DNA of 64,000 nucleotides from Anaerolineae bacterium. Its GTDB lineage: Bacteria; Chloroflexota; Anaerolineae; S140-20. The stretch spans positions 19,310 to 83,309 of the forward strand of contig JALUTT010000164.1 in NCBI GenBank assembly GCA_027021705.1, read 5' to 3'. Numbering within the stretch: position 1 is the first letter of the stretch; every line of letters starts with the position of its first letter. Both the position numbers and the translations under genes were made by a program. This document shows, piece by piece, positions 1-64,000 of this stretch. A model generated the notes under the pieces. The model made no database searches. It saw only the letters and a list, made by a program, of their open reading frames with translations, and was not told where the DNA came from.

Positions 1-2
1 TG

Positions 3-3000
3 ATTGAGCAATACCGTAGGACGTATGGTGACAATCCCTGGCCCTCCACAGTCAAGGCCCTGTTGGTGCAATCGGCTCACGACCTGAACGATGGAACAAG
101 CTGGTACAATCCAGGCCCTGATTACGCTTCTGGGTACGGCTTGGTTGATGCGAAAGCCGCTGTAGACCTGGTACGTGCGCAGGCAATTCGGCAGGACACC
201 ATTGACGTGGATGACGAGATTGATGTCTTTTCTGTATGGGTTATGACAGGGACTACCCAGGTCAAATTCACCCTGGCATGGGACGACCCAGCTGCGGTCG
301 AAAATGCTAACTCCACCCTGATCAACGATCTCGACTTGTTAGTGATTGATCCGAACGGGGACTCGTATCACGCATGGGTCCTCGAACCTATGACTCCGAC
401 CCTTGATGCGACGACCGGATGGAATGACAAGGATAACCTAGAACAGGTGCTTGTATCGGATCCAACCGGTCTGCCCCCTGGAAAATGGGAGATATGGGTC
501 TGGGGATGGGACGTGCAACAGGGGCCTCAAGATTACTCGCTGGTATCTGAGATGCTCTTTGACATCTTGAAGCCGCGAGGAGATGGACAAGTTTACGCAG
601 GCCCGGCATCCAGCCCTCAGAAAATCGTCATAGAGACCACCAAGCCCAGAGGTGGACTGGATACAAGCCAATTCCAAGTAATGATCGGCAAACAACCGGC
701 CCGGATTCTGACTCTCTACGAAGGGAGTGATCGGTACGTGCTTGAAGTGATGCCGGCCTCGCCCCCCGCCAACGGTAGCTACGATCTCTCCGTTATGATC
801 CCTGCAGCCTCGGTCTGGAATGTTAAAGAAGAAGCTGTCCTGTTTGCCGACGTAGCGAACGTAGATGTAGTTCTCACCATTGATCGCTCAGGAAGCATGG
901 GCACTAGTAAAATGGAAGCAGCCAAGGAAGCCGCCAAGCAGTTTGTGGACCTGATGCAATACGGCGATATGGTCGGCGTGGTGAGTTTCGACGACCTGGT
1001 TGAAACGAACTTTCCCCTGACCACGATTGAGCCCCCCCCTTCTGTTCCTCCTGCCTTCCACGATGATATGGAAGCAGGCACAAGCAACTGGATTGCTGAT
1101 ACCCCGTGGGCACTAACGACGGCTTCGTCCTTCAGCCCCTCTCACGCATGGACGGATAGTCCAGGCGGCAACTACGAGAACAACCTGAACATCTCTTTAC
1201 AGACTGCTACTCCCATCAGTGTTTCTAGTACGATTATTACCCCGGTTCTCCGCTTCTGGCACCGGTATGAACTTGAGCCGTGGGATGATCGAGGATATGT
1301 TGAAGTATCCACCGATGGTGGCAGTAACTGGATACACCTAGTTACTTTCACGGGGATCAATCCCACCTGGCATCAAGTTGAGTTGGACCTCAGCAACTAC
1401 AAAGGGCAGTACATTCTTGTCCGGTTCCGGCTCTCAACGGACTCCAGCACAACGTACGATGGCTGGTACATTGATGATGTGACGATAGGCCAAAGTAACG
1501 CCAATGCCAAAACATGGGCTAAAGACGCTATTGATTCGCTTTACAGCCGAGATATGACTTCCATTGGCGGCGGGTTGCAGCGTGCCCAAGAACAGCTATC
1601 CACGCGAGGTAATGCGAACCATCCTTGGGCCATCGTTCTGTTGAGTGACGGTCTGGAAAACAGGACGCCCTATGTCATAGATGTGCTACCTACCATCAAG
1701 GCCAGTAAGACAGTGGTGCATACGATTGGACTTGGTTCAGATGCCGACGAAGCTTTGATGCTGGATATTGCCTCCCAGACCGGAGGTACCTACAACTTCG
1801 CTCCCACCCCGGAGGAACTCTCAAGAGTTTACAACACGATTGCTGGTACAGTCGCTGATCGCCAGACCCTGCTCGCCATAACAGGCATTGCCCAACAGGG
1901 GGTAACAGATCAGATAGATGTCGTCGTGGATTCAACGATATCCGAGGCAACCTTCTCCATAAGCTGGTCTGATAGCAACAGTACCCTTGACCTGGAACTC
2001 CGCAAACCGAATGGGGATATCATTGATCCCACAGTCGCCGCAAGTGACCCGAACCTTGAATATGTAGCGGGTTCAACGTACCGGTATTACCGCATCAAGA
2101 AACCCGCCCTTGCCGTCGGTGTGTGGCAAATGCAAGTCACAGGAGGATTGATCTCAACATCTCAAGAGGAAGGTTACACCACTCTGACCTCGGGTGAGCC
2201 CTATGTGGCGCGCGTCACCGCCCAGACGAGCTTGACCATGCGATTCTACCTTGACCGCGATAGCTACCTCACGACTGAACCGATCAAGCTTATCGCGACT
2301 TTGTCGGATGATCAGCCTATCTTGGACGCTACAGTGACCGTCTCAATCCAACCACCCTCTCAGGCCGCCTACGCCATTAGGTCGAGCCAGTGGGTCGAGA
2401 CCAACGGCGACACCATACCCGACCCGGCAAAGGCTGCCGAGATTCAAGCACGATTTACCCAAAGGACCACGTCGGTAACCCTGTATGATGACGGTCTACA
2501 CGATGATGGTGAGGCCGACGATGGCGTATATGCTAACGCCTTCGGTGGGACATTCGACCCGGGGACTTACACCTTCTACGCATCGGCAAGCGGTACGTCC
2601 AATATAGGTGAAGCGTTCACCAGACAATCGGACATCGCAACATACATCGCTCCGAACCCTTCCCCGAATATCCATCAGATTTTCCTGCCTATGGTGACTC
2701 GCAATCTTGCCGGAAGAGCTGTCTACAATTGGCTCGATGCCACTGCCGGCGGCACCATCGTGGCAAATGGTGATGACACCTATGAATACGTTGACCTCCC
2801 GTTCGCCTTTAGCTTCTATGGCAACACCTATACGGGACTGTACGTGTCCTCAAACGGGTTCGTCAGCTTCGGCTCGGGATACGCTACTCACAGAAACCAT
2901 TGCATTCCCAGCGCCAGCGCTCCCAACAACGCTATCTACGCTTTCTGGGACGATTTGACACCCACGGGCGGCAGTAATGGCAATGTTTACGTGAAACAGA

Positions 3001-3248
3001 TTGACAGCGATACTGTCGTCATCGAATGGTATCGTGTCAGGAAGTACGGCACTGCTGACTACCAGACGTTCGAGATTGTTCTGAGAAGTGACCACTCAGC
3101 GACCCTGCAGTACCAATCTGTGAGCAATACCGACTCGGCGACAGTAGGTGTGGAGAACGCCACGGGTACGCTTGCCCAGCAATACATCTGTAACGGCACG
3201 GGGACACCTCCCACCAACCGGTCGGCGATCCGGTACACAACTCCGTAA
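3..3248 (+). CDS. 5'-truncated S8 (subtilisin-like) peptidase fused to vWA (with an inserted jelly-roll domain), a choice-of-anchor-X/CLCA-like beta domain, an internal IFLPMVTR motif and a C-terminal nidogen-like domain
   Basis: The frame is open from base 3 (IEQYRRTYGDNPWPSTVKALLVQSA...GYGLVDAKAAV, typical of an S8 C-terminus). It contains MIDAS DRSGS, LLSDG, LYDDGLHDDGEADDGVY and LPFAFSFYG...VSSNG...AFWDDL. Confidence 0.8.
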   Translation: MEQYRRTYGDNPWPSTVKALLVQSAHDLNDGTSWYNPGPDYASGYGLVDAKAAVDLVRAQAIRQDTIDVDDEIDVFSVWVMTGTTQVKFTLAWDDPAAVENANSTLINDLDLLVIDPNGDSYHAWVLEPMTPTLDATTGWNDKDNLEQVLVSDPTGLPPGKWEIWVWGWDVQQGPQDYSLVSEMLFDILKPRGDGQVYAGPASSPQKIVIETTKPRGGLDTSQFQVMIGKQPARILTLYEGSDRYVLEVMPASPPANGSYDLSVMIPAASVWNVKEEAVLFADVANVDVVLTIDRSGSMGTSKMEAAKEAAKQFVDLMQYGDMVGVVSFDDLVETNFPLTTIEPPPSVPPAFHDDMEAGTSNWIADTPWALTTASSFSPSHAWTDSPGGNYENNLNISLQTATPISVSSTIITPVLRFWHRYELEPWDDRGYVEVSTDGGSNWIHLVTFTGINPTWHQVELDLSNYKGQYILVRFRLSTDSSTTYDGWYIDDVTIGQSNANAKTWAKDAIDSLYSRDMTSIGGGLQRAQEQLSTRGNANHPWAIVLLSDGLENRTPYVIDVLPTIKASKTVVHTIGLGSDADEALMLDIASQTGGTYNFAPTPEELSRVYNTIAGTVADRQTLLAITGIAQQGVTDQIDVVVDSTISEATFSISWSDSNSTLDLELRKPNGDIIDPTVAASDPNLEYVAGSTYRYYRIKKPALAVGVWQMQVTGGLISTSQEEGYTTLTSGEPYVARVTAQTSLTMRFYLDRDSYLTTEPIKLIATLSDDQPILDATVTVSIQPPSQAAYAIRSSQWVETNGDTIPDPAKAAEIQARFTQRTTSVTLYDDGLHDDGEADDGVYANAFGGTFDPGTYTFYASASGTSNIGEAFTRQSDIATYIAPNPSPNIHQIFLPMVTRNLAGRAVYNWLDATAGGTIVANGDDTYEYVDLPFAFSFYGNTYTGLYVSSNGFVSFGSGYATHRNHCIPSASAPNNAIYAFWDDLTPTGGSNGNVYVKQIDSDTVVIEWYRVRKYGTADYQTFEIVLRSDHSATLQYQSVSNTDSATVGVENATGTLAQQYICNGTGTPPTNRSAIRYTTP

Positions 3249-3259
3249 CTTATTGTCAT

Positions 3260-3310
3260 ACAACGAGGGTGCCAGGGTGGGGATGCTCCACCTTAGCACC
3301 GTGTTACCCT
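3260..3310 (+). terminator. Imperfect GC hairpin after the S8/vWA gene, possible terminator
   Basis: ggtgc..gggtgg / ccacc..gcacc inverted repeat just after the stop; no clear U-tract. Confidence 0.35.
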
Positions 3311-3412
3311 AAACCTATGCTTGCCTTCAGCCCCCTAACTCTAGTACGAAGCTGGAAATAGCTTACTCGGTCAGCAAAGTACCCTTTCAAGGAACGTGTG
3401 AGGAGGTTGGAA

Positions 3413-4726
3413 ATGAGGAGGCCACCCTTGATCTGCCTGCTGGGCGCTGTGCTAGTGACCTACTTATTCATAGGGATATGGAAGGCTACCCAGGCTCAAG
3501 GGAAAGTAGAGCACCAGCTTTGCATTGCCTTGGACGGCTCCGGAAGCATCTCAACTGATGACTTCGCCCTTCAAGTCACCGGCCTGGCTAATGCTGTTGG
3601 GGATCCCTCAGTGGTTCCCCAAGATGGGTCCGTTGAATTCAGCCTCGTTCAATTCGGTACATCTGATCCAGAGGGTGCCCGGGTAGAAGTCCAGGCCGTG
3701 GTCATTGACAGTCCCCAGACCGCTTCAAGCGTCGTTGCCACCATCCGAGCGCTGGAGCAAGGTGGTAATGGTACACCTATGGACGCCGGAATCGACCTGT
3801 GTACAGCCCAGATCACCGGTTCGCTTCATTTCGCCGACGCGCGCCACCAGGTCATTAACTTGTCTACAGATGGACAACCGACCGACAGAACAGCCACCTT
3901 GGCAGCACGGGATGCAGCTGTAGCCGCCGGGATTGACGAACTGGATGCTGAAGCCGTTGGAACGAGTGCTGATGTGGACTTCCTGGCAACGTTGGTCTAC
4001 CCCCAGCCCGGCACTGTTATTCCACCTGGAAGCTACTCACCTGGTTTCGTCCGCGTGATCAGCTCGTTCGCCGATTTTGAGGAAGCCATCCGAGAAAAAC
4101 TGCGCTATGTTTTCCAATCAACTCCCACTCCTCCTCCCATTCCCCAGGCTTACCCCGTTTACCTCCCCCTCGTCGTCAAGCCGGCCGCCCTGCCCGACCT
4201 CATCGTCCGCTCCCTCACCGTCCAACCCTCCTCCCTTTGGGCCGGCCAGCCCGCCTCCATCACCCTCCTCATCGAAAACATCGGCACCGCCCCCGCCAAC
4301 GGCCCCTTCTGGGTGGACCTCTACATCAACCCCGACCCCGCCCTGATGCCCCCCAAGACCAACCAGACCTGGGACCGGGCCGGCAGTCAGTTCGGCATCG
4401 CCTGGCTCATCACCCCTTCCCGCTCCCTCGCCCCAGGCGACCAGATCACCCTCACCTCTCAAGACTACGCCGACGACTGGAGCTTCTGGCCCGGCTACTT
4501 CACCCGCGTCGGCGACCAGGTCCTCTACGCTCAGGTGGACTCCTACAACGGCTCTTCCCCCTTCGCCGCCGTCGAGGAGTCGGACGAGAGCAACAACGCC
4601 TTCGGCCCGGTCTTGGTTCCCGTCGTCTGCCCTGTCACCTTGGGCGAGAGCTGCCTCCCCCTGGGAGACCAGGGCTTCGACCGGCCCTTCCGGCCCGCGC
4701 CCCGGCCTCTCCGGCCTCGACCTTAG
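3413..4726 (+). CDS. Secreted DUF1194-like vWA protein with an internal YPVYLPLVVK motif and a C-terminal CARDB-like domain
   Basis: ATG 3413 follows AGGAGG; signal peptide; LDGSGS MIDAS, LSTDG; PDLIV...NIGT...VEESDESNN CARDB signature. Confidence 0.8.
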   Translation: MRRPPLICLLGAVLVTYLFIGIWKATQAQGKVEHQLCIALDGSGSISTDDFALQVTGLANAVGDPSVVPQDGSVEFSLVQFGTSDPEGARVEVQAVVIDSPQTASSVVATIRALEQGGNGTPMDAGIDLCTAQITGSLHFADARHQVINLSTDGQPTDRTATLAARDAAVAAGIDELDAEAVGTSADVDFLATLVYPQPGTVIPPGSYSPGFVRVISSFADFEEAIREKLRYVFQSTPTPPPIPQAYPVYLPLVVKPAALPDLIVRSLTVQPSSLWAGQPASITLLIENIGTAPANGPFWVDLYINPDPALMPPKTNQTWDRAGSQFGIAWLITPSRSLAPGDQITLTSQDYADDWSFWPGYFTRVGDQVLYAQVDSYNGSSPFAAVEESDESNNAFGPVLVPVVCPVTLGESCLPLGDQGFDRPFRPAPRPLRPRP

Positions 4727-5183
4727 AGGCTGTCACCCTCCCGCAGGTCACGCGGTGCCCGGCGACAGCGATGGTTTATCGGAGGCTGCCTTGACGCGCT
4801 TCAGACCGTGGGGGGAATCTGCAGGCGGGTTAGCTTAGTAACGCTCTTGGAGGAAAGAACGATGGAGAAGAGAGGACTTCGATGGTTCGTGATGATGGTC
4901 TTTCTGGCCAGCCTGCTGGTGGTAGGGCTTCCCGGTCGGGGGGCGGCGGCGTTGGGGGTGGGGGTGCAGTTGACGCCCCGCCCGACGGTGCCGCCGGGCA
5001 CGGTGCCTCCGCCGACGCCCTGCCCGCCGACCTCGACGCCGGCGTTGGCTCCTTCACCGACGCCGGCCCCGCCGCTGCTCGCTTCGCCGACGCCGACCTC
5101 GGTGGTCATCCTGCCCGAGGCCGGAGCTGCCCCGTCCGGTCCTGGGGTCTCGCTTCTGGTCGTCCTGGGCCTGCTGGCGGTGG
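4151..5183 (+). repeat. Copy 1 of a ~1 kb near-identical duplicated cassette (YLPL motif + CARDB + intergenic + LPEAG gene)
   Basis: Aligns by eye with 21864-22875, with few substitutions and two small indels. Confidence 0.95.
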
Positions 5184-5233
5184 TCGTCGGGTTGGCCTGG
5201 CGATGCCAATGGCGGGCAAGAGGGACTGTCTGA
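4862..5233 (+). CDS. Small Pro/Thr-rich secreted protein with an LPEAG sortase-like sorting signal
   Basis: ATG 4862 follows GGAGG; signal peptide, PT linker, then LPEAG + hydrophobic helix + basic tail (WRCQWRAR). Confidence 0.75.
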   Translation: MEKRGLRWFVMMVFLASLLVVGLPGRGAAALGVGVQLTPRPTVPPGTVPPPTPCPPTSTPALAPSPTPAPPLLASPTPTSVVILPEAGAAPSGPGVSLLVVLGLLAVVVGLAWRCQWRARGTV

Positions 5234-5343
5234 GAAACCCCCTGAACCCGACTCCGGTGAGCTACCCTTATCGCTGGGCACTGCCCAACCTGCGGAGGAT
5301 TAAGGGCATCAAAATACCTAAATCCACAGCGAGAGGTGAAAGT

Positions 5344-8300
5344 ATGAAGGGAGATGGAAAATTTTTCAGCATATTGCCTATCCTGCTAGTCCTGGCCTTG
5401 CTTGCGAGCGGAGCACTGACAGCGCGGAAGCCTCAGCCAGTCTCTACGCCCGCGTTGGTGACAGCAGCAGAGGGACTCCGCTCCTCCTCGGAGGGCTCCA
5501 TCGCCACCCTCTCTCCACTCCCGCCCAGCGAGCAAGGAGAGGGTGCCAGAAGACAGAATGAGAGCACAGCCTCCGTGGACGAAGCCGTTCGCGCCCATGC
5601 TCAGAACCTACTCGATAGCCTCCCCCTCGACTTCATCCCCAACCAAGGACAGGTAGACGAACAGGTGGACTTCTACGTTAAGGGTCGTGACAAACTCATT
5701 TACTTTACCCCCCAGGGCCTCACCTTCGTCCTCACCACCATCCTTGAAACGAACAGCACAGTCGGGATAGACAACATACTGAACCCCTCATCACCACCCA
5801 CCGCTCCTCATCCGCAATCTGCTACCCGCTGGGTCGTCAAACTGGACTTCGTGGACGCCAACCCCGACGTGCATCCCGTGGGCGAGGAGAAGACCGACAC
5901 CACCGTCTCCTACTTCAAGGGCTCCCCTGACCAATGGCACACCGGCATCCCCACCTATCGCCGCATCGTCTACAAAGACCTGTGGCCGGGGATTGACCTG
6001 GCCTTCACCGGCACGGTCAACGAGCTCAAGTACGAGTTCATCGTCCGTCCGGGAGCAGACCCGGACCGGATCCGTCTGACCTACCGAGGTGCGGAGGTGG
6101 TCCAGGCTGCTGACGGCTCTCTGGAGATCACCACCCCCGTCGGCGGCTTCACCGACGTCTCCCCCACCGCCTACCAGGAGATTGAAGGCCGCCGGGTGCC
6201 TGTGTCGGTGGCTTACGACCTGGCCCCCCCGGTCGCCGACCCGCAACCTGCAACCCGCCACGTACGATTCGCCGTCGGCCCTTACGACCCCACCCGCCCG
6301 TTGGTGCTCGACCCCGCCATCTTGATCTACTGCGGCTACATCGGTGGCACGGGCGGTGACTATGGCCTAGGCATTGCCGTGGATGAAGCAGGAAATGCCT
6401 ACGTTGTAGGCCAAACTTACTCCTCTGAAAGCAGAGGGTTTCCCGTGTCCGCCGGACCGGACCCGACTTTCAACGATGATGATGACCCAGATGCTTTTGT
6501 CGCCAAGGTGCGAGCGGATGGGACAGGGCTAGACTACTGCGGCTATATCGGCGGTGCAAACGAAGACTCTGGCTGGGACATCGCTGTGGATGGGGCAGGG
6601 AATGCCTATATCGTAGGCACGACTTACTCCTCTCCTAGTGAGGGATTTCCTGTGACCGTCGGGCCAGACTTGACCTTCAATGGCTCCAAGGACGCTTTCG
6701 TCGCCAAGGTGCGGGCCGATGGAACGAGGCTGGACTACTGCGGCTACATCGGTGGGACAGATGAGGACTCCGGGTGGGGCATCGCCGTGGATGGAGCAGG
6801 GAATGCCTACATCGTGGGCCGAACCTACTCCTCTGAAAGCGAGGGCTTCCCCGTAGCCGTTGGGCCGGATTTAACCTTCAATGGTGATGACAATTCGGAT
6901 GCCTTCGTCGCCAAGGTGCAGGCGGATGGAGCAAGGCTGGACTACTGTGGCTACATCGGTGGCATAGACAACGATCTGGGCTGGGACATCGCCGTGGATG
7001 AGATAGGAAATGCCTACATCGTGGGCACAACTTACTCCTCTTTCGGCGAGGGCTTTCCCGTGGCCGTCGGGCCGGACTTGACCTTCAATGATGATGATGA
7101 TGAGCCAGATGCCTTCGTCGCCAAGGTGCGGGCGGATGGAACAGGGCTGGATTACTGTGGCTACATCGGTGGGACAGACGAGGACTCCGGCTGGGGTATT
7201 GCCGTAGACGGAGCAGGGAATGCCTACGTTGTGGGTACAACTTACTCCTCCCCCGGTGAGGGCTTTCCCGTGGCCGTCGGGCCGGACTTGACCTTTAACG
7301 GCCTCAAAGATGCCTTCGTCGCCAGGGTGCGAGCCGACGGGAGGTGGCTCGACTACTGTGGCTACATTGGCGGGTTGGATTGGGACGAAGGTCTCGGCAT
7401 TGCTGTAGACAGGGTAGGGAACGCCTACGTCGCAGGCACGACTCACTCCTCCCCTAGCGAGAACTTTCCCGTGATCGTCGGGCCGGACCTGACCTTCAAC
7501 GGTGGCTACAAGGACGCTTTCGTAGCCAAGGTGCAGGCCGGCGGAGTAAGGCTCGACTACTGTGGTTACATTGGCGGCTCAGCTTCTGACTACGGTTACG
7601 GCATCGCCGTGGATGGGACAGGAAATACCTACGTTGTGGGCACAACCGACTCCTCCCCCATCGAGGGCTTCCCAGTAACCATTGGACCGAGTCTGACCTT
7701 CAACGGCTACAGAGACGCTTTCGTGGCCAGGATATGGGCAGAGAGTGGATCAGGGCCCTTTATCCTCCCAGTGTATCCCGGAACTCACACCATCAGCAAC
7801 ACTGTTATGCAAGGCGGAACAACTTACCGCTACTTCCGCTTGCTCGATTCGACCCACAACCCCATATCCAATGCCACTATCACCCTCAGCACTGGCAGCA
7901 CCGCCACCACTGATGCTCAAGGCTACTTCACCGCCACCATTGCCGCTGATTCTCTAGGAGGTGTCGGAAGCTACATGGTAAGCATTCAAAGCGTGACTTA
8001 CGGAGGTCAAACTTATGATACCGCTGGGCAGCCTGCTTTTCCCGTTCAGGTCACCGATCGGCGCTATTCCTATGCTTGGAGCTATGGAGCGTCTACAAAG
8101 CTTAAAGGTGGCATCTCTGCCGGCCTTATCGCTTACCTGCAATATACCACCTCAGGTGGCATGGAACTCAAGCTAGATGAAAGCGACCCCAACATCTCCT
8201 CAGATGACGTTGTTTCGATGAAAGAGGACTTCAGTGACGAGGTTGGCATCGGTGGCGGCATAGGGATTGAGGGAGAAGTAAATATCCTTATCTTGAAGAT

Positions 8301-10221
8301 CAAAGGAGGAGCATCAGCGACATCGGAGTGGGCCATTCGTTCCATCGGCAGTACTCAGGCACGCTTCTCCAACCCCTACTCAGATAATGACCGCAAGGCC
8401 GCGGGCGTTTTCCTACTAGCTTCGGTGATTGATAGCATCGGACAGGCTTTCCCTGGACAACCCCTTGCTATGCGGCTCTTAAAATTGTCCCTCGATCGTG
8501 GAGCGCCTTATCGGGATTACATCTCTCGCCAGCAAGCTGGGCTAGGGAGCAAAATCACCCCGCTTCAGGCCAACGTGGGCGCAAGCGCCTCTTTGGGCAT
8601 CAAGCGGAGTGGCCTCGCCTGGGAAGAGCGCATCCTGGGCTTCGACCTGGTGGATGTGGGCGTGACCGTCGTGCAAATGAACACCCTCACCGACTACCGT
8701 GACCGCAACGAGTGGGGATTGGGCTATGAATCCGAGCACGAGATAAATTGGTCACTGCTTTCCTGGCAGATCGGGGACCTCAGGAACAAGCTTGCTGGCA
8801 CCATCGGTGACGGAGCTAAAAAGGCTAAGGTGGAACTCATCTTTGACAGTGACACCAACGCCTTAAAGCGGTTAGAAATTTCGTTTACTGGTGAGGGAAA
8901 TCCCTATGCTTTTACCGATGTATTAAAGGAAGAAGTGACCTTTAAGCTCATTATCCCCGCCAATTCCCTGGGTGATGACCGTCTTGCTCGTTTAGTAAAC
9001 ATCATCCGTCTGCTGAGCGCTGCCCAACGAATCGACACCGATCCGCTCCAGATAGGGCCCTCAGCAATGGCCGAGGAACTGAACACCCTGTTGGAAGGTC
9101 TGAGATATGCCGAATACGAGATCACAGTAGATGATGGGGCCGAAACACGCTTTGAGATCAGCTTGAGCGTGACAGCAGGGATTGACATCAGCCTGGGGCC
9201 GGGCCTCAAAATCAAGAAAGTACGTAGCCTGGTGAGAGAACGGGGCGTCTTCATCAACGGCCATCCTTACAGAACCGAATCCTATAATGCCGATGCCTAC
9301 GTCTCCCGCCCTGGCAAGTCCTGGCAAAGTTTGTCCACCAACGCTATGGGCGGGCTGTGGCTCCTGGTGCAAGACGCTTTTAGTTGGGTTTGGAAACAAG
9401 TAACATCGGGCGCAGGCTGGGTCATCAGCGCTATCTCCCGGACGGTGGACGGCATCATCCAAGGTGGCGCGCAGATCATTGCTCCACCGGGCACACAGCT
9501 CCACACAACGAATCCTGACCTACGGACAGGACCTATACAGCAAACAGAGCCCATCACCATCACCGCCATCGGTTGGGCACCTACCAGGCTTGGGAGCAGC
9601 ACAGCCCTCAACCTAGGCCCGACAACCGTTACGGCCTCTGGTGAGGGACTCGTGATCGGTGGTATCTACGCATTCCAGCCTTACACTCTGACCCTGAGCC
9701 CCGGCGCCACCCTTGTCATCACTTATACCGATGAAGCGGTTGCGGGAGTGAATGAGCACGCGATCGGGATGTTCCGCTGGAACCCAGAGGAAAGCAACTG
9801 GCAACCGCTGACGGCAATCTCAGACACGGCCCGTAACGTATTCACCGCCACCATCACCCAATTGGGCACCTTTGCTCTCGGGTACGATGTCACCCCACCT
9901 CAGATCACCATCTTGGAACCGGCAGACGGCAGCATCAACAACAACACGTTACCCCTCATCAGCGCTCTGGTGGTGGATACAGGAGGAGGAGTTGACCCAT
10001 CCACAGTGGAGATGCGATTGGATGGGCGATCTGTGGCAGCGGATTACATCACCAGTACGGGACAGCTCGTTTACTTGCCCCCAACACCGCTGGCAAATGG
10101 TCTCCACACAATAACGGTCTCAGCAAGAGACGTGTTGGGGAACGTCGGTTCTACATTGGCCACCTTCACTGTAGAGATACACTACACTCTCTACCTGCCG
10201 CTGATACTGCAGGATCGGTAA
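5344..10221 (+). CDS. Large secreted SBBP beta-propeller protein (7 YCGYIGG blades) with an unknown Gly-rich central domain, a GAIN/ZU5-like domain, an Ig-like domain and a YLPLILQ tail
   Basis: ATG 5344 follows GAGGTG (the ORF track's upstream extension overlaps the LPEAG gene). Signal peptide; FIPNQGQ N-terminal domain; 7 repeats of DAFVAKV...YCGYIGG. Confidence 0.85.
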   Translation: MKGDGKFFSILPILLVLALLASGALTARKPQPVSTPALVTAAEGLRSSSEGSIATLSPLPPSEQGEGARRQNESTASVDEAVRAHAQNLLDSLPLDFIPNQGQVDEQVDFYVKGRDKLIYFTPQGLTFVLTTILETNSTVGIDNILNPSSPPTAPHPQSATRWVVKLDFVDANPDVHPVGEEKTDTTVSYFKGSPDQWHTGIPTYRRIVYKDLWPGIDLAFTGTVNELKYEFIVRPGADPDRIRLTYRGAEVVQAADGSLEITTPVGGFTDVSPTAYQEIEGRRVPVSVAYDLAPPVADPQPATRHVRFAVGPYDPTRPLVLDPAILIYCGYIGGTGGDYGLGIAVDEAGNAYVVGQTYSSESRGFPVSAGPDPTFNDDDDPDAFVAKVRADGTGLDYCGYIGGANEDSGWDIAVDGAGNAYIVGTTYSSPSEGFPVTVGPDLTFNGSKDAFVAKVRADGTRLDYCGYIGGTDEDSGWGIAVDGAGNAYIVGRTYSSESEGFPVAVGPDLTFNGDDNSDAFVAKVQADGARLDYCGYIGGIDNDLGWDIAVDEIGNAYIVGTTYSSFGEGFPVAVGPDLTFNDDDDEPDAFVAKVRADGTGLDYCGYIGGTDEDSGWGIAVDGAGNAYVVGTTYSSPGEGFPVAVGPDLTFNGLKDAFVARVRADGRWLDYCGYIGGLDWDEGLGIAVDRVGNAYVAGTTHSSPSENFPVIVGPDLTFNGGYKDAFVAKVQAGGVRLDYCGYIGGSASDYGYGIAVDGTGNTYVVGTTDSSPIEGFPVTIGPSLTFNGYRDAFVARIWAESGSGPFILPVYPGTHTISNTVMQGGTTYRYFRLLDSTHNPISNATITLSTGSTATTDAQGYFTATIAADSLGGVGSYMVSIQSVTYGGQTYDTAGQPAFPVQVTDRRYSYAWSYGASTKLKGGISAGLIAYLQYTTSGGMELKLDESDPNISSDDVVSMKEDFSDEVGIGGGIGIEGEVNILILKIKGGASATSEWAIRSIGSTQARFSNPYSDNDRKAAGVFLLASVIDSIGQAFPGQPLAMRLLKLSLDRGAPYRDYISRQQAGLGSKITPLQANVGASASLGIKRSGLAWEERILGFDLVDVGVTVVQMNTLTDYRDRNEWGLGYESEHEINWSLLSWQIGDLRNKLAGTIGDGAKKAKVELIFDSDTNALKRLEISFTGEGNPYAFTDVLKEEVTFKLIIPANSLGDDRLARLVNIIRLLSAAQRIDTDPLQIGPSAMAEELNTLLEGLRYAEYEITVDDGAETRFEISLSVTAGIDISLGPGLKIKKVRSLVRERGVFINGHPYRTESYNADAYVSRPGKSWQSLSTNAMGGLWLLVQDAFSWVWKQVTSGAGWVISAISRTVDGIIQGGAQIIAPPGTQLHTTNPDLRTGPIQQTEPITITAIGWAPTRLGSSTALNLGPTTVTASGEGLVIGGIYAFQPYTLTLSPGATLVITYTDEAVAGVNEHAIGMFRWNPEESNWQPLTAISDTARNVFTATITQLGTFALGYDVTPPQITILEPADGSINNNTLPLISALVVDTGGGVDPSTVEMRLDGRSVAADYITSTGQLVYLPPTPLANGLHTITVSARDVLGNVGSTLATFTVEIHYTLYLPLILQDR
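5821..6345 (+). repeat. High-identity DNA repeat (pre-propeller domain) shared with 23351-23875
   Basis: Long exact runs, e.g. tacttcaagggctcccctgaccaatggcacaccggcatccccacc, occur in both copies. Confidence 0.9.
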
Positions 10222-10327
10222 GCGAGCAGTCCTCTTAATGTTGGTCATTCAGTTGAGGGGAGTCGAGGTGCGGTAAACGAAGACCAGATATCCAGGTCCA
10301 TCGAGTGACCTGAATCGAGGCAATGTT

Positions 10328-11611
10328 ATGCGACGTGCCATCCGCTTCTGGGGGGAACTGAAGCCCATCGGCCGGCTGCTCCTCGGGTGCAGCGGGCTGA
10401 TCGCGCTGCTCTCCTGGGCCACAGCCGGCCTTATGCTCCTCGCCTTGCACCGCTGCCTCCGCTCCGAGGTGATCCCGGAAGCAACGGCCATCATCGCTCA
10501 GTTCGTCGCCTCTCCCACGCCATCCCCCTCGCCATCCGCTACCCCCACGCCGTCGCCCACCGCCACCGCGACCCCTACCTTCACCCCCACGCCATCGCCT
10601 ACCGCCACCGCAACGCCTACACCCACTCCCAGCCCCTCCCCCACACCAACATTCACCCTGACCCCGACTCCGCTGACCTCTGTCACCGGTGTGGAACCCG
10701 TGGGGCAGGTCGAGGGCAACGTCCAAGCGGTGGCTGCACGAGGTGACTACCTCTACCTGGGCGTTGGACCCTCGCTGGTCGTGGTGGACATCTCCGATCC
10801 GGCCACCCCCCAAACGATCGGGCAGGTTGACCTCCCCAGCCTGGGAGAAGGCCCCCTCACGCCCGACGTGCAAGAGATCATCCTTTCCGATGGGTACGCC
10901 TACGTCGGTGCCTGGGGGCTGGGCCTCTGCGTGGTGGAGGTCTCCGAACCCTCGGCACCGCGCGTGGCCGGATGCACCGATTTCGGAGGTATCCAAAACG
11001 AACTGGCCCTCTCCGATTCCTACGCCTATGTGACGGGCAAGCCCCTGCGAGTGGTAGATGTAGCGGACCCGACCACCCCCTACGAAGCGGCTCAGTTCAG
11101 GCTCGAGGGAGAGATCACCGACATCGCCATCGCCGACTCCTACGCCTATGTGGCCGCCGGGGGCGGAGGGATGTGGGTCGTGGACCTCTCCAACCCCACG
11201 GCCCCTCGTGAAGTGGGACATCTCAACCTCTACGCTGCCGGCCTCTTCATTGCCGCCCCCTACGCCTATGTCGTGGAGCGAGACCTGCCAACGGTCATAG
11301 CGAACCGCTACTACCTCTACAGCTTGGCCGTGGTGGACATCACCGACCCAACCCGCCCCCGCAAGGTGGGATACCTCAAGATGGGGTATCAGGCCCCTGC
11401 CGGCTGGACGCAACGCCTCTTCGTGGCCGGCCCCCTGGCCTACCTGGCTGCCTGGGAGGAGGGGCTGCGGATCGTGGACGTTTCCAACCCAAGCCGTCCC
11501 AGGGAGGTGGCCCACCATCCGGCCCGCGCTGTGGACATCTGGGTCTCCGGGGCCTACGCCTATGTAGCCACCGGAGAAGCGTTGCTCATCCTACGCCTCC
11601 AGGCCGACTGA
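10328..11611 (+). CDS. Membrane-anchored LVIVD-repeat beta-propeller protein with a Pro/Thr stalk
   Basis: N-terminal hydrophobic segment, (PT/PS)n linker, and about 7 repeats of YAYV...LxVVDVSxPxxP. Confidence 0.8.
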
Positions 11612-11635
11612 AGACCCAGGAGCTGGGTCAACGGT

Positions 11636-11664
11636 CGTAACGTTCTGCGGGTGAAAGGCTCTTT
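11636..11664 (+). promoter_or_regulatory. Predicted ECF sigma promoter CGTAAC-N17-CTCTTT
   Basis: Same hexamers and spacing as 46214-46242 (both read CGTAAC-N14-AGGCTCTTT) and same spacing as 45339-45367. Confidence 0.65.
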
Positions 11665-11682
11665 TCTAACGAAGTCTCTTTA

Positions 11683-11715
11683 CCCCGGCTCCGGCCGGAA
11701 ACGCCGGAGCCGGGG
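11683..11715. other. Perfect 13-bp GC hairpin in the leader of the TPR gene
   Basis: ccccggctccggc-cggaaac-gccggagccgggg. Confidence 0.8.
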
Positions 11716-11752
11716 GAGCACAAGACCTTCCTGATACCTTCACAGGCACACG

Positions 11753-12589
11753 ATGATCAACGAACTTCTGCATCCATCGAACGTCCTTGCACCGCGAGGG
11801 CCGGCGGGATGCCTGGACCGATCCCGGGTCCCGCTGGCCCACCTCTACTACTATCGCGGCTTTCTCTCCCTCAAAACCTGCCGCTACGAGACCGCCATTA
11901 GGGCCCTGCGCCGAGCCGTCGCCCTGGCCCCCCGCTGGCCGAGGCTTCGGCTGGCCTTGGGAGACGCGCTGGCTTCCCAAGGGCAGTGGCAAGCCGCCAT
12001 CGCCCAGTACGAATGGGCCGTCCTTCTGGCCCCCCATCGCCCCGACGCCTTGGCCGCCTTGGGGAGAGGGCTCCTAGTCACCGGCCGGACGGCCGAGGCC
12101 GTCCGGGTCTTCCGGCGGCTGCAAGCGATGGTGGACGAGGCGGTCCGGCACAGAGCAGGCAACCATATGGCCTCAGTGGCCTGCTGGGCACTCCAGGCCG
12201 GCGATGCCTGCCGAGAGGCGGGCCAATGGGATGCCGCCGCCGACCTCTATCGGCCCCTGACCCGCCTGCCCACCGAGACCCCTCTGCTGACAGCGATCGT
12301 GCGGGAGGCGGTGAACGAACTGAGTGATCTGTTGGCACGTCAAGGGCAATGGGAGGAACTGGCTGCGCTGGTGGAGCGGACGGCGGCGGACGATCCGCCG
12401 GCGCTGCGGGCGGTGAGGCGGGGGGACCTCTGGCGGGCCTTGGGGCAGCCTGGACGGGCTCGCGCCGAGTACACCCTGGCCATCGGCCTGGCGCAGACCG
12501 ATCCCCCGACGGGATGGGTGGCCGAGCTGGCCCGCCGGAGGCAGGAGGCCCTCACTCAACCGAAAGAAGGCGAAGGGAAAGTCCAATGA
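11753..12589 (+). CDS. Tetratricopeptide repeat protein with no signal peptide
   Basis: TPR patterns such as YETAIRALRRAVALAP, LGDALASQGQWQAAIAQYEWAVLLAP and GQPGRARAEYTLAI. Confidence 0.7.
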   Translation: MINELLHPSNVLAPRGPAGCLDRSRVPLAHLYYYRGFLSLKTCRYETAIRALRRAVALAPRWPRLRLALGDALASQGQWQAAIAQYEWAVLLAPHRPDALAALGRGLLVTGRTAEAVRVFRRLQAMVDEAVRHRAGNHMASVACWALQAGDACREAGQWDAAADLYRPLTRLPTETPLLTAIVREAVNELSDLLARQGQWEELAALVERTAADDPPALRAVRRGDLWRALGQPGRARAEYTLAIGLAQTDPPTGWVAELARRRQEALTQPKEGEGKVQ

Positions 12590-12595
12590 CAGGAT

Positions 12596-12874
12596 TTACG
12601 CGGTTAGCAACTGAGCGGTAGCTACTCTGCCCTGCACGGGAGCGGAGGCAGGCATTCCGCCGGTAATCGGTTCTCGCTGCAAGCGATCCTTGCCCTCACC
12701 GACCTTACCTAAGGTTTCTTTCGGGTGCCGGCGCAACCGCTGCAGTACGACGAAGGGGATCATTGCGAAGGCGCCGTGGGGGATCAAGGCTTGATCAACC
12801 CGACACCGGCACACCGCCAGGCCGCTGAACGGCTTGACATCGCGGAAGAGGATCTCGATGGACCAACGGCTTCG
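12596..12874 (-). mobile_element. Degenerate C-terminal fragment of an IS4-superfamily (IS701/ISH3-like) DDE transposase
   Basis: The minus strand reads RSRWSIEILFRDVKPFSGLAVCRCRVDQALIPHGAFAM, matching the RWxIExxFRxxK...GL...H motif; there is an in-frame stop just upstream. Confidence 0.75.
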
Positions 12875-12966
12875 TTTGCGCAGTCAAGTAGGGAGCGGCC
12901 ACTAGTGCCGCCCTCTACTTAGGCAGATAGGCCACAATGGGTGAAGGATGTGAATAGGAGGAACAA

Positions 12967-15588
12967 ATGCAAATCAGGAATACAGCTTACCGATGGTTGC
13001 TCATCGCGAGCAGTGTGCTCCTGTTGCTCCCGATGATGCCAAGTCGCCTAACGGTGGCTTCAACGGATCTCGCCTTCCAAACCCTCCGTTCCCTGGACAT
13101 TCTATCACCAACACAGAGTGATCCGGATTACGCCGGTCCCCATCACAGTCCCCAGAAGATCGTTATCCGTGTGACCAAGCCCGCTGACGGCTTGCAACGG
13201 AGTGATTTTACCGTCGAGGTCGGTGGAGAACCCGCCTATGTCGTCGTCGTCTGGGAGGGGAGTGATGAATACGCCCTTGAGGTCATTCCCCCCGATACAC
13301 TGGGCGCCAACGGGTTATATGACTTGATGGTCAGTGCTGCCGGTGAGAGTGACACAGAAGTCCAGGCGGTCAAATACGCCCCTGCCCAGAACGTGGATGT
13401 CGTCGTCGTCCTGGACCGGTCAGGAAGCATGTCCGGAAGCACAAACATCCCCGGCGTCAACAAACTGGAGGCTGCCAAGAAAGCAGCCATCCTCTTTGTG
13501 AACTTGATGGTGGATGGTGATAAGCTGGGGCTGGTCAGCTTCTCGACCATTGCTAAGCTGGAGTATGCCCTCACAACGGTCACAGCAGCCGTGCGCCAGG
13601 CCATTGTAGCGGCCATCACGCCCCTCTACCCCAGCGGCACGACAACCATTGGGGGCGGGCTTGAGGTCGCCCAAGACCAACTGGAGCAGTATGGCGCTGC
13701 CGACGAGCCTTGGGCTATCGTCCTGCTCTCCGACGGCCGGCACAATACGCCTCCCGATTGGTGGGATGTCCTGCCCCGTATTGAGCAGAGCAAGACCGCC
13801 GTACACACCATTGGATTGGGGACCGATGCGGATGAAGCAACAATGCTGGAGATCGCTTCACGGACCGGAGGAACCTATAGCTATGCCCCCGATGCCAGTC
13901 AACTCCAGCGCATCTACAACACCATTGCCGGGACCGTGCGCAATCAGCAGACACTGATCTCGCTGTCCGGCAACATCTCCCCCGGCGGAAACGTCACGAA
14001 AACCGTCATCGTGGATTCAACGGTGACCGAAGCGGTCTTCTCCGTGGGGTGGAACAAGGCGAGCACCCACATCCAGATGACCTTGATACGTCCCGATGGG
14101 AGCCTTCTGGACCCAACAGTAGCAGCCAGCGATCCCACCGTCCGATATGTCTCCGGTGCCACCTTTGCCTACTATCACGTGGAGCGTCCCCTGGTGGGAG
14201 AGTGGATCGTCCAGCTCAGCAGTAGCTCGACCACGCGGGCCGTTGGCGTGGCGGGGACAGACCAGGCCGATATAGATACTTACTCCCTGGTTGTGAGCGG
14301 CCAGACAAACCTGACGCTACGTCTCTACGCCGATGAGAGGACCTATCCCATCGCCGGGATCATTCGCCTCAGCGCCACGTTGGCCGATACGGAACCGATC
14401 ACCACGGCCCGCGTTGTGGGTGTTGGTACCGGACCGACGGGACACACTTACACTTTTAACCTCTATGACGATGGGGCGCACCAGGATGGGGCCGCAGCCG
14501 ATGGCGTCTATGCTGGTGCGTATCCCAAGACCTACGTCGAGGGCACCCACACCTTCGTAGTTCGGGCAGAGGGCAAGGCAACCAGCGGTGAAGCCTTCGT
14601 CCGTCAGGCCGAGATGGCTTTTAACGTCACAGGCACACCATCGTCCGACACCACGGTCAACGTCACGTTGCAGGAAGCGTGGAACTTGATTTCCTTCGAT
14701 GTAATGCCTCACGATACCGACGTAGCCACCGTGATGAACGCGATTGCCAACAATTACACGGCCGTGCTGGGCTTCGATGGCGAGGGATACAGTTACTACC
14801 CCCAACTTCCCGATACCATCAACACCCTTCAGGAGATGGATCCCTACCATGGCTACTGGATTCGGAGCACTGCCGTTGTGACGCTGCCTGTCGTTGGCCC
14901 TGAGGTGCCTGATAACACTCCCATCAGCCTACGCCCCGGATGGAACTTGGTGAGTTACCTACCCAATGCCTCAATGACCATCACCGATGCCCTCCGCTCG
15001 ATAGAGGGTCTGTACACAGCCGTTTTAGGCTATGATCAGGGTGCAATGTCCTCCTACCCGGATCTGCCCGGCTATATGAACACCCTCCACACGATGGAGC
15101 GCTTCCGGGGCTATTGGATTCATATGACTGCACCAGCTACCTTGATCTATCCCAGCGGTAACAACGCTGGGGTGATAGCTACTGCCTCCCTCCCCCCGAA
15201 CGCGCCTCAATCGGCGGCTGGTATCAATCCAACAAACCAGTGGGTCAACTTCTACGGCTTTGAGGTCCTAGTGGATGGAAAGCCGGCCCCAATCGGGACG
15301 ACGATCTCCGTCTATGATCCCGATGGTGTGAAGATCGGAGAGATGCAGATCCGCCGTGCAGGCACTTACGGCGTGCTCTCGGCCTACGCTGACGACCCGC
15401 TCACGCCGGAGGATGAGGGAGCTCTTCCGGGTGATCGGCTGACCTTCTATATCAACGGCCAGCCCGCCCTGGCGGTCGGTCCTGACCAGCCTATATGGAC
15501 AGCCCCTGGAGAACGTCATCAAGTCAACCTATGGATTGGGGCAGCGCCTTTCCGGGTCTACATCCCCCTGATCCTGCGAACTCCGTAA
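12967..15588 (+). CDS. Secreted vWA protein with a choice-of-anchor-X-like domain, two GWNL..GYWI repeats, a 'WVNFYG' domain and a VYIPLILR tail
   Basis: AGGAGG RBS; signal peptide; DRSGS MIDAS; LYDDGAHQDGAAADGVY; paralogous to the vWA part of 3..3248. Confidence 0.85.
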   Translation: MQIRNTAYRWLLIASSVLLLLPMMPSRLTVASTDLAFQTLRSLDILSPTQSDPDYAGPHHSPQKIVIRVTKPADGLQRSDFTVEVGGEPAYVVVVWEGSDEYALEVIPPDTLGANGLYDLMVSAAGESDTEVQAVKYAPAQNVDVVVVLDRSGSMSGSTNIPGVNKLEAAKKAAILFVNLMVDGDKLGLVSFSTIAKLEYALTTVTAAVRQAIVAAITPLYPSGTTTIGGGLEVAQDQLEQYGAADEPWAIVLLSDGRHNTPPDWWDVLPRIEQSKTAVHTIGLGTDADEATMLEIASRTGGTYSYAPDASQLQRIYNTIAGTVRNQQTLISLSGNISPGGNVTKTVIVDSTVTEAVFSVGWNKASTHIQMTLIRPDGSLLDPTVAASDPTVRYVSGATFAYYHVERPLVGEWIVQLSSSSTTRAVGVAGTDQADIDTYSLVVSGQTNLTLRLYADERTYPIAGIIRLSATLADTEPITTARVVGVGTGPTGHTYTFNLYDDGAHQDGAAADGVYAGAYPKTYVEGTHTFVVRAEGKATSGEAFVRQAEMAFNVTGTPSSDTTVNVTLQEAWNLISFDVMPHDTDVATVMNAIANNYTAVLGFDGEGYSYYPQLPDTINTLQEMDPYHGYWIRSTAVVTLPVVGPEVPDNTPISLRPGWNLVSYLPNASMTITDALRSIEGLYTAVLGYDQGAMSSYPDLPGYMNTLHTMERFRGYWIHMTAPATLIYPSGNNAGVIATASLPPNAPQSAAGINPTNQWVNFYGFEVLVDGKPAPIGTTISVYDPDGVKIGEMQIRRAGTYGVLSAYADDPLTPEDEGALPGDRLTFYINGQPALAVGPDQPIWTAPGERHQVNLWIGAAPFRVYIPLILRTP

Positions 15589-15631
15589 GGAGCTGGCTCG
15601 GAACGGGCAAAAGCGTGCTCTCAATCCTCAA

Positions 15632-15653
15632 GAAAGGGAGTCCGCTCTCTTTC
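15632..15653. terminator. Hairpin, probable intrinsic terminator
   Basis: gaaagggag-tccg-ctctctttc. Confidence 0.5.
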
Positions 15654-15721
15654 AAAAGCAATATCGTGTAATCACAAAGGTGCATCGAAGAATGGGAGAG
15701 AATCTACCGTAAGGAGGGAGT

Positions 15722-16606
15722 ATGACACACTGGAAGATAGGGAACGGGCTTATGCACACCGGCATCCGCATCATCACGGTGCTGGTCGTGCTCGCTGTTG
15801 GTAGCCTGTCTCCTGCCTGGGCCCGATCTGGAGCCCAGGTCAGTCCCACTACAGAGTGGGTCAACTTCTACGGAGTGAACACCACCTGGAACGGGGAGCT
15901 TGTTCCGGCAGGAACAGTAATTGCCGCCTACGATCCTCAAGGGACGTTGTGTGGTCAGTTTGTCGTCCACACGCCGGGCCGCTACGGCTTGTTGGCCTGC
16001 TACCGGGATGATCCCAATACACCCGAAGACGAAGGCGCCGAACCTGGCGATAGCATCACGTTCACGATGAATGGTCAGGCTGCGGTCCAGCTTGGTCCGG
16101 ACAGCGCTCGCTGGACCAGCAATGGCGACCTGATGCAGGTGGAGTTGAGCGCTGGAGGAGCGGCCAGTGCTCCGTCGGGTACAATCCGAGGCACGGTCTT
16201 TCTCGACGCCGATGGGGATGGCATTTATGACGCCGGAGAGGCACCCATTGCTGGCGTTACAGTCACCGCGATCTCTAATGGCGGCTTTGAAATCCCCCTG
16301 AGATCTGGAGAAGATGGTACTTTCGGTTTTGTCGGAATACACTCGGCCCACTGGACACTGCGGGTAACCGTGCCCGAGGGCTATGCTGCCAGCGGCCCAA
16401 CCCTCTACACAGACATCTGGCTCGGTGCAGGGAACTGGCAGGTCCTGGACAAGAACTTCGGTCTGGTCAGCACAGCCCCCCTCCTGCTCCCCGTCGCCGG
16501 CAGTGAATCGCAGGGGCTCACCATCGCTCTGGGGCTCCTCATCGGCGGCGGTCTGCTGGTCGGAGGGAACCTGTCCCTGAGGCGAAGGAGGCAACGGCAG
16601 GGATAG
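15722..16606 (+). CDS. Secreted 'WVNFYG' domain + SdrD-B-like domain protein with an LPVAG sortase-like anchor
   Basis: Signal peptide; GTIRGTVFLDADGDGIYDAGEAPIAGVTVT; LPVAG + hydrophobic helix + RRRRQR. Confidence 0.8.
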   Translation: MTHWKIGNGLMHTGIRIITVLVVLAVGSLSPAWARSGAQVSPTTEWVNFYGVNTTWNGELVPAGTVIAAYDPQGTLCGQFVVHTPGRYGLLACYRDDPNTPEDEGAEPGDSITFTMNGQAAVQLGPDSARWTSNGDLMQVELSAGGAASAPSGTIRGTVFLDADGDGIYDAGEAPIAGVTVTAISNGGFEIPLRSGEDGTFGFVGIHSAHWTLRVTVPEGYAASGPTLYTDIWLGAGNWQVLDKNFGLVSTAPLLLPVAGSESQGLTIALGLLIGGGLLVGGNLSLRRRRQRQG

Positions 16607-16761
16607 ACCTCAGCACAACCGACAGCGCACCTGAATGGCTGGACCTGGCAGGTCTGGACGGGGCTGCGCCTCTTGCCCAAGGCAACCAGATCACCTATGT
16701 CAGAGAAGCAGCCGCCGCAAAGACCTACCAGGTCCTTATTCGTTTACAAACGGGGGGAAGG

Positions 16762-19143
16762 ATGTTAACTCGCGTAAGAATGATTCTTCTAACGGTGGCC
16801 GTACCGTTGGTACTAGCACTGTTGCCAGGCGTGCTCACCGCCGGACATGCCGGTCGTATAGCAGGCAATAAGGGTATGTTTGTTACAGCTCGTTCCTCTT
16901 CTTCTGATGCTTGGAATGTGGAGCTCGTAAGCCAGATTGGCGGTTCTACCCTCGCTGCAGTCGTGAGAGGAGACTACGTCTATATCGGTGAGGGGCCACG
17001 GTTAACGATTCTGGAAGTTTCCACCCCAACCGCTCCGATCGTTCTCGGACGGACTGAGGTATTACCCGGCATAGTCCAAGATATAGCGATAGCAGGCAAC
17101 TATGCTTACATTGCCGACGCCCAGGGAGGCTTACGCATCGTAGATGTCTCTAATCCAGCTGCCCCTAGTGAGTTGGGAATCTTTGACACAACAGGGATAG
17201 TTCAAGGAGTGGCCGTAGCTGGAAGCTACGCCTATATCGTGGACTATAAGGATGGCCTGTACATCATTGACATCTCTAATCCAGCCACTCCTAAAGAAGC
17301 CGGATTCTACGCAACACCAAGCACTGCTCTGGGCGTGGCCGTAGCAGGAAGGTATGCTTACATCGCGGACTACGACAGCGGCTTGCATATCATTGATGTC
17401 TCTAATCCGGCCACCCCCAGGAGGATAGGATCTTATGATACGCCCGGTCACGCCCAAAATGTGACAGTGGTCGGCAGATATGCTTATGTTGCAGATTACT
17501 GGGGTGGGGTGCGCATTATTGACGTCTCCGACCCATCAACTCCCATTGAGGTGAGCAACTTCCAAACAACATCAGGACCAGGAGGCCCGGTAGATGTGGC
17601 AGTGGCCGGAAACTACGCCTACATCGCTGATTATGGAGGCGGCCTCCATATCCTAAACGTCTCCAACCCTGCTCTTCCCACCGAAGTGGGTGCTTACGAT
17701 ACCACGAGCCTACTCGCAGGCATCGCGGTGACCGGCACCTATGCTTACGCTGCTGCTTGGAGTGGTGGTCTACACATTGTTGACATCTCCAACCCTGCTT
17801 TACCCTCAGAAGTAGGAGCCTATGATCCACCGGGATACACCGAGGGCTTAACCGTGTCCAAGGGCTATGCCTACATAGCTGATTATAGCGCCGGGTTGCG
17901 CATCATTGATGTCTCTCAACCTACCACTCCCATCCAAGTAGGTACCTACACGACACCGGGACTCGGCCGAAACGTGACTGTGGTCGGCGACTACGCCTAT
18001 GTGGCCGATGGCGATCTACATATCATCGAGGTCTCCAATCCCGCCGCTCCCGTCGGGGTAAGCACTCATACCACACCAGGGGCAGCGTGGAACACAGCCC
18101 TCGACGGAGACTACCTCTATGTTGCCAACTACGGCACCGGTCTGAGCATCATCAATGTCTCCAACCCTTCAGCTCCCACCGATGTCAGCTTCCTCGCTAT
18201 GCCGGGAGGAGCTTTCGACGTGGCAGTAGTGGGAAACTATGCCTATGTCGCCAATGCTCCTACGTGGAGTGGGGATCACTGGATAGGCGCCGGCCTGCGC
18301 ATCCTCGATGTCTCCAATCCAGCAGATCCCAGTGAGGTCAGCTTCTATGCTACACCAGGGCTTGCCCGCGAGGTCACTGTGGCCAAGGGATATGCTTACA
18401 TCGCCGATGGGGGCCCCGGCCTTCGTATCCTTGATGTCTCCAACCCGACTGCTCCCAGCGAGATAGGATCTTTTACATCTGGACTTGCTATGGGAGTGTC
18501 TATAGCTTGGAATTATGCTTTCATCACTGGGAGTAAATTATACGTCATTGACATCTCCGACCCTGCATCCCCCCGGGAAGTAGGCTCTTACACCACATCA
18601 GGAGGCGGAGGTGTGGAGATAGCCGGACACTACGCCTACGTTGCTGACGGGAGCGGAGGACTGCTCATTCTGAAGCCTCCACTGCCTATCTCAGCCACCA
18701 TCTCCAGCGACAATGGCGTTCTCTCCTCTACAGTAGATAACACTGCTTACTTCTTTCCAACGGGGACCTTCACTGCCCCCGTACTTATCACCCATACCAT
18801 CCGATTCCCCAAAGATGCTCCCCTGCCAAGAGATTTGGTGGGTATCGGCCACTACTTTAGGACCACAGCGACATACAGTGGGACCGGTCGGCCAGCTCAG
18901 ATTGCGCAGCCCTACACCATCACTGTGAGATACACTGAAGCAGCAAGAGGAACGGCTATGGAGAGCACGTTGGCCCTCTACTGGTGGAATGAGGAAGCAA
19001 AACAGTGGTCTCGGCAGGGTATTACCAGCACGGTGAACACGGCTACTAACCAAATCACCACCCAAGTGGACCGTCTCGCCTTTTTCGCCGTGCTGGGAGA
19101 GACCCAACGAGTCTACCTGCCGTTGACATCGAAAGGGCCATAA
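16762..19143 (+). CDS. Secreted LVIVD-repeat protein (about two propellers) with a GAIN/ZU5-like domain and a VYLPLTSK tail
   Basis: About 14 YAYIAD..GLxIIDVSNP repeats; signal peptide. Confidence 0.85.
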   Translation: MLTRVRMILLTVAVPLVLALLPGVLTAGHAGRIAGNKGMFVTARSSSSDAWNVELVSQIGGSTLAAVVRGDYVYIGEGPRLTILEVSTPTAPIVLGRTEVLPGIVQDIAIAGNYAYIADAQGGLRIVDVSNPAAPSELGIFDTTGIVQGVAVAGSYAYIVDYKDGLYIIDISNPATPKEAGFYATPSTALGVAVAGRYAYIADYDSGLHIIDVSNPATPRRIGSYDTPGHAQNVTVVGRYAYVADYWGGVRIIDVSDPSTPIEVSNFQTTSGPGGPVDVAVAGNYAYIADYGGGLHILNVSNPALPTEVGAYDTTSLLAGIAVTGTYAYAAAWSGGLHIVDISNPALPSEVGAYDPPGYTEGLTVSKGYAYIADYSAGLRIIDVSQPTTPIQVGTYTTPGLGRNVTVVGDYAYVADGDLHIIEVSNPAAPVGVSTHTTPGAAWNTALDGDYLYVANYGTGLSIINVSNPSAPTDVSFLAMPGGAFDVAVVGNYAYVANAPTWSGDHWIGAGLRILDVSNPADPSEVSFYATPGLAREVTVAKGYAYIADGGPGLRILDVSNPTAPSEIGSFTSGLAMGVSIAWNYAFITGSKLYVIDISDPASPREVGSYTTSGGGGVEIAGHYAYVADGSGGLLILKPPLPISATISSDNGVLSSTVDNTAYFFPTGTFTAPVLITHTIRFPKDAPLPRDLVGIGHYFRTTATYSGTGRPAQIAQPYTITVRYTEAARGTAMESTLALYWWNEEAKQWSRQGITSTVNTATNQITTQVDRLAFFAVLGETQRVYLPLTSKGP

Positions 19144-19298
19144 CCTGGATTCCCCCCCCGTCCTGGAGGCCCAACATCGAGACTGCGACCTTACCTGAAA
19201 TCTAACAATCTAACAACGGGTTGGGTGTGATCCCCCCTTAGCCACGCTCAAGACGTTAAGGTGACCAAATCGCGATAGATCCGAAGGAGGGCTCGAAA

Positions 19299-22200
19299 AT
19301 GCGCGATGTTTCTAGGGCTGTCCGGCTGATGATGCTCATCGTCGTCCTCGCCGGGATGGTGTACCTCCTCTTGTGGGGGCTCTCTATCTACGCCGCCGAA
19401 GGAGCACGCCTCCCCGCCGAGACAAAGGCCCGCGAGGATGCCGTCCTCCAGGAGGCCCTCGCCCCCGGCACCTCCCCGGTGATGACCTTCGCATCCGCCA
19501 ACGTCGTCCTGACCGTCACTGTGGAGGCCACTTCTACCGTAGCCTGGGGAGAAGTGGCTTACTTCGTCAACTACTCCGTCAGCGACTCTCCCGCCCCCAG
19601 CGCCACCCTGGTCTTCACGATGCCGGTGACCTCCTACACCTACGATGGGGTGCGCTACGAGTACCAGGCCGACTGGGCCGGGTTCGCCACGGGCGATTAC
19701 ACCTATGATTATGCCTCCCGTCGGATCATCTGGACCTTGGGTACGGTGCCGGACGGCACGGCGGGGCAGGAGATGGTCATCGTACGGTTTCCCGCCGGTC
19801 CTCTTGATGGCAGCGTCTTTCGGACCACGGCGGCCTTTGGGGATGCAGGGGGAACCCACATCACGGCGGATGCCCCCCCTGTCATCATCCGCACCGAGGC
19901 CCTGGTCCAGCTGGAGAGCATCTACCCAGGGGAAGTATGCCCCGCGCGATCCATCCACTACTCACTGATCACCCGCAACACCGGCACCAGCGACCTCTTC
20001 AACCTGGTGCTCACCGACACCCTGCCGACCGGCATCACCCTGATCACGGCGACTATGCCTTTCAGTCAGGCCGGTTCGGTGATCACTTGGACGTTCCCCT
20101 ATCTACCTGTAGGCGACGATTGGCTGGTTGACGTGGTCATCACAACCGATGCAAGCCTAGCAGGAACAAGCGTTCCCAACCTGGCCCGCGTCACGTGTGA
20201 CCAGAACACTTCAGACGATGCCCAGTATGACATCCAGGTCCTACAGCCCTACCTCATCCTATCCAAACAAGGCCCTTCTTACATCCGCCCAGGGGATACC
20301 TTCACCTACTGCATCAAGCTCCAGGGCAGCTGCATTTCAGGACAGGCTGTGATGACAGACACCTTGCCGGTCGGGCTGACGGCAATCACGGCCACACCAC
20401 CCTACACGTTGGCCGGAAACCAGGTCATTTGGCCCCACGTGAGTGTGGACCGGCTCTACACCCTTACGGTTCAGGCAGATAACGGCCTCGCCTTGGGCAC
20501 AGCTGTGACCAATCTCGCTGAAGCCTTAGATCCAGGAGTCTTTACGGTCTCTATGACCCACTTCGCTTTGGTGACGCCAACAGTGCCCTTAGAAGCCGAC
20601 AAATTCAGATACTCCGTGTACGCCTCAGTTGGCTTCTTCCGTATAAAGCTTGCCAACTCGAGCACAACTCCCGTCACCGACCTAGACATCGTAGATCGAG
20701 TGCCCACGAACACTCTTTTCACCTACGCCACCTCGACACGCTGTTCCTGCTGGTGCTTCGCTCCCACCGTATCCATCAGTGTACATTACACCCCCTCTCT
20801 GGCGGCACCTCCCCTCGACGATCCTGGATGGCTGCCCTATTCAGGAGGCAGCGGGCCCTACGGCTCCGAGACCCGGTGGGTCCGCTGGCATATCCCTTCC
20901 CTGGCTTATCAGTGCACAACGTTGGAGATAGGGGTTCTGCACCTCGGTCTCCCCGAGGGCACTCTCATCTACAACACTGCCTGGTACACCAGCCCCCAGG
21001 CCTCCGGCATCCTCACGGCTACCTATACCGTCCCACCCCAACCTCCCCTCTACCTCTCCACTTGGGCCTACCCCTCCCTGGTCAGCCCTGACCAGGAGGT
21101 CGAGTTTGGGATTGAGTATTGGAACCCTACCAACATCTCGGCCACCCACACCCTCCTCACCTCCACCCTCCCCATCACCGCCAGCTTCGTCAGCGCCGAT
21201 CAGGGTGGGACCTACATCTCTAAAACCCATCAGGTCGTCTGGGACCTGGACACCCTCGGTCCTGACAAGCGGGGCATCGTGACCGTGCGCGTCTTCGTCC
21301 CCCGAGGCACCCTCGACCGCTCCCCCATCTGCCACCAGGCCCTCCTCAGCTCCGCCGAGCACCCAACGGCGGGACCCAAGGAAGCGTGCAGCACCGTGCG
21401 GGCCAGGCTGGTCTTCAAAGTCACCAAGGAGAGCGACAGCCCCATCTACCTCCCCGGCAGCACCGTCACCTACACCCTCACCTACCGCAACATCGGCGAC
21501 GGCGCCGTCGCCCACCTCAGCGTCCTGGACCGCCTCCCCAAGGAGATGACCTTCGTCACCGCCACCGCCTCCCCCGACGAGAAACTCCTCTTCAGCGACA
21601 ACCCCGCCTCCTCCGACGCCCCGCCCCCCCTCGACGACCCCTCCTGGACCCCCCATCCCCCCACCAGAACCACCTGGGTCCGCTGGAAACGCCTTGCCCC
21701 CGTCCAGATCGAAACCACCTACGCGATGACCCTCGTCCTGCGCAACCAGCCCACCTCCCCCATCGGCACCCAGATCACCAACACCGTCATCATCGTGGGG
21801 GAAAACCTCCCCTTCGCCCGCACCGCCCAGAGCATCCACCTGGTCGAGCAGATCCCTCACGTCTACCCCGTCTACCTCCCCCTCATCGTCAAGCCGGCCG
21901 CCCTGCCCGACCTCATCGTCCGCTCCCTCACCGTCCAACCCTCCTCCCTTTGGGCCGGCCAGCCCGCCTCCATCACCCTCCTCATCGAGAACATCGGCAC
22001 CGCCCCCGCCAACGGCCCCTTCTGGGTGGACCTCTACATCAACCCCGACCCCGCCCTGATGCCCCCCAAGACCAACCAGACCTGGGACCAGGCCGGCAGT
22101 CAGTTCGGCATCGCCTGGCTCATCACCCCCTCCCTCTCCCTCGCCCCAGGCGACCAGATCACCCTCACCTCTCAAGACTACGCCGACGACTGGAGCTTCT

Positions 22201-22439
22201 GGCCCGGCTACTTCACCCGGGTCGGCGACCAGGTCCTCTACGCTCAGGTGGACTCCTACAACGGCTCTTCCCCCTTCGCCGCCGTCGAGGAGTCGGACGA
22301 GAGCAACAACGCCTTCGGCCCGGTCTTGGTTCCCGTCGTCTGCCCTGTCACCTTGGGCGAGAGCTGCCTCCCCCTGGAGGACCAGGGCTTCGACCAGTCC
22401 TTCCGGCCTGCACCCCGGCCTCTCCGGCCTCGACCTTAG
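19299..22439 (+). CDS. Secreted DUF11 (B_ant)-repeat protein with an internal YPVYLPLIVK motif and a C-terminal CARDB-like domain
   Basis: Repeated PGxTxTY...N.G....LTDTLP motifs; the C-terminal ~190 aa are almost identical to those of 3413..4726. Confidence 0.85.
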   Translation: MRDVSRAVRLMMLIVVLAGMVYLLLWGLSIYAAEGARLPAETKAREDAVLQEALAPGTSPVMTFASANVVLTVTVEATSTVAWGEVAYFVNYSVSDSPAPSATLVFTMPVTSYTYDGVRYEYQADWAGFATGDYTYDYASRRIIWTLGTVPDGTAGQEMVIVRFPAGPLDGSVFRTTAAFGDAGGTHITADAPPVIIRTEALVQLESIYPGEVCPARSIHYSLITRNTGTSDLFNLVLTDTLPTGITLITATMPFSQAGSVITWTFPYLPVGDDWLVDVVITTDASLAGTSVPNLARVTCDQNTSDDAQYDIQVLQPYLILSKQGPSYIRPGDTFTYCIKLQGSCISGQAVMTDTLPVGLTAITATPPYTLAGNQVIWPHVSVDRLYTLTVQADNGLALGTAVTNLAEALDPGVFTVSMTHFALVTPTVPLEADKFRYSVYASVGFFRIKLANSSTTPVTDLDIVDRVPTNTLFTYATSTRCSCWCFAPTVSISVHYTPSLAAPPLDDPGWLPYSGGSGPYGSETRWVRWHIPSLAYQCTTLEIGVLHLGLPEGTLIYNTAWYTSPQASGILTATYTVPPQPPLYLSTWAYPSLVSPDQEVEFGIEYWNPTNISATHTLLTSTLPITASFVSADQGGTYISKTHQVVWDLDTLGPDKRGIVTVRVFVPRGTLDRSPICHQALLSSAEHPTAGPKEACSTVRARLVFKVTKESDSPIYLPGSTVTYTLTYRNIGDGAVAHLSVLDRLPKEMTFVTATASPDEKLLFSDNPASSDAPPPLDDPSWTPHPPTRTTWVRWKRLAPVQIETTYAMTLVLRNQPTSPIGTQITNTVIIVGENLPFARTAQSIHLVEQIPHVYPVYLPLIVKPAALPDLIVRSLTVQPSSLWAGQPASITLLIENIGTAPANGPFWVDLYINPDPALMPPKTNQTWDQAGSQFGIAWLITPSLSLAPGDQITLTSQDYADDWSFWPGYFTRVGDQVLYAQVDSYNGSSPFAAVEESDESNNAFGPVLVPVVCPVTLGESCLPLEDQGFDQSFRPAPRPLRPRP

Positions 22440-22875
22440 AGGCTGTCACCCTCCCGCAGGTCACGCGGTGCCCGGCGACAGCGATGGTTTATCGGAGGCT
22501 GCCTATGACGCGCTTCAGACCGTGGGGGGAACCTGCGGGAGGGTTAGCTTAGCAAACGCTCAACGCTCTTGGAGGAAAGAACGATGGAGAAGAGAGGACT
22601 TCGATGGTTCGTGCTGATGGCCTTTCTGGCCGGCCTGCTGGTGGTAGGGCTTCCCGGTCGGGGGGTGGCGGCGTTGGGGGTGGGGGTGCAGTTGACGCCC
22701 CGGCCGACGGTGCCGCCGGGCACGGTGCCTCCGCCGACGCCCTGCCCGCCGACCTCGACGCCGGCGTTGGCTCCTTCACCGACGCCGACCTCGGTGGTCA
22801 TCCTGCCCGAGGCCGGGGCTGCCCCGTCCGGTCCTGGGGTCTCGCTTCTGCTCGTCCTGGGCCTGCTGGCGGTGG
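21864..22875 (+). repeat. Copy 2 of the ~1 kb duplicated cassette
   Basis: Matches 4151-5183; it lacks 27 bp that lie between ccgacgccg microhomologies in the LPEAG gene. Confidence 0.95.
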
Positions 22876-22946
22876 GAGCCGGGCTGGCCTGCAAGGGCAA
22901 GGGATGGAAGGCAAAGGCGTGTTTGTGTTGGAGGTGTTACCAATGA
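22584..22946 (+). CDS. Second copy of the small Pro/Thr-rich LPEAG protein
   Basis: ATG 22584 follows GGAGG; its TGA overlaps the next ATG (ATGA). Confidence 0.75.
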   Translation: MEKRGLRWFVLMAFLAGLLVVGLPGRGVAALGVGVQLTPRPTVPPGTVPPPTPCPPTSTPALAPSPTPTSVVILPEAGAAPSGPGVSLLLVLGLLAVGAGLACKGKGWKAKACLCWRCYQ

Positions 22947-25648
22947 CCACCCCAAGATCCGCTCTGCTCACCCTGCTCACCCTGCTCGCTCTCCTGCTCA
23001 GCTTTGTTTCACCACCCAGACCGCCGAATGGGGCCTTGGGCGACGCCGATGCCGCCGACGCCCCCTCCCCCGGCACTCCCGGCGCCCTCGGCAACTCGGC
23101 GCTTCAAACGCCCCCCGACACCGCCACCCGCGCCCGCGTGAAAGCCCTCCTCAACCAACTCCCCCTCTACTTCGTCGAGAACCAGGGCCAGGCGGACGAA
23201 CAGGTGGACTTCTACATCAAAGGCCACGACAAAACCATCTACTTCACCCCCCAGGGCCTCACCTTCGTCCTCACCGAACACCGCCCGGCCGACGACGAGC
23301 CTCGCTCACCCTTCGCCCGTTCGCCACTCGGTCCTCGCCACCTGCCACCCGCCACCCGCTGGGTCATCAAACTGGACTTCGTGGACGCCAACCTCGACGT
23401 GCATCCCGTGGGTGAGGAGAAGGCCGACGCCGTTGTCTCCTACTTCAAGGGCTCCCCTGACCAATGGCACACCGGCATCCCCACCTACCGCCGCATCGTC
23501 TACAAGGACCTGTGGCCGGGGATTGACCTGGCCTTCACCGGCACGGTCAACGAGCTCAAGTACGAGTTCATCGTCCGTCCGGGGGCGGACCCGGGCCGGA
23601 TTCGTCTGGCCTACCGGGGTGCGGAGGTGGCTCAGGCCGCCGACGGCCAACTGGAGGTCGCCACCCCCATCGGCGGCTTCACCGACGCGCCCCCCGTCGC
23701 CTACCAGGAGATCGAAGGCCGCCGGGTGCCTGTGTCGGTGGCTTACGACCTGGCTTCTCCGGTCGCCGACCCGCAACCTGCAACCCGCCACGTACAATTC
23801 GCCGTCGGCCCCTACGACCCCACCCGCCCGTTGGTGCTCGACCCTGCCATCTTGATCTACTGCGGCTACATCGGCGGCGCGGACAATGACCATGGCTCTG
23901 ACATCGCCGTGGACGGGGCAGGGAACGCCTACGTCGTGGGCTGGACCTCCTCTTCCGAAAGCGAGGGCTTCCCGGTGGCCGGAGGGCCGGACCCGACCTA
24001 CAACGGCGACGGGGATGCCTTTGTGGCGAAGGTGCGGGCCGACGGGACGGGGCTGACCTACTGCGGCTACATCGGCGGCGCGGACTGGGACCAAGGCTCT
24101 GGTATCGCCGTAGATGAAGCAGGCAACACCTACGTTGTCGGCTGGACCACCTCTTCCGAGGATGAGGGTTTCCCCGTAACCACCGGGCCGGACCTGACTT
24201 ACAATGGCGACGGTACTTTCGGTGGAGACACCTTCGTGGCCAAAGTAGATGCCAACGGGACAAGGCTGGATTATTGTGGCTACATCGGCGGATCGGACGA
24301 TGACTGGGGCTACGGAGTTGCGGTGGACCAGGCAGGGAGTGCCTACATCGCAGGTCGGACTTGGTCCTCTGCTAGTGAAGGCTTTCCCGTGGTCGTCGGG
24401 CCGGACCTGACTTACAACGGCGATGGCATTTACGGGGGAGGGGATGCCTTTGTGGCCAAGGTACGGGCCGACGGGACAGGATTGGATTACTGCGGTTACA
24501 TCGGTGGGTCGGACGGAGACGCAGGCCGGGACATTGCTGTGGACGGTGGAGGAAATGCCTACGTTGTAGGCGACACCGGATCCTCTAAGAATGCGGGCTT
24601 CCCTGTGACCGTTGGACCGGACCTGACCTACAACGGCGACTGGGACGTTTTTGTGGCAAAAGTGCAAGCCGACGGGATGGGTCTGATTTACTGCGGCTAT
24701 ATCGGCGGATCGGACCCCGAGTGGGGTTACGGCATTGCAGTGGACAAAGCAGGGAACGCCTACGTCACAGGTGGTACCTCCTCCGCCGAAAGTGAAGGCT
24801 TTCCTGTAACCGTCGGGCCGGACCTTACCTACAACGGTGGCTACTATGGGGATGCTTTTGTGGCGAAAGTGCGAGCCGACGGAATGGGGCTGGATTACTG
24901 CGGTTACATCGGCGGACCAGGTAACGATGAAGGCAACAGCGTTGCAGTGGACATGGCAGGAAATGCCTATGTCGTGGGGAGCACCACCTCTCCCGAAAGT
25001 GAGGGCTTCCCTGTGACCGTTGGACCGGACCTGACCTACAACGGCGGCCTGGATGCCTTCATAGCCAGGGTACGGGCCGACGGGACGGGGTTGGACTACT
25101 GCGGTTACATCGGCGGACCGGGTGACGATAGAGGCGACGGCGTTGCCGTGGACAAAGCAGGAAATGCCTACGTCGTGGGGGGCACCACCTCTCCTGAAGA
25201 CGAAGGTTTCCCTGTGACCATCGGGCCAGACCTGACCTACCATGGCAAGGGTGATGCCTTCGTCGCCAAGGTGAGCACGAGCGCCAGGCCTGCGTTGATC
25301 TCCTTCAGCCTATCCACTGCCTCAGCGGTCCCTACCGGTCAGCCGCTGACAACTATCGTCCACGTACGGAACGCCAGCACAACCTCTCAGGATGCAACGC
25401 TCACCCTCTTACTCCGGCAAGGAAGCACCGTTCTGAGCACACGCACTCTCACCCTCTCTCTGGCTGCCGACACGGCCGCCAAGTGGATAACCAGCTTTGG
25501 TTCGCGTCGCCCCGGACGGTATCGAATGGAAGCCATTCTTGCAGTCAACGGAACGGTCCTGGCCTCTCAAGGTCGTGACATCCTGATCACCGCTCCCAAT
25601 GCTCCGCGTTGGGTTCTAGACCACGCGGACGACGTCGAAGCAACGTGA
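22943..25648 (+). CDS. Secreted SBBP beta-propeller protein (7 blades) with an Ig-like domain, possibly 3'-truncated
   Basis: ATG 22943 follows GGAGGTG; signal peptide; 7 YCGYIGG repeats; ends abruptly with no YLPL tail. Confidence 0.8.
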   Translation: MTTPRSALLTLLTLLALLLSFVSPPRPPNGALGDADAADAPSPGTPGALGNSALQTPPDTATRARVKALLNQLPLYFVENQGQADEQVDFYIKGHDKTIYFTPQGLTFVLTEHRPADDEPRSPFARSPLGPRHLPPATRWVIKLDFVDANLDVHPVGEEKADAVVSYFKGSPDQWHTGIPTYRRIVYKDLWPGIDLAFTGTVNELKYEFIVRPGADPGRIRLAYRGAEVAQAADGQLEVATPIGGFTDAPPVAYQEIEGRRVPVSVAYDLASPVADPQPATRHVQFAVGPYDPTRPLVLDPAILIYCGYIGGADNDHGSDIAVDGAGNAYVVGWTSSSESEGFPVAGGPDPTYNGDGDAFVAKVRADGTGLTYCGYIGGADWDQGSGIAVDEAGNTYVVGWTTSSEDEGFPVTTGPDLTYNGDGTFGGDTFVAKVDANGTRLDYCGYIGGSDDDWGYGVAVDQAGSAYIAGRTWSSASEGFPVVVGPDLTYNGDGIYGGGDAFVAKVRADGTGLDYCGYIGGSDGDAGRDIAVDGGGNAYVVGDTGSSKNAGFPVTVGPDLTYNGDWDVFVAKVQADGMGLIYCGYIGGSDPEWGYGIAVDKAGNAYVTGGTSSAESEGFPVTVGPDLTYNGGYYGDAFVAKVRADGMGLDYCGYIGGPGNDEGNSVAVDMAGNAYVVGSTTSPESEGFPVTVGPDLTYNGGLDAFIARVRADGTGLDYCGYIGGPGDDRGDGVAVDKAGNAYVVGGTTSPEDEGFPVTIGPDLTYHGKGDAFVAKVSTSARPALISFSLSTASAVPTGQPLTTIVHVRNASTTSQDATLTLLLRQGSTVLSTRTLTLSLAADTAAKWITSFGSRRPGRYRMEAILAVNGTVLASQGRDILITAPNAPRWVLDHADDVEAT

Positions 25649-25766
25649 TACTGCCTAGCGGCCTCGATAAGGTGCTTTTCAGAACCCTGCTTGCTCCTCT
25701 ACCGCTTCAAGCAACCTGGTTGAAGAGGGCCACCGCACGACAAAATATGCTCACGGGAGGTGATTG

Positions 25767-27998
25767 ATGAAGCGTTATTCCCTTGCTACCCTGCTCATCA
25801 TCGCAGGGCTACTGTTGGGCAGCATCTCAACGACCGGGATGGGTGCCCCAGAGGCCATCTCAGACCCTACCCAACTCACCTCCCCCGATTCCCCAGGGAG
25901 CATCCCCAGAACCGCCGGGTCGGGGCCCCCGAGGAAAGCTGGGGCAACTCAGTATGGAGAGAATGTGGAACTGATGGGCCATATCGGTGGCTACATCAAC
26001 ACCGTGGCTGTACAGGGACACTATGCCTACATCGGTGAGGGACCGCAGCTAACCATCCTAGACATCTCCAACCCCGCTTCCCCAACCGTGGTGGGCAAAA
26101 CGGCGCTGCTGCCCGCCAACGTACAAGACATCGCCGTCGCCGGCGATTATGCCTATGTGACCGCCGGGGCAGATGGAGGGCTACGGGTGGTGGACATAAG
26201 CAATCCCGCCAACCCCACAGAGGTGGGGCATTACGACACGCCAGGAAGCGCGGTAGGCGTAGCCGTGGCCGGCCACTACGCTTACGTAGCCGACGGGAAC
26301 GACGGAGGGTTGCGAATCGTGGATGTGAGCGATCCCACCAACCCCGTCGAAGTCGGCTCCTACGATACGCCGGGGAGTGCCAGAGGCGTGGCTACGGCTG
26401 GCAACTACGCCTATATGGCCGACGGAAGCAGCGGGTTGCGGGTGTTGGATGTGGGCGACCCCACCGCCCCTACCGAGGTCGGCTCCTACGATACACCAGG
26501 AGATGCTCGAAGTGTGGCTATGGTCGGTAACTATGCCTATATAGCCGACGGGGACAGTGGGGGGCTGCGGATCGTGGATGTGAGCAACCCCACCAGCCCC
26601 ACGGAGGTCGGCTTCTGCTACACGATGGGGTATGCTTTCAGCGTGGCTGTGGCCGGTGACTACGCCTATATGGCCAATTATCGGGCCGGACTGCAAGTGG
26701 TAGATGTGAGTGATCCGGCCAATCCTACCGGGGTTGGCTCCTATGACACGCCGGGAAACGTCTGGGATGTGGCTGCCGGTGGCGGTTATGCCTATGTAGC
26801 CGACGCCTATTATGGGTTGTGGGTGATGGATGTAAGCAATCCCACTGCCCCGGCTGAAGCGGGCTTCTACGACACGCCGGGGAACGCCGTGAGCGTGGCC
26901 GTGGCCGGCAGTTATGCCTATGTAACCGCCGGAAGAGGTGGAGGGCTGCGGGTGGTGGACGTGAGTGATCCCGGCGCTCCTGCCGAGATCGGCTTCTACG
27001 ATACACCCGGGTATGCCATAGGCGTGGCTGTAGCCGGCAACTATGTCTATGTAGCCGCCGGATCTGACGGACTGCGGGTGGTGGATGTGAGCAATCCTAC
27101 CGCACCCACCGAGGTTGGGTTCTACTACGTGCTGGGGCAGCGGGCCTATGGCGTGGCTGTAGCCGGCAACTATGCCTATGTAGCCGCCGGATCTGCTGGA
27201 CTGCGGGTGGTGAACGTGAGCAACCCTACCGCTCCCATCGCTGTTGGCTACTACAGTGCACCAGGCTGGATCCCTGACGCCGCTGTGGTCGGGAGTTACA
27301 CCTATGTAGCCGCCGGAAAGGATGGCGGGCTGCGGATCGCAGACGTGAGTGATCCTACCAATCCCACGGAGGTAGGGCATTACGACACGCCAGGAAGCGC
27401 AGTAGGCGTCGCCGTGGCCGGCTACTACGCCTATGTGGCCGATGGAGACAGTGGCCTGCGGGTGGTAGAGGTGAGTGACCCCACCAACCCCACTGAGGTC
27501 GGTTTCTACGACACGCCGGGGGGTGCCAAAGGCGTGGCCGTGGCCGGGAACTACGCCTACGTCGCCGCTGGGGATGGAGGCCTGCGTGTGGTAGACGTGA
27601 GTGATCCCACCAACCCTATCGAGATAGGCTACTACGATACACTGGGGGAGGCCGAAGACGTGGCAGTAGCCGGGAACTACATCTACGTGGCTGATGGAGA
27701 TAGCGGGCTGGTCATCCTGCGGTATACAGGCGGCGGCCCAACGTCTACCCCAACGCCCGCACTGACGCCAAGCCCCACTTCTCCCCCTGGTTCCACAGCC
27801 ACTCCGACACCTATGGCGCAGGAACCCCGCCGGCGAGCTGATGGGCACCACCGCCGACACCGATACCCTCTATTGGTCCCTTGGAAATGGCTCTTCTTGG
27901 AGTGCGCCTCAGGTGCTTCAGACCGGTGTCAACGGTATCATTGGCCTCACCGCCGCCCGCCACGACGGCAGCCGGATGGTCGTCGCCCACAACCGTGA
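25767..27998 (+). CDS. Secreted LVIVD-repeat protein whose C-terminus is corrupted after the PT linker
   Basis: About 14 YDTPG.A..VAVAG.YAYVA repeats; after ~27812 the frame turns into Arg/His-rich junk. Confidence 0.75.
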   Translation: MKRYSLATLLIIAGLLLGSISTTGMGAPEAISDPTQLTSPDSPGSIPRTAGSGPPRKAGATQYGENVELMGHIGGYINTVAVQGHYAYIGEGPQLTILDISNPASPTVVGKTALLPANVQDIAVAGDYAYVTAGADGGLRVVDISNPANPTEVGHYDTPGSAVGVAVAGHYAYVADGNDGGLRIVDVSDPTNPVEVGSYDTPGSARGVATAGNYAYMADGSSGLRVLDVGDPTAPTEVGSYDTPGDARSVAMVGNYAYIADGDSGGLRIVDVSNPTSPTEVGFCYTMGYAFSVAVAGDYAYMANYRAGLQVVDVSDPANPTGVGSYDTPGNVWDVAAGGGYAYVADAYYGLWVMDVSNPTAPAEAGFYDTPGNAVSVAVAGSYAYVTAGRGGGLRVVDVSDPGAPAEIGFYDTPGYAIGVAVAGNYVYVAAGSDGLRVVDVSNPTAPTEVGFYYVLGQRAYGVAVAGNYAYVAAGSAGLRVVNVSNPTAPIAVGYYSAPGWIPDAAVVGSYTYVAAGKDGGLRIADVSDPTNPTEVGHYDTPGSAVGVAVAGYYAYVADGDSGLRVVEVSDPTNPTEVGFYDTPGGAKGVAVAGNYAYVAAGDGGLRVVDVSDPTNPIEIGYYDTLGEAEDVAVAGNYIYVADGDSGLVILRYTGGGPTSTPTPALTPSPTSPPGSTATPTPMAQEPRRRADGHHRRHRYPLLVPWKWLFLECASGASDRCQRYHWPHRRPPRRQPDGRRPQP

Positions 27999-28547
27999 GG
28001 CTAGTCGAAGGCTCCGCCGCCATCCTCGACCACACTGCCGCCCAGGACCCTTAGGGCAACCTCGTCCTCCTGTGGCAGGGTTCTCTCCCGAAGGGGTGGA
28101 TGTCTTCTATGCCACCTATGATGAGACTTTCAACGCCTTCAGCCTGGTCGCCCAACTGACCCACGATCAGCTACTTTTCCCGCGGCCCTCCGGCTGAACA
28201 ACCCAGAGACGGGGCCGGTGGTAGCTCAGGTCACCTTGGGAAGTCTGGAGACCGGTGCCAAGGAGCAGGCCCAGGCGGTGTGGGATGCTTCGACGACCGC
28301 TGTCGGCTGGCATCAGGCCTACGCCATCGTGGACCCAACGGACGGGATCACGGAGGCCGATGAGGAGAACAACCTCGGTTGGGCAGGGGTGGGACTTCTG
28401 CCCGACCTGGTGCTGCGGCCCACGGCAGTGATCACCGGCATCAACGCCGATGGGACCCAGGCGGCGAGCCTGTGGGTCTTCGGCGCGCAGGTCTGCGCCC
28501 GAACTGCTCATTTTCGACCGTTGGCCAATCTCAAACGGGCACGCTAG
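27812..28547 (+). pseudogene. Decayed fragments of another surface protein (beta-rich repeats + CARDB)
   Basis: Plausible peptides in shifting frames: WRRNPAGELMGTT..LYWS..SWSAPQ; QDP*GNLVLLWQG; GVDVFYATYD; AIVDPTDGITEADEENN..LPDLVL. Confidence 0.65.
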
Positions 28548-28639
28548 ACAATGCATTATTCGCGAGGCCCTGCACCACTGTCCGGCTCAACTAACTATCA
28601 CGCTTCAACCAGCTGCATAGTTCGTGAGGAGGAAAAAGG

Positions 28640-31600
28640 ATGAACAGGCGCAAGTTATTCAATCTGGTGTTCACTGCTATGTTACTATTGGGCTTGTTGC
28701 CGGCCATGATGAGCATTGCTCAGACATCTCCTCGACAAAGAGAATCTATGACCCGTGAGGAAGGGATCCAGACGAACACACCAACGGCCCCGCAGCAAGC
28801 GCTAAGACCCGTGGTGAGCTTGCCGCTCAAACACGACGTCTCTCCTCCTTTATCGAGCATCAAACCAATTCCTCCCAAACCAGGAGAGGTCTTGCGCGAG
28901 ATCCCGCGCCTGCCCATGCCTAAGGCACTAGCCAGCCAGTCCAAGGGTAGAGCGTTGGGACCTATCCTCCAGGACCGACCGGGTACGATTAACATGGCCC
29001 CCACCATTCAAAACTTTGAAGGTATCAACAACGTCAATGGGGTGTTGCCGCCCGATACCCAAGGTGACGTTGGCCCCAATCACTATGTCCAGTGGGTCAA
29101 CCTCTCCTTCGCTATCTGGGACAAGGACGGCAACCTGCTGTACGGCCCGGCTGATGGCAACACCCTGTGGGTCGGCTTTGGGGGGATATGTGAGAGCAAC
29201 AACGACGGCGACCCTATCACCCTCTACGACCCCATCGCCGACCGCTGGCTAATGAGCCAGTTTGCCCTGAACTTTCCCAACGATTTCCACCAGTGTATCG
29301 CCATCTCTCAAACAGGGGATCCCACCGGCGCCTGGTACCGCTATGACTATCAGGTCAGCACAACCAAGATGAACGACTACCCCAAGTTCGGGGTCTGGCC
29401 GGATGCCTACTATATGACGGCCAACCAGTTCGACGGCAGCACGTTCGCCTGGGCAGGGGCAGGTGTGTGGGCCTTTGAGCGGGACAAGATGCTCACCGGC
29501 GATGCTGCCCAGATGGTCTACTTTGACCTGTATGGGGTTAACCCCAACTACGGAGGCATGCTTCCTGCCGACCTGGATGGCTGGACCCTGCCGCCGAGTG
29601 GCACCCCCGGCCTCTTTGTCGAGTGGGACGACAGCGACTGGCTGGACGACCCCGCTGACACGCTTCGCATCTGGGAGTTCCATGTGGACTGGGACACACC
29701 GGCCAACTCGACCTTTGGCATTGGTGGGGCCCCCAACTATATGGTCACTACTGCCGACGTAGACCCCGATATGTGCGGTGGTTCCCGCAACTGCATCCCC
29801 CAGCCAGGTGGCACAGCCCTGGATGCCATCGCAGACCGGTTGATGTACCGCCTGCAGTACCGCAACTTTGGTAGCTACCAGACCCTGGTCTCCAACCACA
29901 CGGTAGATGTGGATGGCATCGACCACGCCGGCATCCACTGGTTCGAGTTACGGAACAATGGCGGCGGTTGGAATATGTATCAGGAAGGCGTCTACGCCCC
30001 GGACAGCGACCACCGATGGATGGGCAGCGTGGCTTTGGATCGGCAGGGCAACATGGCGATGGGCTATAGCGTCTCCAGCGGCGATACCTACCCTTCCATA
30101 CGTTATGCGGGTCGCCTGGCAGGCGACCCGCTGGGCACCCTGCCCCAGGCCGAGGTCGAGATCATCGCCGGCAGTGGCTATCAACAACACTCCTCCGGCA
30201 GGTGGGGCGACTATAGTATGATAGCCGTAGACCCAGTGGACGACTGCACCTTCTGGTACACCCAAGAGTACTACGAAGTCGTCGGCACCGCTCCCTGGCA
30301 GACCCGCATCGCTTCCTTCCAGTTTCCCAGCTGCCTGGGCCCCACAGGCACCCTGAGCGGCACGGTCACGGAGGACGGCAGCGGCACGCCCATCATCGGT
30401 GCGAAGATAACAGCCGAGACTAATCCGACCTTTGTGACCTACAGCCAACCGCCCAACGGAGCCTATGAGCTCTCCGCCATCCCCACGGGGACCTACACGG
30501 TGACCGCCCAGGCCTACGGCTACCTGCCCCAGACCTCCACCGGGGTGCAAGTCTATTCCGGCACCGTCACCACCCAGGACTTTCAACTGAGCGCAGCGCC
30601 CAGCTATGTCATCAGCGGCACCGTTACCGATGCAACCACTGGCTGGCCCCTCTACGCCCGTATAGACATTGACGGCTATCCAGGCGACGCTATCTGGACC
30701 AATCCGGAGACCGGGTTCTACAGCATCACCCTGGTGGCCGGGATCACCTACAATTTTGACGTGGCCGCCTGGGTGGATGGCTATCTGCCCGAAAACCGTG
30801 ATGTCGCAGTGGCGGACAATGCCACCGAGAACTTTGCTCTGGAGGCCGACCTGGCGACCTGCAATGCGCCCGGCTATGAACCGTCCTACGCCTATCTGGA
30901 AGACTTTGAAGCTGATGATGGCAACTACACCCACGGCGGGGACGAAGACGAATGGGAGTGGGGCACACCGATCGGCTGGCCCGACGGTTGCGCCGACGGC
31001 ACGAGCTGCTGGGGCACCGACCTGGACGACACCTACGGAGATAACGCCGACAACTGGTTGATGTCTCCGGTGATCACCCTCAATGGGATGCATGGACAAA
31101 ACACAACGCTCGCCTGGCAACAGGCCTGGGAGATCGAAAGTAGCACTTGGGATCATGCTTACGCCGAGATCACGCTTGATGGAGGCGCGACCTGGATCGA
31201 GATGTGGTCGCACACGGGCGGGACGGCCACCGAAGACTGGCAGGAGTTAAAATATGAGTTTACCGTCCCTGCCAGCGAGCAGATCCAGATCCGATGGCGT
31301 ATGACCAGCGACGGTTCGATCACGTACCGGGGCCTCTATGTGGACCGCGTAAGTATCCTCCGAGCATGCGTCCCGCTACCCGGTGGCCTAGTGGTGGGCA
31401 ACGTCTACGACGACAACACGGGTGATCCGCTGGTCGGCGCCGAGGTGGAGAACGAGGACAGCTACGCCACGACCACCGAAGCCACGCCCAATGACCCGGC
31501 CATAAACGACGGCTTCTACACCCTCTTCTCCCCGACCGGCTCCAAGACCTTCACCGCCACAATGAGCGGCGGCTACGCCCCTGACGTAGCGAGCGTCACT

Positions 31601-34600
31601 GTGGTCCAGAGCGACACCGTACGCCAGGACTTTTACCTGGCGGCCGGCTGGCTCTCTTACGCACCGCCAGCTCTGGAAGTGACCCTCGAACTGGGTATGA
31701 CCACCTCCCTTCCCCTTACGCTGAGCAACAACGGCGGGGTCCCAGCCAATTACGAACTGCTCGAGCTGGACAAAGGCTGGGGTCCTCTCGGTCCCTTCGA
31801 GTCGCCTCTGTACGTCGTCAAACCTTCCAAGTCCTATAGCCTGACTGCTGAAGGATTAACCCTGCTCGATCCGCCCCAAGCTCCACCCTACGCTGCCGGC
31901 GACATCATCCAAGCTTGGCCGACCGGCTTGACCTACGCTTGGGGGCTAGGATATAACACCCTGGCTACGGACTTGTGGCTGGGGAACATTGGGGCTGGCG
32001 GTGGCGATGACCTGGATTACCGCTTCTTGCCCGATGGCACCAACACAGGCGACGCCATAGACACCTCATCATGGATCGGCTACTGGGCCGGAGACATAAC
32101 CTTCAACCAGAACACCGGAATGCTCTGGCAGGTCAATGTCGGCGGCGATAACTGCATCTACGAACTGGATCCGGTCAGCCTGGCGCCGACCGGCAACAAC
32201 ATCTGCCCCGGCTTTAGCACCTCTCAGCGCGGCCTGGCCTATGACCCCACGACCGACACCTACTTTGCCGGCGGGTGGAACGACTCGATGATCCACCACT
32301 TTGCCTCGGATGGCACTATGCTGGACGAGGTGAACGTGTCCCTAGCCATCGCCGGTCTGGCTTACAACCCCGACACCCAGCACTTGTTCGTCATAGTCAA
32401 CGCTTCCCCGAACCTAGTCTACGTGTTGGACGCGACCAACAACTATGCTGTCCTGGGTCAGTTCTCCGTCGCCAGCTTTAGCGACTACGGCGGCGCCGGC
32501 CTGGCAATGGACTGCGACGGCACGCTGTGGGCTGTAGATCAACAGGCGCAAACCGTCTACCAGTTCGAGTCGGGCGAATCTACCACGATGTGCTCTTTCG
32601 ACGTGCTATGGCTCAGCGAGGACCCCATCAGTGGCACCGTTGCTTCGATGGCCAACACGCCCATCACCGTCACCTTCGACGCCGGTCAAGTGGCTCAGCC
32701 AGGAACCTACTATGCTCAACTCAAAGTCAAGGACGACACTCCCTACGACGTGCCTAACGCCCCCGTAACCATGACCGTCACCGCGCCCCCCACCTGGGGC
32801 AAGCTGAACGGCACCGTCACTGGCCTAGGCTACTGCGACGCCGACCCCAACCCCCTAGAGGGCGCTCAGATCCACATCCAGTCTGCCAACGCGGCGGTCA
32901 CGACCACGACCGTGCTGAGTGAGGACTTTGAGACCTGGCTGCCCACCGGCTGGACCATCGTCACCAATGGCGGCGACTGTACGTGGGAGAGCACGGCAAC
33001 GACCGGACGGCCCAACTATGCCGGCGGGGATGGTGAGGCCGCCGATGCCGACAGTGACTGGTGCGGCAGCGGAACCACTATGGACACCGAGCTGTGGACG
33101 CCAGCCATAGACCTCTCTGGCTACGACGAGGCCAAGCTGGACTTCGTTGCCGCCTACAACGACATCACTGCAGGTGGTGGTGACTACTTTGCAGTGGACG
33201 TCAGCTCCGACGGCGGCGCAACCTGGACTAACCTGCTCTCCTGGAACGAGGACCACGACGCCACCGGGCCGGGGGAGGCAGTCAGCATTGATCTGACGCC
33301 TTACTTGTCCGACCAGGTCGTGGTGCGATTCCACTATGTCGCCCCTGGCTGGGACTGGTGGGCAGAGGTAGACCAGGTGCGCGTCATCGGTTCTGTCTAC
33401 ACAGGAATCTGGTCGTTGGAGACCGACGAGAACGGCTACTACCAGGTCTGGTTTGACGAGGCCTATAGTCCTGTGACCGTGACCGTCACCCATCCCGACC
33501 ACGAGGATGGAATGGTTACCGAGGTAGCGGTGACCAGCCAGATGACGATCACTCAGGACTTTGACCTGCGCTGGCTCAAGCCCTGTGGCAGCGCCAGCCC
33601 GCCCTTCATGGAGGTCACCGTGGTGCGCGGCACCTCGGAGACGCTGCCGCTGGTGTTAAGCAACGACGGCGCGATGGACATGGCTTTCGAGATGAGGGAA
33701 ACCACAAAGACTTTGTCCTTGCCGTTGCCAACAACCAACCGAGCAGCCGGACACGGAGAATGGCTGTACCGCGCTTCACAAGGTGTTGCGTTATCAACCA
33801 ACACAGGTGAACAGAAATTAGCCTACCCTGCCGCCTACCGTTGGGAACCTGCTGCACCCAGCCAGTTCAACGTGCTGGTCTACGCCGATGACTTTATCCA
33901 CACGCCTCCCAATACGTACGTGGACCGGGCTTTGCAGGCGCTGGGAATCGCCTACACCGCTCACTATGACGGAGATTTCTCTGGCTTTGCAGCCGATCTC
34001 AGCAATGGCGGGCCGTGGGACCTGGTGATCTTTGAAAACACCAGCTACAACTCCAATGGTGTAGGCTTTCCAGAGATGCTGGCTTACGTTCAGGACGGAG
34101 GCAAGCTGGCCGCCGAGATTTGGACTATGCTGTGGGACAACACTGACCCGCTGTATGCCGAGATGGGTGTGAGCTATGTAAGTAACGACGTAGCAGCCCC
34201 CCCTGTCTACTGGTGGGCACCGAGCCACAACATCTTTAACGTCCCAGAGAGCGCACCCGAATGGTTGACCCGCAACTGCCCAGCCAGGTGGTCCTGCGGG
34301 CAATACCTTGATCCTGTGTCCGGAGTATCCATCGCTTTGGCCGGCTACACCACACCCGGGCCCAACGTTGGCCAAGCCACACTGATCCTGCGGAACGATG
34401 AGCAAACAGTCTACAAGGGGTTTGCCGACATCACCACCGACGCAGATATCGATGGAGACGGAACTCCGGACGGCATTGAGCTATGGGAGAACATCGCCAC
34501 TGGGTTGCTGGAGGGCTTTGGCGGCGCCGACATTCCCTGGCTCGACGAAGACCCCATCGCCGGCACCGTGTCCACCGACAGCAGTGTCCCGGTCAGCATC

Positions 34601-35563
34601 ACTTTCACCGCCTTCCCGACCATGACCGGTGGTATTTACACCGCGACCCTCATCGTAAAGACCGATGATCCGGTCAACAGCAGCCTTGACCTTCCGGTGA
34701 CTATGACTGTCGTCTATGCGCCGGTTTGCAGCTTTACGGCCAGCAGCCCAGACGATCTGGGCATGACCACTATCTTTACCAACACCACCGACGAGGGCTA
34801 CTCACCGACCACTTATCGTTGGAACTTTGGCGACGGAAGTGGGGTCAGCGCTGCAGCCAATCCCACCCACACGTACAACCTGCCCGGTCTCTACACCGCC
34901 GTCCTGACCGCCACGAACGCCTACGGCGCCAATGTCTGCACGGCCACGGTATCGGTCGAGGGTGTGGTGGCCGGCTTTACCTCCAACAGCCCGGTCCTGC
35001 TGGGCGAGGAAATGGTCTTTACCAACACCACCGTCGCCAACCCAGGCATCGTGCAGTGGATGTGGACTTTTGGCGACAGCGGAATTGCCTACACCGAGAA
35101 CCCAGTCCACACCTACACGGCTCCCGGCACCTACACCGTGACTCTGCTCGCGGCCATCGCTCCCAGCGGTCCGAACAGCCCAGAGGCACTGGAGAACGTC
35201 TACGACTTTTACGTGGACACCGTGGAGGTCATCACCGCATGCCAGCCAGTGACCGGTGCAAGCTTTAGCTGGTTGCCGGCCACACCGGTAGAGAACGAGA
35301 CAGTGACCTTCACTGGGACAGTGGCAGCTGGAACATCGCCCATCACCTACACCTGGGCCTTTGGCGACGGCGCGACGGCGAGCGGAGCCACCGTAGCCCA
35401 CGCTTATACATCGGCCGGCAACTACACGGTGTGGATGACAGCCACCAATTGCAACGGTACAGGCGTGTCGGTCATCTCGGACACGCTGGCCATAGCAGCG
35501 CCCGTATCTTCCATGCACCCCGTCTATCTGCCGCTCATCGGCAAAAATACAAGCGGCAACTAG
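28640..35563 (+). CDS. Giant secreted multidomain protein (N-terminal PPD..GPNH..RWGDY domain, carboxypeptidase-regulatory-like Ig domains, jelly-roll domains, a propeller, 3 PKD domains) with a VYLPLIGK tail
   Basis: GAGGAGG RBS; signal peptide; GTLSGTVT..G.PI.GA; WxFGDG/S PKD motifs. Confidence 0.85.
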   Translation: MNRRKLFNLVFTAMLLLGLLPAMMSIAQTSPRQRESMTREEGIQTNTPTAPQQALRPVVSLPLKHDVSPPLSSIKPIPPKPGEVLREIPRLPMPKALASQSKGRALGPILQDRPGTINMAPTIQNFEGINNVNGVLPPDTQGDVGPNHYVQWVNLSFAIWDKDGNLLYGPADGNTLWVGFGGICESNNDGDPITLYDPIADRWLMSQFALNFPNDFHQCIAISQTGDPTGAWYRYDYQVSTTKMNDYPKFGVWPDAYYMTANQFDGSTFAWAGAGVWAFERDKMLTGDAAQMVYFDLYGVNPNYGGMLPADLDGWTLPPSGTPGLFVEWDDSDWLDDPADTLRIWEFHVDWDTPANSTFGIGGAPNYMVTTADVDPDMCGGSRNCIPQPGGTALDAIADRLMYRLQYRNFGSYQTLVSNHTVDVDGIDHAGIHWFELRNNGGGWNMYQEGVYAPDSDHRWMGSVALDRQGNMAMGYSVSSGDTYPSIRYAGRLAGDPLGTLPQAEVEIIAGSGYQQHSSGRWGDYSMIAVDPVDDCTFWYTQEYYEVVGTAPWQTRIASFQFPSCLGPTGTLSGTVTEDGSGTPIIGAKITAETNPTFVTYSQPPNGAYELSAIPTGTYTVTAQAYGYLPQTSTGVQVYSGTVTTQDFQLSAAPSYVISGTVTDATTGWPLYARIDIDGYPGDAIWTNPETGFYSITLVAGITYNFDVAAWVDGYLPENRDVAVADNATENFALEADLATCNAPGYEPSYAYLEDFEADDGNYTHGGDEDEWEWGTPIGWPDGCADGTSCWGTDLDDTYGDNADNWLMSPVITLNGMHGQNTTLAWQQAWEIESSTWDHAYAEITLDGGATWIEMWSHTGGTATEDWQELKYEFTVPASEQIQIRWRMTSDGSITYRGLYVDRVSILRACVPLPGGLVVGNVYDDNTGDPLVGAEVENEDSYATTTEATPNDPAINDGFYTLFSPTGSKTFTATMSGGYAPDVASVTVVQSDTVRQDFYLAAGWLSYAPPALEVTLELGMTTSLPLTLSNNGGVPANYELLELDKGWGPLGPFESPLYVVKPSKSYSLTAEGLTLLDPPQAPPYAAGDIIQAWPTGLTYAWGLGYNTLATDLWLGNIGAGGGDDLDYRFLPDGTNTGDAIDTSSWIGYWAGDITFNQNTGMLWQVNVGGDNCIYELDPVSLAPTGNNICPGFSTSQRGLAYDPTTDTYFAGGWNDSMIHHFASDGTMLDEVNVSLAIAGLAYNPDTQHLFVIVNASPNLVYVLDATNNYAVLGQFSVASFSDYGGAGLAMDCDGTLWAVDQQAQTVYQFESGESTTMCSFDVLWLSEDPISGTVASMANTPITVTFDAGQVAQPGTYYAQLKVKDDTPYDVPNAPVTMTVTAPPTWGKLNGTVTGLGYCDADPNPLEGAQIHIQSANAAVTTTTVLSEDFETWLPTGWTIVTNGGDCTWESTATTGRPNYAGGDGEAADADSDWCGSGTTMDTELWTPAIDLSGYDEAKLDFVAAYNDITAGGGDYFAVDVSSDGGATWTNLLSWNEDHDATGPGEAVSIDLTPYLSDQVVVRFHYVAPGWDWWAEVDQVRVIGSVYTGIWSLETDENGYYQVWFDEAYSPVTVTVTHPDHEDGMVTEVAVTSQMTITQDFDLRWLKPCGSASPPFMEVTVVRGTSETLPLVLSNDGAMDMAFEMRETTKTLSLPLPTTNRAAGHGEWLYRASQGVALSTNTGEQKLAYPAAYRWEPAAPSQFNVLVYADDFIHTPPNTYVDRALQALGIAYTAHYDGDFSGFAADLSNGGPWDLVIFENTSYNSNGVGFPEMLAYVQDGGKLAAEIWTMLWDNTDPLYAEMGVSYVSNDVAAPPVYWWAPSHNIFNVPESAPEWLTRNCPARWSCGQYLDPVSGVSIALAGYTTPGPNVGQATLILRNDEQTVYKGFADITTDADIDGDGTPDGIELWENIATGLLEGFGGADIPWLDEDPIAGTVSTDSSVPVSITFTAFPTMTGGIYTATLIVKTDDPVNSSLDLPVTMTVVYAPVCSFTASSPDDLGMTTIFTNTTDEGYSPTTYRWNFGDGSGVSAAANPTHTYNLPGLYTAVLTATNAYGANVCTATVSVEGVVAGFTSNSPVLLGEEMVFTNTTVANPGIVQWMWTFGDSGIAYTENPVHTYTAPGTYTVTLLAAIAPSGPNSPEALENVYDFYVDTVEVITACQPVTGASFSWLPATPVENETVTFTGTVAAGTSPITYTWAFGDGATASGATVAHAYTSAGNYTVWMTATNCNGTGVSVISDTLAIAAPVSSMHPVYLPLIGKNTSGN

Positions 35564-35646
35564 CTCTGCTGGCAACTGTAGAAGCTGCCAATTGGAGAGA
35601 TGATGGTTCTACCTGCCTCTAACCTAGAAAAAGGGGCAGGACAACC

Positions 35647-35843
35647 GCTACTCTGTTCTTACCGGTGATTACCCATAAGTGAGCAAGAGGATGGGCTGTG
35701 GTAGGCCGTCCACGAATTTCTCGCGGATACACGAATGGGGCGGCTCCTGATTCGTGTATTCGTGCCCCATTCGTGGACGGCCCATCTCCCCACCCCCAAG
35801 ATATGGGTAATCACTACTGTTCTTAAGGTAGCGAGAACGTAGC
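35647..35843. repeat. Nested palindromic element (MITE/REP-like) between convergent genes
   Basis: gtgattacccata/tatgggtaatcac, ggccgtccacgaat/attcgtggacggcc and atacacgaat/attcgtgtat arms. Confidence 0.8.
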
Positions 35844-35878
35844 CCTCGCTCACCAGCCGAAAGGCATCGAAAGAATCC

Positions 35879-38800
35879 CTACCGACCGCCTTCCTTCAAG
35901 AGCAAAGGAAGGAAGAGGACGTGTTGGAAGGGCTCCCCTCCCGACCCAGGTGACGCCAGCAAGAGGTAGGTGCCCAACGCCGTCACCGGCGCCACCACCG
36001 CTTGCTGCCCCTCGTCCAGATGGGCCGGGACCTCCACCCACGTCTGACGAACCGGGTCCCATCGGTAGAGCCCCAGGGCCTCCGGCCTCACCGACGACGT
36101 GATGAGGGCGTCGTCGTAGTGCAGCTTTAGGACCGCCGGCCGCTCCAGGCTCGCCAACGCCCCCGACGCCGTGATGTCGTAGGGATGGCCCACCGGCACC
36201 AACCCCTGAGGTGGCGGCCCCGGCACCGCCCCCGGCGGCGTGATCACCACGTAGGCTCCATCGCCCGGCAGGCTGCCGGACGCCAGGTGCAAACTCAGGT
36301 TCCCATCGTTGGCGTAGAGGTCCCAGCTTCGATCCCCGGTCACCCGATGCAGCCGGTAGGTGGCCTGCAACCAGACCAGCCGCTCACCCACACTCCCCAC
36401 TGCCCGAATGCGCCCCATCCCCCGCGCCGTGGCCTCCAGAGAGACGGCCCCGCTATAGATGCCCGTGGCAGGGCTGTAGGCCAGGGTGGGAACATAACCG
36501 GTCTCCCCGCCCGGCTCCGTGATGACAACGGTGGGGTCTGCGTCGGGGCCAAAGCCGAGCAGGAAGATCAGCAAGTCAATCCGGTCGGGGTCCTGGCCCG
36601 GCTCGGCCACCACCCGCAGGTGGGGGATCGAACCGGTGCTCTGGACTGCCGAACCGGTCACCGGGGCCATCGTCAGGTTGAGGGTCATCGCCGTTCCCAC
36701 GGTGACGCTCCCCGCCAGCCCCCCGTCGAAAGAGGCAGCCCGCAACGTGTCTCCTGCAATGGCCCCGTAGACCGCCAGGCGGCCATTGCCGTCGGTGAAC
36801 CCCTGGCCGATAACCCGCCCATCCTGTTTGTAGAGGGCGACGATGGCCCCCCAGTAAGGCCCTTGGGGACCGTAGACGGTCAACTGACGAGGAGGGGGTG
36901 AGGGACCTTCTTGATGGACCTGGACCAGGGGCCACGCCGGCAGGCTGGATGGCATCCCCTCGGGCCCGGCCACGACACCTCCCCGATCGGCCGGGGTTGC
37001 GAGCCGCCAGCGCGGTGGGTCTTGGACGTCCCCGTACATCCGGCCCAGCGTCTCCCAATCCGACTCGCCGCGAAGCTGCCATTGAGCCGTATTCTCGCAC
37101 CGGTCAGACCAGAGGCCGGGAACGCCCCGCATCGCCAGTTCGCTGCTGGTGTAGTGGTAATCCATCGCACTGGCGTTGGTCGCATCGGTAGCGGGATTGC
37201 GGTTCTCCGGTCCGGTGCAAGAGGCCGGCACCTCACCGATCAGATTCCCGTCCTGGTCGAACAAGTAAGCAAAGTACTCATCGTACAGGTAGAGGGCGTA
37301 GTGGCCAAACTCATGGGCCAGGGTACGGTAGCCTTCGGGCCGGTCCCACGCTCCCTGGTTGCTGCTGTGACCATCCCACCCCCGGCCTATCCGAATGACG
37401 TGGGACCTATCATCGGAGGTGATGCCCCCCACGTAAGCGTGGGGCCGGACGACGTTCTTGGTCGCCACCTGCACATCGGCCTCCGCCCAGTAAGCCCCAT
37501 CGTCGTAGAGCGCCACCTGTCCCAAAGCCATCTGCCCATCGGTGAGGTCGTAGAGGTAGTCGGAGGCGTAGCGGACCGCCCGGGCGATCTCGTCCAGGTA
37601 GGCTTGGGTAGCATCCCATTCGATGGAGACGAGCAAATTGAAGAGGATGAGAGGGTGGCTCTCCCGAAGGACCAGTCGCTGCTCGCCGGAACCGCTGACG
37701 ACGAAGGGACGAGCGCTGCCGTCGGTATCCCAGATCAGGCTGGTCCGATAGACGCGGTAGGCCCAGCCCCCGTGGCCGGCCCGGGCCGTGGGTTGCTCCG
37801 CTTGGAGGGCCAGGGCGACCAGCGTGGTCCCCATATCCAGCGGACCGGCGTTGAGCAACCCGGCCCGGTCGGTGGTCCCAACGGCCTCGCCATCGGCATA
37901 GACCGTGGCCCCGGCGACGGGATTGCCCCCCTCATCCACCACCCGAATGAACCAGGGAGCCGCCACCCGGAAGGGAGGACTCTTGCCGTCCTGGGCAGGC
38001 CATAGGATAGGACCAAGGCGGTAACCAGGCTGAGCCCGGATGCGGAAGACCACGTTGTCGCTCTTGATCAGGTCCGCGCCGGCGTCCCAGACAAAGAGAT
38101 GCGACGTTCCCTCAGGCGAGGCAGAAAGCGCCGTCGTCCCATCGCCGCCGGGACCAGGCGTGGCCGGGAACCACGCCCCCCCACCGTTGGGCGAGAACTC
38201 CGGGAAGATGCGGGCGACAGGATCCCCCTCGGGATCGAAGAGGGTGTACAGAATCGAGACCTGGGTTTGGGTGATGATGTGGGGAGTTGGAGCGAGGGGC
38301 GCGTCGTGAGTGGGCCCAGGGCGGGGGATGACCACGTAAGGGGGATCGTTCACCGACGGAGCAGGGGTCCGTCGGGGGTTCCGGTAGAGCAGATTCCGGC
38401 TGACACTGCTCACCGCCAGGTCCAGGTCCCCATCGCCATCGTAATCCCCCCAAGCCAGGCCGGGGGTGCTATCGGCCTCGGCCGAGGACCAGACAGCCTC
38501 GGTCGCCAGCACCCCTCCGTCGTTGCGGTAGAGCCGGTTGGGCTGGCGATGGTTGCCCGCAACCAGATCCAGGTCCCCGTCGCCGTCATAATCCCCCCAG
38601 GCCAGGGCCGAGGTCCGATCCGACTCGTCCGAGGACCAGACCGCGCTGGTGGTCAGGACACCGTCGTCATTGCGGTAGAGCCGGTTGGGCTGCCCCGTCG
38701 CCGTCCCGTTGCCCACCGCCAGGTCCAGGTCTCCATCGCCGTCGTAGTCCCCCCATGAGAGGCTGGTGGTGTTGTCCTCCTCGGCCGAGGACCAGACGGC

Positions 38801-40606
38801 TTCGGACGTCAGCACGCCGCCGTCGTTGCGGTAGAGCCGGTTGGATTGGCCGGCGAAGTCCGGTCGCCCGTTGCCCACCGCCAGGTCCAGGTCCCCATCG
38901 CCGTCGTAATCCCCCCAGGCAACGCTGCGGGTGGTGTCGGCCTCGTCGGAGGACCAGACCGCGCCGGTGGTCAGGACACCGTCGTCGTTGCGGTAGAGCC
39001 GGTTGGGCTGACCGTCGTTGCCCACGACCAGGTCCAGGTCCCCGTCGCCGTCGTAATCCCCCCAGGCGACGCTGCGGGTAGCGTCGGCCTCGTCGGAGGA
39101 CCAGACCGCGCCGGTGGTCAGAACGCCGCCGTCATTGCGGTAGAGCCGGTTGGGTTGGCCGTCGTTGCCTACGGCCAAGTCCAGGTCCCCGTCGCCGTCG
39201 TAATCCCCCCAGGCGACGCTGCGGGTAGCGTCGGCCTCGTCGGAGGACCAGACCGCGCCGGTGGTCAGGACACCGTCGTCATTGCGGTAGAGCCGGTTGG
39301 GCTGCCCATCGTTGCCCACGACCAGGTCCAGGTCCCCGTCACCGTCGTAATCCCCCCAGGCCAAGCCGGAAGAAGGCTCCTCCTCGGCCGAGGTCCAAAC
39401 CGGGCCGTCCAACACCACGCCGTCGTTGCGGTAGAGCCGGTTGGGCTGATTGAGGTTTCCTACCGCGATGTCCAAGTCTCCATCGTTATCGTAGTCCCCC
39501 CAGGCCACCCCTATCGTGTAGTCCACCTCGGCTGAGGTCCAGATGGCCTCGGCCGTCAACACACCACCGTCGTTGCGATAGATTCGGTTGGGCACCCCCC
39601 CGTGGGAACCGCCTCCCGTCAGCAGGTCCAGATCACCATCAGCATCGTAGTCCCCCCAGGCCACGCTCCAGATCAGATCCTGCTCGACAGAAGACCAGAC
39701 GGCCCCGGTCGTCAGCATCCCACCGTCGTTGCGGTAGAGCCGATGGGGGGCCAGGCCGTTGCCGGCGACCAGGTCCAGGTCCCCGTCGCCGTCGTAGTCC
39801 CCCCAGCCGGCGTCGGTCGTGGGGTCCGACTCATCCGAGGACCAGACGGCGCTGGCCGTTAGCACACCGCCATCGTTGCGGTGGAGTTCGTTCACGCCGT
39901 TGCGCCCTACGGCCAGGTCCAGGTCTCCATCGTTGTCGTAGTCGCCCCAGAGCACGACGGACACGGGGTCCACGTCTGCCGAGGACCAGACCGCGCCGGT
40001 CGTCAAGGTTCCCCCATCGTTGCGATAGAGCTGGATCGGCTGTCCCCCGTTCCCGACGGCCAGGTCCAGGTCCCCGTCGCCGTCGTAGTCCCCCCAGGCA
40101 ACGCTGCGGGTGGTGTCGGCCTCCTCGGAGGACCAGACCGCGCCAGTGGTCAGGACGCCGCCGTCGTTGCGGTAGAGCCGGTTAGGCTGACCCTCGTTGC
40201 CCACCGCCAGGTCTAGGTCCCCGTCGCCGTCGTAATCCCCCCAGGCAACGCTGCGGGTGGTGTCGGCCTCCTCGGAGGTCCAAACGGCCACCGTGGTCAG
40301 CACGCCATGATCGTTGCGGTACAGGTGGTTGGGGCCGTTGTTGCCCACGACCAGGTCCAGGTCTCCGTCGTTGTCGTAGTCCCCCCAGGCTATGCTCCTG
40401 GTCACGGCCGCCTCTGTGGACACCCAGGCCGACGTGAAGGCAGGCGGGTCGGTCTGGGCCGCAAGGCGCCGATGGGGAGACAACAAGGGCAGAAGAAGGA
40501 TCGAGAGGGTGAGCCAGAGGCCAACGTTCCTCCGGCGATTGCCTTCAGAGGTGATGGCCGGCGGGGTGGCCGGTCTACTGCCGGATGAGAGAGGTCTATC
40601 GGACAT
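35879..40606 (-). CDS. Secreted FG-GAP/VCBS-repeat protein (14 repeats) with a CLCA-like Zn-metalloprotease domain, a GAIN/ZU5-like domain and an LFLPLLLK tail
   Basis: 14 x WGDYDxDGDLD; HEFGHYALYLYDEY; signal peptide. Confidence 0.85.
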   Translation of the reverse strand: MSDRPLSSGSRPATPPAITSEGNRRRNVGLWLTLSILLLPLLSPHRRLAAQTDPPAFTSAWVSTEAAVTRSIAWGDYDNDGDLDLVVGNNGPNHLYRNDHGVLTTVAVWTSEEADTTRSVAWGDYDGDGDLDLAVGNEGQPNRLYRNDGGVLTTGAVWSSEEADTTRSVAWGDYDGDGDLDLAVGNGGQPIQLYRNDGGTLTTGAVWSSADVDPVSVVLWGDYDNDGDLDLAVGRNGVNELHRNDGGVLTASAVWSSDESDPTTDAGWGDYDGDGDLDLVAGNGLAPHRLYRNDGGMLTTGAVWSSVEQDLIWSVAWGDYDADGDLDLLTGGGSHGGVPNRIYRNDGGVLTAEAIWTSAEVDYTIGVAWGDYDNDGDLDIAVGNLNQPNRLYRNDGVVLDGPVWTSAEEEPSSGLAWGDYDGDGDLDLVVGNDGQPNRLYRNDDGVLTTGAVWSSDEADATRSVAWGDYDGDGDLDLAVGNDGQPNRLYRNDGGVLTTGAVWSSDEADATRSVAWGDYDGDGDLDLVVGNDGQPNRLYRNDDGVLTTGAVWSSDEADTTRSVAWGDYDGDGDLDLAVGNGRPDFAGQSNRLYRNDGGVLTSEAVWSSAEEDNTTSLSWGDYDGDGDLDLAVGNGTATGQPNRLYRNDDGVLTTSAVWSSDESDRTSALAWGDYDGDGDLDLVAGNHRQPNRLYRNDGGVLATEAVWSSAEADSTPGLAWGDYDGDGDLDLAVSSVSRNLLYRNPRRTPAPSVNDPPYVVIPRPGPTHDAPLAPTPHIITQTQVSILYTLFDPEGDPVARIFPEFSPNGGGAWFPATPGPGGDGTTALSASPEGTSHLFVWDAGADLIKSDNVVFRIRAQPGYRLGPILWPAQDGKSPPFRVAAPWFIRVVDEGGNPVAGATVYADGEAVGTTDRAGLLNAGPLDMGTTLVALALQAEQPTARAGHGGWAYRVYRTSLIWDTDGSARPFVVSGSGEQRLVLRESHPLILFNLLVSIEWDATQAYLDEIARAVRYASDYLYDLTDGQMALGQVALYDDGAYWAEADVQVATKNVVRPHAYVGGITSDDRSHVIRIGRGWDGHSSNQGAWDRPEGYRTLAHEFGHYALYLYDEYFAYLFDQDGNLIGEVPASCTGPENRNPATDATNASAMDYHYTSSELAMRGVPGLWSDRCENTAQWQLRGESDWETLGRMYGDVQDPPRWRLATPADRGGVVAGPEGMPSSLPAWPLVQVHQEGPSPPPRQLTVYGPQGPYWGAIVALYKQDGRVIGQGFTDGNGRLAVYGAIAGDTLRAASFDGGLAGSVTVGTAMTLNLTMAPVTGSAVQSTGSIPHLRVVAEPGQDPDRIDLLIFLLGFGPDADPTVVITEPGGETGYVPTLAYSPATGIYSGAVSLEATARGMGRIRAVGSVGERLVWLQATYRLHRVTGDRSWDLYANDGNLSLHLASGSLPGDGAYVVITPPGAVPGPPPQGLVPVGHPYDITASGALASLERPAVLKLHYDDALITSSVRPEALGLYRWDPVRQTWVEVPAHLDEGQQAVVAPVTALGTYLLLASPGSGGEPFQHVLFLPLLLKEGGR

Positions 40607-40627
40607 CGGCGGTCTCCCTTCTTGCGC

Positions 40628-41911
40628 TCACCGGAGCACCACCGGCAGGTAGACCTGGTACGCTGCCACCTGCCAGCTCAGTTCCCAGAGGTCGAGGCGC
40701 GGTGTCGCGCCGGCCACCGTTGAGGAGAACGTAGCCCGTAGCCGGAGGGCAGGGTATTGGTGAGGATCGAGATGGCTAAGGTGGGTCCTGCTGACAACGT
40801 GGGTCAACAGCACCGTGCCGTTCAGGTCCAAGAGGTCCACCGTCAGCGTCGCGGTGGGAGGGCTCACCACGGCGGTGAAAGTCAAGCTCCCCCAGGCGGC
40901 TATCGCCATCGAGGGGGTGATGGGCTGCGAGAGGATGGTTCCCTCCCCCGGCGTGTTCGCCAGGACCACCCCCTGCTCGTCTGGAGATCCGCCGAGGGTC
41001 ACGTTGGCGCTCCCCGCCGGGTCAAGACCGCTGAAATCGTCGAAGTCGTCCCGCCACACCGGGGTGCTCATCAGAGCGTAGGTGGTGAAGCGCGACGTGG
41101 CGACTGTGAGATAGCGCTGCGCGGAGAAGAGCCGCCCTCCCAACCTCTCCCAGCGTCGGTGGAAGGCATCCCAGGCGAAGATGGCCAAGGTATGCGGGTC
41201 GGCGCCGGCCAACGTTGTCTCGTCGTAGTAAAACCGCAAGTCCATCGGCCTGTTGGTCACGAGGAGGGCACCGGCAGCCCGCACACTGTAGGGGCTGCCC
41301 ACAAGGCGGTGGCCGGGAGGAGGCGGACCGGGAGGCGCGAAACCGGGCACGATGACCACGTAGGTATCGGCAGGAAGGGTATCCGTGCCGACCAGGGTCA
41401 GTTGCAGGTTGCCATCCACGGAACGGATCGTCTGGAGGGTCGAGGCAGGCACGTAAGCCCGGTAGAAGTCCACCGTCCCCGTATCCAGGCCCGTCGTCGT
41501 GGTGATGCTCAGCGGTCCCGAGGCCCCGGTTCCCGGCGTGAAGCCCGGCGCCGTCGTGGTGTAGAGCTGGTCGGTATCCGAGTAGACCATCGTGTACGAA
41601 TCCTTGTCGTGGCCGGGACCGATGCCCACGTTAAGGAATACATCCCCATCCAGCTTCCCCACGCCTCCCGCCTTGATGAAAAGCGCCGTCCCATCCTGGC
41701 TGGGCACAACGTCGAGGAAGGGAGCGAGGGCAGATGCTTGCTGCTTCAAAGGAGGGGCACCACCTGTCGGTTCCGGGGCCGGCACCTGCCCGGCCACTGG
41801 CCTGACCGCGCTTTTGGCGGTAGAATAGAGGGTAGCCCCGGTCATCAAGAGGAGGCCGAGCAACAAGGTGATCAACCGCGTGTAACCGTTGGGACGATGC
41901 TTAGAGATCAT
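40628..41911 (-). CDS. Secreted protein sharing a ~220-aa module with the C-terminus of the downstream FG-GAP protein; VYLPVVLR tail
   Basis: ATG 41911 follows AGGAG; signal peptide; DGNLQL...YVVI.P...PGPPP.G...VG.PY is shared with 35879..40606. Confidence 0.8.
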   Translation of the reverse strand: MISKHRPNGYTRLITLLLGLLLMTGATLYSTAKSAVRPVAGQVPAPEPTGGAPPLKQQASALAPFLDVVPSQDGTALFIKAGGVGKLDGDVFLNVGIGPGHDKDSYTMVYSDTDQLYTTTAPGFTPGTGASGPLSITTTTGLDTGTVDFYRAYVPASTLQTIRSVDGNLQLTLVGTDTLPADTYVVIVPGFAPPGPPPPGHRLVGSPYSVRAAGALLVTNRPMDLRFYYDETTLAGADPHTLAIFAWDAFHRRWERLGGRLFSAQRYLTVATSRFTTYALMSTPVWRDDFDDFSGLDPAGSANVTLGGSPDEQGVVLANTPGEGTILSQPITPSMAIAAWGSLTFTAVVSPPTATLTVDLLDLNGTVLLTHVVSRTHLSHLDPHQYPALRLRATFSSTVAGATPRLDLWELSWQVAAYQVYLPVVLR

Positions 41912-42000
41912 CTTTCTACTCCTACGGGGATGACGACCGTTCCTCACCCCTTTCCCCGGCCGGGGCGCGTCCTGAGCCATCCATAGGAGAGGACACGCCG

Positions 42001-44346
42001 ATGCCAACCCCAGCAGAGGAACCAGGACGAGGCCTGATCAACGCCTTCTTCACCGCTCTTAACACCCGCCACTTGGATCGGTGTGAGGCCGCTTTAGACC
42101 AACTCGAAGCTTTGGCCCGTCATCAGCCGGCCTATGCCCCTTGGTGCACCTACCTCCGAGGCATCCTGATCAACGAACGGGACTGCGACTGGGCCGAGGC
42201 CGAGGCGATCTTCAGCCGTCTATTGGAGACAGACCTGGAGCCTGCGTTGCACGGTCGGGTGCTCCTGGCTCTGGGGCGGTCGTACCAGTACCAAGGCCGT
42301 TGGCAGGAAGCCCTCCACACCTATGAAGCTGCCGTTTCCCTCTTCATCGAGCTCAACCGACCTGTTGACCAAGCTAAGGCGTGGAAACAGATGGCGATTT
42401 GCTGCCGACGCGGGTTCACTCAGGGCGACTTCAACGCGGCTGCCCTGGACCAAGGGATCACCTACTGTCGGCGGGCTTTGGACCTGCTGGAGGCCATTGA
42501 AGCGCCTTCACCGAGCGTGGTCTGGCTGATCGGTTCCGTGTGGAACACCCTGGGGCTCATCCACCGGAGCCTGCGCCAATGGGATGAGGCCATCGCCTGC
42601 TATCAACGGGACCTGGCCCTCTGCCGCTCTCTAGGCGACCGCCTGGGCGAAGGACTCTCTTACGGCAACCTGGGCGAGGTCTACCAGAGGCGTGGGCCGG
42701 ATACTTGGCCCCAGGCTCTGGATGCCTACCGGCAGGCCCTGGCAATCATCCGAGAGTTCGATGATCGCTACGAAGAGATTGAAGTCCTGGCCAATCTAGG
42801 CTCCCTGCACCGGGAAATGGGGAAGCCGGTACGGGCCTTGGAGCACTATGACCGGGCCATCGGCCTGATTGAAGCGCTGCGGGCTGGTGCTTCATCGGAG
42901 GAAGCCCGCGCCGGGTTTCTGGCGACAACGGTAGATGTCTACGCCAACACCGTGTTGCTCTGCCTAGAGATGGAGCGAGGTGATCAGGCTTTCGATTACG
43001 GGGAACGGGCCCGGTCACGGGCTTTCCTCGACGTCCTGGTGTCTCACTCGCCGGCCCTCGCCCGCCGGATGGTGGCGGTGCCGACAACGCTGGCCCAGGT
43101 CCAGGCAGCCCTCCCCCCCGATGCCTTGCTGTTGGAGTACTTTACCACCGGTCTGGTGGAAGCCCAGGATCGCCGGCCGGCCTCGTCCCATCGCCAGGTC
43201 TACCGCCACCGCTTCCCCCCGGCCCGGACGCTGATCTTCGCCATCACCCGACAGGGCTTCTGGGTCCACGACACGGGCCTCTCTCCCAACGACCTGCTTC
43301 CCCGCCGGCTCGACAGCGTCGTAGAGCGGCATTTCTTGAAGCCAGAACTCCGGCGTCGGCTATACGATCATCTCATCGCTCCGGTGGAACCGCTCCTCCG
43401 AGGCCGGCGTCGGCTCTACCTGGTCCCCCACGGTCCCCTCCACTACATCCCCTTCCAGGCTCTCATCGCTCCCGACGGAGATACGCTACTGCGGGAAGGA
43501 GGTCCCTCGTTCGTCTACGCCCCCAGCGCGACCTTTCTCCTCCATAGCCGGCAGCGAACGGAAGGAGCCGCGCCTGCCCCTCTCTTGGCACTGGGCTACA
43601 ATGGACAGGACCGGATGGCCCTGCGCTTTGCAGAAGCGGAAGCCCAGCGTGTTGCCCAGGTCACCGGAGGGCGAGCTCTGATCGGCCCTACGCCCAAGAA
43701 GGCAATCCTCTATCGGGAAGCAGCCGGTCACCAGGTGCTCCACATCTCCTGCCACGGTGAGTTCGACCCCGATCTCCCCCTGGCCTCTGCCCTCTACCTA
43801 GGCCCCGGAGAGACCCTGACGGCGATGGAAGTGCTAGAGCACCTTCGTCTGCGCTGTGATTTGGTGGTTCTGAGCGCCTGTGAGAGCGGTCTCAGTCGGG
43901 TGCGCCGGGGAGATGAGTTGATCGGCCTGACGCGGGCCTTTTTCTACGCAGGCACTTCGGCATTGCTTTCCACCCTGTGGCGAGTGGACGAACGCTCAAC
44001 CCTGATCCTGATGGAGCAGTTCTACCAGGGCCTGCAGGCCGGGCTGGGCTTTGCCGACGCTCTCAGCCGGGCTCAGCTCTACCTGAAGAGCCTGTCCCGG
44101 CGCGAAGCTTCGAAGCTCCTAGAGCGCTTCCTGCTGGAGGACTCCGCCTCAGCTTGGCCGACCCTTTTCGAGGTCTTGCGCCGGCCCCAGACCCATCCCA
44201 AGGGATGGGCAGAATCGGCGATGGACGAGCAGACCGGGCTGGGATGGGCGAGGAGGCACGAGGAACGCCCCTTTGCCGATCCGTACCACTGGGCTCCTTT
44301 CATCCTTACAGGAGATCGCACCCTGTTAGGAGTAGAGGTGAGGTGA
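42001..44346 (+). CDS. TPR + CHAT (caspase HetF associated with TPRs) cysteine protease
   Basis: N-terminal TPRs; ERARSRAFLD; LVPHGPLHYIPF; catalytic HISCHG and VLSACESG; PYHWAPFIL. Confidence 0.92.
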   Translation: MPTPAEEPGRGLINAFFTALNTRHLDRCEAALDQLEALARHQPAYAPWCTYLRGILINERDCDWAEAEAIFSRLLETDLEPALHGRVLLALGRSYQYQGRWQEALHTYEAAVSLFIELNRPVDQAKAWKQMAICCRRGFTQGDFNAAALDQGITYCRRALDLLEAIEAPSPSVVWLIGSVWNTLGLIHRSLRQWDEAIACYQRDLALCRSLGDRLGEGLSYGNLGEVYQRRGPDTWPQALDAYRQALAIIREFDDRYEEIEVLANLGSLHREMGKPVRALEHYDRAIGLIEALRAGASSEEARAGFLATTVDVYANTVLLCLEMERGDQAFDYGERARSRAFLDVLVSHSPALARRMVAVPTTLAQVQAALPPDALLLEYFTTGLVEAQDRRPASSHRQVYRHRFPPARTLIFAITRQGFWVHDTGLSPNDLLPRRLDSVVERHFLKPELRRRLYDHLIAPVEPLLRGRRRLYLVPHGPLHYIPFQALIAPDGDTLLREGGPSFVYAPSATFLLHSRQRTEGAAPAPLLALGYNGQDRMALRFAEAEAQRVAQVTGGRALIGPTPKKAILYREAAGHQVLHISCHGEFDPDLPLASALYLGPGETLTAMEVLEHLRLRCDLVVLSACESGLSRVRRGDELIGLTRAFFYAGTSALLSTLWRVDERSTLILMEQFYQGLQAGLGFADALSRAQLYLKSLSRREASKLLERFLLEDSASAWPTLFEVLRRPQTHPKGWAESAMDEQTGLGWARRHEERPFADPYHWAPFILTGDRTLLGVEVR

Positions 44347-44475
44347 GGTTGACAGAAGGGATGGGGGCTACTGTGATCCCACGCTCCGCGCGGGGACTTT
44401 CCCGTTCTCTAGCTGAAGAGGAGAAGATGGACAGTGGATCCCCAATCCTTACTCTTACGGTAACCACCGCGAGAG

Positions 44476-45315
44476 TCAGGACCGGGGTGTGATCTCGAGG
44501 GCAAGATAGGCCAAGTCGTCTCTGAGGACCCGCTCGAAAAGCACCAGGCCGAAAGCGTCGGTCTGTCGAATTCCTAGAATCGTTTTCCCCCGCCTAAGAG
44601 CCACCGTTGTACCTGCCAGATAAGGCCATCCCCCTTTGCTGGGAATGTTGACCTCGACGGTCAGTGTGCAGTAAGCCGAATCAGCCTGTTCTGCCTCGGC
44701 TGTGACCGTGACTTCCATATCCTCAACAGCCTCTTTCAGGGAAAACTGCCACAGGATGTTGGGGGCCCTGTTGGACTTCAGGCCGGCAGCGTAAGCTGGC
44801 TGATAGGCCGATGACTGCAAAGCGCGAAGCAGTTCCGACGAAAACTCGATGACCAAGCGTCCCAGAGCATCTTGATACCAAGCTCTGCCGCCCTCTGGAG
44901 GTTCCTTGGTCAACTCCGCTTGGAGAAAGGGCAGTTTGGGCTCTGGGTAATGGGGAGGCTCCCTCTCCTCCTCGCCGTAAGCCAAATCGAGCATCTCTAG
45001 GAGCGCTACGTATTCCGCCGAGCAGTAAGGGCAGGTCTCCAGGTGAACTGCAACCGGATGCCACCGGGCTTCCTCTGCCTGTCCCCTCGTCTCCGCCTGA
45101 AGGTACTCGGGCAACAGTGCCTGACATGCCTGACAAGTCAACAGGTCTTCCTCATCCATCGCCAGGGCTCGGAGAAACTGTTCCATTCTACGCTCGCAGC
45201 GGGGACAAGTGCTTACGTGGTGGACAATGGCATCCAGCACAGTAGGATCACGGTTCGGATCTTTCAAGTAGGTCAGTAGCCCTTCGATGACTGTACGGCA
45301 TCCTGCCGTCTGCAT
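44476..45315 (-). CDS. Soluble anti-sigma factor-like protein with two zf-HC2 (ZAS) motifs and a C-terminal beta-sandwich
   Basis: HVSTCPRC and CQACQALLPEYL...HLETCPYC; no TM segment; directly downstream of an ECF sigma gene. Confidence 0.8.
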   Translation of the reverse strand: MQTAGCRTVIEGLLTYLKDPNRDPTVLDAIVHHVSTCPRCERRMEQFLRALAMDEEDLLTCQACQALLPEYLQAETRGQAEEARWHPVAVHLETCPYCSAEYVALLEMLDLAYGEEEREPPHYPEPKLPFLQAELTKEPPEGGRAWYQDALGRLVIEFSSELLRALQSSAYQPAYAAGLKSNRAPNILWQFSLKEAVEDMEVTVTAEAEQADSAYCTLTVEVNIPSKGGWPYLAGTTVALRRGKTILGIRQTDAFGLVLFERVLRDDLAYLALEITPRS

Positions 45316-45338
45316 AGACTTTCCCCTTCGTCACAAGT

Positions 45339-45367
45339 AAAGAGTAAGCTAACCCTGGAATATTACA
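45339..45367 (-). promoter_or_regulatory. Predicted ECF promoter TGTAAT-N17-CTCTTT upstream of the anti-sigma gene
   Basis: Minus strand reads tgtaat-attccagggttagctta-ctcttt, 23 nt before ATG 45315. Confidence 0.65.
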
Positions 45368-45388
45368 ACGCAAGGATGGGTATTGCGT

Positions 45389-46117
45389 TCACAATGCTCC
45401 TGGCGCAAAATACTCCCTTAACGCCTTGTCCTCTCGCAGTCGTGCGATGCCCCGATGCCGAAGCACCCGGACATGGCCGGCTGTGATCCCCAGTCGGTCT
45501 CCAATCGCCTCATCGCTCAGCCCGCCGAAGAATTTCAGCACGATCACCTCTCGCTGCCGTTCATCGGGCAAGCGATGAAGAGCCTCGATCAGGACCTGCG
45601 CTCGTTCTCGCCGATCCAGACTGGCAGATGGAGACGGAACACCGCCTTCGGCAATGGGCTCCAGTGCGGAGCTGTGATCTCTTGCCCGCTGCTCCTGCTG
45701 GAAAGCATGGCGCAACTTGTTCAGGGCGAAAGCCAGGAATGCGCCAGGACTCCGGCAACGGTCTATCTGCTCGTAAATAAGGACCAGAGCCCGTTGGGTC
45801 ACGTCCTCGGCCAACTCCGGCCACCGGTTGTAGGCAACCCGGAACAAGAAGCGGAACAATTCGCGGTATCCCTGCTCCCGTCGGTCCGGCCTTTCCGCCT
45901 GCAGGCAAGCCTCATAGAGCACAAGGGTGTACTGATGTTTGACCAGCCGTTTCAGCTCGGTCGGCGATGCGACCGATGAAGCGGAGTCAAGCACCCTCTC
46001 CACCAGGACATCGGCGGGCAGCAAGCGCCAGCCGTACTGCGCCATCAAATCCTGCACAATGCCCAGGCAGGTCTGATAGGCGGTCACCTCCCCTGTTAAG
46101 CCCGTCTCGCGCCTCAT
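45389..46117 (-). CDS. ECF-type sigma-70 factor with an N-terminal extension
   Basis: Region 2 LAEDVTQRALVLIY..F; region 4 LPDERQREVIVLKFFGGLSDEAIGDRLGITAGHVRVLRHRG; ATG 46117 follows GAGGAGG. Confidence 0.9.
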   Translation of the reverse strand: MRRETGLTGEVTAYQTCLGIVQDLMAQYGWRLLPADVLVERVLDSASSVASPTELKRLVKHQYTLVLYEACLQAERPDRREQGYRELFRFLFRVAYNRWPELAEDVTQRALVLIYEQIDRCRSPGAFLAFALNKLRHAFQQEQRARDHSSALEPIAEGGVPSPSASLDRRERAQVLIEALHRLPDERQREVIVLKFFGGLSDEAIGDRLGITAGHVRVLRHRGIARLREDKALREYFAPGAL

Positions 46118-46144
46118 TCCCCCCTCCTCAACGGTGGCTGTTCT

Positions 46145-46153
46145 ATTATAGCA
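46145..46153 (-). promoter_or_regulatory. Extended -10 (TGCTATAAT) housekeeping promoter for the ECF sigma gene
   Basis: Plus strand attatagca, 28 nt upstream of the start codon. Confidence 0.65.
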
Positions 46154-46213
46154 CACTTGTGGGGTAGTTGGAAGCCCCCAATGGCCCCCTGCAGAAGACC
46201 ATCTCCGAATCTC

Positions 46214-46242
46214 CGTAACATCTCCCCAGGGAGAGGCTCTTT
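46214..46242 (+). promoter_or_regulatory. Predicted ECF promoter CGTAAC-N17-CTCTTT, divergent from the sigma gene
   Basis: cgtaac-atctccccagggagagg-ctcttt. Confidence 0.65.
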
Positions 46243-46350
46243 CTTAGCGGAGAAGCTTCAGTATAGACCCTGGAAGCGGCCAGGGCGTTCCCTGGAACCC
46301 ACTACCTTAGCGGGTTCCTCACCGGCTGTCTGACTCATATTACCACAGAA

Positions 46351-46430
46351 AAACTGCGGGAAACTACGGTTTTGCTTCGGGGGGGTGCGGGAAATGGCCA
46401 AAAACTGCGAGAAACTGCGAGAAACTGCGG
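46351..46430 (+). repeat. 10-bp-period AAACTRCG direct repeats (candidate operator)
   Basis: Units at 46351, 46361, 46402, 46412 and 46422. Confidence 0.8.
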
Positions 46431-46462
46431 AGTGCGGGGCCTTAGAATGGGCTCAACAGCGC

Positions 46463-46491
46463 TTGAAATCCCCGCCAAGCTGTGCTACAAT
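46463..46491 (+). promoter_or_regulatory. Sigma-70 promoter TTGAAA-N17-TACAAT (with extended TG) for the kinase operon
   Basis: ttgaaa 46463-68; tgctacaat 46483-91. Confidence 0.75.
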
Positions 46492-46662
46492 AGAGAAGCC
46501 CCTAACGACGCAGAATACCCCGCAGGGCTCCACGAAACCAAGACGGCGGTCAGGGCCGTCAGGCCCTGGTGAGCGTCACGGCAGCCCATCAGCCCGCCGA
46601 CCTTCCGCATCCTCGGCGGGCTTCGCCTATCCCATCCCTGGTTCTCTTCGACCGGAGGCACG

Positions 46663-48660
46663 ATGCCGATACCCGTGGACAGCCCGCTCATCGGCCTGCG
46701 CTTGGGTAGACGTTATGAGATTCAAGAGCCCCTGGGCGGAGGAGGGATGGCCCTCGTCTTCGTAGCCCACGATTCCATCCTCGACCGCCTAGTGGCCATC
46801 AAAGCGGTCGAACTCCGACCCGAGGCCGTTGAGACGTTTATCCGCGAAGCCCGCACCATCGCCCGGTTGGACCATCCCCACATCCTGGACGTCTACGACC
46901 TGGGAACCGAGCAAATCGGCGAAGAGAATCTGGTCTACCTGGTGATGCAACTGGCCAGCGGTGGCGCGCTGACCAACCGGTTGCGCGAAGGTCCTCTACC
47001 TCCTAATGAGGTAAAACGCATCCTGTATCAGGTGAGCAATGCATTGGACTACGCCCACCGCCAGGGGGTTGTCCATCTCGATCTGAAACCCGCCAACATC
47101 CTCTTTGACGAGCACGGCAACGTGCTGGTGGCCGACTTCGGCTTGGCCCAATTGCTCTACAACGCCGATCCCGTCAAGGCCGACGCTTTCGTCGGCACAC
47201 TGGCCTATACGCCGCCTGAGCAGATGTTGGGCCGAGAGATCACCCCGGCCTCCGATGTCTACGCGCTGGGCCTCGCCCTCCACGAAATGTTGACGGGCGA
47301 ACTGCCGGAACGAGAATGGACCGACGAAGGACTCATCTCCCATCCGGCACCCTCGCTTCCGCCTGCCATCCGCGCCGTTCTCGAAAAGGCCACCCACCAC
47401 CATTCCGGTCAGCGCTACGCCACAGCCGGGGAGTTGGCCGAGGCGTTTGCGGAGGCCCTGGCACGCTCCTCGTTCGGCCTGCACGCACGACGGGAACCCT
47501 CACCCATTCCTCCAGGACCGTCTGTCGAGGTGCCGACAGAAGCCGGTGTCCTACGGCGGTGGCCTGGACCGATGCTGCGCCTTGGCCTGATTTCGGTCCT
47601 GGTGCTTATCGCAGTCGGCCTCTCATTGCTGGGATGGGAGCGGTGGAAAGCGCGGGGGCTTGCGGATCGGGCCTCGGCAGCTCTCCCTTCGTCCCATTCG
47701 TCCGATGCTCCCACCCCGTCCCCGTCACCGCTTCCCACCCCTACTCCCACCTTCACGCCATCCCCCTCGCCGTCACCAACGCCCCAGCCGTCGCCCACGC
47801 CGCTCCTAACACCAACCCCTTCTGTTCGCTATGCCCTCATACGGGTCGAGCGTCTAAGCGTTTATGCCGGGCCTGGAGAGCAATGCCAAAAATTGGGGGA
47901 GGTTTATCGGGGAAGCCGCCTGCCCCTGCGAGGTCGAACGGCCGATGGCGCCTGGTGGCAGGTGGAATACTTGGGGCGGGAAGGCTGGATCCGAGCTCAA
48001 CCGATCAGGGCCGATATGCCCATAGAGGCCATCCCAATCGTGAACCCACCCCCTTGCCCAACGGCCCTCCCTACGGTTTCGCCCACGCCGACAGCGTCGC
48101 CGACACCCCGCCCCCTCGAACTGAGTAGCTCATTCCGTCTGCAGAACCCCGGCTTTGAGGGGATCCGGGACAACATCATCCCCGGCTGGAACTGGTGGGC
48201 CTTCGACAACTATTCTCCGAAGGAGGATTACGACCCTGCTACCAGCTTCGAGACGCCTCTCTTCAAACAGGCCGACGATCCAGCCCGTTTCATCAACGGA
48301 CCAACCCTGCAGGTTGACGGGGCGGGATTCCTGAAATTCCGCGCTTATGTCTTCCAATCCGTCAACGTAGGCCCCGGTACCGCCGTGCGTTTCTCCGCCG
48401 CAGCCAGCGCGTATACCGATGCCAAAGCGATCAACGTCGCCGTCGGCGTGGACCCCAACGGGGGTCCTGGCTGTCAGAACGCCCACTGGGGCACGGTGCG
48501 GGAGCTCCATCAGAACGATGGGGTAGTGCGGTTGGTTGCTCCGTTGGTGACGGCGGGACCCACCGGCTGGGTGACGCTTTGCCTCTACGCCGAGCCCCTC
48601 TATCCTGCCGTCAACAACGCGGCTTTCTTCGACGACGCCGTGTTGATCGTGATACCCTAG
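46663..48660 (+). CDS. Transmembrane Hanks-type Ser/Thr kinase with an extracellular SH3-like domain and a jelly-roll domain
   Basis: LGGGGMALV, VAIK, HLDLKPAN, DFG; TM segment; PT linker; VYAGPG...WWQVEY..GWI. Confidence 0.9.
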   Translation: MPIPVDSPLIGLRLGRRYEIQEPLGGGGMALVFVAHDSILDRLVAIKAVELRPEAVETFIREARTIARLDHPHILDVYDLGTEQIGEENLVYLVMQLASGGALTNRLREGPLPPNEVKRILYQVSNALDYAHRQGVVHLDLKPANILFDEHGNVLVADFGLAQLLYNADPVKADAFVGTLAYTPPEQMLGREITPASDVYALGLALHEMLTGELPEREWTDEGLISHPAPSLPPAIRAVLEKATHHHSGQRYATAGELAEAFAEALARSSFGLHARREPSPIPPGPSVEVPTEAGVLRRWPGPMLRLGLISVLVLIAVGLSLLGWERWKARGLADRASAALPSSHSSDAPTPSPSPLPTPTPTFTPSPSPSPTPQPSPTPLLTPTPSVRYALIRVERLSVYAGPGEQCQKLGEVYRGSRLPLRGRTADGAWWQVEYLGREGWIRAQPIRADMPIEAIPIVNPPPCPTALPTVSPTPTASPTPRPLELSSSFRLQNPGFEGIRDNIIPGWNWWAFDNYSPKEDYDPATSFETPLFKQADDPARFINGPTLQVDGAGFLKFRAYVFQSVNVGPGTAVRFSAAASAYTDAKAINVAVGVDPNGGPGCQNAHWGTVRELHQNDGVVRLVAPLVTAGPTGWVTLCLYAEPLYPAVNNAAFFDDAVLIVIP

Positions 48661-48673
48661 GAACGGTCATCCT

Positions 48674-51409
48674 ATGCAAGCAGACCTCCTCGGCATACGC
48701 CTGAACGGGCGATACGAGCTGCAACATTTCCTGGGTAGAGGAGGGATGGCCCTCGTCCTGACCGCCCACGATCACGTCCTTGACCGCCAAGTGGCCGTCA
48801 AGATCGTCCGACCGGATCTCACCTGGTCCTCCGACGCTGCCGATACCTTCATCCGCGAGGCTCGCATCATCGCCCGGCTGGACCATCCTCACATCTTACA
48901 CATCTACGACTTGGGCACCGAGCGCATCGGCCACAAACCCCTCGTCTACCTGGTGATGCAATGGGCCGGCGGTGGAACCCTAGCCCATCGGCTGGAGGCC
49001 GGCCCCCTCCCCCCTGACGAGGTTCAGAAGATCCTGCAACAGGTGGGCGATGCGCTGGACTACGCCCACCGCCAAGGTGTCATTCACCTCGACTTGAAGC
49101 CGGCCAACATCCTCTTCGACGAGCACGGCAACGCGCTGGTGGCCGACTTCGGCCTGGCCAAGCTGCTGCAGGAAACGACCCACGCGAAGGCCGACACGGG
49201 TGTGGGCACGCCCGCCTATATGGCCCCTGAACAGTGGTTAGGAGGGAAAGTCAGCCCCTCCTCCGACGTCTACGCCCTGGGCCTCATCCTATATCAGATG
49301 CTGACAGGCCAACTGCCGGAGCGCAAGTGGACAGAACAAGGACCCGTCCCCCAGCCGGAGGCCTCTCTGCCACCGGACGCCCGCCCGATCATTGAAAAGG
49401 CCATCCAAACCGATCCCAACCGGCGCTACGCCACCGCAGGCGAGATGGTTCGGGCCTTTTTGGAAACGTCCCGCCCCCAGCAGGTCACCGCGAGGCCATC
49501 TTGGCACAAGGCGCTCCCTGAAAGAGAACCCGAACCGGAGATTCAGGAGAGCCGGCGGAAGATCCCTCTACGCCCTCTCGCCATCGGGATGGCCCTCATC
49601 ATCGTTATCGTGGGGCTCCTGCTCTCGGGGGCGGGATTGCAACGATCCCGGGGGACAGCAGGGAAGGAGGCAGCAGCCCTCGCTGCCCTGCCAGCCTCCA
49701 CGGTCATCACCACGGCTACCTTTACGCCGACACCGACACCCTCACCCTCACCCTCACCTTCGCCCTCTCCCACACCCTCTCTCACCCCATCATTGACCCC
49801 CACCCCGTCACCGGTCCCCTATGCTGTGGTGATCGTAGAACGAGCGACCATTTACGCCGGGCCGGGAGAGACCTACGAGCCCCTGGGGGAGGTAAAACGG
49901 GGCGACCGCCTTCTCGTGAGAGGACGGTTAGCCGATGGAGAATGGCTGCAAGTGGATTACGTGGGGTGGCTGGGATGGATATCGGCGCAGGCCGTGACCC
50001 TCTCCCTTCCTCCCACCAGCCTTCCCCTCGTCGAAACCCCACCTATTCCAACCTTGACCCCCACACCGGTCCCAACGGCCACACCAATGCCCACGCCGAC
50101 TCCAGCCTGTCCCACAGAGCCAACCGGTGAGTTTGCGTATCTGTGGCGCAACCCCTTGGTACAGGACCGTCTGGGCTGCCCCTTTGACTCCCCCTCCATC
50201 ATCAAGGGGGTCATCGAGGCATTCCAGAACGGCTTGATGTACTGGCGGGAAGACCTACGGTGGATCTACGTCATCTACAACGACGGACACTGGGAGAGTT
50301 ACGAGGACACCTGGGCACCACCCGAACCGGAGCGAATCGGGCTAACCCCTCCCCCCGGCCTGGTGGAACCCCGGCGGGGCTTCGGCAAAGTCTGGAGGGA
50401 ACAACTCGGTGGCCCTGAAGCCGCCATCGGTTGGGCCACCGAGGAGGAATACCCGCTGCCATCCAGGATCCAGAACTACGAGCGGGGGATGATCCTGGAG
50501 GTCAATTCGGTCACTTACCTGCTCTACAGCGATATGAGCTGGCAAGATGCGAGGATGATCCCACCATCTCCCCCGACCCCGACAGCGCCGCCGGAGCCTA
50601 TAGGCCTCCCCTCCCACTGGCGCATCGTCTTCGCCTCCGAGCGGTCGGGCAACATCGAGCTCTACATCATGAATGCCGACGGCAGCGACCAGCGCCGGCT
50701 GACCGACAACCCGGCCGAGGACGACCGCCCCGCCGTCTCCCCCGACGGACAGTGGATCGCCTTCCAGTCCGACCGCGATGGGAACTCGGAAATCTACGTG
50801 ATGCGGGTGGACGGTAGCGAGCTGCGGCGGGTGACGACCAACCCAGGCAAGGACCACCTGCCCAAGTGGTCGCCCGACGGTCGGTGGATCCTCTTCAGCT
50901 CCGAGCGAAACGGCGTCTTCGATCTCTACGCCATCCGTCCCGATGGCACCGGTCTGCGCCGGATCACCCGGGACGAGTTCTACGACGGGTACGCCAGTTG
51001 GTCCAAAGGCGACTGGATCGTCTACCACTCCGGCGAGGGAGAGAAAGCCTACACCACCTGGGAGATCGTCGTGATCAAGGCCGACGGCAGCGGCCGCCGC
51101 CAGCTCACCCACAACGACGTCAACGACTGGTCGCCCAACTGGTCACCCGACGGACGGAGCATCCTCTTCATCAGCCGGCGAGGGGGCGACCCCGCCATCT
51201 ATATGATGGACGCCGACGGCAGTAACCCCCGCCTGGTGTACGACAGCCCCGGCTACGAATGGGGAGCTTCCTTCTCGCCCGACGGCCAGTGGATCGCCTT
51301 CACCTCTGACCAAAGCGGCGAGCACGAGGTCTACGTGATGAAGAGCGACGGCAGCTACGTCACCCGCCTGACCTACGAAGGGGGATGGTACCCGAGCTGG
51401 GTGCCCTGA
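48674..51409 (+). CDS. Transmembrane Ser/Thr kinase with an SH3-like domain, an LGCP/RGFGKVW domain and a TolB-like (PD40) propeller
   Basis: LGRGGMA, VAVK, HLDLKPAN, DFG, GTPAYMAPE; repeated SPDGxWIxFxSxR. Confidence 0.9.
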   Translation: MQADLLGIRLNGRYELQHFLGRGGMALVLTAHDHVLDRQVAVKIVRPDLTWSSDAADTFIREARIIARLDHPHILHIYDLGTERIGHKPLVYLVMQWAGGGTLAHRLEAGPLPPDEVQKILQQVGDALDYAHRQGVIHLDLKPANILFDEHGNALVADFGLAKLLQETTHAKADTGVGTPAYMAPEQWLGGKVSPSSDVYALGLILYQMLTGQLPERKWTEQGPVPQPEASLPPDARPIIEKAIQTDPNRRYATAGEMVRAFLETSRPQQVTARPSWHKALPEREPEPEIQESRRKIPLRPLAIGMALIIVIVGLLLSGAGLQRSRGTAGKEAAALAALPASTVITTATFTPTPTPSPSPSPSPSPTPSLTPSLTPTPSPVPYAVVIVERATIYAGPGETYEPLGEVKRGDRLLVRGRLADGEWLQVDYVGWLGWISAQAVTLSLPPTSLPLVETPPIPTLTPTPVPTATPMPTPTPACPTEPTGEFAYLWRNPLVQDRLGCPFDSPSIIKGVIEAFQNGLMYWREDLRWIYVIYNDGHWESYEDTWAPPEPERIGLTPPPGLVEPRRGFGKVWREQLGGPEAAIGWATEEEYPLPSRIQNYERGMILEVNSVTYLLYSDMSWQDARMIPPSPPTPTAPPEPIGLPSHWRIVFASERSGNIELYIMNADGSDQRRLTDNPAEDDRPAVSPDGQWIAFQSDRDGNSEIYVMRVDGSELRRVTTNPGKDHLPKWSPDGRWILFSSERNGVFDLYAIRPDGTGLRRITRDEFYDGYASWSKGDWIVYHSGEGEKAYTTWEIVVIKADGSGRRQLTHNDVNDWSPNWSPDGRSILFISRRGGDPAIYMMDADGSNPRLVYDSPGYEWGASFSPDGQWIAFTSDQSGEHEVYVMKSDGSYVTRLTYEGGWYPSWVP

Positions 51410-51467
51410 GGGTGTGGTCGTGAGCGTCCGCAACTGGAGAGCCAGAGCGAGCGCAGACCGCTGCGGC

Positions 51468-51674
51468 TCAGAACACCACCCGCCCGCTGACCAGAAGGCA
51501 AAGGCAGCCCAGAACGGTGATGTTCAGGAAGAGCATCAACGAGAGGAGCCATCGCTGCTGCGGCGTCAGTGCCCGCAAGAGCTGGCTCAACTGTGTGACT
51601 CTCCCGGCTTCTTCCTCGTAGTAAGGTTCCTCAGCCATTGCCTGGGCCGAGCGTTCTCGCAGGTCCTCAAACAT
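51468..51674 (-). CDS. Small membrane protein
   Basis: AGGGGAGG RBS before a minus-strand ATG; C-terminal hydrophobic helix. Confidence 0.6.
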   Translation of the reverse strand: MFEDLRERSAQAMAEEPYYEEEAGRVTQLSQLLRALTPQQRWLLSLMLFLNITVLGCLCLLVSGRVVF

Positions 51675-51740
51675 AGGTCCCTCCCCTTTGCCAATGAATG
51701 GGCCAACAACTGTCCGCCTTGACCGACGTCCTGGCTAGCG

Positions 51741-52574
51741 TCAACGGCTGCGCTCCCACTCCCGGATCGCCTCTTGGAGGACGCGCCGGATCAGGGGATC
51801 CGGCACCTCCGTCGGCGAGGCGTAGAAGGCTGTGTCCACCTGGATGCGCAGCGTCCCATCGGGAGCTTGAGTGACGTGGACCTGACGGTCTTGCAGGGCC
51901 GGCTCGGCCAGGAGCCGCCGCTGCAGGATCGCCTCGATCTCCTCCGCCAGGTTCAACCGGATGCCGGGCCGCTCCCAAAGCCGCATATCCTGCCGGCGAA
52001 AGGGCACCGGGTCCATACTCAGCAGGGGACGCGAGCGCTTGGGCGGTGGGCTTCCCTGGCGGGCCAACTCCCGCAGGAAGGCCGCAGCCGCCTCGGGATC
52101 GGCCGGTGCAGTTCCTTCCCCCGCTGCAGGGGGCTCCGCCGACCCGCCAGGGGTAGGTGTCCTGGAGGCAACCTGTTGTGCTCCGGGACGGACGGCCACT
52201 GCCGGCCCGGCAAAAGCGATCAGGTCCTGGATGATGGCCACCACCTGTCGGCCCACACCCCCATCTCGAATCTCCGTCAGGTGGCGGTAGCGTTGACCCT
52301 CCACCTCGACCACCAGCCGGCCCTCCTGGTCCCGCAGGAGACGCATCACCGGCCGCAGGTCCGTGACCACCTCAGGCCGGTGGGCTGGCTCTGCTTCCTG
52401 CCGGACCACCTCTTGAGCCGAAGACGCCTCCACAGGACGGGACTCCCTCCGCCGTTTCCCCTGATCCTTTCCCCCACCCATATAGCGCAGGAGCAAGACC
52501 AGAAGCCCGCCGGCGATCAGAAAGGACAACCCGGTCGCTGCCAACAACAGTTCGGGAGGCCAAGTTCCAATCAT
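51741..52574 (-). CDS. Hypothetical protein with an N-terminal TM helix
   Basis: AGGAGG RBS; hydrophobic N-terminus; two globular segments joined by a Pro/Ala linker. Confidence 0.65.
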   Translation of the reverse strand: MIGTWPPELLLAATGLSFLIAGGLLVLLLRYMGGGKDQGKRRRESRPVEASSAQEVVRQEAEPAHRPEVVTDLRPVMRLLRDQEGRLVVEVEGQRYRHLTEIRDGGVGRQVVAIIQDLIAFAGPAVAVRPGAQQVASRTPTPGGSAEPPAAGEGTAPADPEAAAAFLRELARQGSPPPKRSRPLLSMDPVPFRRQDMRLWERPGIRLNLAEEIEAILQRRLLAEPALQDRQVHVTQAPDGTLRIQVDTAFYASPTEVPDPLIRRVLQEAIREWERSR

Positions 52575-52649
52575 CGCAACCCTCCTAAACCTCTACCACC
52601 GACTTCTTACATACCGTCCCACACACTATGCGGTACGCAACACATCCCT

Positions 52650-53756
52650 TTAGCCGACCCGCCGTAGATCGCGGGGGAAGGTCGTCAGACTCTCACATCC
52701 CGCTTCTGTGATCACCACATCATCCTCGATGCGCACCCCTCCGCGCCCTGGCAGATAGATGCCCGGCTCCACCGTGAAGGTCATCCCCGGTTGCAGAACC
52801 AGCCCATTGCCCTCGACGATGTAGGGCGGTTCGTGCACCTCCAGGCCGATGCCGTGGCCCGTACGATGGATGAAAAAGTCACCGTAGCCGGCTTCTTCGA
52901 TGACCCGCCGGGCTGCCCGGTCCACCTCCTGAGCCGGCACCCCCGGACCGACGGCTGCTCGTCCCGCCTCATTGGCCCTTTGCACCACCTGGTAGATCTG
53001 CGCCATCTCTGGGTCCGGCTCCCCCACCGCAAAAGTGCGGGTGATGTCGGAGATGTAGCCGTCGAGGACGACGCCGCAGTCCACGATCAACATATCTCCC
53101 GGGCGCAGGGGGTGACCGCCAGGCAGCGCATGGGGCAGTGCACCGTTGGGGCCGGTCAACACCAAGGGCTCAAAGGCCAGCCCCTCCGCCCCTTCCTCCA
53201 GAAAGGCCCTCCAGAGCCGGTTGGCCACCTCCCGCTCCGTCATCCCCGGCTGCAGGGAATCCACCACCCGCTGTAGCGCCGCTTCCGTCAGGCGCACTGC
53301 CTGACGCATCCGGTCCACTTCCTCCGGCTCCTTGGTCATCCGCAGGGTGCTCAAAAGCGGCTCTGCCTCCACCAGGTCGAAATGAGGGACGACCTGCTGC
53401 AAGAGCGTCAGTTCCGTCACCCGCATCGTCAGGTACTCGACGGCCAGGCGGCGGCCCTCTATCCCCAACGCTTGAGCCGCCCGGCGGAAAGCCACCGTTG
53501 GCCCTTCCTCGTCCGTGTACGGGAAGAACTGCCACGCCAGGGGAAAGGGACCCCGCTGGGCCTTCGTCACCTCCAGAGCCGGCAGGGCCAGGGTGGGAGG
53601 CCGATCCGGGGCGAGGAAAGCCACCAACGGTCGTTCGCTCAAGGGAAAGCGCAGACCGGTCAGGTAGAACAGGTTAGCTCCTGGCATCAGCGCCAAGCAA
53701 TCGACCCGCCGATCCGCCATCACCCGGTACAGCCGTTCCAATCGTTGTGCAAGCAT
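52650..53756 (-). CDS. Xaa-Pro peptidase (M24B family)
   Basis: Creatinase-like N-domain; D...YISDITRT, HRTGHGIGLEVHE, TVEPGIY, RIED. Confidence 0.92.
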   Translation of the reverse strand: MLAQRLERLYRVMADRRVDCLALMPGANLFYLTGLRFPLSERPLVAFLAPDRPPTLALPALEVTKAQRGPFPLAWQFFPYTDEEGPTVAFRRAAQALGIEGRRLAVEYLTMRVTELTLLQQVVPHFDLVEAEPLLSTLRMTKEPEEVDRMRQAVRLTEAALQRVVDSLQPGMTEREVANRLWRAFLEEGAEGLAFEPLVLTGPNGALPHALPGGHPLRPGDMLIVDCGVVLDGYISDITRTFAVGEPDPEMAQIYQVVQRANEAGRAAVGPGVPAQEVDRAARRVIEEAGYGDFFIHRTGHGIGLEVHEPPYIVEGNGLVLQPGMTFTVEPGIYLPGRGGVRIEDDVVITEAGCESLTTFPRDLRRVG

Positions 53757-53889
53757 CGCTTCCTCCCTGGCACTCTACGGTTGGTCCCCCCAATTATAAC
53801 ATCTCTTCCCAAAAAGCGAAACTTTTTCGCCCCTTTGGAGTATTAGCAGGTAGAGCAGGAAGGCTCTTCTCTACACCGGAGGTAAAACG

Positions 53890-54099
53890 ATGCGCAAGTT
53901 CCTCAGTTTTCTGGCGGGAGCAGTCAGCGGTGCCACTGTAGGAGCGACCGTCGCGCTTCTCCTGACCCCGGGATCCGGCCCCGAACTCCGCCAGCAGTTC
54001 AGCATGCGCCTGGCCGAGTTAATTGACGAGAGCAAACGTGCTGCCGTAGAACGGCGGATCGAACTGGAGACCCAATTGGCCGACCTGAAGAAGGGCTGA
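53890..54099 (+). CDS. YtxH-domain protein
   Basis: FLAGAVSGATVGATVALLLTPGSGPELR. Confidence 0.8.
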   Translation: MRKFLSFLAGAVSGATVGATVALLLTPGSGPELRQQFSMRLAELIDESKRAAVERRIELETQLADLKKG

Positions 54100-54300
54100 T
54101 GCCAAGCCCTTGGAGGACATCTTCCATCCCACCCCGGCCCTGTTCCGCTCGACCAGGCGGCCACCTGGCTATCCGACCGCCGCCTGCCGCTTGTTGCCTG
54201 CCGCCCACCTGGCTGACCGACCGCTTGGCCCTCTGACCACCCGACTATCTGACCACCTGACTACCTCCCCATCTTCCCCGTTGCTCACCCTCCCGAAAGG

Positions 54301-54309
54301 TGTTATAAT
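54301..54309 (+). promoter_or_regulatory. Extended -10 (TGTTATAAT) for the coiled-coil/selB operon
   Basis: Consensus TGnTATAAT 43 nt before ATG 54352. Confidence 0.65.
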
Positions 54310-54351
54310 CTCCTCCACCATCCGTTGATAGCTTGCCAAACGAGGGAGATT

Positions 54352-55578
54352 ATGGCGACCCAGGCAATGGACATCACCCAGTTGACCCAATTGGTGCGCT
54401 GGCTGGAGGCCGAGCGCCGCAAGGATCGGGCCATCATCCAGGCTCTCCAGGAAAAGGTGGAGAGCCAGGCCAACGAACTTACCCTTCAGGCCCGTCGGAT
54501 CAACGAGTTGGAGGGCCGGCTGGCCCAGACTAGGGCCGAACTCACCCGCTTCAAGCAGATCGAGCAGGCCATCGAGCAGTTGCGGGAGGAGCTGACCCAA
54601 CTGGTGGAACGCAACGAAGTCAAGCGCCTCAAGGCGGAACAGGAGATGAAACGGCTGCGGGAGGTGGAACGGGAGGACATCGCCCGCCAGTTGGGAGAGC
54701 TACGCAAGATGGTCCGTCCCCTGCTACAATTGCCCGAAGGCCTGACTTCCCTGCGCACCGAGGACTCCCGCCTCAACGGGATGATCATAACCCTTCAACA
54801 GGCCCTAAAGGACCTGGAGCGGCTTCTGGAGAACCGGACCGAGCCCTTGGCCTATCTGGACGAGCACGTGCGTCAGAACAACCGTCGCATCCAAGAGATT
54901 GCCGAGCAGATTCCCCCCCTCTACAAGCAACTAGGAGAACTGGAGGACAAACTACCGCTGCTAGAACAAGGAATCCAGCGCAAGAACAAAGCGATAGACG
55001 AGGCAGCCGAACTGCTCCAACAGCAGGCCCAACTCATCGAGGCCCAACGAGTAGACCACTTTCGCTGGGAACAACAGGCTGCTGAGTGGGCCGAACTGGT
55101 GGAAGAGATTCAGAAGAAAGCCGATTTGCTGGCAGCCCAGTCTCAGCGCTTCGTAGAGCAACGGGAGGAGGTCCGGCGGGCCCTGGCTCGGCTCCAGGAA
55201 TTTCAAGAGCGCCTGGCCGTCCAGATGAACGAAGTGGCAGAGCGCCAGCGACTGGCCGAAGAGCGACAGAAGCGGACGTTGGAGGAGTGGCAGGCTGAGC
55301 GGGCCCGCGATTGGAAGCACTTCACCGTGCTCAACGATGAACGGTGGCGGGAAAACGCCCGTCACACCCAAAAGATCGTCTCCCGTATTTCTGCCATCGA
55401 GTCCCACCTACCGACCCTCTACGACCAGATCCAGGCGCTGTGGGAGGTGGAAGAAACCTGGGCTCAAACCTTTATGGTAGGCCCCCGTGAGTGGCTGGCC
55501 CACTGGAACGACCTGGTGAAACGACGGATCCCTACGCCGGAACTGGAGAAGCCGACCAGAAGAGAGCAGGGGGGATAG
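54352..55578 (+). CDS. Long coiled-coil protein
   Basis: E/Q/R/L-rich heptads throughout; ATG follows GAGGGAG. Confidence 0.75.
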   Translation: MATQAMDITQLTQLVRWLEAERRKDRAIIQALQEKVESQANELTLQARRINELEGRLAQTRAELTRFKQIEQAIEQLREELTQLVERNEVKRLKAEQEMKRLREVEREDIARQLGELRKMVRPLLQLPEGLTSLRTEDSRLNGMIITLQQALKDLERLLENRTEPLAYLDEHVRQNNRRIQEIAEQIPPLYKQLGELEDKLPLLEQGIQRKNKAIDEAAELLQQQAQLIEAQRVDHFRWEQQAAEWAELVEEIQKKADLLAAQSQRFVEQREEVRRALARLQEFQERLAVQMNEVAERQRLAEERQKRTLEEWQAERARDWKHFTVLNDERWRENARHTQKIVSRISAIESHLPTLYDQIQALWEVEETWAQTFMVGPREWLAHWNDLVKRRIPTPELEKPTRREQGG

Positions 55579-55584
55579 GCAAGT

Positions 55585-57474
55585 ATGCGCGTCATCGGGA
55601 CAGCGGGCCACGTTGACCACGGCAAGTCCACGCTGGTAAAAGCGCTGACCGGCATAGACCCCGACCGGCTGCGGGAAGAGAAAGAACGCCAGATGACCAT
55701 TGACCTGGGCTTCGCCTGGCTGACCCTGCCCGGCGGGGAACCGGTCGGCATCGTGGACGTGCCCGGGCACAAGGACTTCATCGAGAACATGCTGGCCGGT
55801 GTAGGGGGCATTGACGCCGCCCTCTTCGTCGTCGCCGCCGATGAGGGCGTTATGCCCCAAACGCGGGAGCACCTGGCCATCCTGGACCTCCTGGAGGTGA
55901 AGACGGGGGTGGTGGCCATCACCAAAGCGGACCTCTCCGAGAGTCCAGAGTGGCTGGAACTGGTGATGGCCGAAGTCTCCGAGACGCTGGAGGGAACCTG
56001 TCTGGAAGGAGCTCCCCTGGTCCCTGTCTCGGCCAAGACGGGCGAGGGGCTCACCAAGTTGCTCGCCGCTCTAGAGGAAGTGCTGGCGACCAGCGAACCC
56101 CGCCGCGACCGGGGACGCCCCCGGCTGCCTGTAGACCGCGTCTTCACCATCAGCGGCTTCGGAACCGTCGTCACGGGAACGCTGATTGACGGTTCCTTCG
56201 TGGTGGGCCAAGAGGTGGAAATCCAACCCCAGGGCCTGCGGGCCCGCATCCGGGGGCTCCAGACCCACAAACGGGCCATCGAGAAGGCCGTCCCCGGCAG
56301 CCGGGTGGCCGTCAACCTCTCCGGCGTGAGCAAAGAGCAACTCTGGCGGGGGAGTGTGGTCACCACGCCCGGCTGGCTCCGCCCCACCCTGCTGGTAGAT
56401 GCCCGCCTGCGCTACCTGGAGGACGCCCGCCATCCACTGCGCCACAATGCCGAGGTGAAGTTCTTCAGCGGCTCAACGGAAGTGATGGCCCGGGTGCGGC
56501 TGCTGAGCCATCAGGAACTCCCCCCCGGCGAGACGGGATGGGTTCAGCTCCGACTGGCCGAACCGGTTCCCCTGGTCAAAGGCGACCGTTTCATCATCCG
56601 ACGCCCCTCTCCACCCGCCACCGTCGGTGGCGGGCTGGTCGTGGACCCTCATCCAGGGCGCAAACACCGACGCTTCCGACCCGAAGTCCTATCCCGCCTG
56701 GAGACGCTGGCCCACGGAACGCCGGCCGAGGTCGCCCTGGAGACCCTGGAGCGAGAAGGGCCCCTGACCGGACGTGACCTGGCCCAGGCCAGTGGCCTGG
56801 GCCGGGAAGTGTGGCCGGCTCTGGATGAACTGATCGCCGCCGAGCAGGTCGTCATCCTAGCCCCTCAGCCCGGCGGCCACCTCTCCAACCAGGTCCTGAT
56901 CTCCCGTTCGGGCTGGACGGCACTGCTGGAACGGATGGAGCAAGAGCTGCGAGCCTACCACCGGCGCTACCCTCTGCGCCCTGGCATCCCCCGCGAGGCG
57001 CTGCGCCAGCAGTTGCGCCTTGCGCCCCGCACCTTCAACAACTTTCTGGCTCGGGCAGCCGTCGAAGGCTACGTGGTAGAGGAAGGGACTACCGTTCGGC
57101 ACCCCGAGCACCAGATCCGCTTCACCGAAGAGCAGGAGGCCCGTATCCAGCGCCTGCTGCGCCGTTTCCAGGCCCAGCCCTATACCCCTCCTGGTGTCAA
57201 AGAGAGCAAGGCCCTGGTTGGAGAGGAGGTGCTGGCCGCCCTGCTGAGCCGGGGCACGCTTATCCAGATTTCTGAGGAAATCCTCTTCCTGCAGGAAACC
57301 TACCAGGAGATGGTCGCCTGGGTCAAGCAGACCATCCAGGAGCGGGGAAGCGTGACGGTGGCACAGCTACGCGACGCCTTCCACACCAGCCGCAAGTACG
57401 CCCTGGCCCTCTTGGAACACTTGGACGCCAGCGGCGTCACCCGTCGCGTGGGCGACGAGCGGATCCTGCGATGA
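55585..57474 (+). CDS. selB: Selenocysteine-specific translation elongation factor
   Basis: GTAGHVDHGKS, MTIDLGFA, DVPGH, and C-terminal winged helices ending SRKYALALLEHLD...RRVGDER. Confidence 0.96.
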   Translation: MRVIGTAGHVDHGKSTLVKALTGIDPDRLREEKERQMTIDLGFAWLTLPGGEPVGIVDVPGHKDFIENMLAGVGGIDAALFVVAADEGVMPQTREHLAILDLLEVKTGVVAITKADLSESPEWLELVMAEVSETLEGTCLEGAPLVPVSAKTGEGLTKLLAALEEVLATSEPRRDRGRPRLPVDRVFTISGFGTVVTGTLIDGSFVVGQEVEIQPQGLRARIRGLQTHKRAIEKAVPGSRVAVNLSGVSKEQLWRGSVVTTPGWLRPTLLVDARLRYLEDARHPLRHNAEVKFFSGSTEVMARVRLLSHQELPPGETGWVQLRLAEPVPLVKGDRFIIRRPSPPATVGGGLVVDPHPGRKHRRFRPEVLSRLETLAHGTPAEVALETLEREGPLTGRDLAQASGLGREVWPALDELIAAEQVVILAPQPGGHLSNQVLISRSGWTALLERMEQELRAYHRRYPLRPGIPREALRQQLRLAPRTFNNFLARAAVEGYVVEEGTTVRHPEHQIRFTEEQEARIQRLLRRFQAQPYTPPGVKESKALVGEEVLAALLSRGTLIQISEEILFLQETYQEMVAWVKQTIQERGSVTVAQLRDAFHTSRKYALALLEHLDASGVTRRVGDERILR

Positions 57475-57508
57475 ACGAGGCCGGCGGGGAGCATAACGGA
57501 TCCGAGAT

Positions 57509-57575
57509 GGGGCGGTGTAGAAAGGCCGCGCCGCTCTGCCTAGTGGGGATGCGACTCCCCCTTCTACAACGCCCC
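57509..57575. terminator. Inverted repeat between the convergent selB and V4R genes
   Basis: ggggcggtgtagaa...ttctacaacgcccc. Confidence 0.5.
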
Positions 57576-58241
57576 CTAACCAACGGGCGTCTTGTTGATC
57601 TCCCAGACACAGGCCGGGGCCCCTAGGGCCCGGCAGGCAACCTCACGGACTTGGAACTTCTTCCCTCCGGTGACCCAGCTCGCCCCTTCCTCGAAAGCCC
57701 CTACCCAGAGGGCACACAAGGGCTCACTGGCCTGCTTGCCGGCGCAGGAGGGGCACTCGACGGCTTGATAGACGAACTTGTCATCCTGCTCCTCGATGGT
57801 CAGATGGAGCTCAACCCCCGCCTTGTTGTAGATCTCCCGGAAGCCGTTGGCCATCTGGAGCAGGGCAGCATGGAGCTGCTTGTTGGTGGGGAGCATCTTT
57901 AGAGCAGCGCTGGCCAGGTTGAAGATGCCAGGCAGGTCCTCGATGGTCCGACGGGCCGCATAGCGCCCCATACGCTGCACAAGGCCCTTGCCGGCCCGTC
58001 CGTGAAGCTCCAACACGGCCACACCAAAGTTGGTGAAGTCCCGGAAGGTCAGGTCGCCCAACTCCATATCGTTGGGCGGCGGTGAACCGATGAGCCGCTC
58101 CAGGCCCGCGTGGCGGAGCACCTCGGTCACGCCATCGGAGCCGATGGCTTCCTCCATCGCCTGAATGGCCCAGAGCATATAGCCATTGGGAAGCTTGATG
58201 TCAGCAATGGGATCGGGTTGCGGGCGGTCTGTGATGCTCAT
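57576..58241 (-). CDS. V4R (4-vinyl reductase) domain protein
   Basis: ECPSC...LC...G..E...EVACRALGAPACVW; ATG 58241 follows AAGGAG. Confidence 0.85.
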   Translation of the reverse strand: MSITDRPQPDPIADIKLPNGYMLWAIQAMEEAIGSDGVTEVLRHAGLERLIGSPPPNDMELGDLTFRDFTNFGVAVLELHGRAGKGLVQRMGRYAARRTIEDLPGIFNLASAALKMLPTNKQLHAALLQMANGFREIYNKAGVELHLTIEEQDDKFVYQAVECPSCAGKQASEPLCALWVGAFEEGASWVTGGKKFQVREVACRALGAPACVWEINKTPVG

Positions 58242-58279
58242 GGTGGCTGACTCCTTTCGTGATGGTGTTGAGAAGCGGG

Positions 58280-58801
58280 CTATTCCTCCTCTATCCGCAG
58301 ACGTGTTCCCCGGATGTCCCGGTCCAATTCCCAGGGATAGACAATCCAACGGTCCGTGACGGCGGCAAAGTAGTCGGGACGCAAGTGTGGAAAGAGGGAC
58401 TCCTTGGGCTTGTAGTGTAGCACCGCCGTCTCCGGCTTCCCACCGGCCGCCTCCACCCGCCGACAGACGGTGACAATGGTCCGTCCCCCCCGCCACACAT
58501 CGTCCACCACGAGGATCCGCTTCCCCTCCAGCAACGTCTCTTCGGGAAACTGCAGGAAGGTGGGCCAGGCGAAGAGACGTGCCTGGCGGGAGAGATCGGC
58601 CGAGAACTCCACCGAGGCGGTCAGGACGTGGCGGATGTCCAAGGCAGCGCAGAGGAGCCCACCGGGAACAATCCCCCCCCGGGTGATGATCAGAAGCGCA
58701 TCAAAAGGTCCCTCCATCTGAAGCAACAAGTGGTCAATGAGGGCATCCACATCCCGCCAGGTTAGCGCCTCCTGGCGAGGCGGTCCTTCTCTCTCGAACA
58801 A
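58280..58801 (-). CDS. Type I phosphoribosyltransferase (xanthine/hypoxanthine-like)
   Basis: ITRGGIVPG, ILVVDDVWRGGRT, WIVYPWE. Confidence 0.88.
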   Translation of the reverse strand: MFEREGPPRQEALTWRDVDALIDHLLLQMEGPFDALLIITRGGIVPGGLLCAALDIRHVLTASVEFSADLSRQARLFAWPTFLQFPEETLLEGKRILVVDDVWRGGRTIVTVCRRVEAAGGKPETAVLHYKPKESLFPHLRPDYFAAVTDRWIVYPWELDRDIRGTRLRIEEE

Positions 58802-58825
58802 TCTCCTCCCTCCAAAGCTCTTCTC

Positions 58826-60724
58826 TCAAGGCCAGCGGGCTTCGACGACTACAGGACGGTGATCTGAGGCGACGGTCTCCGGCACGTGGGCTTCCTCTGG
58901 AAACAGGCCTCGCAACCAGACGTAGTCAATCCGTTTCTCCGGCGACTCTGAGGGCTCCGTCGGGGCCGGCTCCAGCCCCAACTGACGGAAAGGATCCACA
59001 AAGCCCGCAGCCTCCAGCCGACGGTAGACCGGCGAATCGGGGAGGCTGTTCAGGTCCCCACCGAAGAGGGCCGGCTCGGCATCGCCGATGAAGGCCACCG
59101 CTTCCTCGATCTGGCGTATCCGCTCCTCCTCTGTCAGGCCCAGCCAGATGCCATAAGCATCCAGCCGCCTTTCCCCCACCCGTAGCCGGGCGTGGACGAT
59201 GGCCGTCTGCTCCAGGGCGCTGGTCAGCCAGACACCATCGGCAGCCTCGACCGGCCAACGGGAAAGAAGGGCAATGCCGCTCAGTTGCTCCAACGTAGGC
59301 TGGTAGACGACCTGCATCCCCAGCCGGCGCCCCAACCAGAGGGCATTGTCCACCCCGTAGCTTGTGATGCGGGCGGCATCCACCTCCTGCAGGAAGACCA
59401 CTTCGACCCCATTCTCCTCCAACGCCTGAGCCATCGCCTCCAATCGGTAGCGCCAGTGGGTATCGTACCCATAGTGGATGTTGTAGGTCGCTGCCCGGAC
59501 CCTTCCCTCCGGCGACGGCGGGACCAAGCGGGGCGGACGGGCGATCCAGGCGATCAGAAGGCCCAAAGCGACAAAGGCCAGAACCTGGATGGAGGAGTGG
59601 CGGATCCGAAGAGCCTCCACATCCCCGAAGGCAGCCCCGCCCATCGTGGGCAGCGCCGTAACCAGGGCGGCCAGAAGGAGAATCGGCAGCCCCATCCCCC
59701 GGAAGAAGGGCAAGGTGTAAGGATAGGTGAAGGTGAAGGCATAGGCAAAGTGCAGAACCAGGAAGAAGAGCCCTCCCAAAGCCAACGCCCGGCCCGTCCG
59801 CTCCTTCTCCTCTACGGGACAGTCAGCCAACGCATAGGGGATGGCCAGCAGTCCCAACCACTGAGCCAGCAAGAGCGCTCCAGCACTGAGAGGTCCTAAC
59901 GCCATCCGCCCCAAGATCAGGCTGAGCAACAGGGCGACGATGAACAAGACCCCTCCCATCGGCCAGAGAAAGTTGACGAGCCGCTCCATCAAGCGGCGAG
60001 AGAGCCGCCCTAAAGGGAGGCCGGTGACCAGAAAGAGGGCCGGTGCCAGGAACCCGTAGGCCTGGCTCCCGGAGACCAACCCGCTGCTCCAGCGGGTCAG
60101 CGCATTGGGAAAGGCCAGCAGCGCCGTCTCTAGGAAGAGCAACGCCCCAATGGCCAGCCCATCGCCCACTTCCACCCGGTACTGGGGAGCAATCTCGTGG
60201 AAGGGGCCTCGCCGATGCAGGAGAAGGGTGAGGCCCAGCAAGCCCAGAGAGAGCACCCCTTGCCAGGGGAGCCAACCCGGTCGTAACGTGATGTCGTAGG
60301 TGTGGCCCAAGGCTCGGACCAACTGGTCACCCAACAACGCCAGGATCAGCCAACTGGGGACGGACAGAGGCGTGTAACGCAGCCGGAGGGTCAGGTAGGC
60401 CATCGCCGCCGCGATAAGGACCAGTCCACTGACAAACCGCACCATTGGGTGATCCACCGTCAATGGCACCCGAGCCAGAAAGACCAGGGCGGCCAACCAG
60501 CGAGGGAATCCCTGTCCGTGACGGCGGGGGATGACGGCCGGGATCAGGAAAGCCAGAAAGGTCACAACCACCGCCAGGCCCGTAACGACGAGGGGAACGC
60601 GACCGGCGAAGATGGTATCGTAGATCAGGCCAAAGAGCACCGAGAACAGAACCCGAACCGCCTGTAAGAGGAAGAAGAGCACGGCTGTGGCTTCGATGGA
60701 CTGCCACTGTTTGGGGTCAGTCAT
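58826..60724 (-). CDS. Multi-pass membrane protein with a C-terminal endonuclease/exonuclease/phosphatase domain
   Basis: Many TM helices; TYNIHYG, LQEVD, GDLN, RIDYV, SDHRP. Confidence 0.88.
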   Translation of the reverse strand: MTDPKQWQSIEATAVLFFLLQAVRVLFSVLFGLIYDTIFAGRVPLVVTGLAVVVTFLAFLIPAVIPRRHGQGFPRWLAALVFLARVPLTVDHPMVRFVSGLVLIAAAMAYLTLRLRYTPLSVPSWLILALLGDQLVRALGHTYDITLRPGWLPWQGVLSLGLLGLTLLLHRRGPFHEIAPQYRVEVGDGLAIGALLFLETALLAFPNALTRWSSGLVSGSQAYGFLAPALFLVTGLPLGRLSRRLMERLVNFLWPMGGVLFIVALLLSLILGRMALGPLSAGALLLAQWLGLLAIPYALADCPVEEKERTGRALALGGLFFLVLHFAYAFTFTYPYTLPFFRGMGLPILLLAALVTALPTMGGAAFGDVEALRIRHSSIQVLAFVALGLLIAWIARPPRLVPPSPEGRVRAATYNIHYGYDTHWRYRLEAMAQALEENGVEVVFLQEVDAARITSYGVDNALWLGRRLGMQVVYQPTLEQLSGIALLSRWPVEAADGVWLTSALEQTAIVHARLRVGERRLDAYGIWLGLTEEERIRQIEEAVAFIGDAEPALFGGDLNSLPDSPVYRRLEAAGFVDPFRQLGLEPAPTEPSESPEKRIDYVWLRGLFPEEAHVPETVASDHRPVVVEARWP

Positions 60725-60824
60725 CGTGACCTCGCTGTAGAAGTTACAAATGGGGCAGGGACCTTGGTGGAAGGGACAGACCGAGGAGCGCGGTCCAGGA
60801 TACGCCGATGGGAATCGTGGCTCT

Positions 60825-60833
60825 ATTGTACCA
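60825..60833 (-). promoter_or_regulatory. Extended -10 (TGGTACAAT) for the EEP/PRT/V4R operon
   Basis: Plus strand attgtacca. Confidence 0.55.
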
Positions 60834-60887
60834 TACCCTTTCTGGAAGGCAACCCCTGGGTACGGGCAAAGCCTCGATCGTTCACCC

Positions 60888-60953
60888 TCTAATGCCCATC
60901 TAACGCTTATCTTTTGGATTTCTAATGGTTCTCTTGCGTCCGTCTAATGCGGG
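60888..60953 (+). promoter_or_regulatory. Six phased 11-bp units starting with TCT (TCTAAY in four) upstream of hsp20
   Basis: tctaatgccca|tctaacgctta|tcttttggatt|tctaatggttc|tcttgcgtccg|tctaatgcggg, followed by a TAAACT -10 candidate at 60959. Confidence 0.7.
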
Positions 60954-61043
60954 TCGGGTAAACTAAGGGCGGTTTAGGGCGGCGCACCTCGTGCGTCGCA
61001 CCCCAACGTCCGTCGTGATCAGAGTCAGAAGGAGGTGAGAGCG

Positions 61044-61493
61044 ATGGCCGAGCTGACCCGTTGGGAGCCCTTCCGTGAACTGATGTCCTTGCGCGAAGCG
61101 ATGGATCGTCTCTTCGAAGAGAGCTTCGTCCGACCGGGATTCGGTTTGCTGGCCCCTGTCGCCGAGACGCTGGCGGTGGATATGTACGAGACCGATGATG
61201 CCATCATCGTCAAGGCTTCCATCCCCGGCATCAAGCCTGAGGACATTGACGTCTCGGTGACGGGCGATACCCTTACCATCAAAGGCGAGATCAAAGAGGA
61301 CAAGGAGATCAAAGAGGAACAGTACTACCGGCGCGAACGGCGCTATGGCTCCTTCTGCCGCAACATCTCCCTGCCGGTGGCCATTCAGGCGGATAAAGCC
61401 GCGGCCGAGTTCGAACATGGCGTGCTGACCTTGCGGCTGCCCAAGGCCGAAGCGGCCAAACCCAAGACCATCAAGGTCAAAGCCAAGAAGTAG
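61044..61493 (+). CDS. Hsp20/alpha-crystallin small heat shock protein
   Basis: VDMYET, PGIKPEDIDV, ERRYGSF, GVLTLRLPK, and an IxV tail. Confidence 0.95.
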   Translation: MAELTRWEPFRELMSLREAMDRLFEESFVRPGFGLLAPVAETLAVDMYETDDAIIVKASIPGIKPEDIDVSVTGDTLTIKGEIKEDKEIKEEQYYRRERRYGSFCRNISLPVAIQADKAAAEFEHGVLTLRLPKAEAAKPKTIKVKAKK

Positions 61494-61502
61494 CCGGATA
61501 CG

Positions 61503-61534
61503 GGGGCGTCCCCGTCGGCTGCAGGGGACGCCCC
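61503..61534. terminator. GC hairpin between the hsp20 genes
   Basis: ggggcgtcccc...ggggacgcccc; no U-tract, so it could be a stabilising stem. Confidence 0.45.
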
Positions 61535-61621
61535 GCCATTCTTACGGCACCCCCCTCAGCGATAACAACGCGCGAGCCTGACGTGAATCCGTCCCATCAT
61601 ATGAGAAGGAGGTGGTGAGCG

Positions 61622-62056
61622 ATGACCGTGATGCGTTGGTCCCCTGCCCGTGATCTGATGAGCCTGCGTGAGGCGATGGATCGGCTGTTCGAGGAAAGCT
61701 TCGTGCGTGTGGCCGAGCCCCGTCCTCGAGAGGGACGCCTGCCTATTGACGCCTACGCCACGTCGGAGGAGATCGTGATCGTCGCCCCCCTGCCCGGCGC
61801 CACCCCCGATGACGTGGAGATCACACTGGATGGGGATATGCTGACCATCCGGGCCGAACTGCCGGCCCCGCTGGAGAACGTGGACTACATCTTTCAGGAG
61901 CGGGCCTATGGCACCTTCAGCCGGACGCTGACCCTCAACGTGCCTGTGGACCGCGATCAGATCGAGGCAACCTTCCAGAACGGCCTACTGACGCTGACGC
62001 TGCCCAAGGCTGAGGCCGTGCGCCCCAAGACGATCAAGGTGAAGGCCAAGAGGTAG
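61622..62056 (+). CDS. Second Hsp20/alpha-crystallin protein
   Basis: ERAYGTFSR, NGLLTLTLPK; shares LMSLREAMDRLFEESFVR with the first. Confidence 0.95.
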   Translation: MTVMRWSPARDLMSLREAMDRLFEESFVRVAEPRPREGRLPIDAYATSEEIVIVAPLPGATPDDVEITLDGDMLTIRAELPAPLENVDYIFQERAYGTFSRTLTLNVPVDRDQIEATFQNGLLTLTLPKAEAVRPKTIKVKAKR

Positions 62057-62110
62057 ATAGCGGGCCAGGTGGACACAGATCTATCCAGAGCTTCGAGGAA
62101 CAGAAGGCCA

Positions 62111-62142
62111 AGAGCCACGGGAGAAACCGTGGCTCTCTTTTT
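62111..62142 (+). terminator. Intrinsic terminator after the hsp20 pair
   Basis: agagccacgg-gagaaa-ccgtggctct-cttttt. Confidence 0.8.
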
Positions 62143-62163
62143 CCCCCTCGTCCTTCAATCTTC

Positions 62164-63105
62164 TCAGTGCCGCGCAGATCTCTTTCCAACGCCCATCCTC
62201 AAGGAACGCAAGGGGTCTGGTACCATCCAGCGGGGTTGGACCAACTCCCGCAGTTGAGGAAGGGCTGCCTCGGCAGCAGCCTCGCCTGCCGCGATCACGT
62301 CTCGGGCCCGCCCGAAGCCCGACAGGATACTCACCTCGGCGGGGATGGCAGGCCGGAGCAGCAGGTCAGGCTGAACCTCGGCCAGCTTGCGCTCCTGCAA
62401 TGCTTCCATCATCACCTCCAACGCTTCGCTAAAGACCTCCACCCACTGGATCAGGACGCCGGGGACAAAGCGATGCTTCCCAACAGTCTGCCAGAAAGTG
62501 GCCTCCTGAGTTCGGGCGGTCACGTCTACAGCGATGATTACCTCGCCTCCCAGGTCCCGTGCCACATCCACCGGCAGGTTGTTGAGCACACCACCATCCA
62601 CCAACCGAGCCTCCCCCTGGTTCACAGGGACGAAGAGGCCCGGTAGCGAGATGGTGGCCCGGATGGCAGCCGCTACCGACCCCTCCTGCAGGATCACCTC
62701 CTGTCCGCTGTGCAGGTCCACCGCTACCAAGGCCAGCGGGTGGGATAGGTCAGCGAAGGTGGCACCATTCAGAAGTCGCTCAAAGTAGTCCTGGACCCGC
62801 TTGCCCTCCAGCAGCCCTCCCTGGCCCGGGGCGGGATCGGCCAGGCGGACGAGCTGCCGCACTTGCGAGAGCGCCAGCGCCTCCTGCTCCAGCGTCTCAG
62901 GGCTGACACCCGCAGCGTAAGCCGCAGCCACAACCCCTCCCATACTGGTGCCAGCCAAGCAATCCACTGGGATGCCTTCTCGCTCCAGGACCTTGAGCAC
63001 ACCGATGTGAGCCAATCCCCGGGCTCCACCCCCGCTCAGGGCCAGCCCAACTCGGGGCCGACGATAGATCTTCCCGGCCAGTCGCTTTCCTTTCGCTCGC
63101 ATCAC
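62164..63105 (-). CDS. Patatin-like phospholipase (RssA/NTE family)
   Basis: SGGGARG, GTSMG, DGG. Confidence 0.92.
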   Translation of the reverse strand: MMRAKGKRLAGKIYRRPRVGLALSGGGARGLAHIGVLKVLEREGIPVDCLAGTSMGGVVAAAYAAGVSPETLEQEALALSQVRQLVRLADPAPGQGGLLEGKRVQDYFERLLNGATFADLSHPLALVAVDLHSGQEVILQEGSVAAAIRATISLPGLFVPVNQGEARLVDGGVLNNLPVDVARDLGGEVIIAVDVTARTQEATFWQTVGKHRFVPGVLIQWVEVFSEALEVMMEALQERKLAEVQPDLLLRPAIPAEVSILSGFGRARDVIAAGEAAAEAALPQLRELVQPRWMVPDPLRSLRMGVGKRSARH

Positions 63106-63749
63106 AACCCCTTTCCTTCCAGAAGCACGCGCAGGCTGCGCAGTAGGATTCCCCCATCGTAGAAGAGCCGTCGCCAGGGGCGCATCTTCCGCACCTGGGC
63201 CACGTAAGCGTAGTCCAGGGCGATCTCCTCATCGAAACTTTTGGTGCGTCCCTTATGCACTTGCTGCAGCCCCACCAGGCCCGCTCGCGCCAGCCGCTTG
63301 CGCACGATCCCTTCGGCCAGCTCCCGCTCGTACTCAAAGGGAGCTGGCGGGCGTGGACCCACGAAGCTCATCTCGCCCCGCAGGATGTTGAGGAGCTGAG
63401 GGAGTTCGTCCAGATACCAGCGCCGCAGATAGCGTCCCACCCGCGTATGGCCCCGTCCCTCCCGCTCCAGGTACTTGACCGTTAGCCCCCGACGGTGGAC
63501 CTCCTGGATGGCGCTGACCCGCATCGTGCGGAACTTGAGGAGTGTAAAGGGCCGGCCGGCCGAGATACGCCGCTCCCGATGGAAGACCGGCCCCCGATCC
63601 TCCGGCCAGAGCCACCCATCCAGTTTGATGGCCAGGGCAACCAGGCCGAATAGGGGCGCGGTCACCACCAAACCGATGCCGGCCAGCACGCGGTCGAAAC
63701 CTTCTTTCAACCAGTCTGTCTCCACCGGTTCGGGGATGGTGGTTGGCAT
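63102..63749 (-). CDS. Bacterial sugar transferase (polyprenyl glycosylphosphotransferase domain)
   Basis: KFRTM, LDELPQLLNILRGEMSFVGPRP; ATG 63749 follows GGGAGG. Confidence 0.9.
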   Translation of the reverse strand: MPTTIPEPVETDWLKEGFDRVLAGIGLVVTAPLFGLVALAIKLDGWLWPEDRGPVFHRERRISAGRPFTLLKFRTMRVSAIQEVHRRGLTVKYLEREGRGHTRVGRYLRRWYLDELPQLLNILRGEMSFVGPRPPAPFEYERELAEGIVRKRLARAGLVGLQQVHKGRTKSFDEEIALDYAYVAQVRKMRPWRRLFYDGGILLRSLRVLLEGKGL

Positions 63750-63887
63750 CCTCCCTTCCCCCTTGGTCGGTCTCCTGTCGAGGAGGACAGCATCGTTGCC
63801 CCCTTGGCCGTCGCTCCCGCACCCTCTCGAGCACCCCTCAATCATACCACACATCAGCCTCTCCGACCACCGGGGACGACGCGACCG

Positions 63888-63998
63888 TCACGAGTTTGGG
63901 ACATCATTCTGAGTTGCCTCCAAAGGCCAGACAACGCTCAGGCCGGCGCAAAGGGAAGCCATCGGCACCTGGCTGATGTCGTAGCCGGCCAACTCCAG
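63888..63998 (-). CDS. 3' end of an unidentified gene entering from the right edge
   Basis: Open frame LELAGYDISQVPMASLCAGLSVVWPLEATQNDVPNS*; too short to assign. Confidence 0.35.
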   Translation of the reverse strand: MELAGYDISQVPMASLCAGLSVVWPLEATQNDVPNS

Positions 63999-64000
63999 CG

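Follow-up and report, generated by a model that had tools for sequence, protein, structure and literature searches.

Does a protease gene that adjoins a sigma factor and its putative inhibitor belong to the same regulatory switch and, if so, does the protease act on the inhibitor? The question is raised by three genes in a 64,000-nucleotide stretch (the window) of a filamentous-bacterium genome from the Chloroflexota, which encode a cytoplasmic TPR-CHAT caspase-like protease, a candidate anti-sigma factor (ASF) and an ECF-type sigma factor. The original prediction, made from the DNA letters, had proposed a CRISPR-free, 'Craspase-like' circuit. In Craspase the protease Csx29 cleaves Csx30, a protein that binds CASP-sigma with its N-terminal domain and receives the cut in its C-terminal one, as described in PMC10028731. 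We give a probability of about 0.5 to the reading that the trio is a cytoplasmic module of Chloroflexota in which the CHAT protease cuts the anti-sigma and thereby frees the sigma; that sigma, anti-sigma and CHAT protease form a conserved CRISPR-free unit is strongly confirmed by the genome comparison given below.

All three genes lie where they had been predicted. The protease gene (42001..44346, + strand, 781 aa) converges on the ASF gene (44476..45315, - strand, 279 aa), which follows the sigma gene (45389..46117, - strand), and because of this convergent orientation it is not co-transcribed with the other two. No terminator-like site was called within the 129-bp gap where the CHAT gene and the anti-sigma gene converge (44347..44475). 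Kyte-Doolittle analysis finds no transmembrane segment in any of the three proteins. The predicted absence of cas genes holds for the 28 ORFs of the window that were scanned against Pfam (7 + 21); by the same scan the surrounding genes encode kinases, housekeeping functions and giant proteins that are secreted or displayed at the surface, rather than defence functions. Two Hanks-type Ser/Thr kinase genes (46663-48660 and 48674-51409) lie divergently from the sigma gene. Divergent from the CHAT gene is U459 (40628..41911, - strand), which encodes a signal-anchored protein of 427 aa and unassigned family, with a single, N-terminal hydrophobic segment and no Pfam or NCBIfam match; its Atlas model reaches a TM of only 0.43 against Ig-like surface proteins. 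In 15 related loci a homologue is likewise encoded divergently from the CHAT gene. Counting U459, the close subgroup has four conserved genes, and U459 is a possible regulon member.

The protease has a CHAT domain at residues 451-772 (Pfam, E 5.3e-57), matches many TPR families as well, and in its AF2 model (pLDDT 82.5, pTM 0.82) forms a TPR superhelix over about residues 8-357. The catalytic dyad, His585 (43753-43755) within HISCHG (residues 581-586, 43741-43758) and Cys627 (43879-43881) within LSACESG (residues 624-630, 43870-43890), had been placed exactly and called intact, and it is unchanged in 23/23 aligned family members. Judged by the model, the architecture is that of Csx29, DdvA and separase, the best Foldseek matches including Csx29 (8eey_B, E 4.0e-13), DdvA (8rot_A, E 3.3e-12) and human separase (9hn0_B, E 4.6e-10); the Csx29 NCBIfam model scores 53.1 bits on the protease, against a cut-off of 300. 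The genome itself holds 13 CHAT-domain matches, and 8 of the 23 CHAT proteins carry a disordered [YH]xK[GS] loop of their own that resembles the ASF loop discussed below.

ASF had been described as a 279-aa partner with two HxxxCxxC motifs, no transmembrane helix and a small C-terminal beta domain, and each of these traits was recovered. The motifs are H34-x3-C38-x2-C41 and H91-x3-C95-x2-C98, and the maximum of the 19-aa Kyte-Doolittle mean is 1.01, compared with 2.5-2.7 for the transmembrane helices of the neighbouring kinases. By AF2 and motif, ZAS bundle 1 (45160..45306, - strand) spans residues 4-52 (C6, H34, C38, C41), with predicted helices at 4-18, 24-36 and 38-52, and bundle 2 (44974..45135, - strand) spans residues 61-114 (C61, C64, H91, C95, C98). 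Bundle 2 is the universally kept anti-sigma domain; its residues C61, H91, C95 and C98 do not vary in A1, and several members in the alignment of 15 distant loci lack its first CxxC. Two HxxxCxxC motifs are present in 66/85 family members, one in 18/85 and none in 1/85, bundle 1 (motif absent in 18/85) being missing from what we call the single-ZAS subgroup. The ZAS assignment is made because of these motifs, a below-cut-off match of TIGR03988 (RsrA) to residues 6-45 (E 4.5e-5), PF13490 as recorded for 9/56 ASF relatives, and a match of the family profile to the anti-sigma-W factor RsiW (5wuq_C, E 7.3e-4, residues 64-136), onto which bundle 2 aligns with Z 5.7 and rmsd 3.3 over 63 residues (VIA-align). 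The ZAS part of the predicted ZAS/zf-HC2 identity thus stands, whereas zf-HC2 itself is not called by Pfam on the window's ASF at E <= 0.01. The C-terminal beta-sandwich domain (residues 146-276; 44488..44880, - strand) has AF2 strands at 146-157 and 187-276 (pLDDT about 85-94) with the loop inserted. Its fold comparisons are unconvincing, i.e. SPOP MATH as the best by VIA (Z 7.3, rmsd 4.0, 109 aligned) and E. coli alpha-2-macroglobulin MG1 as the next (Z 6.7, rmsd 2.4, 70 aligned); Foldseek gave nothing at E <= 0.001, and the ASF relative at locus L058 has weak CarboxypepD_reg/bMG3 matches below cut-off (E about 1e-4). The family counts 56 close homologues, all alike in length, and 155 cluster representatives at E <= 1e-30, and ASF is present once in its own genome. 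On sequence and model, we consider it a candidate soluble ZAS-type anti-sigma.

The prediction of an ECF sigma was correct: the protein has Pfam matches to Sigma70_r2 and r4 and an above-cut-off match to TIGR02937 (sigma70-ECF, E 1.1e-20). The ORF (45389-46156) extends to a GTG at 46156, whereas the ATG at 46117 (M14), from which 242 aa are counted, is more likely to be the true start; ahead of it stand GGAGGGGGG and a TGCTATAAT box, i.e. a ribosome-binding site and that box, and the alignments of relatives begin at ORF residue 8-37. About 80 residues of conserved N-terminal extension stand ahead of region 2, whose first residue, counted from M14, is about number 79 here versus about 41 in the sigma of the single-ZAS subgroup. 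An ECF-type promoter motif and a regulon were searched for, and neither was found.

To evaluate the co-occurrence of the three genes, 185,579 species genomes were scanned and 36 related Chloroflexota loci compared. In 33 of the 36 the gene immediately upstream of the anti-sigma encodes a sigma, the exceptions being L014 and L031, which lack it, and L030, which has no upstream DNA. Downstream DNA is available for 32 loci, and in 31 of these a CHAT gene adjoins the anti-sigma; L014 retains a CHAT remnant of only 114 aa. The single-ZAS subgroup keeps the triad with a more distant ECF sigma, which a sigma profile detects but a tblastn search using the sigma of the window does not. In a sample of the phylum, 24 of 401 genomes contained a relative; 16 of 26 places were fetched and one of these duplicates L014, leaving 15 further loci. 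A CHAT gene is present within about 3 kb in 14 of them; it is convergent in 7, points away from the sigma gene in 4 and is co-directional in 3. Anti-sigma genes with no CHAT in the fetched DNA are those of L036 and L057. The CHAT proteins come in three sensor architectures, namely TPR, BNR/sortilin propeller (CHAT-BNR/sortilin at L052) and cyclase-STAND-TPR-SBP (CHAT-cyclase-AAA_16-TPR-SBP_bac_5 at L058). That the linkage survives changes of both gene order and sensor suggests that the CHAT domain and the anti-sigma are the constant partners. The genomic coupling of the three genes is, in other words, very strong and independent of gene order, and the objection that the linkage is not conserved in other genomes clearly fails.

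Further evidence comes from the loop in the beta domain of ASF. The linker SAYQPAYAAGLKSNR, which had been singled out for cleavage, corresponds to residues 169-183, and residues 169-185 (PAYQPAYAAGLKS; 44761..44811, - strand) have a pLDDT below 50 in the AF2 model, i.e. are predicted to be disordered. Among the disordered parts of ASF it is the best conserved, with the consensus PxxQPAYAxxLKS; among 85 members P169 is kept in 74, P173 in 67, A174 in 66 and Y175 in 58. The proposed alignment for a [K/R][S/G] site shows a basic residue at position 180 in 82/85 (Lys in 78, Arg in 4 more), followed by Ser in 65, Ala in 8 or Gly in 7, and many of the 15 distant loci also have a basic residue followed by Gly or Ser at the loop (by eye, untallied). 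As the loop is conserved yet predicted to be disordered, the region around K180-S181 is a candidate recognition or cleavage site for CHAT; a basic P1 residue is a guess, against which it counts that Csx29, the closest structural match, cuts Csx30 after Leu or Met. Complex prediction with the full CHAT protein and ASF residues 100-279 gave a score of 0.38, the best of three controls scoring 0.00, with at least 36% of contacts agreeing between runs and a partner pLDDT of at least 63. In the calibration the mark was reached by 116/157 solved complexes and 2/215 mismatched pairs, and scores at 0.60 or under account for 18/157 solved complexes plus both passing mismatches. The suggested modelling of CHAT with the anti-sigma, the sole direct computational test of their contact, receives the verdict 'weak support'; by this calibration, such a verdict will more often be false than true, except where the pairing was already probable.

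In the reading that we prefer, i.e. cleavage of the anti-sigma by CHAT, the ECF sigma would be transcribed from a housekeeping-type promoter and be held inactive by the adjacent soluble ASF through its ZAS bundle or bundles, as homology and adjacency suggest. The beta-sandwich would serve as a 'bait' domain that exposes the conserved loop PxxQPAYAxxLK-S. The CHAT protease, with its variable sensor (TPR here), would perceive an intracellular cue, bind the bait domain and cut the loop, the conserved Lys/Arg being the probable P1 residue. The clipped ASF would then be destabilised or degraded, by analogy with Csx30 and CalpT, and the sigma could pass to RNA polymerase; among its targets, speculatively, may be the secreted and surface proteins encoded on either side.

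The same parts could be coupled the other way round. The ZAS domain alone could be a redox or zinc switch, in which case the protease would be unneeded for release of the sigma; ASF would then be a self-sufficient, RsrA/RsiW-like switch, its beta domain would inhibit or scaffold TPR-CHAT in the manner of securin, and the output would be the protease, cutting other proteins, or joint control. The HxxxCxxC motifs with their upstream Cys, as in redox-sensing ZAS proteins, and the weak RsrA match suit this view, and so do the fold match of CHAT to separase, a protease kept in check by a pseudosubstrate inhibitor, the ASF-like loops in CHAT proteins themselves, which fit a pseudosubstrate logic, and the number of CHAT matches in the genome, which implies many roles for such proteases. 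We nevertheless consider it rather unlikely, because the Zn ligands of bundle 1 are dispensable and the first CxxC of bundle 2 is lost in several distant members, the constancy of the sigma gene suggests transcription as the output, and the characterised Csx30 and CalpT, as described, both act through cleavage. The protease might instead act on the sigma, for instance by trimming its N-terminal extension, with the anti-sigma as an adaptor or second lock. Conservation of the extension would fit, and a caspase-like protease of the Haliangium type III-B system is described as cleaving a putative sigma factor (10.1101/2023.06.23.546230); however, the disordered motif that is best conserved across the module sits in the anti-sigma and not in the sigma, and the extension varies in length with the number of ZAS bundles, as would suit a role in binding (a correlation over two subgroups only), so that this substrate seems distinctly improbable.

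Two further views deal with the biological role and with control by kinases. TPR-CHAT could be an anti-phage or conflict (abortive-infection) sensor that detects a phage product, with the sigma inducing defence genes, a role that is compatible with cleavage of the anti-sigma. All three characterised analogues (Craspase, CalpL/T/S and DdvA/DdvS) control defence loci according to their descriptions, a TPR-S 'sensor' Pfam match is weakly present (26.1 bits, cut-off 27.6), and sensor modules are swapped among relatives as in conflict systems. Against this, PADLOC reports generic TPR matches and a weak BovA match (E 1.9e-6) on the protease but has no match to any of the other three proteins, the neighbours are of the secreted or surface, kinase and housekeeping kind rather than defence genes, the cassette is single-copy and the conserved fourth gene is signal-anchored; a defence role is in our estimate unlikely. 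Finally, the two kinases adjoining the sigma gene could control it by ECF43-like phosphorylation, kinase-controlled ECF sigmas being on record (PMC8999054), and CHAT would be an unrelated neighbour. Yet tblastn with both kinases on the first 42 loci gave no kinase-domain match (L014 and L032 match the PD40 part of the second kinase only), and CHAT is retained nearly throughout; the neighbourhood comparison thus largely refutes kinase control, which we regard as highly improbable.

The trio is an analogue of Craspase (Csx29/Csx30/CASP-sigma) and not a member, which qualifies the label 'Craspase-like': the logic is analogous, while the Csx29 model stays far below its cut-off and likeness to Csx30 is not detectable. 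Shared with the Craspase arm (PMC10028731) are a cytoplasmic TPR-CHAT protein, a soluble sigma-binding inhibitor, whose function is a candidate one here, and an ECF-like sigma; the inhibitor binds the sigma N-terminally and is cut C-terminally in Csx30, as is proposed for ASF, and no structure matches the protease better than Csx29, at 13% identity. In contrast, neither Cas7-11/gRAMP nor any other cas gene is found in the window, the inhibitor is a ZAS protein, the genes are convergent rather than in a single arrangement with cas genes, and a crRNA-guided target RNA cannot be the trigger. Similar logic is also seen in DdvA/DdvS, CalpL/T/S and the gene context of ECF54, closer precedents that the original prediction did not name. 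DdvA of Myxococcus xanthus fuses a ZAS domain to TPR-CHAT, so that ZAS domain, His/Cys dyad and ECF sigma act as one unit there too, and CHAT cleavage of the anti-sigma is likewise a proposal (PMC11506125). DdvA, the third-best structural match, is however a single transmembrane polypeptide with a periplasmic TPR-CHAT part and a requirement for RseP-type intramembrane proteolysis (PMC11506125), whereas protease and anti-sigma are here separate, soluble and cytoplasmic, and the anti-sigma has its own beta-sandwich; no fused form was found among longer proteins, which is weak evidence. In type III-B CRISPR, CalpL cleaves CalpT and so releases CalpS; by this description, a soluble sensor-protease, a soluble anti-sigma candidate and an ECF-type sigma are common to both, whereas CalpL is a CRISPR-linked SAVED-Lon protease activated by cyclic oligoadenylate and the window's protease is a CHAT protein (10.1101/2023.06.23.546230).

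Among the catalogued ECF groups, the actinobacterial ECF54 (Huang et al. 2015, as cited in PMC7826278 and PMC8999054) resembles the locus in its conserved +1 protein with a carboxypeptidase-regulatory-like beta domain, and in a nearby CHAT protein with TPRs and proposed proteolytic regulation. It is described there as 100% actinobacterial, with a subtilase and without an anti-sigma factor, whereas the +1 protein here has clear ZAS bundles, and the ECF54 promoter motif GTATCAG ... CTCC is missing from 31/31 sigma upstream regions. ECF271 (Chloroflexi and Bryobacter; PMC7826278), mostly from Chloroflexi and with a soluble zinc-finger anti-sigma at +1, is, compared by description, the sole catalogued group that fits both taxonomy and anti-sigma type. 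Table 1 of PMC8999054 lists it under 'unknown mechanism', its description in PMC7826278 gives no CHAT and no context past +1, and its motif GCTGCTG ... GxTCA lies upstream of 0/31 sigma genes. With classical ZAS proteins such as RsrA and RsiW, ASF shares HxxxCxxC with an upstream Cys and the predicted three-helix bundle; it departs from them in its tandem bundles (66/85 members), its C-terminal beta-sandwich with the conserved loop and its pairing with a CHAT protease. The soluble two-protein form, i.e. a separate CHAT protease and anti-sigma, is undescribed in the literature searched. If the cleavage reading holds, the trio would be a switch like one arm of a CRISPR system, without CRISPR.

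The three genes considered here lie side by side in the window, namely a TPR-CHAT protein of 781 aa (42001-44346, plus strand), a 279-aa anti-sigma candidate (44476-45315, minus strand) that converges on the CHAT gene with a gap of 129 bp between the two, and an ECF sigma factor (45389-46117/46156, minus strand) whose gene is located directly upstream of the anti-sigma gene on the shared strand. Genes and motifs were found as the original prediction had described them, i.e. a TPR-CHAT protein with a dyad, a soluble partner with two zinc motifs and an ECF sigma, and the motif coordinates it gave for the His/Cys dyad match the sequence exactly. TM-like segments are absent from all three proteins; they are present in two adjacent Ser/Thr kinases and in U459, a signal-anchored protein without known family that is encoded divergently from the CHAT gene (40628-41911, minus strand). 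The sigma factor contains regions 2 and 4 and passes the cut-off of the ECF superfamily model TIGR02937 (Pfam, NCBIfam). Its open reading frame starts with a GTG (46156), and its start was placed at the ATG at 46117 (M14) because the relatives align from residue 8-37 only and because a GGAGG-type site and a TGCTATAAT box precede M14.

In the case of the protease, the CHAT domain (PF12770) was recognized with 193.9 bits at a cut-off of 24 (Pfam), with many TPR families ahead of it. His585 and Cys627 are invariant in all 23 aligned members of the protease family, as are the SCHG and SACESG motifs, and the protein is a member of the CHAT peptidase family (clan CD, caspase-like). Its AF2 model is confident (pLDDT 82.5, pTM 0.82) and the best full-length match in the PDB (Foldseek) is Csx29 in the Cas7-11-Csx29-Csx30 complex (8eey_B, E 4.0e-13), with further good matches to the anti-sigma DdvA (8rot_A, 3.3e-12), other craspases and human separase (9hn0_B, 4.6e-10). 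The identity to these proteins is 11-16% and the curated Csx29 model (NF041237) yields 53.1 bits at a cut-off of 300, with the CHAT core alone aligning (aa 469-674); therefore the TPR-CHAT architecture is common to these proteins and the protease is not a Csx29. The genome to which the window belongs (5.19 Mb) holds 13 CHAT-domain matches, whose open frames range from 499 to 1943 aa, and the protein described here is the sole one of these that adjoins a member of the anti-sigma family, of which there is a single copy in this genome.

An insertion that is variable and modelled with low confidence is present in eight of the 23 family proteases; it contains the pattern [YH]xK[GS], which reads AYLKG in three of them and THPKG in the window (~44203-44241, CHAT residues ~735-747); the remaining carriers are found in the related loci L001, L003, L006, L007, L009, L012 and L025 of other genomes, and the other 15 proteases lack it. 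As it resembles the ...LK[SG] loop of the anti-sigma described below, the insertion could serve for autoprocessing or as a pseudosubstrate.

The anti-sigma candidate is a stand-alone protein, like the other members of its well-conserved family, which are ~230-300 aa in length. It has 56 close homologues, the named sources of which are Chloroflexota, Chloroflexi or Anaerolineae MAGs. Compared with 1.84 billion cluster representatives, the family profile matched 155 at E <= 1e-30, 711 at <= 1e-10 and 2165 at <= 0.001, where the weaker matches are probably other zinc-finger anti-sigma factors; fused or longer forms were absent at E <= 0.001, which counts as weak evidence. According to the AF2 model (mean pLDDT 78.5) the protein consists of two three-helix bundles (aa 4-52 and 61-114) and a beta domain built of strands 146-157 and 187-276, with low-confidence stretches at 117-143 and 169-185. 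Since the strands on both sides form one domain, the stretch 160-185 is an excursion from it. Each bundle contains an H-x3-C-x2-C motif together with an upstream Cys (H34/C38/C41 with C6 and H91/C95/C98 with C61/C64), which within a helical anti-sigma domain is the hallmark of a class I ZAS protein. Two motifs are present in 66 of 85 non-identical family sequences, one in 18 and none in 1; bundle 2 is always kept, and C61, H91, C95 and C98 are invariant in the family alignment. The profile has a match in RsiW, in the cytoplasmic anti-sigma domain that was solved with SigW (5wuq_C, E 7.3e-4, aa 64-136), and the model aligns to the same chain over 63 residues (Z 5.7, rmsd 3.3), while bundle 1 shows a weak match to the RsrA model (E 4.5e-5, below cut-off). 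Pfam zf-HC2 was not called on the window's protein at E <= 0.01; it is annotated for 9 of the 56 relatives. For the beta domain, Foldseek returned no match at E <= 0.001, and a fold name was dropped because the best VIA Z (7.3) falls within the range that the tool calls common; similarities of 0.85-0.87 to unnamed clusters in the ESM Atlas provide a lead only.

The linkage of CHAT, anti-sigma and ECF sigma genes, for which the original prediction had suggested a gene-neighbourhood analysis, proved to be very strongly conserved. When 185,579 species were scanned, each represented by a single genome, 42 loci were obtained, 36 of which were counted as family (L001-L036, the last at 28% identity), the other six matching short zinc-finger stretches only. 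The loci are labelled Chloroflexota, Anaerolineae, Caldilineae or Chloroflexales, bar one 'uncultured bacterium' and one Hyphomicrobiaceae. The sigma gene is found directly upstream of the anti-sigma gene in 33 of the 36 loci (L014 and L031 are without it and L030 has no upstream DNA). Class I ZAS proteins are encoded next to the cognate ECF sigma that they bind, and it is the adjacency part of this that is observed here. Downstream DNA is available for 32 loci, and 31 of these have a CHAT gene beside the anti-sigma gene, the exception being L036; the contig edge is reached in L013, L020, L022 and L033, which were therefore excluded from this count. The 31 include L014, where CHAT is a remnant of 114 aa, and in at least four loci (L031, L032, L034 and L035) the CHAT gene is interrupted, giving two or three frames; in MAGs, error or decay may account for this.

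The loci fall into two subgroups, one with the double-ZAS form of the anti-sigma, like the window, and one with a single-ZAS form of ~236 aa that pairs with a more distant ECF sigma (~225 aa) and retains the convergent TPR-CHAT gene. The sigma factors of the single-ZAS subgroup were missed by tblastn with the window's sigma and were detected by sigma profile and Pfam in 11 loci; the stretch before sigma region 2 extends to ~residue 79 in the double-ZAS subgroup versus ~41 in the single-ZAS subgroup. Divergently from CHAT, 15 loci of the close subgroup encode U459; in the other subgroup this place is taken by genes for other uncharacterised proteins. In L001, L003, L007, L008 and L018, U459 is followed by a protein of 1000-1650 aa with a U459-like C-terminal part, as is the case for the FG-GAP protein in the window.

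For a second set the phylum was sampled evenly with 401 genomes, and 24 of them contained a match at E <= 1e-10 (21 of the 323 high-quality genomes). From the 26 matched places 16 were taken, one of which duplicates L014, so that 15 were counted; three further genomes of a thrice-sampled genus and six short zinc-finger-only matches were left out. A CHAT-domain gene lies within ~3 kb of the sigma/anti-sigma pair in 14 of the 15 loci, and L057 has no CHAT gene in 15 kb. The arrangement itself varies. Seven loci are convergent, like the window; in four, all from one genus, the TPR-CHAT gene is divergent from sigma with one uncharacterised gene for an 857-aa protein between them (checked in L045); and in three the CHAT gene is co-directional, downstream and of other architecture. 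Among the latter, L052 encodes a 1215-aa protein that combines CHAT with a BNR/sortilin propeller (L053 is similar by profiles only), and L058 encodes, directly after the sigma/ZAS anti-sigma pair, a 1674-aa CHAT-guanylate/adenylate cyclase-AAA_16 (STAND-type)-TPR-SBP_bac_5 protein (1995-7016, minus strand). The coupling thus outlasts both changes in gene order and replacement of the sensor, and this suggests that what stays functionally paired throughout is the CHAT domain with the anti-sigma. We put the probability that the sigma, anti-sigma and CHAT genes constitute one functional module at about 0.9.

The stretch of the anti-sigma that the original prediction had called a linker stands out more than any other feature of the family. 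The loop 169-185 is predicted to be disordered (pLDDT < 50 in the AF2 model), yet it is strongly conserved: among the 85 sequences P169 occurs in 74, P173 in 67, A174 in 66 and Y175 in 58, and the basic residue at position 180 (K in 78, R in 4) is followed at position 181 by S in 65, A in 8 and G in 7. In distant members the residues around the loop drift, and a basic residue followed by Gly/Ser can still be seen by eye in many rows (e.g. LRGE, MRGG, RRGP, FRG). A conserved motif within a disordered loop resembles a docking or cleavage site, and we infer that the loop may be cut, and cut after the basic residue; a basic residue at P1 is a guess on our side. For the complex between the full-length protease and residues 100-279 of the anti-sigma, each provided with its family alignment, the prediction scored 0.38 (runs 0.22, 0.38 and 0.40), the best of three controls scoring 0.00. 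In the calibration of this score 116 of 157 solved complexes pass the mark, as do 2 of 215 mismatched pairs, and values of 0.60 or under comprise 18 of the 157 solved complexes plus both passing mismatches. Contacts agree by at least 36% between the runs and the pLDDT of the partner is at least 63; the prediction lends weak support to a contact between the protease and this part of the anti-sigma.

The mechanism that would connect these elements is as follows. The sigma would be made constitutively and be locked by ZAS bundle 2 of the anti-sigma; once its TPRs sense a cue, the CHAT protease would dock on the beta domain and clip the loop, after which the damaged anti-sigma would be lost and the sigma freed. 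We consider the chances of this complete cleavage model to be even, and the mechanistic interpretation in the original prediction is partly supported. A few members of the anti-sigma family occur without CHAT, which counts against this reading, and the ZAS domain could be a redox switch by itself. Csx29/Csx30, CalpL/CalpT and DdvA, described below, are the precedents for the model. Control of the sigma by the adjacent Ser/Thr kinases was rejected, as such kinases are not conserved neighbours in the related loci.

Regarding the expression of the module, neither the ECF271 motif (GCTGCTG at -35, GxTCA at -10) nor the ECF54 motif (GTATCAG ... CTCC) occurs in any of 31 sigma upstream regions of 300 nt each, and the k-mers shared among the upstream regions are TATAAT-like boxes only. 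Extended -10-like boxes of the form TGnTA(T/A/G)A(A/T)T are present in 14 of the 31 regions, namely in that of the window and those of 13 loci, at 36-210 nt upstream of the aligned start of sigma; the one in the window is TGCTATAAT. These boxes hint at transcription of the sigma gene by the housekeeping sigma and not at autoregulation, which is a lead only. A conserved block upstream of CHAT, GCGGTAGAAT, was rejected as a promoter: it codes, on the opposite strand, for the conserved 'YSTAK' peptide of U459, and no promoter is claimed for it. A consensus promoter scan gave nothing above shuffles. Six DNA sequencing runs contain the stretch or parts of it, and no RNA run is listed for it. Between the sigma and the first kinase gene (46351-46429, minus strand) CGCAGTTT occurs four times, with three of the copies forming a perfect 10-bp tandem (AAACTGCGAG x 2.8), and CGCAGTTT matches number 5 in the window versus 1.3 expected; the copies may form a regulator-binding array in a divergent promoter region.

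The module is surrounded by genes for giant secreted proteins (VWA, LVIVD, SBBP/DUF7948, PKD, FG-GAP), two kinases, a prolidase-type peptidase and SelB. The region 1-35563 is a ~35-kb run of very large secreted/surface proteins of up to 2307 aa with VWA, DUF1194, DUF7948 and SBBP repeats, LVIVD repeats, DUF11, CARDB, PKD and InhA-like MAM domains. The 1575-aa FG-GAP-repeat protein (35879-40606, minus strand) follows U459, with which it has a C-terminal segment in common; it shows a HEFGH (HExxH) motif by eye, and no peptidase family was called on it (Pfam). U459 itself has no usable feature match in the ESM Atlas (TM <= 0.43). On the other side lie the two tandem transmembrane Ser/Thr kinases (46663-48660 and 48674-51409, plus strand), with Pro/Thr/Ser-rich linkers and SH3_3 domains and, in the second, additional PD40 beta-propeller repeats. 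The gene for SelB, the selenocysteine-specific elongation factor (55585-57474, plus strand; GTP_EFTU, SelB beta-barrel and winged-helix domains), suggests that the host organism uses selenoproteins. None of the PADLOC defence-system models fits, and no cas family was found among the 28 window ORFs scanned with Pfam, which bears out, across these ORFs, the earlier claim that the window is free of cas genes.

How does the module relate to known systems? The Craspase arm (Csx29/Csx30/CASP-sigma) has the TPR-CHAT architecture with a catalytic His/Cys dyad and the logic in common with it. According to PMC10028731 the N-terminal domain of Csx30 binds CASP-sigma and Csx29 cuts the C-terminal domain, the fragments of which appear unstable. 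However, Craspase includes Cas7-11/gRAMP and a CRISPR array, whereas the scanned window ORFs lack any cas family, and its protease is Csx29, whereas the one described here stays far below the cut-off of the Csx29 model. When the anti-sigma profile was compared with all PDB chains, RsiW and a DUF6827 protein were the only matches at E <= 1; Csx30 is absent from the best 50 VIA rows for the anti-sigma model, and the two may be related in fold. CalpS is released when CalpL cuts CalpT, as described in bioRxiv 10.1101/2023.06.23.546230. In DdvA (PMC11506125), a ZAS domain and a periplasmic TPR-CHAT are joined in one fusion, for which self-cleavage has been suggested and not shown; the domain set is equal but forms one transmembrane polypeptide, whereas here the two proteins are encoded by separate genes on opposite strands and neither has a TM segment.

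Among the ECF groups, ECF54 of the Actinobacteria is described, in PMC7826278 and PMC8999054, as lacking an anti-sigma and as having a CarboxypepD_reg-like protein at +1 together with a subtilase and a CHAT/TPR protein; control by proteolysis has been suggested for it. What the module shares with ECF54 is limited to a CHAT/TPR protein nearby and a +1 domain of beta-sandwich type (weak CarboxypepD_reg matches occur in L058 alone); unlike ECF54, the module stems from Chloroflexota, has a ZAS anti-sigma, is without a subtilase among the scanned window ORFs and lacks the promoter motif in all 31 regions. ECF271 (Chloroflexi and Bryobacter) has a soluble zinc-finger anti-sigma at +1, with no further context in its description in PMC7826278, and its mechanism is listed as 'unknown' in PMC8999054 (Table 1). 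The Chloroflexi origin and the soluble +1 ZAS protein are found here as well, but the ECF271 promoter motif is missing from all 31 sigma upstream regions.

The literature searched, which is incomplete and covers the ECF catalogue in part, contains no description of a soluble ZAS anti-sigma with a separate cytoplasmic TPR-CHAT. The principle of a signal-activated protease that cuts an anti-sigma is already known, as are all the domains; what appears to be new, within the literature searched, is that the CHAT form is soluble and made of two proteins, that ZAS occurs in tandem, that there is a bait domain and that sensors are swapped. A broader and rather doubtful proposal is that filamentous Chloroflexota have a general, CRISPR-independent caspase-to-anti-sigma-to-sigma pathway, in which a CHAT protease with interchangeable sensors (TPR, BNR propeller, cyclase-STAND-SBP) would cut a soluble ZAS anti-sigma after the conserved Lys/Arg in a beta-sandwich bait loop and would be restrained by its own AYLKG loop, the Craspase arm and the fused DdvA being specialised offshoots of this older free-standing design. 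The trio extends a known principle and does not break one; it is real, conserved and readily testable.

To our knowledge, soluble signal-activated proteases that release an ECF sigma have so far been demonstrated solely in CRISPR type III accessory modules (Csx29/Csx30 and CalpL/CalpT), DdvA having only been proposed to act in this way. A stand-alone, all-soluble two-protein version would make the proposed step in which CHAT cuts the anti-sigma simply testable, is relevant to researchers on ECF sigma factors and type III-E CRISPR, and is a possible source of compact, orthogonal protease-to-transcription switches. It would give a mechanism to a Chloroflexota soluble-ZAS ECF system, which may or may not be the same as ECF271, the one Chloroflexi soluble-ZAS group in the catalogue, listed with 'unknown mechanism' in PMC8999054 (Table 1). 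Finally, the module would bear on the origin of the Craspase effector arm and would reveal what a TPR-CHAT protein senses when no CRISPR effector is attached to it.
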